Below are positions 1 through 38,226 of a stretch of DNA of 38,226 bases, in pieces. The notes under the pieces were generated by a model. The model had not been told where the DNA came from. It saw only the letters and a program-made list of their open reading frames with translations, and did no database searches. The DNA comes from Jimgerdemannia flammicorona (taxonomy: Eukaryota). The DNA is taken from the NCBI GenBank assembly GCA_003990765.1, contig RBNJ01000165.1, forward strand, positions 1 to 38,226, given 5' to 3'. Made by a program: the position numbers and the translations under genes. Within the stretch, counting starts at the first letter, position 1. Each line of letters opens with the position of its first letter.

Positions 1-226
1 CCCCCATCCCTTTCTGAACAAGAATACCCACTTTCCCCCTCCAAACTGCTGCACCCCCCCATTCCTTAGTCCAATCCTGTAAATCCACATCTGCCTCATA
101 CCGAACATCCTGTAACAAGAAGAGGTCTGCATCCAGATCCCGAAGCCAACCAAAAATGTACTTCCTCCTAGCCGCCCCCCATAGCCCATTAATGTTTAAT
201 GAGAATATCCTAGTTGTACTATTCAT
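1..226 (-). CDS. LINE-A ORF2 N-terminus, APE-type endonuclease (partial)
   Basis: MNSTTRIFSLNINGLWGAARRKYIFGWLRDLDADLFLLQDVR..., ATG at 226, 31 nt after the ORF1 stop; matches the start of LINE-B ORF2. Confidence 0.85.
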   Translation of the reverse strand, partial: MNSTTRIFSLNINGLWGAARRKYIFGWLRDLDADLFLLQDVRYEADVDLQDWTKEWGGAAVWRGKVGILVQKGMG

Positions 227-257
227 ATTGAGTAGATATTGTAGAAGAGACCCCAAC

Positions 258-2174
258 CTATATTTCCATGCTCATCTCATCCCTCACCAAGTCCAAGAGC
301 TGCTCAGCTTCCAATTCACTCTCCACAATATCCCGAGCATCCAGTGCCCCCAAGATTTCCTGACACTCCACCCTGTCCACCTCCTCCATATCTGCCCTGT
401 AATCCAAGCAGACTGTGCGCCACTTCTCCAGTCCCTTCCTTGAGTTCCACAAGACAAGTGCCCTATTGCTCGCAATCCTTCTAAGCTCCTCCTCATGCTG
501 ATCATCAACCTGATACTCAACAGACTCCAGGAGGACAGCCAGGATCTCATTCCTCATCTTCCTCGGCACCTCTTCCCCACATAGAATCTCTTCCCAATGC
601 CTCTCCTCCATCACCCTGAAGTCCTCACCCCCCAGCTCCTCAGCCGCTACCCCTTCCAGAGTCTTCCACATCCACTTCTCCTCATCTACCACCTCTGCCG
701 CCCCCTGAGCAATTTGTCCCCGATCCACCTCAGGGTCCACCAGCGCGCTCCTCCTCACTGACTCATCCCACTCTTCATCCGGCACATCCATCAGCTCCTC
801 CTCGCCTCCTGCCCCATTCAGAACACTATACTGAGGGCATCCACCTTCACCCATTTCAGCATCCACCTCCAAGTTATCCTCCCTCCCCTCCCTGACTCCA
901 ATCTGAGCCCTGCCCTGGGCCATCTCACCCCTTTCAGCCCAGGCACTCTCCTGCAACCCTGCGGCCCCCTCCCCAGAGCTTCCACTAGTCCTACCCCCAC
1001 CCATCTTCGTCAACAACTCCTTCTGGATCCTCCTCCCCTGCATCTTCTCCCAGGCCCCCTTCTCCATCCGAACCCTCTTCCCATCCACCTCCCCCACCAC
1101 CGTCCTGGCCTCAAACTCCTTCCAGGCTACTCTCCTCCTCGCAACTGTCCCTTCCAGGTCCTCCAGAGCCTCCAACAGGTCCTCCTCCTCCTCCTAAGTC
1201 CCCTTCACCCTAGTGACCTTACACTCCACCGGTCCCCACCTCAGCGCTGCCGGCCAGTCCCTCGACTTCCCCATATTCTCCTTTCCAGCCAGTCTCACCC
1301 TAACATCAACGTCTCCAGTTCTAAGCTCTGTGCCCTCCCAGACCTTGAACCCAACATCCACAATCTCGCCATACTTCTTGATCGCCTCCACAACCAACTC
1401 CCTGGTCCTTTCCTTCGACACCATGGGAAGGTCCAACACCATCAACTGTACCACCTGGGGGTCCCAGTGCATACACCAGGCCATAGGGACCACAACCCCG
1501 CCAACCATCACCCCCTTCTCCATAGCTGCCAACAAGGCGTCTTCCTCCTCAAACCCCACCTCGACCCCTTCCTTTCCTCTCAAGAACTTCACCGATGCTG
1601 CTCCCTTAGCCTCCTGCACCACCAGCCCCAAAATCATCCTCGCCATCACTGCCAAGCCCCGGAAGCACATTGTGACTGCGAATTCGGACCTCGACTTCTT
1701 GAGTAATGGGGCCGACACCATGCCCATCACCCCATCCGCCAGGTCCCCGGGCCTCGTGCCCCCTCCAAGTCCTGAATTGCCAACTGCCGTCACATCTGGA
1801 TTTTTTGCCAGATCCCCAGTTACAGCCCCATCAAAAGTCACATCTCCAGCCCCTACTCCGGCCCCTTCCCTACCACCAGAAGTACCCTGGGGTGCACCTC
1901 CCTGACCCCCAGCAGTAGCCATCGATGCCTTCCCCAGGCCCAGCCAACTATCCAGCCCAGAAGCCATCTTCCCCATCCTGACCTTGTCAGCAAAGGTCGT
2001 CCTCTCCCCTCCTCTCTGCCGCAGACCTCCCCTTCCTCCGCCGCTGGGGCCACAGCCAGCCACTGAGGCCCCTGGCATCCCCAAACCATCTCCCCTCCTC
2101 CCCACCTACTACCAGCCAAAGGCGCCGTCACCCCCCTGGCCAGTATGCTCACCAGATCGATCGTTACCATCCAT
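258..2174 (-). pseudogene. LINE-A ORF1 (Gly-rich N-terminus, RRM-like core, acidic C-terminus), ~638 codons with in-frame stops
   Basis: ATG at 2174; track ORFs 1194..2105 and 258..1175 share its frame, broken by TAG TAG (2111-2106) and TAG (1196-1194). RRM assignment is inference from position and pattern. Confidence 0.8.
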
Positions 2175-2285
2175 ATTGTTAGTCGTCGGACACCAAAAAC
2201 ATTGTAAAAAGTGTTGTCTGAGTCTTGTATCACCCGAATGATACTGGTGAAAGGTTGCGTGTATACTGTTGTACTCAATTTCATG

Positions 2286-4405
2286 TGAGTCAACCCCAAG
2301 GCCCAGATCCCTCAAGCACAGTCAGAAGGAGCCATTGGTTTGGACCTTCAAGCAGTACAACAAGTCACTATTCTGGCACATGAGAGAAGGCTCATTCCAA
2401 CTGGCCTTTCAGTCGAAATTCCCAAGGAACATTATGTGAGAATTGTACCAAGATCTGGCCTCAGCTTCAAGCACTCATTAGATGTTGGTGCTGAGGTCAT
2501 TGACTCTGACTTCCAAGGTGAAATGCAAGTTCTGCTAGTCAACCACAAGAACCAACCATATACCATCAATGAAGGTGACAGAATTTCACAGCTCATTCTA
2601 AAGTGAGCCACCCTACCAGTCATCTAAGAAGTCACCAACCTGTCTTCCTCTAAGTGAGATCAGAAAGGCTTTGGCAGTACTGACAAAGTTGCAAGTATAG
2701 CTAAGAACTGAGCCAATTCAATGCTCATCTTCAAAGGTCTAGTCAAGGGACAAGAGCTAGATGTTCTCATAGACAGTAGAGCTGTTGGGAACTTCATCAA
2801 CAAGAACCTCATCAACAAGCTCAAGATTCTCACCAAACCAGCTGGCAAGAATAGTAGAGTTGTCACTACAGATGGCACCACCTTACCAATTGACTCAATT
2901 GCCACTAAACTTCCCCTCAAGATCCAGAAGTACTGGGAATGTTTAGATTTCGAGGTAGTACTACTAGGAGACCATGACCTAATCCTCGGCAAACCCTGGC
3001 TTACACGGCACAACCCTCAGATTGATTGGACCAAGAATGAAGTCACCTTGATCCAGGATGGAGCCAATATTACCATCAAGCCAGACAAGACTCAGATGAG
3101 AACCCCAATCACTACCCTTTCAGCAATTCAGTACAAGAAGGCTCTCAAGAAAGCTACCTGTGCCTTTGTGGCACTGATCTGACCAAAGAAAGAAGACAAG
3201 AAGCTATCAATTAGTGAAAGTATCAAGTTACTGCTGAACAAGTACAAGGATGTCTTCCCAGACAAACTACCTGGTCTACCACCTTCAAGAGACCATGACC
3301 ACGAAATCAAGTTGGTACCTGATGCAGCTATACCTAAGAAGAAAATATACTGTATATCTCCACTCGAAATTGAAGCAGTCAAGAAGGATCTCAATGAACT
3401 CATTGAGTGAGGAGCCATTCAACCAAGCATGTCACCCTTCAGCTCCCCAGTCCTATTTGTCAAGAAAAAGGATGATACTCTGCGAATGTGTATAGACTAC
3501 CAAGCACTCAACAAGATCACAGTCAAGAACCATTATCCGCTACTGCTCATAGATCAAATCTTTGATGCTCTCAAGAATACCAAGTACTTCACCAAGATTG
3601 ATCTTACCTCTGGATATCACCAAATTCAAATCAAGCCAGAAGACATACTCAAGACTGCCTTCATGATACCCTTTGGACTCTATGAATTTCTAGACATGGC
3701 CTTTGGTCTCACCAATGTGCCAGCAATCTTTCAAGACCTCATGTAAACTGTCTTCAAGGATCAGCTCTATATCTTTGTACTTGTATACATTGACAACATC
3801 CTGATCTTCAGTAGTACTGAAGAAGAACACCTCAAGCACATCGAACAAGTCCGCAAGATCCTCCATGAGAACAAGCTCTATGCAAAGCTCAAGAAATGTG
3901 AATTTTTCAAGAATCAAGTAGACCCAAGGAAAGTACAAGCTATTGAACTGTGGCCTGTACCAGCAAACCTCACTGAACTCAGGTCTTTCCTTGGTCTGGC
4001 TGGATACTACTGTCGATTTGTCAAGAACTTCTCTGGTATTGCAGAATCTTTGACAAATCTCCTGTGAAAGGAACCCTACTCTGACCTCTATGTCCCCTAC
4101 ATCTGGGTTGCCTTCTGTCAACAAGCCTTTCAAGAACTCAAGAACTGCCTGACCCATGCACCTGTCCTTAGAAACATGGACCCAAACTTGAAGTTCATGG
4201 TTACTACAGATGCATCTAACTATCATTGGTGCAGTCATTTCTCAAGATAATGGTCAAGGACACCAACCTATTGCCTTTGAGTCAAGAAAATTGTCCCCAG
4301 CAGAACAAAAGCTGACTACTCATGAAAAGGAACTCCTGGCAATCATACATGCCCTCAAGACCTGGCAACACTATCTAGAAGGAGTTGAGTTTAACATGAT
4401 CACCA
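2286..4405 (+). mobile_element. Ty3/gypsy pol fragment (family G): dUTPase-protease-RT-RNase H, pseudogenised, truncated at both ends by LINE 5' ends
   Basis: dUTPase (PRSGLS, VIDSDFQGE, GDRISQL, KGFGST); protease (VLIDSRA, DLILGKPWL); RT ([18 protein letters not shown] from YIDD); RNase H (IAFESRKL, HEKELLAI); many TGA/TAA stops at expected CGA/CAA codons. Confidence 0.92.
2289..2684 (+). pseudogene. Trimeric-type dUTPase domain of gypsy family G, upstream of protease
   Basis: All five dUTPase motifs readable in one frame through stops, continuing in frame into the protease ORF at 2721. Confidence 0.88.
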
Positions 4406-4478
4406 TCTCTCTCCACTACAATTCACGTTACACACACTTTACAACACACTTTCAAATCGTTTATTGGAGAAAGATATT

Positions 4479-6517
4479 ATGGAGATGTCAACCAGCAAGT
4501 GAGCCGATGTACGTCCTAGGTCGGGTGGACCTGGGGCCTTCGACTGGCAGTATGTCGGGAGAGGGTATGGACTGGGGATGGGGTCTTTCAGTGGATCGAG
4601 TGGACTGGGCAGCTCAGGGGGTGGAGGAGGCACTGGTGGGGGGACTGGAGGGCAGCAGGGAGAGAGCTTTGCAGATGCACTTAAGGCTGGGGGTTGGCCG
4701 AGGGGTGCCCACAGTGGACAGGCAGGAGGAAAGGGGAAGCAGAAGGTTGGCGATGCTGGGGGAGCTGGGCCTTCGCTGGTGGGAGGTGGAGGGAGTGGAG
4801 TAGTGGCTGGGGGTAGTGGCGGGACTGCTGATGGTAGTGTGACGGTGAATCAGGAAAAAAAAAGAGATGTGATGGCTGATGGCCAGGGGGGGCAGGGGCT
4901 CCCGATGTGGAAGGGGGACCTGGCTGATGGTGTAATGGGACTGGCGGTGGCCCCATTGCTCAAGAAGTCAATCTCAGAGTTCGTGGCTACCTTGTGCTTT
5001 TGGGGCTTGGCAGTGACAGCGAGGATGGTCCTGGGGCTTATCTTGAGGAAGGTGGCTGGTGCGGCCTCAGTGAAGTTCTTGAAGGACATGGAGGGGGTTG
5101 AGGTGGGCTTTGAGGAGGCAGGCCTACTGGACAAGGCCATGAAGACAGGAGTGGTAGTGGGGAGGTGGTGGTCCCCATGGTAAGGTGCTTGAGGTGGGAC
5201 CCCAGGGTGGTGCAGCTTCTAGTGAGGGGGGTGCCCACAGTGACTAAGGAGGAGACTAGGAGGAGGGTAGAGGAGGTGATGTAGAGTATGGAGATGTGGT
5301 GGACATTGGATTTCCATTGTGGGATGAAATAACTATCAGGATGGGCAATGTCAATGTCAGGATTCGGTTGGCAGGGAAGGAGGCCACAGGGAAGATAAGT
5401 GACTGGCCCTTGGTGCTGATGTGGGGGGCCATCATCTGCAAGGTGTTGAGGGTGAAGGGGAGTGAAGAGGAGGAGGAGGACTTGTTGGAGGCACTGGAGG
5501 AGTTGGGTGGTGCTGTGGAGAGGAGGGCGAAGACCTGGAAACTGTAGGAGGAATCGATGCATCTGGAGTTTGTGGGCGGGAGGCATATCCATATGGATAA
5601 GAAGCAGGGGGAGTGGGTCCAGGGACACAAGAGGCAGAAGGAGCTGTTGGTGAGTATGACAGGTGGGGGGAAGAAGAAGTTGGGTAAAGCTGAGGAGTCT
5701 GGAGGCGCTGAGGCCAGTGTCTGGGCTGGTAAAGGAGGAGAGGAGGTAGAAGCGAAGGAGGCAGGGGCTGGGAAGGGGCTGGACAAGGACCCATTTACTG
5801 ATGGTACCTTTGAAGTGTGGGAGCCGGAGCTGGATGCCACTCCCCCCCCCACTTATCAGGAGGGGCCCAGTGGGGAAGAGAGGAAGGACGGAGGATATAT
5901 GGATGCAGGGGGCCCAGCAGGTGCGCTTTGGGGTCCCTGATGTGGCCCAAGGGGGTCAGGTGGTGGCAGTTGGTGAGGATGAGCTGGTGGATGTCCCTGA
6001 GGAGGAGTGGGATGAGGCTGCTAGTGTAGGAGCTGACACCATGATGTTGGATGCAGGGTGACTGGGGACTCTGGGAGGGAAGGAGGTGGGGAACTTGTTG
6101 TGGGTACGCAAGGTGATGGATAACCTCACAGCAGAAGCATTGGGGGAGGTAGACCTGCAGGCGATGCCTGAGGAGCATTGGGCAAGGATCCTGCATGGGG
6201 ATGGAATGGTGGAGGCACTGAAGGTAGAGATTCTGGCGATTTTGCTGGAGGAGGAGGAATATGAGGTTGATGAGGTGAGGAAGGCAGAGCTGGGGGTGGT
6301 CACCACTGAGTGAGCAGACTACTGTTGGGCAGAGCATCAGGGTCTGCAGCTCTGGCAGGAGGCCTGTCTGGAGTATCGTGAGGATTTTGAGGAGTGTGAG
6401 GATGGGGCAATGGTAGAACTTCTGGGAGAGTTGGAGGCACAGGAAGCTGGGGAGAGGGAACTGGCTGCTGAACTTAACTTGGACTTGGTGTAGGAGAGGC
6501 AGGATGCTGACTTATAG
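4479..6517 (+). pseudogene. LINE-B ORF1
   Basis: ATG at 4479 in frame with 4578..5183; collinear with LINE-A ORF1 through stops and frameshifts to TAG 6515-6517. Confidence 0.8.
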
Positions 6518-6549
6518 AGGATGGGCTCTGGTATATATCATTATTCTTT

Positions 6550-9500
6550 ATAAACAGTACAACCAACATTTTTTCCTTGAATGTGAATGGGCTAAGGGGA
6601 TCTGGGCGGTGTAGGAACATTTTTACTTGGCTCAAGGGATTGGAGGCTGATCTCTTTTTATTGCAGGATGTTCGATGTGAGGATGAGGACGATCGGGCAG
6701 AGTGGACTAGAGAGTGGGGGGGGGCTGCTGCTTGGTTTGGAAAGGTAGCAATTCTGGTAAGGAAGAGCAGAGGAGACTTGGGGGGAATCAGGAGCTGGGG
6801 CAATCACTTGGTCTGGGGAGATTGGCATCGGCCAGGGTGGGAATCGGTGAAGGTGGGCTCTTGCTACTGCCCTGCAGCTAGGAGTGAAATGATTGCATGG
6901 ATTAGGGGATTGCTGGAGGAGGGTATTCTCTTGGAGGAAGGGGTCGATGTTCTCGGTGGGGACTTTAATATGGTTCAGGATCAGCATCTGGACAGAACTG
7001 ATGGAGAGAGGAGTGCCGGGGGTAGAAGTGGAGGTCTGGATGCATGGGAGGAGGTGGAGACGTTGAGCTCCTTGGGGGATATGGGCAGAACGAGGTGGGG
7101 TGACACCAGGGTTTACATGCCTTGGGTGAATGGCCTGGGCACAAGGATTGACTGGATTCTGATGGCAGAATGCTGGGGTTTGGATGTTTGGAAGGCATTG
7201 GAAGTAGAGTGGTGCCCATGGTCTGATCACTGGGGACTGTTGGGGCAGGGGCAGTTTGGGGGGAGTGGAGATGGACCTGGACATTGGTGCCTTAACTCCT
7301 CCCTGCTGGCTGAGAAGGGGCTGTGGGAACTGTGAGTGGAGAACATTCAGGTGAAAGTTGGTATCTGGAAGCATGAGGGTTTGCCTGTGGCTGGCCGATG
7401 GATGAGATTGAAAGAGGCTGCGAGGTTTTATTGGGGAGAGGCTGGTAGGGAGGCTGGGAGGCAGAGACGGAGGTGCATGAGGTGTGCTTCCAGCAGGCTG
7501 AGGAGACTACACATAGATTGGGCAGACTTGCTCACTGTTGTAGGGGTGGAGGATTGGAGGATAGAAAGGGCGAAATTGGAGGTAGTGGAACTGCAATAGG
7601 TGCTGCGGGAAGAGGAGGAGATACATATGCGGGGCATGGCTGCTAGGCTGCAATGGCAGGGGCTTGAGGAGGGTGAGCGGTCATCTAGGTACTTGTCGAG
7701 ACTTCTCAAAGCTAGGAGGGTGCGTCATCAGTGAGATGGGGTCCTAGATGCTGATGGGGATATGGTTTATGGTACGCAACAAATCCTGGGGATCTTGAAG
7801 GAGAGATGGCAGGGTTTGTGGAGTGAGGGAGAAGGGGGTGCGGATGAGGCAGAGATTGCAGGTACACTAGAGGAGTGGGAACCACCGCAGGTTGATGGAC
7901 TGAGGGACTTGATCTTACTGGTCCAGGGAGAGGAGATCCAGGGTGTCCTGGCAGCAACTAAGCTTGGGACAGTGCCAGGAGAGGATGGATTACCTTGGGA
8001 CTTCTGGAAGAAGATGGTGAATGTCCCTGGCATGTTGGGCAAGATGGCTGAGCTTTGTGACCATGTCCTTCAGAGTGGTATGTGGGTTGGAGAACAGGAT
8101 CTTGAGCTGATGGCTCTTCTGTACAAAGACAAGGGAAGAAGGGAAGACTGGAAGAACTGGAGGCCAATCATGCTTCTGAATATGGACCGGAAGATGGTGA
8201 CTAAGGTGATTGTCACAAGGCTGCAGAAGGTTGCCCAACAGATGCTAGGGGAAGAGCAGAGGGGCTTTGTTGGGGGTAGACTATAAGAGATGGGACTGCA
8301 TGGGTTCATGGTGTCATTGAAGGGGCCCAGGCCTGTGGACTGGATGGGAGGTTGGTCTTTCTGGACCAGGAGAAGGCCTATGACTATGTACAGAGGGTGT
8401 GGCTGGGAAAGCTGCTGGACTGCATTGGTGTTCCCCCAACATTTAGGGCCTCTATGTTGAGTCTGCTGGAGAGTAGTCGGGCAGTGCTGACATGTAATGG
8501 TCACCGTGGGAGGGCATTTCCCTTGGGAAGAGGAGTCCCTCAGGGGGACCCTCTTTCCCCGATTCTCTATGCCCTTTCACTGGAGCCATTGATGGATAGG
8601 ATTTGCCAGAAGATAGCAGAGCTCTCTATATATGGTATAGTGTGGAAGGTGGGGGCCTTTGCTGATGATATGGTGGTTGGACTTGGGTCTGTGGAGGATG
8701 TAGAGACACTTCAGGAGACTGTGGAATGGTATGAGGCTCATTCAGGGGCAAAACTCAACTGGCATAAGTGTGAGACAATGGTGCTAGGGAATGGGTTAGT
8801 GGGTGGGGACATCATAGGAACAATTGTCCCTACTGGTGAGGTGGTGCGGTATCTGGGCATCTTCCTCTCTGTATATGGTTCTGTCTTGCCACGAGTGTGG
8901 TGGGAGGGCAAGGTGAACAGTTGGGGGGTGGCCCTTCAAGGATGGGGAGGCCGCCATATCTCTCTAGCAGGGTGGGTGTCGATCCTGAATGTGTATTGGT
9001 TCCCAAAGCTGTGGTATGTGGCATACCACCTAGACTTCCCAGCGTGGGTGGTGAAGAGGCTAATGAAGGTGGCTAGGGATTGGATTTGGGCAGAGAGGAG
9101 GTCCCAGGTCAGTTGGGATACTCTTGCAAGACCGATAGTCAGGGGAGGTCTTGGCCTGGTGGATTTCCCTAAGAGGCTGCACTGCTTGAGAGCCTGGTGG
9201 TTGAAGAGAGCTGTGGAATTGCAGGGCAGAGGTTGGGTGCCTCTGCTGCAGAAGGTATAGGAGATGCGAACATCTCCTCGAGGGTCCTCCAGGGATCTGC
9301 TCTCTTTGGTGGAGCTGAATGGAGTTCGGAGGCTGCGGTTCAAGGGGTTTTGGTGGGGAGTGGCTGAGGGAGCTCACCGAATTGGACTGCGCTGGCAAGG
9401 TAACGAGGGGGAGGTGGCGTGGGGGCCTAATATGTGGCATTGGGATAGTCTGCTCCTGGGGGGTACTCCCCTGACTGCGTTCGATATTGGGGAGGGAGTG

Positions 9501-10052
9501 GAGTGTCAGCAGGGGCTTGGCTGGGACCTTTGGCTGAGTGGCTGACAGGTGGTTGGAATCGGAGAGGAGTGGAACTGGGCAGGCATCTGGTCTTGGAGTG
9601 CTGAGGTACAGAGGTGGCTCCCTCCCAAGTACTGGGTGGTATGGTGGAGAATGTTGTGGAGGAATGTCATGCTGAATTTCCACTCAGAGCATTTAGTAGA
9701 GGATGGACAATTTGAGTGTGAGGAGTGCTTTGATGTTGGGCAAGCTGGGGGTTATGTACAGATGCCGAAACATTGGCTGAGAGAGTGTGAGGTGTTGGGG
9801 GAATTTTGGGCTGAGATAGGGGATAGACTGGGTACTGGGCATCAGCTGGTGTGGGAGGGGGGTTGCTGGAAGAACTTCAAATCTCGGCTTGTGGGTGGGG
9901 TGGGAGATAGTTGGCTCACTGTAGGATGGGTGTTAGCAGTATGGGTGGGACTGGCAGGACATTGGCTTTTCGTATTTGAGGAAGGGTAGCAGTTGGGGCT
10001 ACATGAGAAGGTATTGAGGTGGTGGGTGGGTTGGGGACCTCAGGGGGGATGA
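6550..10052 (+). pseudogene. LINE-B ORF2: APE endonuclease, reverse transcriptase, C-terminal Zn finger
   Basis: NVNG, GDFN, RIDW, SDH (APE); PGEDG, WRPIMLLN, LDQEKAYD, GVPQGDPLSP, FADD, YLGI (RT); CEEC..HWLREC. Start is ATA at 6550 where copy A has ATG; 3' end approximate. Confidence 0.93.
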
Positions 10053-10212
10053 TGTCGAGGTTTGGTGATGAAGATCTGTGAGCAGAGTAGTGGGAGGGTG
10101 GGGATAGTGTTCAACAAAGTGGTCTTTCACAGAGAAGAGGTAGGGGGGAACCCCCCTAGGGGGATTGGATAGGGGGTGGGATCATTGTAATTATATGGGA
10201 TAGATAAGTATT

Positions 10213-10245
10213 AATAAAGGAAGGGAGTCCAAGTGACTAAAAAAG

Positions 10246-10278
<33 letters not shown>
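10213..10278 (+). terminator. Polyadenylation signal and genomic poly(A) tail of LINE-B
   Basis: AATAAA at 10213-10218; A-tract 10239-10278 with one G. Confidence 0.85.
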
Positions 10279-10281
<3 letters not shown>

Positions 10282-10290
10282 GTTCTTTTA

Positions 10291-11484
10291 TTACTGGCCA
10301 TGATATTTCTTAAGTCAGTTTCGATGAATGGTGGTGGGGATTATTGTGCCTGAGGGTTTTCATAGCCAAAAGGTAGTTCCTTTTATATCTTGCACAAGGT
10401 AAGGTCCTTCCCACTTAGGCTCCAGTTTTCATGACCATGAAGCTTTAACCATATTCTGATACACTAGGACTTTGTCTCCTATCTTGATAATCTCTAAGAG
10501 TTTGTGGGTCTTTTCCACATTCTTCCATTGTAGTGTCTGCACCTTCGTTATGTAATCCTCAGCCTTCTTCCTGATTTAGTATAGTCTCTGTATTTCCATG
10601 TCCACATGTTTCCATATGGCATCTCCATTGGATGACAAGGTTCCCTGAAAACATTCTTCTCCGAATAGCATTTCTCAAGGGGTAAAGTGGGTACTTTGTG
10701 ATCGGATATCCCGAAGAGCAGATAATGCTATTGGTAGATAGTAATCCCAGTTCTTGTAGTTATCGCAGATCTTGGCAATAATGTTCTTGAGGGTTTTGTT
10801 GGTCCTTTCTACTTGTCCATTTCCTTGAGAGTGATATGCTGTGGTCCGAATATACTGGATCTTGTACTTCTTGTAGAGAACTTCGAAGAACTGGTTCACA
10901 AATTTGGTTCCTCTATCTGTAGTTACTTATGTTGGGGTCTTGAACTGGCAGATGATTTCCTTGTGGAAGAAATCAGCGATTGACTGTGCATTGGCTTCCA
11001 TAAGGGGTCCCACTTCTATCCATTTTGTAAAGAGGTCTATGATGATGATGATGTATCAGTTACCAGTCAAGGTCAAGGGTAGGGGGCTGATTATATCCAT
11101 TGCAATGTGGGTGAATGGTACTGGTTCTATGTGTGCTGATCCTGGGGCTTGATTTCGTTGGTCTTGATTCTGTTTCTGGCATTTGTCGCAGGTCTTGATG
11201 AATTGTCTGATATCTTCCTCCATCCCTGGCCACCATATTGTTCTTCTTGCCTTATCGTATGTGTTTGTTCCTCCTAGATGGCCAAGTTTGTATACTGATT
11301 TCATTGCTTGCTCCTTTTTGTATTCTGGTATAACTAGTAGTTTTCCTTTCTTCAGTGTTTCTCTATCAGTTTCGAATTTTTTCCATGTTCTGTTGATAAT
11401 CATTTGTGTCTATTCTTCCAGATGTTGGGGCATCTTTCGCTGTCCCAGGTATTTGATAATTCCATAGTAGAGCTCCTTATTCAT
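10291..11484 (-). pseudogene. D1 ORF2: stand-alone integrase (~397 codons, with stops)
   Basis: Own ATG at 11484 overlapping the ORF1 stop; GHLG..CDKC, IAMD, TDRG, QVERTN, KWEGPY; single frame to TAA 10293-10291. Confidence 0.85.
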
Positions 11485-14400
11485 AGTGATTTTGTGGGGG
11501 TGGGGTCCTTTGGGGTATCCGTGAGAGGAAATCTGCATTGGCATTGGTTCTTCCAGAGCAATGTACAATGGTTACATCATAAGCTTGTAACTTCATTATC
11601 CATCTGGCATAGATTCCTTTGGGTTGTCCAGTTGTCAGTAGCCAGGTAAGAGCTGAGTGGTCCATTTGGATGGTAAAGTGTCTTTCAGCCAGGTAGTAGT
11701 GGAACTTTTCTATGGCCCAGATGACTGCGAGGCATTCCAACTTGTAGGATTTGTATTCTTTTTCAGCTCCTCGGGTTCTGCGGCTGAGGTATGCAATGAT
11801 ATACTCCACTTTATCTTTCTTTTGAGCTAGGACTGCTCCTAGTCCTTGTGCGCTTGCATCAGTCTGTAGGATGAATTCTTGAGTCCAGTCAGGTCTTCTG
11901 AGGATGGGTGCCTGGGTCAGTCTGACCTTGAGTTTGTCAAATGCTTTTTGTTGTCTGCCAGTCCACTGGAACTTGGTATCCTTCTTGTTAAGTTCATAGA
12001 TTGGTCCTGTAATATTAGAGAATCCTCTAATAAATCTGTGATAATAGGAGGTGAGTCCCATGAAGGCTTGGGCTTCCGTAACAGTGGTGGGTCTTGGGTA
12101 TGCTACCACTGCTTGTATCTTGAGGGGGTCTGTGTGTGTTCCATCTTGGTTGATGATATGGCCGAGATAGGAGATCTTGATTTCTGCGAACTTGCACTTC
12201 TTGGGTTTGATGTAAAGGCCATGTTGTCTTAGTCTCTCCATTATCTGCTGTATGTGCTGCAGATGTTCCTCAGGTGTCTTGCTATAGATGATTACATCAT
12301 CGACATAGACCATCATCCATCTTTCCATATTATAGCGGAAGATTTTGTTCATCATTTGCTGGAAGCTTGCTAGTGTATTGCACATTCCAAATGGCATTCA
12401 TAGGTAGATGTGGGTTCTGTCTGGAGTAATGAAAGCTGACTTTTCACTTGCCATGTTTGTAAGTCCGATTTGGTGGAATCCTGAGTATAAGTCCAATGTG
12501 CTGTAGTACTGTACTTCATCTCCTAGTGTTATGAGGATATCATTGATGAGGGGCAGTGGTTGGCGATCCTTCTTGGTAACCATGTTGAGCTTTCTGTAGT
12601 CAACACAGAGTCTTGAGGCGAATTCTCCAGGCTTGCTACCTTTTTTCGGAGCTAGTACAACAGGTGAGGACCAGGGGCTGCTTGCTTCTTTAATGATGCC
12701 GGCTTCTTCCATCTGCTTGATTTCTTCTCTGAGCCATTCTTGGTAGGCTGGTGGGACAGGTCTTGCCTTCTGATAAATTGGTTCAGTGTCTCCAGTATCT
12801 ACCTCATGATAGTAGTGTGGAGTCTTTCCCTTGATATCCTTGAAATCTGTGGCAAGGATATCCTCAAATTCATGGAGTATTTTCTTGAGTACTTTCTTGA
12901 GTGGAAATTCATTTCCAATGGTGTAGCTGTGCTTGCTCATGTTTTCCTCCTTCTTGTGCTCAAGTTCAGTGATCTTGATATTGGCAAATACTCCTCTTCC
13001 TGTGGATCCAAATCCTTTCTTTCCTCTTCTTGTTTCCTCCAGCTTCTTAACTTCTATGATCTTTGGTTGTAGGATCGGGAAGATCAACATTTGCACCAAT
13101 CGGTCCTTCTTCTTGACTGAAAATGGGATTGTAGGATTGTGATTCCTAGCGATGAGTAGAATTTCTCTGGTATAGTCTGAATCGATGACTCCTCCTTCAA
13201 TTGTAATATCACTTCTAGCCAGGCTGCTTCTTGTCTTGAGAATCCCAACATGATCCTTTGGGATGGTCATCTCCAATCCAGTTGCAAGTAGGGTGGTTGT
13301 CTGGGGTTCCAGTACAGTCTCTTCTACTGTAGCAATGTCCATTCTAGCTGCATTTTCTGACTTGTATTCAAGCAAGACTGCATCAGGGTGGATCTTTCGA
13401 ATCTTGACCTTGATTTCTTCTTCATCATCACTGTCCTCCAGGAGAGCTGGTGGTTCGTCATCTTCCTCCTTCTCTTCTTCTCTGATCTGTTTTTCGAGAG
13501 CTTTCTGCCTTCTTTCCTGGTGGATCTTCCTGATTCTGATGGTGCACTGGTAGCAATCATTGACGTGCTCCATGCAGTACATCCTGATTCCATGAGGACA
13601 GACTCCTTGTGGGGCATAGCCTTCTGCAATCTTCTTGTACCATTCTTCTTCACTCATCCATCCGACTTTCTTCTTCTTTGGAGTAGTCACCATATAAGCT
13701 TCCTCTTGCTTGCTCTCTTCTTCCTCCATGTTGGGCAGGACTCCTTTGTTGACATTGATGGGAATTTGTATCTTCTGTCTCCAGTAGGTGATCTGCATCT
13801 TCTGGGCATTGAGATCAATTACTGCCTTGGCTTTGTGAAGTCATTGATTGCCAATGAGGATGTCATAGTTGGTGGCATTGGTTATGATTACATCTACTGG
13901 GATGGTTGCTCCTCCAATCTTGATGGGAACATCTCAGATCTTTCCCAGAGGTGTGGCTCTTGTACCATCAGCTGTGATAAACACTAGCTTAGTTGCTTCT
14001 TCTACATTCCAACCTAAGTGGTCTGCTGCCTTCTTGCTGAGGAGATATCCTCCTGCTCTCATATCAATGATGGCTTCAAAGATTCTATCTTCGATTTGGC
14101 ATATTGCATAAGCAGAGGTTTTGCGATTGTCCTCACTTTCTTCTCCTGAGTCCTCTTGAGCATTATTGGCCTCGGTTATCTTCCATCCTTGTTTCTTAGT
14201 TGTTTCTGCAAGTCCAAACCCCATTTGCTGTCTGAATGTTGGGATTTCTGCAAGCTGACCAAAGGTTGCATTGACTTTTTGTTGGCTGAGGTCCTTGAAG
14301 ATATCATACTTAAAGGTCTTGGTCTTGCAGAGCTTCTTTTCTTTTTCTCCTTCACTGGCTGGAGTGGTTCCTCAGATGATATCTTGAACTGCTTGCTCCA

Positions 14401-15469
14401 GCTCTGTATCTTGGTCCATCTCTTTGGCTTGGCTTTCTGTAGCAGTTTTCATCTGCTTTTCCACTGGGTTCTTCTTGGGTCTTCCTAGTGGTCTCTTGTA
14501 GGGCTCTTTGCGAGCATCCTTCTTGGTGATCTGAGCAGGATAGGTCTCTCATTCTTCTTCATCAGAATCTCCAATCTCCTCAAAGGTAATTGTATTGGCC
14601 TGCTCCTTGTTTCATGTGGCATTGCTTGGTTGAGCCTTGCGCTTGGTTTCGCTCATGCATTCATAGGAGTAGTGGCCTTCTTCTCCACAAGTATAGCAGG
14701 TATCTTTCTTCTTGTCTGAGGTAGTGGCGAACTTCTGAACAGGGCGGCAGTCTCTTCCTTGAATTTCCTTTACCACATCTCCCAGGTGGGCAGTCATTTC
14801 AGCAAACCTTTTGGCGAGTTCCTCTATAGGGTCACTGTTCTTCTGCTGCTCTGTAGCTTTTGGCTGAGGTGTGTTTCAATTGATCATTGTGGTAGGGATC
14901 ACACTGGTTGCCTTCGGTGCCTTGATTCTGACTCCTGTGATCCTTTCCATTGTATAGTCTTGTGGATGTCTGGCTATCCAGTATCGCTGAGCATAGGTGA
15001 CCTTCTGTGGCAGATCCAGAATCACTGGTGATGAGCGGATGGCCATGGCTATTTCTGGGTAGACTCCTTTTATGAAGGTTGCTTCGGCTACTTGATCCCG
15101 GATGGCAGCAGCATAATCTGCAAGGATTATCTGATATTAAATTCTGGTATAGAATGTGTTTGGATGCTCACTCATTCCTTGGCATATTGTATTGAGCTGA
15201 TCCTTCAGGGCTTGCTTGATCTCATCTGTATAATATGTATTTCGGAGCCAGGTCTTCTGTGCTGTCAGTACAGCATTGGCATTATTTCCTGCATGGGTTG
15301 CGACTGTAAATGCTGCTCTGGCAGGGCCTTGTAGGCTGAAGGGCATGAGGGCTACTTGCTGTGCTGCTGTCAGGGTCCTTACAGTGGCATACTGCTCGAA
15401 ATCATCAATGAAGGTGATGATTGATTCATCTGAGGTATATCCATGGATTACTGGTGGTCTCATATCTAT
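11477..15469 (-). pseudogene. D1 ORF1 polyprotein gag-PR-dUTPase-RT-RNase H
   Basis: One frame throughout: CCHC knuckle CYTCGEEGHYSYEC, protease AIIDMRA (D2 retains DTG), dUTPase ~13414-12998 (TRSSLA, GVIDSDY, RGKKGFGSTG), RT YVDD, RH LQTDAS..NADFLSR; stop 11479-11477. Confidence 0.92.
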
Positions 15470-15562
15470 CTTGTCTGGATATTGGGACTTGGTTTGTATG
15501 GTTGTTCGGGTGGTGGTGGTTGTTCGTTGTTCAGCTTGAAAGTGAGGGATTCATCTTGAATC

Positions 15563-15580
15563 ACCAGCCAATAGGCACCA
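15563..15580 (-). promoter_or_regulatory. Putative primer binding site of D1
   Basis: TGGTGCCTATTGGCTGGT 3 nt after the LTR end; matches D3 site; cognate tRNA not identified. Confidence 0.7.
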
Positions 15581-15583
15581 AGT

Positions 15584-16070
15584 TATAACGTAGCAGATGC
15601 TTACTCTTGAAAGTATGTTGGATTTCTGTATCTTGAAAACTTGACTATTCTGACTCTTGCTGAGTCTCTTGAAGTTACAGGGGAGGGTGGGTGAGTTTGA
15701 AGTGTATCTGCCCACAGGCTTACTAGTTCCTTTGCTATCTCTTTGCTTTGAACTATTTCGATCTGAGATTTATTCACTCAAAGATACTGGGTTATTTATA
15801 CAAGTTTTGCTAGCTATGAGATGGTTACTGGGTTATATGGCTAAGTTATGAGTCATTTAACACTTTGCGAAATGTTTCAGCAGTTATGAAATGCTATACT
15901 ATATCAGGAAGCTCGATCTTGCACTTTGCGAAATATTTAGCAAGTTGCGAAATATTTAGCAAGTTGCGAAATTGAGGACTATTAACTATGTGGCTATACT
16001 ACTTTGGGACTGGGTGTGATCAAGTGTCGATTCCCTATTTCCTTCTTCCAAATCTGGTTATACCGTCACA
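15584..16070 (-). repeat. D1 5' LTR (487 bp, U3 type alpha)
   Basis: TGTGACG...CGTTATA termini; aligns along its length with 31254-31720; 19-bp tandem unit TTGCGAAATATTTAGCAAG at ~15926-15971. Confidence 0.9.
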
Positions 16071-16130
16071 GTATGCAGATTGCATATTATAGGAGAAACT
16101 TTTTTAAATATATATTTTATTTATAAATAT

Positions 16131-16617
16131 TATAATGGTTGATCCAAATTAGTAATATAAATCAGGAGAATAGACATTTGATTGCAGTACCTGAATCCAA
16201 TTCTCAAATATAGTATATTCTTATAAAAAGCAGTTATATTTAATATATGGAAACTTTAACAGATGTTAAAGTATTTACAGATATTAAAGTATTCACAGAT
16301 ATTAAAGTATTTACAGATATTAAAATATTCAAAGATATTAAAGTATTCACAGATATTAAAGAATGACTCATTGAAAATATAGTCATAACTTAGCTACCTT
16401 ATAGCCAGCAAACTTGTATAAATATCCTCAGTATCTAGAGTAAATAAACCTCAGATTGAAATAGTTCAAAGCAAAGAAAAAGTAAGAGAATTAGTAAGTC
16501 TGTAGGTAGATATACTTCAAACTCACTCACTTCTGCATCCTGAAGACTCTGTAGAGTCAAGTTTTCAAGATACAGAAATCTGACATACTTATATAGTTAT
16601 GTATCTACTACATTATA
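16131..16617 (+). repeat. D2 5' LTR (487 bp, U3 type beta)
   Basis: TATAATGG...CATTATA, the mutated form of TGTGACGG...CGTTACA; U3 resembles 37493-37740; followed by decayed PBS TAGTATCTATTGG. Confidence 0.82.
16259..16361 (+). repeat. 18-bp tandem repeat (~5.7 copies) in D2 U3
   Basis: Unit ACAGATATTAAAGTATTY starting at 16259, 16277, 16295, 16313, 16331, 16349. Confidence 0.9.
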
Positions 16618-18674
16618 ACTTAGTATCTATTGGCTTGTAATTTAAGATGAATCTCTCACTTTTAAGCTGAATAATAAACAATTACTACCATCTGAACAAC
16701 TATACAAATCAAACCAAGACATCTAGACAAGATAGATATAAGACTACTAGTATTCTATAATTATACTTCAGATGAATCAATCATCATCTTTATTGATGAT
16801 TTTGAGCAATATGCTACTATAAGGACTCTGACAGTAAGACAGCAAGTAGCCCTCATATCTTTCAGTCTCTGAGGATCAGCAAGTGTAGTATTTATAGCTA
16901 TAACCTATATGGGAAATAATGATGATGTCATGCTAGTAATACAGAAGATCTGGCTCTAAACCACCTATTAATAGATGATATCAAACAAGCTCTAAAGGAT
17001 TAGCTCAATACAATATGCCAAGAAATGAGTAAGAATCTATACATATTCTATATCAGAATCTGATATTAGATAATCCTTGCTGATTATACTAATGCTATCT
17101 AAGATCAAGTAGCTGAAGCAACCTTTATAAAAGGAGTTCACCTAGAGATAGCTATAGCTATCTGTTCATTATAAGTAGTTCTGGACCTACTACAAAAGGT
17201 CACCTATGTCTAGTGATACTAGATAGCTAGATATCTATAAGACTATATAATAGAGAGAGTCACTGAAGTTATAATTGAAGTACCTAAGGCAATCAGCATA
17301 ATCTCCACCATAGTGATTAATCAAAATACACCTCAGCTAAGAGCTAGAGAGCAATAGAGAAACAGTAACTCTATAGAGGAATTTCCTAAGAAGTTTGCCA
17401 AAATAACTGCTCATTTTGAAGATATGATAAAGGAAATTAGAGGAAGAGACTGCCACCTAGTTCAGAAGTTTGCCACTATCTTAGACAAGAAGAGAAATAT
17501 CTACTATATATGTAGAGAAGAAGGCTGCTACTTTTATAAATATATAAGCAAAACTAAGGATAAGGCTCAGCCAAGCAATGCTACTTGAAATAAGGAACAG
17601 GTCAACACCATCACCTTCAAGGAGATTGGAGAAGCCGATAAAGAAGAATGGAAAGCCTACTATACTAAGACTGTTAGGAAGAATGTCTATAAGTAATTTT
17701 ACAAAAGACCACCAGAGAGACTCAAGAAAAACCCTGTGGAAAAACAAATAGAGACTGCTATAGAAAGCCAAGTTAAAGAAATAAATCAAGATATGGAACT
17801 GAAATAGGCTGTTTAAGATATCATTTGAGGACCTACTCTAGTCAGTAAAGGAGAAAAGGAGAAAAAGCCTTGCAAATTTAAGACCTTTAAGTATGATATC
17901 TTCAAAGATCTCAGCCAATAAAAGGTCAATACAACTTTTGGCCAGCTGGTAGAAATCTCTATATTTAGATAGCAAATGAGATATGGACTTGCTAAGACAA
18001 CTAAGGAATGAGGTTGAAAGATAACTGAGACCAATAATGTTCAAGAAGACTCTGGAGAAGAAAGTGAATTCAATCACAAGACCTCTGCCTATATAACCTA
18101 TCAGATTGAAGATAGAATCTTTGAAGCCATTATTGATACTGGGGCAGAAGAATGTCTTCTCAATAAGAAAGCAGCAGACTGTCTAGATTGAGAGGTTGAA
18201 GAAGTAACTAAGTTGATATTCATCACAGCAGATAGTATAAGAGCTAAATCTCTAGAAAAGATCTGGGATATTTCCATCAAGTTTAGAAGAGCAACCATCC
18301 CAAGAGATGTGATCATAACTAATACTACCAACTATAATATCCTCATTGGCAACTAGTGGCTTCATAAAGCCAGGACAATAATTGACCTAAAAGCCCAAAA
18401 GATACAGATCATTTACTGAGATCAGAAGATGTAAATTCTCATTAATATCAACAAAGAAGTACTATCTGAGATAGAGGAGAAAGAAAGCAAGTAAGAAGAA
18501 GTCTATATAATGACTACTCAGAAAAATTAAAGAGAACTGGTGTAAGAAGATTGCAGAAGAATATACACTACAAGAAGTCTGTCTCTATAGAATTAAGATA
18601 TACTGTATAGAGTATATTAATGATTGCTACCAGTGTATCAGCAGTATCAAGAAGATCTATATAAAAAAAGACAG

Positions 18675-19890
18675 TTGTCAGTAACTCCCTCTGCCTCCTA
18701 CAACCTTGGGACCTCTCCCACAGCCCCTTGTCAATATAAACATATCTCTCATCAACAAACTCTAAGTGTGTTAACTCCACATATACCTTTTAAGCCTTTG
18801 CCCTACACTCCACCACATCACTCAACTCCTCCAGTGCCTCCAACAGGTCCTCTTCCTCCTTCTCACTTCTCTTTACCCTAGTCACCTTACATACAAAGAC
18901 TCTCCACATTATTACCAGAGACCAATCACATGCCTTGTCAGTAGCCTCTCTCTCTGCCAGTCAAATCCAGACATCAACATTCCCTGTCCAGAAGGTTATT
19001 CCTTTTCAGACCCTAAACCCTATATCAACTAACTCAGCCATGACCTCCTCAACTCTCCTCCTCATCTCCACAGTAGTTACCATAAGCACTTTCTTCACCA
19101 GGAGCTACACCACTCTGAGATTCCATCTCAAGTACTACTATTAGGATACACACCTCTTCAACTATCAACCCAGCCTTCAGCACCTCCTCTAGCAGCCCTG
19201 CCCCTCAAAGTCCACCTCTACTTCTTCTAGGTTATTCAGGAACTTAACAGATGCTGCACCTTCCACCTACTTCACAATCAGCCCCAGGACTATTTTTGCC
19301 ATCACTACTAAGCCCCTGAAGCACAGAGTGACTGTGAATTCTGAGATTGACTTCTTGAGTAATAGTGCCACCACTAGTTCCATTACACTATTAGCCAGAT
19401 CACTAGGCCTCATGCTTTTCCCACTACTTAGTCCACCCATCTAGATTTTTTTCCTGATTACCTATCATGCTCTCATCAGCAGTCACTTCCTCAGCTGATA
19501 CACCACCAGTCCCACTACTCTGGCCCCCCAGAAGGACACTCTCTTGAGGCTGTTACTTTGCAGGCTTTGGTATCTCCTTGCTTCTTTTCAGCCAACTCTC
19601 TAGTCCAGCTTCTTGCTGACCTCCCTTCATCTTATCTACAAAGCTTGCTCTCTCAGTCTCTTGCCAGCCAGCACTACCTCCTCCCCTACTATGTCCACCT
19701 GTCAGCAGGCCCCTCATGCTTCCCCCCAAGCTGGGGCCTCTTCTTACATACTGCCAGTTGAATGCTGCCCAGTATATACCTCAGAATACTCATCAGTCAC
19801 TGTAATACTAGTAGTTTTTCTCCAAGAACTATATTGTAAGTATTGCCAAAAGGTTGTATAACCTGAATATTATCAGAGAAAGTATCCTGG
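18675..19890 (-). mobile_element. L1/Tx1-like LINE copy C: 5' UTR and first part of ORF1 only, degenerate
   Basis: Nucleotide similarity to LINE-A ~1010-2260 (e.g. gtgactgtgaattctgagattgacttcttgagtaat); YVYIDKGLWERSQGCRRQRELLT matches A/B ORF1; boundaries approximate. Confidence 0.85.
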
Positions 19891-22800
19891 TTATTGGATA
19901 TTATCATCTATAGTAAGACACTAGAAGAATATCTGCTGTATATCTAGCAGATAATAGAGAAGCTAAGGAAGTATGATCTTTATATTAAGCCTAAGAAGTA
20001 TAAGTTTACAGAAATCAAAATATCCTATCTTGATGATATCATCAACTAAGATGAAACACACACACAGACCCCCTCAAGATTCAAGCAGTAGCAGTATACC
20101 CAAGGCCCACCACTATCATGAAAGCCCAAGCCTTTATAGAACTTGCCTCATACTACTGCAGATTTATCAAAGAATTCTTTAACATTATAGACTCAATCTA
20201 CAAACTCAATAAAAAGGATGTCAAGTTTCAATAGATTAGCAGGTAATAAAAAGTATTTGATGAACTCAAGATCAGACTAATCAAAGCACCCATCCTCAGA
20301 AGACCAAATTGAACTCAGGAATTTATCCTGTAGACAGATATAAGTATGTAAGAACTAGGAGCAGTTCTGGTCTAAAAGAAAGACAATGTAGAATATGTCA
20401 TTATATATCTCAGCTGAGGAACTTAAGAAGCTGAAAAGGAGTATAAATTCTATAAGTTGGAATATCTTACAGTTATCTAGGCTATAGAGAAGTTCTACTA
20501 CTATCTTATCAGAAGATACTTTACTATCCAAACAGACCACTCAGCTCTTACTTAGCTACTAACTATAGGATAATCTAAAGAAATCTATGTCAGGTGGATT
20601 ATAAAGTTGTAAGCTTATAATGTAACCATTATACACTATCTCAGAAGAACTAATACCAATACTGATACCCTCTTATAGATAGTCCAAAGAACCCCCAACC
20701 AGTAAATCAACTATGAATAAAGAACTCTACTATAGAATTATTATCTATCTGAGATAGCAAAAGATGCCCCAACATCTGAAAAATAGACAAAAATAATTAT
20801 TAATAGAATATAGAAACAATTCAAAACTGATGAAGAAACATTACAAAAAAGAAAGCTACTAGTTATATCTAAATATAAGAAGGAGCAAGTAATGAAATCA
20901 GTATATGAACTTGACTATCTAGGAGGAACAAATATATATGATAAAGCAAGAAGAATAATGTAGTGGCCAGGAATAGAGAAAGATATCAGACAATTTGTCA
21001 AGACTTATAACAAATGCCAGAAATAGAAATAAGATGAATAAGATCAAAGCCCAGAATCAGTACATATAGAACTAGTACTCTTTGCATGTATTACAATGGA
21101 CATGATTTACTCTCTACTCTTGACTTTTGACTAGTATCTGATATATCATTGTCATTATAGATCTTTTTACAAAATAAATAGAGGCAGGACCCCTCAAAGA
21201 AGCTAATATACAGTCAATTGCTAATTTCTTCTACAAAGAAATCATCTGCCAATTCAAGACCCCATTGCAAGTAACTACAGACAGAGAAACAGAATTCATG
21301 AATCAGTTCTTTGAGGTTCTCTACAGGAAGTATAAGATCCAGTATATTTGGACTACAGTCTATCACCCTCAGGAAAATGGACAAGCAGAAAGGACCAACA
21401 AGACTCTCAAGAATATCATCATCAAGATCTGCAATAATTATGAAAACTGAGAGCACTATCTGCTAATAGCATTATCTGCTCTCTGAGATATCCAATCACA
21501 AAGCACCCATTTCACTCCTTGAGAGATGTTTTTTGGAGAAGAAAGTTCTCAAGGAACCTTATCATCTAATAGAGATACTATATGGAAACATATAGACACA
21601 GAGATATAGAGACTATACCAAATCAGAAAGAAGGCCAAGGATTACATAACCAAGGTATAGGCACTATAACAGAACAATATAGAAAAGATTCACAAGCCAT
21701 TGTTGGCAAGGGTGTTGAGCACTGGGCACGGGAAGCAGCTATCACTGGGCCAAAGGGAAATGGGCAGCAGTGGTAGCGAAGACTATTACTTTGATTTTTT
21801 TTTTTTTTTTGTCTGAATATCTTTGATGATATTCTATCTCCATATTTTTCGAGGTAATTGTGACGCAGTCGGAATTTATATTAATACAGCGTCTTGTCCA
21901 GATAAATACTAATCCAGTCATGCACACTACAAAAACGAGTGCTTGTGCCTGTGCTTGTCGAAGGGCACAATAGACATGTGTAATTACCGCTGGGAGGGGA
22001 CCACAGATGGTTCTACTGCGGAAAGGCGAGCAAATAATTTTGAGAGATGCGATAGATTTTTACCTGGTTGCGACTTGGTTTTTCGGAGACTTGGTCGTTT
22101 TGTAACCTTGCTGATTGCAGTCATGATTTTTGATGGTATCATCGGAACTTTGTCAACGGCTTCGGAATTGTAAAGTAGTTCACAAAATTTTGTTGTCAGT
22201 ACACGCAATTAAAGACTAAATTACAAATAAGGCTGTGCTCGTTTATAGTGATTTATATTAACTGCAAGAAACGATTTGCACTTCTATGCCGCATCACGTG
22301 CGAAATGGTATCATGTGCCGTGCGAGTTGATTAAAAAATCCCTTTTCCACTTCACACAGCTATCTCATTTCTTTACAATGACCCAACTTACACCGCCATC
22401 TGCATTCTCATATTGCCCTACGACACCGTACAGGACATCGTGATCACTGGAAAAATCCAAAACTGGCTATCATTTACAGGAGTTAAATTCTGCTAGTGTA
22501 TATGGCGGACTGGTCGAGTAAAACAGTGCTGTTGTCCACGAATGGAAGGTCGCAAAACTGGTGAGAAGAACTATTGAACATAAAATTTGAAAACTTTTCA
22601 AGCTCTCTAAATATGTTATCGATGGCATTTCTCATCAAATTCCCAGACGATGTAGTGACCAGTATTAGCTCCAGTCATCTCATCCATATTTGCAATTCTG
22701 TAGTTATTCGGTGTCGGAATTTCTGAGCGCCGCACAAAAACAATAGGGCCACGTTAGCGCGTTGATTGAGAATGACAAGAATCGGGGATTAGTGTTATTG

Positions 22801-24336
22801 TCAAACTTAAAGAACAAGAGATGCAACATTATTGGGAGCATAATAACGGACACGCAGAGGTAGGAGGAAATTGACACGGAGTTTGAACAGCTCCTGGAAT
22901 CTTTTCAAGTTGCGTTGGGCATCAGCGAGGAAAAAGAGGGACCCGGACCTTGCTAAGCATCCCTTACATGTCGAGACCAGATCGCTGATACTACGGCAGA
23001 GGTCGAGCAGCAAAACTTCCACATCGACGGACTTCTGTGAAATCCGGAAGCTATCCTCGCCCATGTGCAGGTTGCTCGTGCCAAATCTGCCCCAAAACCA
23101 TGCGGAATGACGAGATGATTCATCAGTGCGAAGAAGAGCGCGAACACGTCTGGGCAAGCTAGGAAATATATCGAACACAAGTTGAACGGTGCAAATTTTA
23201 GAGGCTCAAAGGGCAGAAAAATCCGGGTGCAATAAGGAAGAATGAGGGATTGCACGGTGTGCGTAGCTCAAAAGATGAGGACTAGATTTCAGGAGGTGGG
23301 GTGGATTTGGAGCCAGTCGAGTTAGTTAGGCGAAGGAGTGCGATATATATGGAAGATATGAGAAATCGCTAGCGATTTAGCGAATTGCACAAGATGATAC
23401 TATGTAATAGACAGGCCGATGATGAAATCACTGGCATATTTCAAACAGTTTGACTCTGGTACAAGCAGCTAGGGATACGGCTGAAGTTATACATTGTACT
23501 GCGCTTGGCGGAGCTCCTAAAGTCGTCAAGGAGAATATGGTTCGAGGTTCATGCTCCATTGGTAAAAGGGTCTGCTTCCGGCATTCAACCTGCGGGTGAC
23601 ATGTGGGCTTGTAGCCTCCATTTTTTTATTTTATTTTTAAAAAATATCTCTGTTGTTTCGCGTCTCTATCAAACATTTTAATCATTTTTCAGCCTCTACA
23701 AAATAAAAACAAACCCTTATTAAACAGATCTGCGATGCATATCAATCCTTGCTCTTTTATATTCATTTTATGACGGTGAAATCAGAACATCACAGTAGCC
23801 GGCATCCAGCTGCCGCACGCTTAGGCAAGAGGGATCATGGGCATTATAACAAAAAAGATCGGAGAACCTTGGTGAGAAGAAACTTTTCCAACTGGATAAC
23901 TGCGAAATTGTCGTTGAAAACGTCGGGCAAGGAGGCAGCCATTGATGACTTTTCGGGAGGAGCAGTAAGTGAAGCCATATTCGGAACTACCGGCAAGGAA
24001 CTAACAGGGGACGGGTCGATAGGATTTGTGTGGGAGATCATTGAACACTCGGAGACAGATTGCTCATCCCAACCAATTATTTCTAAGGTGGCTAGCCCGG
24101 CCGAGAGGAGATAAGAGGTTCAACTGCCTTTCCCAGTGTTGTTGTCAGGCGCTTTTTGTGATATGGTTACAATGCAGACGAAACCGTCTTGATACCGGCT
24201 CATTCGAAAGTGTTGAATTTCATATTTGTGTGGATTACATTACATTATTACACCCTTTATGATAATTTAAAGGAAAAGCATAGTTCGGTCTTTTAATCTT
24301 GGGGATGCACAGTTATCTCGCTAAATATAAAACCTT

Positions 24337-27300
24337 TCATAACTTCCTAACCCCAACATGCCTCCACGAGAGCCGGGAAGTACTCAAGTTGCTGCTCATG
24401 GTGCTCCTTTCGGAAGATCCCCTTCTATTCAGTCCTGGGCGACGGGTAGGGGATCTGTTGTGCGGACCGCCTTCAGCCGTCTTCAAACTTTTAGTGGAAA
24501 TTTCAAGTTTAGAAGAAAAACAGAAGCCACATGAATTAAATTTTTTGTACAAAACCAGATGATGGTAAACTTGCCTGATATGATTTGTTGATGAAGTTTT
24601 CGGAATTTCCAATGCAAATTGTGTGCAAGGACCTGAATTATTTTCTTCATCGATACACTCGGGCTCTTCGGGGATGCTGTCCAGCCATTCTTCATCAGCG
24701 ATCGCTGTCTCTATACATTCAAGATCTTTCAACACTTCGTCAATTGTTGGTCGCATTTCGGGGTCAGGGTTGCAGCATTTCTTGTAGATATCTGAGTATT
24801 CAGTTGGTGTGTCAGCGATTGGTTCTTCGCGGACAAGATCGCAAGCTTCGGGAGCATGCATTGCATTTTCACTAGGAGAAAATCTTGAAATAAGTCGCCA
24901 CAGAAGTTTTCCAAGGCAGTAAATGTCGGATTTTTGTGAATAAGGTATATTGGAGTTCTTGAGGGCTTCAGGTGGGCGATATTCAATGGGTCCGTAGATG
25001 TCGCCTCTATACGTTTTAAAGTGCTCCACAGTATTGCTTATACCGAAATCAATGATCATCGGATTAGAATTATCTGTACCAAGAAACACAATGTTTCCTG
25101 GGTGCAAATCATTGTGAATCAAGCCTGCTTTATGAATCACTTGCAACCTGCGAGTGATCCCTATAGCAATCTGCCACACTTTCAACCAAGAATTTGGCGG
25201 AGACTTGTGGATGACTTGAATAAGATCGCCACCCTCAGCGTAATTCATCACCAGAATATAACTTTCGGTTTTATCGTCCTTCGATAACCCTATGACTGTT
25301 GGCAATTCTACACGGCGGGAATTGTTGCATAGCTGAAGATAGATGTTGACTAGTAACTATTTGCAAGAAGATGCAATATTATAATATAAATTATATGTAA
25401 AAATGAAGCTTAAGAGCTGTAACTGGATAATCCGTACCCACCTCATGTCGCAGTTGATCTGTTGTGATGCTACTTTTTTTCAATATCTTCAAAGCAACAA
25501 ATTTTATCCGTTTCTGACAATCATATACTGCGGCTTTGTGTACAATAGCAAATCGACCTGCGCCTAATTTCTCCAACAGCGTAAATTTGTCATAAGGTAT
25601 CCAAACCATGTAAGCTGCAAGTTCCACCATTTGGAGAGTGTCTAGAAACTTCAAGAGCTTGTCCTCATTATTGAAAAACTTGGATTTTGGTTTTGAAAAA
25701 GGGCCGCTGTCACGTTTTTTGAGAATATCTTGAATTCGATCAAAGATATCTGTGGCTTTTGAGGGCATGTCAGGTTGAGCAAAAGGCGAAAGACATAAAG
25801 CTGTCCATTGAATAAAAAAAAAAAATTAAAATATAAATATAATGAGCTGTATTTCATCATACATGTAAAACCAAATAATTACACTCGGTTCCAACATACT
25901 ATTGAGATTAGACTTGTTCAAGTTTCGTTTTAAACCAACACTGAGTATGCATGCGATTTGATTACTGATTTTATTTCCTAAAATAAACAAGAGATGAATG
26001 AGAAATATACAGATCATGACATAAAGCCTACCAGGTCGAACCAAATTTCACAATTCTAACGTACCAGTAATATCAAGCACTTCCAGGGTCATGTTCAGCA
26101 TCAGAGATTCGGTCAGTGCATGTGCTCCCTTATCATTAATATTGGTGTCTAATTATGGATAAGATGGATAAGAAAATTTGCCCAGGTTATAAGCTAGAAC
26201 CCTCACATATTGCATGCCAAATTCATATGGTTCCAATATACATTTGAGATTCAGCTTGGTCAGGGTCGTGTTCGAGTTGAGAGATTTGGCTAGAGCAACT
26301 ACACCCGGATCACCGATATCATTGCCTAAAGATAAATATATGATGAATGAGCCAAAAATATATTATCAGCTGAAACTCATCATGGGGCTTAAAACAGTTT
26401 CCACTGTTGTAACATACGATTGAGATTCAGCATAGAAAGGGTTGTATTTTTCCGCAGAGATTCGGCCAATGTGCATGCCCCCTCTGTACCAATGTTATTA
26501 GCTGAAGATAAACAGATATCAAATAAGCAATTGTAAACTAGAACTCATGCAACAGTTGCAAAAGATGGTTCATATTTTTTCAACATACATTCAAGAATAA
26601 GAATAGTCAGGGTCATGTTCTCCTTCAGAGACTCGGCTAGTATGCATGCTCCATTAACACCAATGTTGTTGCCTGAAGACAAATAGAATGGTTAAAAATT
26701 GTTAGTAGGATTTCATAAAATGGTTACAATAAATAGTTTACATAATTTCAACTTACCAATGAGTTCCAATGTGGTCAGGGCCCTGTTTCGCTTCAGCGAA
26801 TCAGCCAGTGCTCGTGCTCCCTTGGCACCGATATTGCTGGCTGAAAAAGAACAAGAGATTGTTAATGAAACACAAGCAGATGGTAACCTGCAACTCAACA
26901 CGCGGTAGTAAAACAGTTGATACGGCTTTAACGTACAATTGAGGTTCAGTGTGATCAAAGTCGTATTAAGCTTCAGAAATTTGGCAAGTACACATGCTCC
27001 CTGTACGTCGACATTTTTGGCTGAAAATGAACAGGAGATAGTAATCAAACACATGCAGTTTGCGGGCTGGAATACACCGACAGTAGGACACATCTAAAAT
27101 ATACCTCTGTATTTCAACGTGGTCCGGGTTGTGTTGTTCTTCAGCGATTCGATCAGTGCACGTGTTTTTTCGCAACCGGCCTTTTTATCTAAGCATCAAT
27201 GAAACAGTCAATTATTAGTTCGATTTCCAAGAAAACTATATTTCTAAACAACTAAATCAAAGGTGCTCATAGAGAAATTTTGAATATTATTACGAATTTC

Positions 27301-29492
27301 AATTTAAAATATAACATTTGCTTTTATTATAAGGATCATAAGGAAATCTCATAACTCATCAATATAACGCGAACAGCACATACCTGCATATTCATTTAGC
27401 CACAAATCTAAATTTGGCGTTTGGGGAGAGTGGGCAGCCGACCCTTCCGGCATTTGAAGAATGTTGGTGGTTAACGATTCCGGTTGGGGGGAGGGTGTTT
27501 GGGATGTGCTGGAGATAAACACTTCCGTCTGCTGAGAGGGCGTTTGGAGGATGTTTGCATTCAACGCTTTCGGCTGCGAGGAGGGCGTTTGGGGCTTGTT
27601 GTCGGTCGACGCTCCCCGCTGCCGAGAGCGCATTTGGAGGGTGTTGGTCGACGCTTCCGTCTCCTGAGAGGACGTTTGGGGGATGTTGTAGATCGACGCT
27701 CCCGGCTGCAGGGGAGGTATTTGGAGGATGTTGGCCGCCAACGCTTTCGGTTGTGGGGAGGGTGTTTGGGGGATGCTGGAGATCAACGCTTTCGTCTTCT
27801 GAGAGGGCATTTGAGGGGTATTTGCATTCAACTCTTCCGGCTGCGGGGAGGGCGTTTGGGGGTTATTGTCGGTCGACGCTCCTGGCTCTATGGAGGGCAT
27901 TCGGAAGATATTTTCGGTCAACGCTTCCGTCTGCTGAGAGGAGGTTTGGAGGGTATTTGCATTAAACGCTTCCAGCTGCGAGTAGGACATTGGGGGGTTG
28001 GTGTAAGCCGACGCTCCTGGCTGGAGGGGGGTTATTTGAAGGGTGCTGGCCGTCAACGCTTCCGGCTGCGTTTGGGGAGTGGAGGTCAACGCTTCTGGCG
28101 AAGGGGAGGGCGTTTGGGATGTGTTGGCGTTCAATGCTTCCGCCAAGGAGGAGGGTTGCTGACGAGGTCGTGGTGGAAATAGGGGCGCTTCGACATCGGA
28201 AGACAAGAAGGAATGCTGGGTCGGTGAGCAAGCAGATTAAAGGCAAACGGACAGAATATGTCAGTGGCGTATACCTGCTATGGAAAAAGAGTGTATTTGC
28301 AAACGATGAAATGACCTACTTTAAGCAATTCCCTGGCGGAAGCGCGCTGTATATGATCTGGATCCAAACATCGATCAACGAAGCCCGCCAGCAGGCTATC
28401 CATATTCTGGGGATAATGAGGCCGACCTTCGTCGATGATCTTTCGCTTGAGCTAATTTGAGGTGCACAGAAAAATGTGAATTTATTAATCATATAATGAA
28501 ATGCATTCTGCAACATCGACAAATAACATTTGAAAACAAACCTCTTCCTCCTCTAGGCGATCGTCTTCGAATGGCGCCTTGCCGTAGTTGAGAATCTCGA
28601 GGACGACGATGCCTAGTGCCCAAATGTCAACATTTTGTTTGATGAACTCGCCTTTGCAGATTTCGGGTGCCCAAAACAATATGTCGCCAGCCACTTCGGA
28701 TGCCGAATTTACAAGTGGTTTCAGGGAACTGAAGCCGAAGCCACCTGAATGAGGGATTTAGTAGGTGGAGGTGGGGTTTAGAGGAAAAGTAGGAATGATT
28801 AGAATGTGTGAGGCATCGGCCGGGTGGTACCCAGATTTGTCGGATGAAATAAATGGGTAAGGTATATACCGATCACGATGGCGTTGTCTACGCCAAGGAA
28901 GACGTTTTCGCTTTTGATGTCGCGATGGATGTAACCGTGCTTATGAATTTCCGCGAGGCTTGATACGAGCTGTGAGCCGGATGGTAGGAATGATGGACGA
29001 GACAAATTATTTGGGGTAACACACAAAGCCACGTAGCACGCAACAGGGAGTACAAAGAACTACACTGACCCTGTTGAGGATGAAGACAATTTGCGCCAAA
29101 GTAACGCAGTTTTCGAAACAGTACTGTTTCAGGGTCCCGCCGTCGTAATAGGGCGTCACGAGAAAGGCGTAGCAATTGTGGATGTAGATGCTGTGTAGTC
29201 GCAGAATATTTGGGTGTAGCGCGCATTTGGTCATGGCGTTACATTCGTTTTGAATTAGCTTATTGGGTATTGCGAACGGTTTTCCGTCCTTATCTCGCTC
29301 GATGACCAGGTACTTTTTGATGGCCACGTTCCGGCTCGCATCGCCGAACTCGCGGCAGTGATACACCTCACCCTGTGCCGAGCGCCATGTGGGTCTTTTG
29401 GCGCTGAGGCCACTATAAATGGGGTGCGGGTTGGACCGATCTATGCGCACGCCGGGCACCGTGAGAATAAATAATGGTATAAGCGTCGACAT
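24337..29492 (-). CDS. Spliced host gene: kinase(-like) domain 1 + 15-aa repeat linker + 8 RI-type LRRs + kinase domain 2 (~1244 aa; both ends uncertain)
   Basis: Exons 29492-29070, 28969-28870, 28744-28542, 28451-28320, 28215-27384, 27188-27105, 27020-26937, 26840-26757, 26672-26589, 26501-26418, 26325-26242, 26148-26065, 25977-25900, 25800-25442, 25356-24337; all introns GT-AG and phase-compatible. Kinase 1: VAIKK, HRDIKSEN, GFG, WAPE, DIWALG. Kinase 2: GAGRFA, VALK, HNDLHPGN, DFG, YRPPE, SDIYCLG, RPT. Further 3' introns and an exon toward ~23844 are possible. Confidence 0.8.
25900..27188 (-). repeat. Array of eight LRR exons (seven of 84 bp, one of 78 bp; all phase 1-1)
   Basis: Consensus N.IG..GA..LA.SL..N.TL..L.L, ribonuclease-inhibitor/NLRC3-like 28-aa repeat; one repeat per exon. 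Confidence 0.9.
27420..28142 (-). repeat. Coding minisatellite, ~45-bp/15-aa unit, ~17 degenerate copies
   Basis: ALNANTSQTPSPSPE, ALTASTLQITPLQPG, ASTDNNPQTPSPQPE, ALNANILQTPSQQTE etc. in exon 5. Confidence 0.88.
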
Positions 29493-29822
29493 GTAGTCCT
29501 TTATAAGGATCAATCTCGAGGGCGAAAGTTAATGTGTCAAAATCGGCGGGTGGCTTGGGCTACGTCACTAAATTTTTGAATGGAACCTGGCTTTGATTGC
29601 ACGCCTACCTTTCTGCTAGAGCGTCTTCTACCTTGACTGAAGATTAAATAAATTTGTCAGTATATTTCATTTAGGAAAATTAACAACTTATTAATATTTA
29701 TAATTTGCTATTTTTATAAATGAAAATTTAATATGCAAAATATATATCTCAGGAGTCTAATTATTTTTTAATATCTATTCAAAATTAATATTTTTAAATA
29801 ACTTAATTATTATTAGTATAAT

Positions 29823-30422
29823 TGTAATAAAACTATATGCTGATAGAATTAATACATTGCAGATAATCAAATGACTATTAGTCCTAAGTTCTGAGTTTTT
29901 ATAAAGAAGTAATATATAGGTTTCAATTATCTGTTGTAGTAGTATAGTTCAAGTATCACTTTTAGGTTCTTGTGCTAGTGGAGGTACTGTGCTTGTATTC
30001 CAAGTTGATCAAGCTTTGAATTATTAACAAGTTAGATCTGAGAGTTCTTGATAAAAATACTAATTTATTCTTATATTTAGAGAAAGCAGAGCTTTAAGCT
30101 TTTTTTAACTTTTAGACTGAGATTATTATACACTCAGTATAGAGGGTATTTATATATATATTGAGGCTATAACTAAATATGATATACTGGGTATATCTAT
30201 ATATAGTTATACTATATATATATAATATCTATAACTATATATTACAAATTCTATTAGAAATTCTATGGAATTTTCAGTAGCTTTATTACTATATAATAAA
30301 TTATTATATTCTTCTCTTCTTTAATAAAAAGTAATAAAATATTCTATAGTTTTATTAATATAATAAACTATTATATTCTTTTCTTCTTTAATAAAAAGTA
30401 ATAAAATATTCTATAGTTTTTT
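29823..30422. repeat. AT-rich relic repeat (family E), possibly a decayed LTR in minus orientation
   Basis: ~29855-30125 is similar to 37983-38226 (e.g. gaattattaa(c/t)aagt(t/c)agatctgaga); begins TGTAA; TATAAATACC on the minus strand near 30150. Confidence 0.55.
30291..30422. repeat. 67-bp tandem duplication followed by an A-tract (~30427-30450)
   Basis: ataataaa(t/c)tattatattctt..taataaaaagtaataaaatattctatagtttt at 30293 and 30360. Confidence 0.85.
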
Positions 30423-31253
30423 TTATAAAAAAAAAAAAAAAAAAAAAAAATAGTTATGGATTCTTCTATATATTTATATAATATAGACAATTTTGACAGT
30501 TATTTATTAGAAAGATTTTAGAGTATAGGCAATTTCTATATAATATAAATGGTTTGGTTGGTTTCTCAAATAGCAGATGATGGTAATTTTCAGAATTGAA
30601 ATTATCCAAGTTAGATAGATAATAGTAATTTTTTCAGATAAGAGTAACTTTTACTGATTGTATAGATTTAGTACAATTCTTAAATAGTATAAATTTAGTA
30701 GATTTTTTAAATGATATAAATTCAGCAAACTTCTTAAATAATTTGGATTTCTATATAATATAGTAGATTTGGCAAATTTTTCTAAATAGTATAAATTATT
30801 AAATATAGATTTTAAAAATTTTTGAATTGTATGGATTCTGTATAATATAGTAGATTGGTAGATTTTTTAAATAGTAGATGATAGTATAATGAAATAGATT
30901 TGGTAGATTATTCTCTAATAGTATAGATTCTATATTTAACAAATTTCTCTAAATATTATACCTAAGTTTTTCACTTAAACTTTAGGTGAATAATTTAGAC
31001 TTTATCTAGTAAGTAGTTTTTTAAGTTCTTCTGACTTTATCTAAACTAGACCAAATTGTCAGATTTTTTCTTTATATCAGAAAGTAAACTAGAGTAGAAA
31101 AAAATAAAGCTCATAACTTCTAGCAGTAGCTCTTAGCAGATATTTCTCTTAAGTATTGTAATCCTCTATAAATTAAGTAGCTCTTAGTAGATATTCTTCT
31201 CCTAAGTATATCAGATAATAGACTTTTACTTTTTGATTAAGATTATAATATAC

Positions 31254-31720
31254 TGTGATGGTATAGCCAGATTTGAAAGAAAGAAATAAGGAACAGACAC
31301 TTGATTGCACCCAGTCCCAAAGTAGTATAGCCACATAGTTAACAGTCCTCGATTTCACAACTTGCTGAATATTTTGCAAAGTGCAAGATCAAGCTTCCTG
31401 ATATAGTATAGCATTTCGCAACTTGCTAAATATTTTGCAAAGTGTTAAATGACTCATAACTTAGCCATATAACCCAGTAACCATCTCACAGCTAGCAAAC
31501 TCATATAAATAACCCAGTATCTTCGAGTGATAAACCTCAGATCGAAATAGTTCAAAGCAAAGAGATAGCAAAAGAAACTAGTAAGCCTGCAGGCAGATAC
31601 ACTTCGAACTCACCCACCCTCCCCTGTAATTTCAAGAGACTCTGTGAGAGTCAGAATAGTCAAGTTTTCAAGATATAGAAATCCAACGTACTTTCAAGAG
31701 TAAGTGTCTGCTACATTACA
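31254..31720 (+). repeat. D3 5' LTR (467 bp, U3 alpha)
   Basis: TGTGATG...CATTACA; TATAAATA at ~31504; matches D1 LTR minus about one 19-bp unit. Confidence 0.92.
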
Positions 31721-31723
31721 ACT

Positions 31724-31741
31724 TGGTGCCCATTGGCTGGT
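31724..31741 (+). promoter_or_regulatory. Putative primer binding site of D3
   Basis: TGGTGCCCATTGGCTGGT 3 nt after the LTR. Confidence 0.7.
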
Positions 31742-31822
31742 GATTCAAGACAAATCCCTCACTTTCAAGCTAAACAATGAACAACTGCCACTATCCAAAC
31801 TAAGCCCCAATACCCAGACAAG

Positions 31823-34800
31823 ATGGACATGAGACCACCAGTATTCCATGGATATACCTCAGACAAATCAATCATTACCTTCATTGATGATTTCGAGCAG
31901 TATGCTGCTGTAAGGACCCTGACAGCAGTACAGCAAGTAGCCCTCATGCCCTTCAGCCTACGAGGCCCTGCCAGAGCAGCATTCACAGCCACAACCCATG
32001 CAGGAAATGATGCCAATACTATACTGACAGCATAGAAGACCTGGCTCTGAAATATATATTACACAGACAAGATCAAGCAAGCCCTGAAGGATCAGCTCAA
32101 TACAATATGCCAAGGAATGAGCAAGGATCCAAACACATTCTATACCAGAATTCAATATCAGATAATCCTTGCAGACTATACTGCTGCTATCCAAGATTAA
32201 GTAGCCAAAGCAACCTTCATGAAAGAAGTCCATCCAGAAATAGCCATGGCCATCTGCTCATCACCAGTGATTCTGGATCTGCCACAGAAGGTCACCTATG
32301 CTCAGCGATACTGGATAGCCAGACATCTACAAGACCATATAATGGAAAGGGTCACAGGAGTTAGAATCAAGGCACCCAAGGCAACTAGTGTGATCCCTAC
32401 CACAATGATCAATCGAAACACACCTCAGCCAAAAGCTACAGAGCAGCAAAAGAACAGTGACCCTATGGAGGAACTCACCAAGAGGTTTGCTGAAATGACT
32501 GCCCACCTAGGAGACATGGTAAAGGAAATTCAAGGAAGAGACTGCCACCCTGTTCAGAAGTTTACTGCCACCTCAGACAAGAAGAAAGGTACCTGCTATA
32601 CTTGTGGAGAAGAAGGCCACTACTCCTATAAATGCATGAGCAAAACCAAGTGCAAGGCTCAACTAAGTAATGCCACACAAAACAAGGAGCAGGTCAATAC
32701 AATTACCTTTGAGGAGATTGGAGATTCTGATGAAGAAGAATTGGAGGCCTATTCTGCTCAGACCACCAAGAAGGATGCTTACAAAGAACCCTACAAGAGA
32801 CCACCAGGAAGACCCAAGAAGAACCCAGTAGAAAAGCAGATGGAAACGGCTACCGAAAGCCAAATGGAAGAGATGGACCAAGATATAGAACTGGAACAAG
32901 CAGATCAAGATATTATCCGAGGAACCACTCCAGCCAGTGAAGGAGAAAAAGAAAAGAAGCTTCGCAAGACCAAGACCTTCAAGTATGATATCTTCAAGGA
33001 CCTCAGTCAACAAAAGGTCAATGCAACTTTTGGTCAGCTCACAGAAATCCCAACATTCAGACAGCAAATGAGGTTTGGACTTGCAGAAACAATGAAGGAA
33101 CAAGGATGGAAGATAACTGAGGCCAATAACGTTCAAGAGGACTCAGGAGAAGAAAGTGAGGACAATTGCAAAACCTCTGCTTATGCAATATGCCAAATCG
33201 AAGATAGAATCTTTGAAGCCATCATTGATATGGGAGCAGGAGGATGTCTCCTCAGCAAGAAGGCAGCAGACCACCTAGGTTGGGACGTGGAAGAAGCAAC
33301 TAAGCTGGTGTTCATCACAGTCGATAGCACAAGAGCTACACCTCTGGGAAAGATCTGAGATATTCCCATCAAGATTGGAGGAGCAACCATCTCAGTAGAT
33401 GTAATCGTAACCAATGCCACCAACTATGACATTTTCATTGGCAATCAATGGCTTCACAAAGCCAAGGCAGTAATTGATCTCAATGCCCAGAAGATGCAGA
33501 TCACCTACTGGGGACAGAAGATACGAATTCTCATCAATGTTAACAAAGGAGTCCTGCCCGATATGGAGGAAGAAAAGAGCGAGCAAGAGGAAGCTTATAT
33601 GGTGACTACTCCAAAGAAGAAGAAAGTTGGATAGATGAGTAAAGAAGAATGGTGCAAGAAGATGGCAGAAAGCTATGCACCACAAGGAGTCTGCCCTTAT
33701 GGGATCAGGATGTACTATATGGAGCATTTCAATGATTGCTACTAGTACACCATTGGAATCAGGAAGATCCACCAGGCAAGAAGGCAGAAAGCTCTCGAAA
33801 TACAGATCAGGAAAGAAGAGAAGGAGGAAGATGATGAACCACTAGCCCTCCTGGAGGACAGTGACGATGAAGAAGAAATCAAGGTCAAGATTCGAAAGAT
33901 TCACCCTGATGCAGTCTTGCCAGAATACAAGTCAGAAAATGCAGCCAGAATGGACATCACTACAGTAGAAGAGACTGTACTGGAACCCCAGACAACCACC
34001 CTACTCACAACTGGACTGGAGATGACCATCCCAAAGGAACATGTCAGGATTCTCAAGACAAGAAGTAGCCTGGCTAGAAGTGAAATTACAATTGAAGGAG
34101 GAGTCATCAATTTAGACTACACCAGAGAAATTCTACTCATTGCTAGGAATTACAATCCTACAATCCCATTTCCAGTCAAGAAGAAGGACCGATTGGTACA
34201 AATGTTGATCTTTCCGATCCTACAACCAAAGATCATAGAAGTTAAGAAGCTGGAGGAAACAAGAAGAGAAAAGAAAGGATTTGGATCCATAGGAAGAGGA
34301 GTATTTGCCAACACCAAGATCACTGAACTTGAGCATAAGAAGGAGGAAAACACAAGCAAGCACAGCTACACCATCGGAAATGAATTTCTACTCAAGAAAG
34401 AACTCAAGAAAATACTCAACGAATTCGAAGATGTCCTTGCCACAGATTTCAAGGATATCAAAGGAAAGACCCCACACTACTATCACGAAGTAGATACTGG
34501 AGACACTGAACCAATTTATCAGAAGGCAAGACCTGTCCCGCCAGCCTAATGAGAATGGCTCAGAGAAGAAATCAAGCAGATAGAAGAAGCTGGCATCATT
34601 AAAGAAGCCAGCAGCCCCTGGTCCTCACCTGTTGTACTAGCCCCAAAAAAAGGCAGCAAGCCTGGAGAATTCACCCAAGACTCTGTGTCAACTACAGAAA
34701 ACTCAACATAGTTACCAAGAAGGATCACCAATCACTGCCCCTCATCAATGACATCCTCATAACACTGGGAGATGAAGCACAATACTACAGCACCTTGGAC

Positions 34801-35814
34801 TTATACTCAGGATTCCGCCAAATCAGACTCACAGACATGGCAAGTGAAAAGTCAGCTTTCATCACTCTAGATGGAACCTATGTCTACCTACAAATGCCAT
34901 TTGGAATGTGCAATGCACCAGCAAGTTTTCAGTGAATGATGAACAAAATCTTCTGCTATGACATGGGAAGATGGATGATGGTTTACATTGATGACGTAAT
35001 CATCTACAGCAAGATACCTGAGGAACATTTGCAGCACATACAGTAGATAATGGAGAGACTAAGACAAAATGGCCTTTACATCAAACCCAAGAAGTGCAAA
35101 TTCGCAGAAATCGAGATCTCCTATCTCAGCCACATCATCAACTAAGATGGAACATACATGGACCCCCTTAAGATACAAGCAGTGGCAGCATACCCAAGAC
35201 CCACCACTGTTATTGAAGCCAAAGCCTTTATGGGACTCGCCTCCTATTATCACAGATTTATTAGAGGATTTTCTAATATTGCGGGACCAATCTATGAACT
35301 TAACAAGAAGGATACCAAGTTTCAGTAGACTGGAAAACAACAAAAAGCATTTGATGAACTCAAGGTCAGACTGACCCAGGCACCCATCCTCAGAAGACCA
35401 GACTGGACTCAAGAATTCATCCTATAGACTGATGCAAGCACACAAGGACTAGGAGTAGTCCTAGCTTAAAAGAAAGATAAAGTGGAGTATGTCATCACAT
35501 ACCTCAGCCATGGAACCCGAGGAGCTGAAAAAGAATATGAATCCTATAAGTTGGAATGCCTTGCAGTCATCTGGGCTGTAGAAAAGTTCCACTACTACTT
35601 GGCTGGAAGACACTTCACTATCCAAATGGACCACTCAGCTCTCACCTGGCTACTGACAACTAGACAACCCAAAGGAATCTATGCCAGATGGATAATAAAG
35701 TTGCAAGCTTATGACGTAACCATCGTATATCACTCTGGAAGAACCAATGCCAATGCAGATGCCCTCTCATAGACATTCCAAAGGACCCCACCCCCACAAA
35801 ATCGCCATAAATAA
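31823..35814 (+). pseudogene. D3 ORF1 gag-PR-dUTPase-RT-RNase H
   Basis: MDMRPPVFHG start; CCHC knuckle; AIIDMGAG; dUTPase ~33878-34296; YIDD at ~34984; 1-bp deletion near 34675 relative to D1; homologous stop TAA 35812-35814. Confidence 0.92.
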
Positions 35815-37009
35815 GGAGCTCTACTACAGAATTATCACATACCTGGGACAGCAAAAGATGCCCCAACATCTGGAAGAATGGATACAAACGATTATCAACA
35901 GAACATGGAAACAATTCGAAACTGATGGAGAAACACTGAAGAAAGGAAAACTACTAGTCATACCAGAACACAAGAAGGAGCAAGCAATGAAATCAGTACA
36001 TGAACTTGGCCACCTAGGAGGAACAAATACATATGACAAGGCAAGAAGAACAATATGGTGGTCAGGGATGGAGGAAGATATCAGACAATTCATCAAGACC
36101 CGTGACAAATACCAAAAACAGAAATAAGACCAAAGAAATCAAGCCCCAGGATCAGCACACATAGAACCAGTACCATTCGCCCATGTAGCAATGGATGTAA
36201 TCGGCTCTCTACCCTTGACTTTGACTGGCAACCGATACATCATCATCATTGTAGACCTTTTTACAAAATGGATAGAAGCAGGACCCCTTATGGAAGCCAA
36301 TGCACAGTCAATCGCTGATTTCTTCTACAAGGAAATTATCTGTCAGTTCAAGACCCCAACACAAGTAACCACAGATAGAGGAACAGAATTTGTGAACCAG
36401 TTCTTTGAAGTTCTCTACAAGAAGTACAAGATCTAGCATATTCAGACTACATCATATCACCCTCAAGAAAACAGACAAGTAGAAAGGACCAACAAAACCC
36501 TCAAGAATGTTATTACCAAGATCTGCGATAACTATGAAAACTGGGATCACTATCTGCCAATAGCATTATCTGCTCTTTGAGATATCCGATCACAAAGTAC
36601 CCACTTCACCCCTCGAGAAATGCTGTTTGAAGAAGAATGTTCTCAGGGAACCCTATCATCTAATGGAGATGCTGTATGGAAACATGTAGACATGGAAATA
36701 CAGAGACTACACCAAATCAGGAAGAAGGCTGAGGATTACATAACAAAGGTGCAGATACTATAACGGAGGAATGCGGAAAAGACCCACAAACCCTTAGAGA
36801 TTATCAAGATAGGAGACAAAGTTCTGGTGTATCGGAATATGATTGAAGCTTCATGGTCACGAAAACTGGAGCCCAAGTGGGAAGGACCTTACCTTGTGCA
36901 AGATATAAAAGGAACCACCTTTTGGCTACGAAAACCCTCAGGCACAATCATCCCCACTACCATCTACCGAAACAGACTCAAGAAATACCATGACCAGCCA
37001 ATAAAGTAA
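35807..37009 (+). pseudogene. D3 ORF2 integrase
   Basis: Start is ATA at 35807 where D1/D2 have ATG; HELGHLG, VAMD, TTDRGTEF, VERTN, KWEGPY; no chromodomain seen. Confidence 0.85.
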
Positions 37010-37451
37010 TGCAGCTGCCCTCAAGATCACTAGTACTGCCCAATGAGCCATAGAGAGACAGTGGTGTACCACTGAACTACCAACAATGGAGGAATCCTTT
37101 GATAGTATACAGAGTATAGTCCAGACCCACCTGTCACAAATTTCGCACTTCAAGGCCTACCAGACGCGAACCAAGTTCTAGGAGTACTTCAAGCTAGGAC
37201 AACTACTGAATTCAAATCCGAGGATGGGAAAAGAAGACTGGATTAAAGAATGTCAGCTCACCTACACTCAGATCACAATTGCCAAGAGAGTGCACAAATT
37301 ATTCAAAGATGATGAACCAGCTTTAGCTCATCTCCGTGAAGTAATTCCGGGAGATTTTGGACAAATCAGGAGACAACATTGGAAGAACGTAATGGCACAG
37401 ATCACACAGTACAAGGAGATACAAATTGTAGAAGCCTGGGAGTTCGAGTGA
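36990..37451 (+). pseudogene. D3 ORF3, unknown ~153-aa protein between integrase and PPT
   Basis: ATG 36990 overlaps the IN end and is conserved in D1 (10301); one frame to TGA 37451 with three stops (37002 TAA, 37044 TGA, 37179 TAG), each one C>T from a sense codon. Confidence 0.65.
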
Positions 37452-37482
37452 ATAGGATACTTTAGGGATGAATCACCTATTC

Positions 37483-37491
37483 AGGAGGAAG
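37483..37491 (+). promoter_or_regulatory. Polypurine tract of D3
   Basis: AGGAGGAAG 1 nt before the 3' LTR TGTGACGG. Confidence 0.7.
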
Positions 37492-37492
37492 T

Positions 37493-37976
37493 TGTGACGG
37501 TTGATCTGAATTAGTAACATGAAACAGGGAAATTAAACATTTGATCATAGTACCTGAACCCAATTCCCAATATAGTATAGCCTTACAAAATAGCAGTCAT
37601 ATTTCACAAGTGTAGAAACTTTAGCAACCAAAGAAATTCTATAGATGTAAAATATTTCATGATTGTAAAGATCTTAACAAATGTAGAGAATTTACACTTG
37701 TAGAAATTGACTCACAGAAAACGTAGTCATAATTTAGCCACCTTATAGCTAGCAAAACTGTATAAATAACCCAGTATCTTCAAGTGAATAAACCTCAGAT
37801 CGAAATAGTTCAAAGCAAAGAGATAGCAAAGGAACTAGTAAGCCTGCAGGCAGATACACTTTGAACTCACCACCCTCTCCTGCAACTTCAAGAGACTCTG
37901 CGAGAGTCAGAACAGTCAAGTTTTCAAGATACAGAAATCCAACGTACTTTCAAGAGTAAGTGTCTGCTACGTTACA
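37493..37976 (+). repeat. D3 3' LTR (484 bp, U3 beta)
   Basis: TGTGACG...CGTTACA; distal ~230 bp near-identical to the 5' LTR, proximal ~250 bp resembles the D2 LTR instead. Confidence 0.92.
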
Positions 37977-37982
37977 ATATAT

Positions 37983-38226
37983 ATATTATAGATAATTAAA
38001 GTTATCTATCAGTCTTAGTTTTTAAGTTCTATAAGAAAGTACTAAGTTTCAAATACCTATTACTGAGATATAATCAAAATATTACTTTCAGATTCTTATA
38101 CTAGATAGAGATACTATATTTATATTCTAAGTTAATCAAACTTGGAATTATTAATAAGTCAGATCTGAGAATTCTTTAATAAGAATATATCTTTATTCTT
38201 AAGAGAAAAAAACAGAGCTGAGATTA
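37983..38226. repeat. Second copy of AT-rich relic repeat family E (runs off the right edge)
   Basis: Similar to ~29855-30125. Confidence 0.6.

What the first reader, a model, noticed from the sequence alone, without database searches (positions are those of the whole stretch)
10291..11484. Gypsy family D encodes integrase as a separate ORF whose ATG overlaps the gag-pol stop, conserved in all three copies
Seen: after RNase H the gag-pol frame stops and IN starts in another frame at the same junction in each copy: D1 cacTATGAATAAgga (ATG 11484, TAA 11479-11477), D2 aacTATGAATAAaga (20713-20720), D3 cgcCATAAATAAgga (35807-35814, ATG>ATA). Three diverged copies sharing it argues against decay. 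Established: Ty3/gypsy integrase is normally cleaved from the Pol polyprotein, which also ensures its packaging. Inference: IN is made by termination-reinitiation, frameshifting or a subgenomic RNA, decoupled from RT. I cannot confirm whether this has been described before.
Basis: partly seen in the sequence, partly recalled or inferred. Interest (0 to 1): 0.85.

Follow-up and report, generated by a model that had tools for sequence, protein, structure and literature searches.

The report
Retrotransposon integrase on its own restart ORF
A family of gypsy-type jumping genes, and a whole clade of relatives from soil metagenomes, encodes its integrase as a separate gene whose start codon sits on the stop codon of the preceding polyprotein, which suggests that ribosomes restart there rather than the integrase being cut out of one long protein.

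Summary
In D1, D2 and D3 the Gag-PR-dUTPase-RT-RNase H frame ends at TAA. Integrase (IN) follows in the +1 frame from an ATG 5 nt upstream of that stop (ATA in D3), with no indel between copies.

All three copies are dead, so they cannot exclude a founder indel. Relatives do.
- 22 of 22 dUTPase-bearing Pol homologues listed lack IN domains.
- 58 of 61 inspected IN homologues carry a Met at the D1 start position.
- The best fused RT-RH-IN protein is 32% identical, against 38-77% for most stand-alone INs.
- In metagenome DNA, 18 of 25 informative loci have the pol stop within 8 nt of the IN ATG. There are nine spellings (ATGA, TAATG, ATGAATAG and others) and both frame relations.
- The split clade is monophyletic and D nests inside it.

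Best reading: a bicistronic Ty3/gypsy lineage that makes free IN by termination-reinitiation (confidence 0.6). This is inferred, because no RNA or ribosome data could be obtained. No calicivirus-type UGGGA motif is present in 0 of 16 elements. Nine full-text searches found no description of this arrangement. I rate it a new variant of a known kind.

The parts
10287..16074 (-). D1, a degenerate Ty3/gypsy copy (5' LTR side and internal region; no 3' LTR recognised)
   Evidence: Self-BLAST: 91% identity to D3 over 5791 nt. LTR-like segment 15583-15827 matches 31478-31721 and 37735-37977.
11477..15463 (-). D1 upstream ORF Gag-PR-dUTPase-RT-RNase H, 1328 codons plus TAA; 8 in-frame stops from point mutations, no frame change
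   Evidence: Pfam hits by residue: zf-CCHC 255-270, protease 452-563, dUTPase 697-822, RVT_1 949-1104, RT_RNaseH 1167-1295. Stop count.
12998..13375 (-). dUTPase domain between protease and RT
   Evidence: PF00692, E 8.5e-24, residues 697-822 of the upstream ORF.
11579..11965 (-). RNase H domain, ending in NANADFLSRIP followed by an 11-residue tail QRTPPPQNHYE
   Evidence: PF17917/PF17919; translation.
11477..11479 (-). Stop codon TAA of the upstream ORF in D1
11482..11484 (-). ATG of the integrase ORF in D1, in the +1 frame, 5 nt upstream of the first base of the stop (ATGAATAA)
   Evidence: The homologous Met is present in 58 of 61 inspected IN homologues and in 35 of 38 loci.
11485..11571 (-). 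Overlap zone: the IN frame is open here, with no ATG, while the pol tail is being read; C/A-rich and G-poor in its last 40 nt
   Evidence: MFE no lower than shuffles (z +1.2).
10291..11484 (-). D1 integrase ORF (397 codons plus TAA; 8 in-frame stops): N-terminal extension, H2C2 zinc finger, DDE core, C-terminal GPY/F-like part, no chromodomain
   Evidence: Pfam Integrase_H2C2 (E 4e-17) and rve (E 2.1e-10). Stop count.
20713..20720 (+). D2 junction ATGAATAA (ATG 20713-20715, TAA 20718-20720)
16398..21700 (+). D2, the same family, heavily mutated (RIP-like C>T/G>A excess, further indels in IN, unrelated stretch about 18700-19900)
35807..35814 (+). D3 junction ATAAATAA (start codon mutated G>A; TAA 35812-35814)
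31250..37009 (+). D3 internal region; IN frame 35807-37009 with 4 in-frame stops; LTR-like segments at 31478-31721 and 37735-37977 are 91% identical

Best explanation
Family D belongs to a monophyletic clade of Ty3/gypsy LTR retrotransposons that is bicistronic. One long ORF encodes Gag, protease, dUTPase, RT and RNase H. Integrase is a second cistron whose AUG overlaps or abuts the stop codon of the first. This much is shown.

I infer that IN is translated from the full-length RNA by coupled termination-reinitiation. A ribosome that has finished the roughly 1300-1700-codon first ORF terminates within a few nucleotides of the IN AUG. A fraction of the 40S subunits stay on the RNA and start again there. 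The product is free IN in sub-stoichiometric amount, not covalently linked to Gag-Pol. IN would then have to reach the particle or the cDNA by non-covalent contacts (inferred, untested).

The three window copies are dead relics of this design.
For: Shown:
1. The same junction is present in D1, D2 and D3 without indels.
2. 22 of 22 dUTPase-bearing Pol homologues among the 120 listed (44-53% identical in RT-RH) carry no rve or Integrase_H2C2 domain. All 16 whose ends I printed stop 8-40 residues after the RNase H motif. P0014 ends ...KYNHE, against D1 ...QNHYE.
3. Of 61 IN homologues inspected, 55 start exactly at the Met homologous to D1 Met-1. Three more have that Met behind a short upstream extension. 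Three are N-terminally truncated.
4. The best fused RT-RH-IN protein among 57 hits of 745-2125 aa is 32% identical at 160 bits. Full-length stand-alone INs reach 38-47% (P0121 70%, the partial P0122 77%), most at 300-685 bits. In an exhaustive phmmer search, the hits whose alignment begins within the first nine query residues also begin within their own first nine residues. All are 576 aa or shorter and none is a Pol-sized fusion.
5. In metagenome DNA, 35 of 38 loci that show the IN N-terminus have an ATG there. Two of the other three are fused outgroups and one is decayed.
6. Among the 25 loci with an upstream ORF of at least 70 codons, 18 have the stop within -8 to +8 nt of the ATG. L013 is counted after reading past a premature TGA. 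There are nine spellings: ATGA, ATGAATAG, ATGGATCTAG, ATGAACACTGA, TAATG, TGATG, TGAtcATG, TGAcggaATG and TAAtaaaaATG. Both frame relations occur, and pol tails of 11-27 residues differ in sequence.
7. The closest locus with DNA, L005 (the contig of P0014), has ATGAATAG in the same +1 relation as D1.
8. IQ-TREE of IN: the split clade has support 100/99 against five fused forms. The tight-junction clade of 11 rows has 100/100. D1/D3 plus P0121 are sister to L005, and the frame relation changes several times inside the clade.
9. L003 has an upstream ORF of at least 1577 codons and an IN ORF of 418 codons, both free of stops, so the design exists in intact elements.

Inferred: keeping stop-start adjacency while spelling, frame and tail length all change is what selection for translational coupling predicts. 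From established knowledge, passages of the review PMC5972666 state that termination-reinitiation after long ORFs needs the restart codon close to the stop. They also state that it occurs at UAAUG-type overlaps, with about 10% efficiency in influenza B.
Against: - There is no RNA, ribosome-profiling or protein evidence.
- No calicivirus/influenza-type TURBS motif 1 (UGGGA) lies in the 100 nt upstream of the restart codon in 0 of 16 elements.
- No shared upstream structure was found. MFE z-scores of 12 junction leaders range from -1.3 to +1.7, and D1, D3, L005 and L016 are less structured than shuffles. The cis element that reinitiation after such a long ORF should need is therefore unidentified.
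- Tight ORF packing could in principle persist for reasons other than coupling.
- A sister group in the same split clade has a 65-80 nt spacer (6 of the 25 loci, 7 as scored before L013 is corrected) and one locus has 31 nt. Strict adjacency is thus not universal, and those elements may use another route.
- The hosts of the metagenome contigs are unknown.
- The window copies themselves are non-functional.
Confidence: 0.6

Rival explanations
1. IN is a separate cistron but is translated independently of pol termination. The route would be a subgenomic or spliced mRNA (as retroviral env, or spumavirus pol, recalled) or an internal ribosome entry element just upstream of the AUG.
For: - The conserved AUG and the separate ORF fit this as well as reinitiation.
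- A sister group in the split clade has a 65-76 nt non-coding spacer. It holds a conserved hairpin 4-8 nt before the IN ATG, with 36 of 36 cells paired, 3 covarying pairs and 0 of 500 shuffles reaching the covariation score. It ends in an invariant ACAGC. It could be an entry site, a promoter or a splice acceptor.
- The 40 nt before the AUG in D1, D3, L005, L008 and L016 are C/A-rich and G-poor and, in D1, D3, L005 and L016, fold no better than shuffles. That would suit factor-poor initiation.
- No TURBS motif was found.
Against: - Independent initiation gives no reason for the pol stop to stay within 8 nt of the AUG through nine different spellings, two frame relations and tails of 11-27 residues.
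- L005 has no AG dinucleotide in the 40 nt before its ATG (sequence printed), so it has no nearby splice acceptor.
- No RNA data are available either way.
Confidence: 0.25
2. IN is made as a Pol-IN fusion by programmed ribosomal frameshifting. In family D this would be +1 at GAA-UAA-G, with other shifts in relatives. The ATG would then be incidental.
For: - In D1 the IN frame is open for 29 codons upstream of the ATG, so a shift window exists.
- Shifts of +1 at a slowly decoded stop codon are known elsewhere (antizyme, prfB; recalled). Ty3 itself uses a +1 shift between gag and pol (passage in PMC5911963).
Against: - The Met is kept in 35 of 38 loci and 58 of 61 proteins, which a fusion does not need.
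- The frame relation is +1 in some relatives and -1 in others within one clade.
- In several relatives the IN frame is closed 1-6 codons upstream of the ATG (L033 1, L024 2, L071 3, L012 6). That leaves a shift window of a few codons, and no X XXY YYZ heptamer is seen in the printed junctions.
- GAA to AAU allows no P-site re-pairing.
Confidence: 0.08
3. The break is a 1-nt indel inherited from one defective founder of family D, and the ATG is chance.
For: - All three copies are dead and belong to one family.
- The junction lies beside a C-run (CCCCACCCCCAC) where slippage indels are easy.
Against: - The same arrangement occurs in relatives at 38-77% IN identity, including elements with both ORFs intact.
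- No fused form closer than 32-34% identity was found in two searches of billions of proteins.
Confidence: 0.02

Closest known systems
Canonical Ty3/gypsy (Metaviridae) elements such as Ty3, with Pol as one PR-RT-RH-IN polyprotein
   Same: Domain set and order (Gag zinc knuckle, PR, RT, RNase H, then H2C2-DDE integrase), LTRs, and an IN N-terminal extension motif (DPELxxIIxYL-like) that is also seen in fused relatives.
   Different: IN is not part of the polyprotein. The 50-100-residue RH-IN linker of fused forms is replaced by a stop-start junction. Gag to RH is one uninterrupted ORF, with no gag/pol frameshift. Ty3 uses a +1 shift (PMC5911963 passage).
Termination-reinitiation (stop-restart) in caliciviruses and influenza B segment 7, dependent on TURBS
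   Same: A long upstream ORF whose stop overlaps or abuts the downstream AUG (UAAUG/AUGA-type), with restart sites up to a few nt upstream or downstream of the stop (review PMC5972666, passages; junctions).
   Different: No UGGGA motif 1 in the 100 nt upstream, in 0 of 16 elements, and no shared upstream fold. The upstream ORF is far longer. The system is a retrotransposon and not an RNA virus.
Victorivirus (Totiviridae) CP/RdRp and hypovirus ORF A/B stop-restart in fungi
   Same: AUGA or UAAUG overlaps, in viruses whose hosts are fungi; the clade here is probably fungal too.
   Different: dsRNA or ssRNA viruses unrelated to retroelements. The dependence on an upstream pseudoknot is recalled, not read. 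For these viruses I saw only search listings and one review passage on the hypovirus. No comparable structure was found here.
Non-LTR retrotransposons SART1 (UAAUG coupling) and LINE-1 (unconventional termination-reinitiation of ORF2)
   Same: Retroelements that translate a second cistron from the full-length RNA after terminating the first (review passage).
   Different: There the second cistron is the whole RT/endonuclease protein. Here only integrase is split off, and RT stays fused to Gag. The review names no LTR retrotransposon example.
Caulimoviridae polycistronic pregenomic RNA (TAV-assisted reinitiation)
   Same: Reverse-transcribing relatives of Ty3/gypsy with closely packed or overlapping ORFs translated by reinitiation (review passage on TAV; ORF spacing recalled).
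   Different: They need a virus-encoded transactivator, and no such ORF is evident in family D. Caulimoviruses have no integrase.
Spumaretrovirus Pol from its own spliced mRNA; Ogre elements with an intron inside pol
   Same: Precedents for uncoupling part of Pol from Gag-Pol (recalled, not read here).
   Different: The break there is gag/pol or PR/RT, not RH/IN, and the route is splicing. There is no stop-start overlap.

Membership tests
Ty3/gypsy (Metaviridae) LTR retrotransposon | Pol domain order PR - RT - RNase H - integrase | tested here: met
   Pfam on D1: protease, RVT_1 and RT_RNaseH in the upstream frame; Integrase_H2C2 and rve downstream.
Ty3/gypsy (Metaviridae) LTR retrotransposon | Gag with CCHC zinc knuckle, and flanking long terminal repeats | tested here: met
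   zf-CCHC at residues 255-270. D3 has LTR-like segments 31478-31721 and 37735-37977 at 91% identity. No 3' LTR was recognised for D1 or D2.
Ty3/gypsy (Metaviridae) LTR retrotransposon | Integrase released by proteolysis from a Pol polyprotein | tested here: not met
   IN is in another frame behind a stop, in all three copies and throughout the clade.
Coupled termination-reinitiation (stop-restart) | Stop of the upstream ORF overlapping or within a few nt of the downstream AUG, conserved in relatives | tested here: met
   D1 and D2 ATGAATAA. 18 of 25 informative relatives lie within -8 to +8 nt, in nine spellings.
Coupled termination-reinitiation (stop-restart) | Downstream translation depends on translation and nearby termination of the upstream ORF, on the same RNA | not testable with these tools
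   It needs reporters, ribosome profiling or RNA mapping.
TURBS-type termination-reinitiation (caliciviruses, influenza B) | Motif 1 UGGGA 40-90 nt upstream of the stop, complementary to 18S rRNA helix 26 | tested here: not met
   0 of 16 elements have TGGGA in the 100 nt upstream. The motif definition comes from PMC5972666 passages. Other complementarity to the host 18S rRNA was not testable, because the host rRNA is unknown.
Programmed -1 or +1 ribosomal frameshift site | A slippery or shift-prone site inside an overlap window, giving a fusion protein; no start codon needed | tested here: inconclusive
   No X XXY YYZ heptamer is seen at the printed junctions. The window is only 1-6 codons in L033, L024, L071 and L012. 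The Met is conserved, and the frame relation varies. For D1 itself a 29-codon window exists, so a shift is not formally excluded.
Chromovirus branch of Ty3/gypsy | Chromodomain at the IN C-terminus | tested here: not met
   No chromodomain hit in the D1 or D3 IN frames. The ORF ends about 35 residues after its WEGPY motif (GPY/F-type).

The most novel reading that the evidence does not exclude
A large, probably fungal clade of LTR retrotransposons has given up the Pol-IN polyprotein. It expresses integrase as a second cistron by a termination-reinitiation mechanism that uses none of the known TURBS signals. A sister branch has replaced the overlap with a structured intercistronic RNA, a covarying hairpin next to the AUG. 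Together these would be the first LTR-retroelement examples of translational restart. They would point to a new class of eukaryotic restart or entry element and imply that IN is packaged, or acts, without a covalent tie to Gag.
Probability: 0.4. Interest if true: 0.85.

Novelty: new variant of a known kind. Interest (0 to 1): 0.72.

Why it matters
In textbook accounts, retroviruses and LTR retrotransposons make integrase as the tail of Gag-Pol. That fixes its amount and guarantees that it enters the particle. A whole clade that splits IN off behind a stop-start overlap breaks both rules and raises three questions.
- How is IN dosed? Here Gag through RNase H is a single ORF, so IN is the only protein whose level can differ.
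- How does free IN find the cDNA?
- What lets a ribosome restart after more than 1300 codons without the known tethering motif?

There is also a practical consequence. Annotation pipelines and TE classifiers that expect one pol ORF will score such elements as defective. Gene callers will meanwhile report thousands of orphan 'transposase/integrase' proteins. Source names include 'transposase InsO family protein' and 'IS30 family transposase'.

If restart is confirmed, the junctions of under 100 nt would be compact tools for bicistronic expression in fungi.

Tried and rejected
- Whole-genome search of the window's assembly: none is held. Copy-number and young-copy analysis in the host was therefore impossible.
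I did not pursue it, and read laying was not called.
- Earlier notes of this scan by place, words and sequence returned nothing.
- Rfam on the window returned no match.
- Shared RNA structure upstream of the restart codon: 12 leaders were folded. No common fold appeared, and z-scores ranged from -1.3 to +1.7.
- UGGGA motif: absent, 0 of 16.
- Upstream base composition: only some branches (D, L005, L008, L015, L016) are G-poor and C/A-rich. The means over all junctions differ little from background.
- Splice-acceptor idea: AG dinucleotides upstream are inconsistent, and L005 has none within 40 nt.
- My first regular expression for the spacer hairpin missed it. A corrected one found 7 loci.
- Literature: nine full-text searches. 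Passages were read in PMC3248453, PMC2864245, PMC5911963, PMC2238898, PMC2774666, PMC5972666 and preprint 10.1101/2023.09.13.557621. None describes IN as a separate restart ORF in an LTR retrotransposon. Repbase and GyDB entries and subscription journals were not searchable, so prior description cannot be excluded.
- Rejected readings: a founder indel, and an intron that fuses RH to IN (there is no room at ATGA or TAATG overlaps).

Full report
**1. What is in the window**

Self-comparison shows three copies of one Ty3/gypsy family.
- D1 lies at 10287-16074 on the minus strand.
- D3 lies at 31250-37005 on the plus strand and is 91.6% identical to D1.
- D2 lies at about 16398-21700 on the plus strand and is about 72-78% identical.

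In D1 a single frame runs from a Met at 15463 to TAA at 11479-11477, 1328 codons in all. Pfam finds a CCHC knuckle, an aspartyl protease, a dUTPase (E 8.5e-24), RVT_1 and the RT-associated RNase H in that frame. The zinc-binding and catalytic core domains of integrase lie in the +1 frame.

That frame has an ATG at 11484-11482, giving cacTATGAATAAgga. D2 has the same eight letters at 20713-20720. D3 has ATAAATAA at 35807-35814. An alignment of the three junctions has no indel from the RNase H end to 40 nt beyond the start.

**2. Why the three copies prove little on their own**

Every copy is dead.
- There are 8 in-frame stops in D1 pol, 8 in D1 IN and 4 in D3 IN.
- The D3 start codon is mutated.
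- D3's two LTR-like segments are only 91% alike.
- 442 of the 484 D1/D3 differences are transitions.
- D2 carries 593 C>T/G>A changes among 1176 polarised ones, 288 of them in CpA/TpG context, which is a RIP-like pattern.

The copies are members of one family and could share a founder's indel. The junction also sits beside a C-run. The question had to be settled outside the window. No assembly is held for it.

**3. Proteins elsewhere**

*Pol side.* I searched the RT-RH part of D1 pol, with X at stops, against proteins of 730-2324 aa. This gave 3558 hits, of which 120 were listed. The 22 listed hits that carry a dUTPase domain are 44-53% identical. They come from contigs that are mostly 3-12 kb in ENA, JGI and NCBI sources. 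None has an integrase domain.

The 16 whose C-termini I printed all end 8-40 residues after the RNase H motif [AV]D[AT][LMI]SR. The best one, P0014, ends ...KYNHE, where D1 ends ...QNHYE.

*IN side, similar lengths.* The IN frame of D3, searched against proteins of 233-744 aa, found 113 hits. Most are ORFs of 398-453 aa covering 92-94% of the query at 38-47% identity. Two are closer: P0121 at 70% and P0122 at 77%.

Of the 61 N-termini I read, 55 begin M-[NDE]-x-x-[LIF]... exactly where D1 has MNKELYY. Three have that Met behind a short in-frame extension. Three are truncated.

*IN side, longer proteins.* The control search among proteins of 745-2125 aa found 57 hits. The best is a true RT-RH-IN fusion at 32% identity and 160 bits.

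*Exhaustive search.* A phmmer search of 1.84 billion cluster representatives agrees. The hits whose alignment begins within the first nine query residues also begin within their own first nine residues; they are 576 aa or shorter, none Pol-sized. Long proteins align only from query residue about 17-68 or later, at 34% identity or less.

*Linker in fused forms.* Fused relatives have a 50-100-residue linker between RNase H and the IN N-terminal motif, and no Met at that motif.

One NCBI-named member, from Rhizophagus clarus (P0204, 418 aa), starts at the same position. A preprint on Entomophthora notes enrichment of dUTPase and retroviral protease domains alongside Ty3 expansion (passages). These hints point to early-diverging fungi, but the host of the window remains unknown.

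**4. DNA of relatives**

An alignment of 46 stand-alone INs was used to fetch 80 metagenome loci. Anchoring each with an HMM of the IN N-terminus gave 38 loci that show that N-terminus, and 35 of them have an ATG there. Of the other three, L069 and L075 are fused forms with a continuous RH-linker-IN frame at 31-33% identity, and L080 is decayed.

Twenty-five loci have an upstream ORF of at least 70 codons ending nearby. In 18 of them the stop lies within -8 to +8 nt of the A of the ATG. L013 is included after reading past a premature TGA in its ADALSR codons; the frame then runs 29 codons to TAATG.

| Spelling | Loci |
|---|---|
| ATGA | L001, L003/L004, L015, L024, L064 |
| ATGAATAG | L005, L007 |
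| ATGGATCTAG | L006/L008 |
| ATGAACACTGA | L016 |
| TAATG | L010, L013, L033 |
| TGATG | L012 |
| TGAtcATG | L011 |
| TGAcggaATG | L039 |
| TAAtaaaaATG | L071 |

- IN is in the +1 frame in L005, L007, L016, L039 and family D. It is in the -1 frame in the others.
- The pol tail after the RNase H motif varies from 11 to 27 residues in the tight-junction relatives and has no common sequence across them. It still always delivers the ribosome to the AUG.
- L003 has at least 1577 upstream codons and 418 IN codons without a stop.
- L004 has 140-nt terminal direct repeats 8086 nt apart. This is the look of a recently active LTR element.

**5. Phylogeny**

An IQ-TREE of 23 IN sequences puts all split forms in one clade (support 100/99) against five fused forms. 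Inside it, an 11-row clade with tight junctions has support 100/100. D1 and D3 pair with P0121, and together they are sister to L005, which shares their ATGAATA(A/G) spelling. The frame relation and the spelling change several times within this clade. The arrangement is therefore old, inherited and maintained, and family D is an ordinary member of it.

**6. Mechanism**

*Shown:* IN is a separate cistron with a conserved AUG placed on or beside the pol stop.

*Inferred:* translation by termination-reinitiation on the genomic RNA. The argument is comparative. Selection has kept the stop and the start together while everything else at the junction changed, and coupling is what requires that. According to the review passages I read (PMC5972666), reinitiation after long ORFs needs the restart codon close to the stop. 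It tolerates restart codons slightly upstream or downstream. It gives about 10% restart in influenza B, and it is known in two non-LTR retrotransposons (SART1, LINE-1). No LTR element is named there.

*Frameshifting is disfavoured.* The Met is conserved. The frame relation flips. In L033, L024, L071 and L012 the IN frame is closed only 1-6 codons before the ATG, with no slippery heptamer.

*An independent RNA or an IRES remains a real rival.* I could obtain no RNA data. A sister branch of the split clade has a 65-80 nt spacer instead of an overlap. In most of these loci the spacer contains a conserved element ending in a 6-bp hairpin 4-8 nt before the ATG. Three of its pairs covary, 36 of 36 cells are paired, and 0 of 500 shuffles reach the covariation score.

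*Against a textbook restart.* No UGGGA motif lies upstream, 0 of 16. No common fold was found. The D, L005 and L016 leaders are, if anything, unstructured and C/A-rich. The cis signal is unknown.

**7. Consequences (inference)**

Gag through RNase H is one ORF with no frameshift, so RT is made in the same amount as Gag. IN is then the only product whose dose is set separately. Free IN must join the particle or the cDNA without a covalent link to Gag-Pol.

**8. Novelty**

Nine full-text searches and passages from seven papers turned up no description of this arrangement. Repbase and GyDB records and subscription journals were out of reach. I call it a new variant of a known kind. It is a Ty3/gypsy lineage with a bicistronic pol/int layout, probably using a known class of translational mechanism in a setting where it has not been reported.

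**9. Verdict**

- Confidence that IN is a conserved separate cistron is about 0.95.
- Confidence that it is expressed by termination-reinitiation is about 0.6.

Noticed in passing
L028:5740-5792, L036:4457-4506 (= L038), L040:1211-1264, L041:121-173, L044:1110-1159, L058:169-221: In a sister branch of the split-integrase clade, the pol stop and the IN ATG are 65-76 nt apart. The spacer holds a conserved element, GGTGAAAGCGAAAGTGT-xyz-GCAwwGTGAC-z'y'x'-ACAGC. It forms a 6-bp hairpin 4-8 nt before the ATG. Three pairs covary, 36 of 36 cells are paired, and 0 of 500 shuffles reach the covariation score. It may be a restart or entry element, a promoter or a splice acceptor.
   Followed up: partly
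window 2400-4400 (+): A second, different gypsy fragment in which a dUTPase-like stretch lies upstream of the protease (order dUTPase-PR-RT-RH). It is cut off inside RNase H near 4400 by a G-rich stretch. The dUTPase was read from the translation and was not scored with Pfam.
   Followed up: partly
window 6511-9260 (+): A LINE-like non-LTR retrotransposon: an Exo_endo_phos endonuclease ORF followed by RVT_1 ORF pieces.
   Followed up: no
window 24337-25356 (-) and 29007-29528 (-): Two ORF pieces with protein kinase domains (Pkinase E 1e-25 and 2.2e-08). They may be exons of one host gene between the D2 and D3 insertions.
   Followed up: no
window 16398-21700 (+), D2: D2 carries a strong excess of C>T and G>A changes: 593 of 1176 polarised changes, 288 in CpA/TpG and 32 in CpG context. 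This resembles repeat-induced point mutation. D1 and D3 differ mostly by transitions in both directions. D2 also contains an unrelated, proline/serine-rich stretch at about 18700-19900 in place of the dUTPase-RT region.
   Followed up: partly
window 10250-10285 (-): A run of about 35 T (element orientation) starts a few bases after the D1 integrase stop, where homology to D3 ends. No 3' LTR was recognised for D1.
   Followed up: no
P0031, P0049, P0050, P0054, P0059, P0060: Pol ORFs of the non-dUTPase branch carry a conserved Cys/His-rich extension after RNase H (C..ENHH.H.YC..C.RNLPYGT..H.C ... P.YLIN.PWW.EP), and likewise no integrase. No function is known.
   Followed up: no
source names: Stand-alone integrases of this clade are named 'transposase InsO family protein' or 'IS30 family transposase' by metagenome pipelines. 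These eukaryotic retroelement genes are being filed as bacterial IS transposases.
   Followed up: no

Follow-up and report, generated by a model that had tools for sequence, protein, structure and literature searches.

Jimgerdemannia flammicorona is a root-associated, early-diverging fungus of the Endogonales, a lineage associated with both plants and endobacteria. Between 29492 and 24337 on the minus strand of the window analysed here (the whole 38,226-nt stretch of contig RBNJ01000165.1), scattered open reading frames encode two kinase domains, a repetitive linker and a series of leucine-rich repeats (LRRs), which raises the question of whether they belong to one gene and what kind of protein such a gene would encode. 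It is fairly probable, in our view, that kinase 1, the linker, the LRRs and kinase 2 constitute a single gene. With slightly more reserve, we favour the reading that this one gene encodes a soluble signalling protein of 1215 aa, made up of a putative PAK-like pseudokinase, a disordered linker, eight LRRs and an apparently intact TKL-like kinase.

The gene was rebuilt by script. All fourteen introns proposed in a preliminary description of this DNA have GT..AG borders and compatible phases and leave the frame free of stops. The accompanying protein length of ~1244 aa is revised to 1215 aa, since a fifteenth, in-frame intron of 87 nt with GC-AG borders removes 29 aa; it is spliced out in the contigs of both X1 and X2 (joint 24487/24575; side 239 in X1 and 202 in X2). 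The supported model comprises 16 exons and 15 introns, with a coding frame of 3648 nt that contains neither stops nor frameshifts (Table 1). X1 and X2 carry the label 'RNA?', and the splicing-out of introns in their contigs is the sole ground on which they were treated as transcript-like. At least eight of the 15 introns (3, 4, 8, 9, 10, 13, 14 and 15) are seen directly as contig joints, including introns 3 and 4 in both X1 and X2, introns 8, 9 and 10 in X1, and the joint between exons 14 and 15 (25356/25442) in both runs. For introns 1 and 2 the support comes from tblastn alignments of P0122, an annotated ortholog, and P0123, a paralog. Stretches not covered by contigs, among them intron 5 in either run, exon 6 in X1 and exons 10 and 13 in X2, were counted neither way. 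At the 5' end of the gene X1 record 5 spans 29244..29507, and the 3' UTR extends to 24254 or beyond (X1 record 1 to 24254, X2 record 6 to 24286). A plus-strand ORF overlying the linker (27475..28182) was rejected as a by-product of the stop-poor repeat, every splice signal lying on the minus strand. Pfam searches were run on ORF pieces that jointly cover all 16 exons, the LRR domain being judged exon by exon.

Table 1. Features of the rebuilt gene on contig RBNJ01000165.1
Feature	Location	Strand	Basis and remarks
Kinase 1	exons 1-4: 29492..29070, 28969..28870, 28744..28542, 28451..28320	minus	residues 1-286; Pfam Pkinase, PAK1 alignment
P/Q/T/S-rich repeat linker	exon 5, 27384..28215	minus	residues ~287-563; TRF, contigs of both runs
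Intron 5	27189..27383	minus	195 nt, GTATGT..TAG; disputed join
Eight LRRs	exons 6-13, 25900..27188	minus	LRR_6, repeat profile, X1 joints
Pre-kinase leader and kinase 2 N-lobe	exon 14, 25442..25800	minus	leader motif common to relatives; contig joints
Kinase 2 C-lobe and start of acidic tail	exon 15, 24575..25356	minus	Pfam Pkinase 1e-25
Intron 15	24488..24574	minus	GC-AG; joint in X1 and X2
Basic Ser-rich tail and 3' UTR	exon 16, 24254..24487	minus	stop TGA 24339..24337

Three domain joins had been proposed in the preliminary description. That between LRR exon 13 and kinase 2 exon 14 (25900 to 25800) is carried by the 1576-nt X1 record 1, where the joint is given one base off (25801/25901). 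The join of exon 5 to exon 6 (27384 to 27188), on the other hand, is absent among the contig joints listed for X1 and X2, and no listed contig bridges these exons; here we infer a single transcript. X1 record 2 begins exactly at 27384 and X2 record 9 matches 27384..27617, followed by 183 further non-colinear letters that do not run into intron 5, and the matches of both runs thus end at this donor. Among the eight AG acceptors that follow the donor, seven lead to a stop within 2-18 codons, and 27188 is the only one with a frame open up to the next donor.

The rival explanation that survives best is that of two genes, the first comprising kinase 1 and the linker and ending in intron 5, and the second encoding the LRRs and kinase 2 from its own promoter and start, in which case the frame shared across 27384/27188 would be fortuitous or left over from an earlier fusion. 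In both public models the first gene terminates within intron 5, as P0121 reads through the donor to the in-frame TGA at 27349 and P0122 uses an acceptor inside the intron (exon start 27320), giving ANVIF-stop. The public annotation has at least two faults, P0121 skipping exon 3 and the models retrieved containing none of the exons for the LRRs or kinase 2. The lack of a bridging contig among those listed also favours two genes, as does the fact that phase compatibility by itself is expected in about 1 in 3 cases by chance. The donor at 27384 is, however, in use, with no continuation of the X2 contig into the intron. Exons 6-8, in addition, conform to the LRR consensus, are free of stops and contain no Met, and a stop at 27198..27196 closes the frame upstream of exon 6, so that a separate protein would have to start at residue 667 in exon 9, the first in-frame Met beyond exon 5, and would lose three well-kept repeats. 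We therefore regard two genes as unlikely and retain the single gene as the basis for what follows.

The first domain of this gene, kinase 1, retains the VAIK lysine, the HRDIKSEN catalytic loop that had been described for it and the APE motif, but carries GGFGFS where DFG is expected, and its glycine loop is degenerate. The best solved match of its ortholog is PAK1 (E 2.6e-30), to whose DFG the GFG of kinase 1 aligns, and GFG is also kept in the paralog P0123. Since the Mg-binding Asp and most of the glycine loop are thus lost, kinase 1 probably represents a pseudokinase, or else an atypical kinase, and the earlier suggestion of a regulatory or decoy kinase would fit the GFG substitution. The same substitution is found in CASK, a MAGUK kinase of the CaMK family with GFG for DFG, whereas kinase 1 is PAK-like. 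Unlike PAK/STE20 kinases, which have an intact DFG and a p21-binding domain (PBD), kinase 1 lacks the DFG, and no Pfam match to a PBD was obtained on the ORF pieces; judged by its motifs, it appears to behave as a PAK-fold domain and not as a canonical PAK. The N-terminus of the protein (MSTLIPLFILTVPGV) is hydrophobic. The linker DNA is periodic at 45/90/135 nt, corresponding to 15/30/45 residues (TRF, 65-70% matches), no Pfam family was found in it, and it most likely forms a disordered P/Q/T/S repeat region of roughly 275 residues. It differs from X1 at 0 synonymous and 6 non-synonymous positions, and kinase 1 and the linker stay open in the other strain, where indels are in frame.

The presence of eight LRRs, as originally counted, is borne out by the exon structure. 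Each repeat occupies one exon, all of phase 1, of which seven are 84 nt long and the last 78 nt. The repeats follow the consensus NNIGxxGACALAESLKxNTTLTxLNLx with a period of 28 and invariant L, L, N and L, and NxT is present in six of the eight. Pfam LRR_6 matches two of the eight repeat exons (best E 4.4e-05), and a score of 0.96 for Atlas LRR_6 clusters is no more than a lead. The best solved match of the repeat profile is 5irm/5irl (E 1.5e-12), entries titled 'Uncharacterized protein' that we take to be NOD2, and LRRC34 and DRC5 were also matched. The repeats are classed, at the level of sequence, as LRRs of the ribonuclease-inhibitor type, which have 28-29 residues and the pattern L..L.L..N.IG..GA..LA..L..N. 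The LRR exons share 41-65% nt identity with one another, which indicates old exons and not a fresh duplication.

In kinase 2, the N-lobe has a GAGRFA loop, the VALK lysine and the alpha-C Glu, and the C-lobe has HNDLHPGN, as stated earlier, followed by DFG and PPE, all catalytic motifs thus appearing intact. Its best solved matches are Nek2, TAK1 and RIPK1 (about 1e-15), and Mucoromycota kinases make up its three highest-scoring Atlas clusters (0.98-0.99). The catalytic-loop motif, in the form H-x-D-L-H-P-G-N, recurs in P0141, P0142, P0124, P0127 and P0001, and the pre-kinase leader is common to P0141, P0142, P0127 and P0226. The relatives with a named source are from Endogone, Jimgerdemannia, Gigaspora and Diversispora, in keeping with the resemblance to TKL-like kinases of the Glomeromycotina and Endogonales that had been noted, and kinase 2 can be placed by sequence in the Mucoromycota TKL-like kinase expansion. 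A metagenome scan with kinase 2 returned only five weak loci, with 29-51% identity over short stretches, none of them informative. Compared with X1, exon 15 has 4 synonymous and 1 non-synonymous differences, and exons 15-16 together have 6 and 1, respectively. The two kinases share ~28% identity and differ in type (PAK1 against Nek2/TAK1/RIPK1 matches), and their combination would thus reflect fusion, as proposed, and not internal duplication.

The closest relatives of kinase 2 have a single kinase, namely P0141 (Endogone), P0127 and P0226 (Jimgerdemannia) and P0142, and a further alternative is that the downstream part mainly yields kinase 2 on its own, translated from ATG 25768 in exon 14, the LRR exons representing a 5' UTR or a minor isoform. 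These four relatives share the leader motif and start 55-130 residues before the kinase domain, as such a product would. The link in frame between LRR exon 13 and exon 14 on the X1 contig speaks against it, however, as does the preservation of the LRR consensus over eight stop-free phase-1 exons, which would be unexpected in a UTR, and we hold a stand-alone kinase 2 to be very unlikely.

Among the relatives scanned, the architecture is unusual in the position of the LRRs but not in its tandem kinases. At least two kinase domains are predicted by Pfam in 28 of the 31 kinase 2 relatives scanned, and since multi-kinase proteins are this common among its Glomeromycotina relatives, tandem kinases by themselves are no novelty in these fungi. 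Models from Gigaspora rosea, G. margarita and Diversispora epigaea (P0139, P0140, P0143-P0145) belong to the family of kinase 2 (E 1e-53 to 1e-69) and contain two to four kinase domains, often together with Sel1, Ank, MLKL_N or TLDc; they differ from the present protein in that their kinase copies are of one type, and they are uncharacterised gene models. Neither an LRR nor a PAK-like domain occurs in any of the 31 scanned relatives, and LRRs were likewise found in 0 of 286 relatives by BLAST or the repeat HMM. The word-based searches for kinase 2 covered proteins outside the range of 456-594 aa, so that a public LRR-kinase 2 model of that size is possible. An LRR domain between two kinases was thus seen in none of the relatives scanned, which gives no sign that the architecture is conserved and counts against the favoured reading.

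With regard to location, the only hydropathy window of at least 1.6 is the core helix of kinase 1 (residues 129-147), no TM-like window lies between the LRRs and kinase 2, and no Pfam match to NACHT or NB-ARC was obtained on the ORF pieces covering all exons, in agreement with the preliminary description. The protein would accordingly be soluble and cytosolic, although a secretory route may be considered, given the hydrophobic N-terminus and the NxT repeats. Both flanks consist of retrotransposons, the gene occupying a ~9.5-kb island bounded by gypsy-like copies in inverted orientation with 91% identity, other copies lying close by, and the description of a TE-dense compartment therefore stands. 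This setting, the purely non-synonymous linker differences (0:6) and an architecture not seen elsewhere among the relatives scanned could suggest a recent non-functional chimera, its exons joined by retrotransposon-driven rearrangement and its locus transcribed but decaying, yet 16 exons without a stop or frameshift over 3648 nt, the open kinase 1 and linker with in-frame indels in the other strain, the mainly synonymous differences in kinase 2 and the age of the LRR exons make this the least probable alternative of all.

The favoured reading, a single soluble protein, can be compared with several known systems. It would resemble the plant tandem kinase proteins (TKPs; WTK1/Yr15, RPG1, WTK3 and others), a class to which it had been likened, in that a single soluble protein combines two kinases that differ in origin, with one domain predicted to be active and the other predicted to be dead, a kinase-pseudokinase pairing that is read here from motifs only. 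A fusion origin is given for 40 of 92 plant TKPs, 175 of 184 domains derive from RLK/Pelle families, and no other domain is present in the original 92 (PMC6170490). The present protein departs from this pattern in that its kinases are PAK-like (kinase 1) and of the Mucoromycota TKL-like type (kinase 2), eight LRRs and a long linker lie between the kinases, and the dead domain comes first, unlike in plant TKPs. ROCO/LRRK proteins similarly unite LRRs and a TKL-group kinase in one soluble protein, but they carry a Roc GTPase and a COR domain between LRR and kinase, whereas no Pfam match to Ras, Roc or COR was found here on the ORF pieces and the LRRs are of the ribonuclease-inhibitor type. Nor does the protein show the layout of plant and oomycete LRR receptor kinases, in which a signal peptide and an extracellular LRR are followed by one TM helix and a cytoplasmic kinase, as no TM-like window separates its LRRs from kinase 2, or that of NLRs, with a central NACHT or NB-ARC NTPase. 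In animal NLRC signalling, NOD2 acts with RIPK2; the LRR profile matches 5irm/5irl, and RIPK1 and TAK1 are among the best solved matches of kinase 2, but here NACHT and CARD are absent and LRR and kinase lie on one chain, and the NOD2 likeness is one of repeat type only, not of orthology.

In such a protein, the LRR arc might bind a protein or a small ligand or restrain kinase 2, and ligand binding would then alter kinase 2 activity. Kinase 1 might provide a scaffold, act as an allosteric partner or be a bait; a further possibility is that the Ser/Thr-rich linker is a substrate. A role as an immune sensor is speculation. A cytosolic immune or symbiont-sensing receptor without an NLR NTPase, in which a NOD2-type LRR acts on a RIPK/TAK1-like kinase and a dead PAK-like domain serves as bait, is suggested by analogy and is distinctly improbable; if true, it would be a one-chain convergent counterpart of NOD2-RIPK2 and of the plant tandem kinase receptors. 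LRR-based receptors are, to our knowledge, regarded as almost wholly lacking in fungi. No literature description of a fungal kinase-LRR-kinase protein was found; one survey counts only nine fungal proteins with LRR and kinase domains together (PMC2939053), and the repeats of fungal NLRs are given as WD40, TPR, ANK or HEAT instead of LRR in two others (PMC10197012, PMC12258605). A transcribed gene in which NOD2-type LRRs are combined with a kinase, and probably also with a second, dead kinase, would represent a concrete and testable candidate for LRR-based sensing in a plant-associated fungus of an early-diverging lineage.

Fourteen introns had been named in the preliminary description, and a scripted rebuild of that model, which is coded on the minus strand, returned GT..AG ends (mostly of the GTATGT or GTAAGT type) in all 14 and compatible phases throughout. 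Contigs from two sequencing runs, X1 (another strain) and X2, were aligned to the window and behave as transcript assemblies, since introns are missing from them, the plus-strand ends being CT..AC. The X2 records listed for this gene are identical or near-identical to the window, with the exception of record 12 (10 other letters), while X1 records carry 1-10 differing letters each, the changes being those of P0122, a public model from the other strain. Among the joints listed, at least eight of the 15 introns are seen (3, 4, 8, 9, 10, 13, 14 and 15), introns 1 and 2 are backed by tblastn of P0122 and of the 284-aa kinase 1 paralogue P0123, and contig cover extends from 29507 at the 5' end to 24254 at the 3' end. 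Intron 15, an in-frame GC-AG intron of 87 nt absent from the earlier model, is spliced out in both runs; the product that the data support thus has 1215 aa and not about 1244. Two public proteins cover kinase 1 and the linker: P0121 of J. flammicorona (504 aa, 'kinase-like domain-containing protein'), with 100% identity to exon 1, and P0122 (572 aa), a 98% identical protein encoded on a 16220-nt contig; PMC12574304 speaks of two assemblies of J. flammicorona. Exon 3, which carries the activation segment (GFG to APE), is left out of the P0121 model, where exon 4 follows on exon 2, and is retained in P0122.

Features of the gene and of its surroundings
Feature	Position	Strand	Remarks
Gene	24337..29492	-	16 exons
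First 15 codons	29448-29492	-	
Exon 3	28542-28744	-	activation segment
Intron 5	27383..27189	-	linker-to-LRR join
Intron 15	24574..24488	-	GC-AG
Gypsy-type copy	10287..16074	-	dUTPase (within pol), RT, RNase H and integrase signatures
Gypsy-type copy, inverted relative to the first	31250..37005	+	same four signatures, dUTPase within pol
LTR pair	31478-31721 / 37735-37977		92% identical
Older gypsy-type copies	16398..21695		77-79% identical
LINE-like element	endonuclease 6511..7335, RT 8280..9260		

The join between the leucine-rich repeats (LRRs) and kinase 2 is directly seen in X1 record 1 (1576 nt), which starts from the 3' UTR, takes in exons 16, 15 and 14 and, having skipped 99 nt, continues into exon 13; 192 of its letters lie upstream of exon 14, and the exon 13/14 joint was reported at 25801/25901, one base off. 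No linker-to-LRR joint (27384 to 27188) stands among the contig joints listed for X1 and X2, and kinase 1 and the linker could alternatively form a gene of their own. P0121 runs on over 27349-27383 of intron 5 and ends at the TGA at 27349, the ANVIF-stop end of P0122 fits an acceptor within the same intron (exon start 27320), and the proteins closest to kinase 2 are stand-alone kinases that share its leader. Against this, X2 record 9 matches 27384..27617 and carries 183 letters past 27384 that do not continue into intron 5, and X1 record 2 starts exactly at 27384. After this donor, seven of eight AG acceptors lead to a stop within 2-18 codons and only 27188 opens into exon 6, upstream of which the frame is closed by a stop at 27198..27196. 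Exons 6-8 lack methionine, the first in-frame Met past exon 5 being residue 667 in exon 9, and they still match the LRR repeat consensus. A single gene for all four parts is the reading we favour, with moderate confidence. The candidate tandem-kinase gene originally proposed is a real observation with a refined model, its four-part architecture being probable and its linker-to-LRR join indirectly supported.

Kinase 1 (residues 1-286) matches Pfam Pkinase on its pieces. Its 98% identical ortholog has PAK1 as best match (E 2.6e-30), with PAK2-7, BRSK2 and AMPK next, and for P0123 the matches are PAKs and MST kinases. Of the kinase motifs, the VAIK lysine, alpha-C Glu, HRDIKSEN and APE are kept, whereas one of three glycines is retained in the glycine loop and GFG occupies the DFG position, aligned opposite the DFG of PAK1. 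An identical GGFGFS occurs in P0123, and the substitution is therefore an old, conserved one. A hydrophobic N-terminus, MSTLIPLFILTVPGV, sets the protein apart from P0123. The linker (residues 287-563) has a tandem period of 45/90/135 nt (65-70% matches) and matched no Pfam family.

The LRR segment (residues 564-785) comprises eight 28-residue repeats, one per phase-1 exon (seven of 84 nt, the last of 78 nt), with the consensus NNIGxxGACALAESLKxNTTLTxLNLx and four invariant positions. The exons are 41-65% identical in DNA and are thus not recent copies. Pfam LRR_6 matched two of the eight single exons (best E 4.4e-05), while a repeat profile found 5irm and 5irl foremost among solved structures (E 1.5e-12 and 3.2e-12), followed by LRR proteins of the axoneme, LRRC34 and DRC5 among them; the two top entries, titled 'Uncharacterized protein', we take to be NOD2. 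NxT occurs in six of the eight repeats. Contig depth exceeds 8000 in both runs in the bin holding exon 9, and the region of exons 9-11 (26242-26672) shows many joints between repeat units and 33-letter variable inserts, which suggests a large number of other strongly expressed transcripts with LRR_6-type repeats of this kind in these samples.

Kinase 2 (residues about 859-1130; Pfam Pkinase 1e-25) has a GAGRFA loop, VALK, alpha-C Glu, HNDLHPGN, DFG and PPE, and its catalytic residues are therefore complete; its best solved matches are Nek2, TAK1, MLK1 and RIPK1 (about 1e-13 to 1e-15). In line with the initial description, neither NACHT nor NB-ARC was found in the protein by Pfam; Roc and COR were not found either, and the only transmembrane-like window is a kinase core helix, in agreement with the reported lack of a membrane segment. 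Relative to X1, 27 coding differences were counted (11 synonymous, 16 non-synonymous) and coding indels total 3 nt. The synonymous to non-synonymous split of 6:1 in exons 15-16, 3:6 in exon 14 and 0:6 in the linker would fit constraint on kinase 2 and rapid evolution of the linker, 27 differences being a small sample.

When kinase 2 was scored against 1.84 billion representatives, 73 proteins reached E 1e-30 or better, the named relatives belonging to Gigaspora rosea, G. margarita, Diversispora epigaea, Endogone sp., J. flammicorona and one dictyostelid. Pfam was run on 31 of the 150 relatives listed, drawn from the best-scoring of 1400 aa or less together with P0197 and P0226. At least two kinase domains are present in 28 of these 31, a sample biased toward long proteins because summed scores favour multi-domain ones; tandem kinases are thus common in the fungal family of kinase 2. 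Extra modules include Sel1, ankyrin, MLKL_N, TLDc, Ras/Roc and MORN, while an LRR was found in none of the 31. Neither BLAST with the LRR segment nor the repeat HMM gave a significant match among 286 fetched proteins, and the Atlas clusters nearest to kinase 2 consist of Mucoromycota kinases of 270-320 aa that lack an LRR. The combination of a PAK-like dead kinase and an LRR ahead of such a kinase was not seen with kinase 2-based queries, proteins of 456-594 aa being left aside, and this absence is weak evidence. PMC2939053 records very few fungal proteins with both LRR and kinase domains, repeat types other than LRR are described for fungal NLRs in PMC10197012 and PMC12258605, and no published description of a kinase-LRR-kinase architecture in fungi was found in the literature searched.

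The compartment had been called TE-dense, and the gene indeed sits between retroelements, with two gypsy-type copies (91% identity over 5.8 kb) on either side. The first 10000 nt of the window are rich in G+C (52-58%), show an extreme GC skew that changes sign near 4000 (-0.53 to +0.49), and carry long overlapping ORFs on both strands; the only identifiable parts are the LINE-like endonuclease/RT fragments and a fragment of RNase H. Immediately 5' of the gene, on the side of the right-hand retroelement and before it, the stretch 30001-31000 is very A+T-rich (19% G+C).

The best-supported interpretation is that of a soluble multi-domain signalling kinase. The protein resembles plant tandem kinase receptors and NOD2-RIPK2 in design only: plant tandem kinase proteins, as defined in PMC6170490, have RLK-derived domains and no other domains, unlike the present protein, which is also without the NLR NTPase and the LRRK Roc-COR. 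The LRR arc may bind protein and, together with the probably dead PAK-like domain, would regulate or feed signals to the active TKL-like kinase 2. The architecture is a variation on known kinds of multi-domain kinases.

Follow-up and report, generated by a model that had tools for sequence, protein, structure and literature searches.

A probable third gene between integrase and the PPT in a chromodomain-less fungal Ty3/gypsy retrotransposon family

LTR retrotransposons are usually thought to need gag and pol only. Towards the end of the 38,226-nt stretch of fungal DNA analyzed here (the window), a decayed Ty3/gypsy element carries an additional reading frame, interrupted by three stop codons, between the end of its integrase (IN) and the PPT. 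The question raised by this locus is whether the frame is the remnant of a genuine gene and, if so, what its protein might contribute to the element. From the comparison of DNA copies and homologous proteins, we conclude that positions 36990-37451 are very probably a dead copy of a genuine third gene, designated ORF3, which would be a lineage-restricted accessory gene of this fungal Ty3/gypsy family; all of its detectable relatives lie within its own element lineage.

The host of ORF3 is an LTR retrotransposon of the Ty3/gypsy type, designated copy B, which occupies positions 31254-37976. Its 5' LTR (31254-31720, plus strand; TGTGATGG...GCTACATTACA) was delimited by terminal motifs, and its 3' LTR (37493-37976, plus strand) by terminal motifs together with LTR comparison; the last ~245 nt of the 5' LTR are 91% identical to the 3' LTR, and the U3 half differs. 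Both flanks of the element consist of AT repeats. Between the LTRs, an ORF1 relic on the plus strand (31823-35814, with the gag ATG at 31823) corresponds to Gag (CCHC), protease, dUTPase, RT and RNase H according to Pfam and to alignment with L001, a near-intact copy from a metagenome that is described below. It is followed on the same strand, in its own frame, by the relic of an integrase cistron (35807-37009) comprising an H2C2 zinc domain, an rve core and a GPY-type C-terminus without a chromodomain. Over 1259 codons aligned to L001, the ORF1 relic has accumulated 15 stops, along with several indels that shift the frame. The integrase start codon is mutated to ATA in copy B, and the 409 codons of the integrase relic contain 5 stops, namely 4 premature ones and the terminal TAA at 37007-9. 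The decay of ORF3 (3 stops in 153 codons) is in line with that of ORF1 and integrase, and the stops of copy B derive, in comparison with L001, mostly from CGN, CAR and TGG codons. The whole of element B is thus dead, ORF3 has decayed along with the rest, and the window copy of ORF3 is non-functional.

The assignment to Ty3/gypsy is based on Pfam matches to zf-CCHC, aspartyl protease, RVT_1 (2.4e-34), RT_RNaseH (1.1e-34), Integrase_H2C2 (5e-20) and rve, and on the presence of LTRs and a PPT. In copy B, the Pfam order is CCHC zinc knuckle, aspartyl protease, dUTPase (6.7e-21) and integrase core, with RT and RNase H placed between dUTPase and integrase by alignment to L001, and the same Pfam domain order was found in L001. 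Pfam searches detected no chromodomain in the C-terminal parts of the L001 integrase at E <= 0.01 or in the window copy at E <= 1, and the integrase ends about 40 residues past the GPY motif. Judged by its domains, the element is a member of a chromodomain-less, dUTPase-bearing Ty3/gypsy family of a fungus and is not a chromovirus. Two further copies lie in the window. Copy D1, on the minus strand (16070..10287), is 91% identical and includes the beginning of ORF3 (10278..10301, minus strand), where the ATG at 10301 opens the sequence MASNKRTT before a long T run cuts the frame; the conservation of this ATG in D1 had been pointed out from the outset. Copy A (16137-21701; 75-79% identical) stops about 200 nt short of the integrase end, before the position of ORF3. 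Copy B therefore contains the one full-length copy of ORF3 within the window.

In copy B, the translation of the window gives an ORF3 of 153 codons on the plus strand (36990-37451), followed by TGA and interrupted by TAA at 37002-4, TGA at 37044-6 and TAG at 37179-81, without any indel relative to the intact copy in L001. The remaining two sense frames across the same interval contain about 9 stops each, as counted by eye. The ORF3 ATG falls within the last part of the integrase frame, 17 nt before the integrase TAA at 37007-9, so that the two frames overlap by 20 nt. The 3' end of ORF3 is separated by 31 nt from the PPT, AGGAGGAAG (37483-91), and the 3' LTR starts at 37493. As a result, ORF3 occupies 442 of the 471 nt from the integrase stop to the PPT region, which bears out the original description of a frame that fills nearly the whole of this gap and starts within the last integrase codons. 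What remains is a conserved non-coding spacer containing the PPT (37452-37492, plus strand).

A metagenome scan for further DNA copies yielded a single locus, L001, a contig of 6479 nt; none of 48 pattern matches in viral contigs and none of 168 in prokaryote genome contigs was a further copy. L001 contains, in order, an LTR, gag-PR-dUTPase-RT-RNase H (stop at 4617-9), integrase (ATG at 4612, stop at 5836-8), ORF3, a PPT as in B and the start of an LTR. The ORF1 stop is overlapped by the integrase ATG (ATGAATAA), and ORF3, intact at 5795-6256, has its ATG 41 nt upstream of the integrase stop. L001 itself is interrupted by single nonsense codons in gag (771-3) and in the integrase (5074-6), and a fully intact element was not among the copies examined. 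L001 thus confirms a three-cistron layout with overlapping ends at both the ORF1/integrase and the integrase/ORF3 junctions. ORF3 was found in every DNA copy that reaches its position, namely B, L001, the tail of a second copy at the L001 start (1-40) and the start preserved in D1. In B, D1 and L001, ORF3 is always in the +1 frame relative to the integrase and its ATG has an A at -3, and the position of the integrase stop floats, lying 8 nt (D1), 17 nt (B) and 41 nt (L001) after this ATG. At the other end, all three copies that reach it (B, the 3' end of L001 and the second-copy tail) read ...EAWEFE-stop followed by the PPT.

The homologue search was conducted with the window frame read with X at the stops. 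It matched 10 cluster representatives (E 1.3e-62 to 2.6e-29) with 65-77% identity to the window frame and, once cluster members were included, 18 homologues from metagenome protein sets, which are 60-96% identical to P0012, the L001 protein, and come from at least 15 different contigs. Three of them, P0002, P0012 and P0015, are intact 153-aa proteins; intact copies are over-represented in this set, because it stems from gene callers that report only open frames. The conserved methionine is the first residue in 14 of the 18 homologues, and the other 4 begin at M33 or M61, where contig ends or upstream damage are possible causes. The residues found at the window stops bear on the initial proposal that each stop arose by one C>T change, from CAA, CGA and CAG, respectively. 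This proposal fits the third stop, at which Q was present in 17 of 17 homologues and CAG in L001. At the second stop, R was present in all 14 homologues, in agreement with an arginine codon, yet the L001 codon is AGA. The first stop, for which CAA was expected, gave a mixed result (R in 8, Q in 4 and W in 2 of 14). Recurrent changes from R to W, Q, C, H or Y at a few columns of the homologue alignment suggest that many homologue copies may themselves be decaying by CpG-type transitions.

The overlap of the two frames also admits another reading, in which a +1 programmed frameshift joins ORF3 to the integrase and a helical C-terminal extension replaces the chromodomain in some integrase molecules. 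The constant +1 relation of the two frames in B, D1 and L001 agrees with such a shift, as does the lack of stops in the ORF3 frame over the 13 codons preceding the ATG in L001 and about 31 in B, and the yeast elements Ty1 and Ty3, which employ +1 frameshifting, offer a precedent. We nevertheless consider a frameshift unlikely, given that the ATG with its A at -3 is kept in all three DNA copies and is the start of most homologues, that the integrase stop floats, and that a conserved shift site in the overlap was not seen by eye. Integrase-ORF3 fusions are likewise absent from the protein sets, which is a weak argument since gene callers would not predict frameshift products: a HMMER search against 1.84 billion representatives gave 3 proteins only, all of them short members of the ORF3 family, and longer or fused forms of ORF3 numbered 0 of 214 candidates. 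An ORF3 that is translated from its own ATG remains our preferred reading.

To assess selection, the window ORF3 was compared with that of L001 by Nei-Gojobori counts. The two align without gaps over 153 codons (459 nt) at 76% nucleotide identity, and their proteins are also 76% identical. The comparison gave a pN of 0.125, a pS of 0.689 and a dN/dS of 0.07, a value that is only rough because pS is near saturation and two full DNA copies were compared; any effect of the dead phase of copy B would have been to raise it. By contrast, out-of-frame controls on the same DNA gave dN/dS values of 0.86 (frame +1) and 2.97 (frame +2). The differences at codon positions 1, 2 and 3 number 31, 13 and 68, and the synonymous excess is highly significant (Fisher p = 1e-25). 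For the other genes of the same element pair, B and L001, dN/dS was 0.056 for gag, 0.105 for PR, 0.145 for dUTPase, 0.070 for RT, 0.110 for RNase H and 0.077-0.127 for the integrase, so that ORF3 was constrained like the core genes. Together with homologues at E values down to 1e-62, this argues that the frame is not a chance one. Frameshifts, a lack of purifying selection between copies and loss of the ATG had been named beforehand as observations that would speak against a gene; all were checked and none applied, with the dN/dS of window and L001 well below 1 and the ATG retained in all three DNA copies and in 14 of the 18 homologues. The L001 layout, the intact 153-aa homologues and a selection equal to that on pol also sustain the initial suggestion of a three-ORF overlapping layout with the gene of an accessory protein in third place.

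The same data bear on the origin of the frame. Transduced additional ORFs are known in LTR retrotransposons, according to a passage of PMC7264820, and ORF3 might similarly be a host gene fragment transduced once, or a recently captured foreign gene, without a role in the element. Such a capture is very improbable here, as ORF3 occupies the same place in copies that are 24% apart in DNA and in at least 15 contigs, is constrained like pol, resembles the rest of the element in composition (A 33%, GC 45.5%, GC3 0.47) and has no cellular homologue among the 1.84 billion representatives. That the region encodes no protein, being instead an RNA or DNA signal that acts in cis close to the PPT, or a chance open frame, is scarcely credible: the 41 nt between ORF3 and the LTR are indeed more conserved (38/41 identical between B and L001) than ORF3 (76%), as expected for the PPT region, but within ORF3 the differences pile up at third codon positions, the protein is still 76% identical with synonymous sites near saturation, the out-of-frame controls lack the constraint signal, and zero indels occur over 459 nt at 76% identity.

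Since the evidence favors a genuine gene, the properties of its product deserve attention. The ORF3 protein has a mass of about 18 kDa and is hydrophilic (GRAVY -0.58 to -0.65) and not markedly basic (pI 5.7-8.8). No transmembrane stretch was detected in the three intact homologues, in which the maximum Kyte-Doolittle mean over 19 residues is 0.19-0.46, in agreement with the early remark that the product is not env-like; the absence of a chromodomain motif from the frame, noted at the same time, held in Pfam searches. Two AF2 runs, with 10 and 19 sequences, both predicted an all-helical protein of about seven helices at a mean pLDDT of 53 and 49, a low confidence that is explained by the very shallow family alignment (Neff 1.4).

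Searches for remote relatives gave matches below or near the noise. In Pfam, at E values up to 10, no family reached its cut-off for ORF3; HTH_Tnp_Mu_2 (the Mu transposase HTH) appeared below threshold in 2 of 11 members, over residues 5-63, scoring 14.8 and 13.0 bits where 20.5 are required. A PDB sequence profile search gave L-asparaginase only (E 0.05). With the ORF3 model as query, no PDB entry was matched by Foldseek at E <= 0.001, and the top matches, obtained from a model of pLDDT 53, were to the Sap1 DNA-binding domain (E 0.16-0.4, TM 0.20-0.27). A wide VIA-align search with the model reached a best Z of 6.4, which is under the stated noise level for helical models. In the ESM Atlas, the named clusters (phage translational repressor, closterovirus coat, DUF6192) scored 0.93 at most, with 145-151 shared features compared with 170 for typical true family members, and were dismissed as chance; the best unnamed clusters scored 0.95, and the 'recognition' value of 2533 is within the range of real protein families. 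A comparison of ORF3 with the element's own ORF1 by hhalign gave a probability of 0.4%, which also speaks against a likeness of the Q...EFxEYF block to Gag motifs. A tblastn match of residues 28-65 to the R/U5 part of the LTR (31608-31700 and 15696-15604; 39-42% identity with a 7-residue gap, E 0.05-0.19 in a small search space) was missed by the family HMM run without filters, and an ORF3 relative inside the LTR was rejected as a chance result.

Structure prediction with two copies of P0002 gave an ipSAE of 0.48 (0.50, 0.48 and 0.47 in the individual runs), and the best of three controls scored 0.00; the runs had at least 66% of contacts in common, and partner pLDDT was at least 63. In the benchmark of the tool, this ipSAE mark is attained by 21 of 30 proteins with solved paired structures and by 0 of 23 with solved single-chain structures. 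The tool also warns that, of eukaryotic proteins lacking an older solved relative, 1 of 7 passed, and that as many as about 12 in 100 single chains could do so. Such a pass reflects how confident the model is rather than an experimental measurement. In the predicted dimer, the chains meet antiparallel in a symmetric interface, where residues 40-94 of one pack against those of the other around residue 58; the predicted contact residues include 44, 47, 51, 54, 58, 65 and 69. These residues form the best conserved block of the protein, including the near-invariant THL.RISHFKAYQ..TEFQEYFKL. Within residues 40-94, conservation is higher in interface columns than in the rest (0.88 vs 0.74, p = 0.024); against all remaining ORF3 columns, the conservation of the interface is not significantly higher (p = 0.09). 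These models suggest that ORF3 is likely to dimerize, and we give an even chance to the complete picture, a soluble ~18 kDa protein with about seven helices whose residues 40-94 mediate a symmetric antiparallel homodimer.

Selection can act on a transposon gene only by way of the propagation of the element itself. The constraint on ORF3 therefore suggests that its protein is either required for retrotransposition or strongly promotes it. The integrase of this family is a cistron apart from the Gag-Pol polyprotein and has no chromodomain, an arrangement that leaves two jobs open, namely getting the integrase into the particle and choosing targets. The mechanism that we tentatively prefer is that an ORF3 dimer acts as an integrase adaptor, which would bring the integrase to the particle or to chromatin; what links ORF3 to the integrase here is its position alone. 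A bolder version holds that ORF3 is what makes the polycistronic design work, either as a dimeric adaptor that loads or tethers the integrase or as a promoter of reinitiation, similar to the caulimovirus TAV, at both stop/start overlaps. This version is rather improbable; if true, with either the adaptor or the TAV-like factor, it would represent a novel class of accessory protein in retrotransposons, one that arose within the element lineage.

As to how ORF3 might be expressed, ribosomes translating the full-length RNA may, after termination at the integrase stop, resume translation at the ORF3 ATG a short distance upstream. The start/stop geometry of reinitiation after a long ORF is present at both the ORF1/integrase and the integrase/ORF3 junctions. 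A section of PMC10275272 presents pneumoviruses, fungal viruses and the SART1 retrotransposon as documented cases of reinitiation at a start slightly upstream of a stop, and also states that TURBS-type reinitiation is less efficient beyond about 30 nt, a range exceeded by the 41 nt between the ORF3 ATG and the integrase stop in L001. By analogy with these systems, termination-reinitiation is a reasonable possibility for ORF3 that falls somewhat short of an even chance. Expression from a subgenomic or spliced RNA, by analogy with the env-like ORFs treated in PMC7264820, is as probable. Inspection by eye revealed GTAAGT near the U5 end in B and GTAAGC in D1, with neither in L001, and no conserved splice acceptor ahead of the ORF3 ATG, so that splicing is neither supported nor excluded.

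Collectively, these observations describe a fungal Gypsy lineage that keeps a third, lineage-specific gene as strictly as RT and integrase, beside a separate integrase cistron. If its protein is necessary for transposition, ORF3 would extend the repertoire of retrotransposons by a new accessory function and provide a tractable case of a eukaryotic element that expresses three overlapping cistrons. For annotators, a repeat family abundant in the source fungus and in soil metagenomes gains a named ORF that can be tested.

Among known systems, the closest counterparts are the sense additional ORFs between pol and the 3' LTR (aORF-3S), which are known in plants and insects and are mostly env-like, as outlined in a passage of PMC7264820. 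ORF3 shares their position and orientation (integrase, ORF, PPT), lying at 36990-37451 in the window and 5795-6256 in L001 and ending in each about 30 nt before the PPT. It is present family-wide, in all DNA copies that reach the site and in 18 protein homologues, and thus resembles them also in existing as many diverged copies rather than a single transduced one. In contrast to the aORF-3S described in that passage, which mostly bear TM segments and, in Bagy2, are expressed from spliced RNA, ORF3 is fungal, small, soluble and predicted to be helical, has no TM stretch and starts at its own ATG overlapping the integrase end. It likewise has no TM or signal feature of the env-like ORF3 of the errantivirus/Athila type.

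Within fungi, the legend to Figure 3 of PMC2864245 indicates an 'add. ORF' of unknown function for some Gypsy elements, and the same source, in the portion concerned, reports a dUTPase between PR and RT in some basidiomycete elements. Those elements share with the present family an extra ORF of unknown function in a fungal Gypsy setting; they differ in being chromoviruses, and the likeness to ORF3 extends to the description in the legend only. The consulted portion of the large fungal LTR survey PMC3248453 leaves a third ORF unmentioned, and a description of the present protein was not found in the literature searched for a fungal Gypsy ORF3. Bdelloid rotifer LTR retrotransposons, in the relevant part of PMC5408684, likewise have a conserved additional ORF besides gag and pol, in another host kingdom.

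With regard to layout, the cistrons expressed by termination-reinitiation that are treated in a section of PMC10275272 (the second M2 ORF of pneumoviruses, calicivirus VP2, hypovirus CHV1 and SART1 ORF2) have the same out-of-frame ATG shortly upstream of the stop of a long ORF. The present element differs from them in that this geometry occurs at two successive junctions, with an overlap of up to 44 nt, and is known from sequence alone. Taken together, these comparisons place ORF3 among the known kind of 'additional ORF'.

The two LTRs of copy B, the dead Ty3/gypsy element at window 31254-37976, were compared with each other (31254-31720 against 37493-37976), and their similarity was found to be confined to the final ~245 nt, at 91%, with U3 halves that are unrelated. 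The U3 type of the copy B 5' LTR is that of the 5' LTRs in copy D1, a minus-strand member of the same family at 16070..10287 (87.5%), and in L001, a 6479-nt metagenome contig carrying a near-intact related element (78.6%). The U3 type of the copy B 3' LTR is that of the 5' LTR of copy A, another window copy at 16137-21701 (72%), and of the 3' LTR of L001 (72%). Since the copy B and L001 U3 sequences match 5' with 5' and 3' with 3' (L001 LTRs, ~77-560 and 6297-6479), the same discordance is present at two independent loci. Reverse transcription alone should not yield such a pattern, and our best guess is that the LTR-discordant elements are recombinants between two subfamilies. The LTR start motif has an additional exact match at window 4838, and the L001 3' LTR U3 (6396-6479, running to the contig end) holds ~4.5 tandem repeats of the 18-nt unit GATGTAGAGATCTTAGCA.

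The start of L001 (1-76) consists of the final 12 codons (...KTIQTIEAWEFE-stop) of another, different copy of ORF3, the small third gene after integrase, followed by a polypurine tract, which is directly adjoined by the LTR that the main element uses at its 5' end. The arrangement represents either a tandem array with a common LTR or an assembly chimera.

Integrase is encoded in its own cistron in this element family. In L001, the stop codon of ORF1, which encodes Gag, protease, dUTPase, RT and RNase H, is overlapped by the integrase ATG (ATGAATAA, 4612-4619); at the corresponding site of copy B (window 35807-35814), decay has turned this start codon into ATA. CGN, CAR or TGG codons are the source of most of the stops in copies B and D1, and in the alignment of proteins homologous to ORF3, W, Q, C, H or Y recur at arginine columns (5, 50, 60 and 116). 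These changes form a C-to-T and G-to-A decay pattern, of the kind that cytosine deamination leaves. In copy D1, ORF3 is also interrupted after its first 24 nt, by a stretch of ~40 T (window 10240-10286, minus strand) that resembles the poly(A) end of a different retroelement integrated in reverse orientation.

Elsewhere in the window, positions 1-2000 and 5000-10000 are GC-rich (52-58%) and display extreme GC skew of opposite signs (-0.5 and +0.34 to +0.49, respectively), in contrast to the remainder, and a tandem array with a 45-nt period occupies 27449-28047 (at least 7 copies, 65-80% alike).

Between protease and RT lies a dUTPase domain, matched by PF00692 both in the window (~33900-34300; 6.7e-21) and in L001 (ORF1 residues 648-775; 2.7e-28). 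A dUTPase in this position has been described in some basidiomycete Gypsy elements (PMC2864245).
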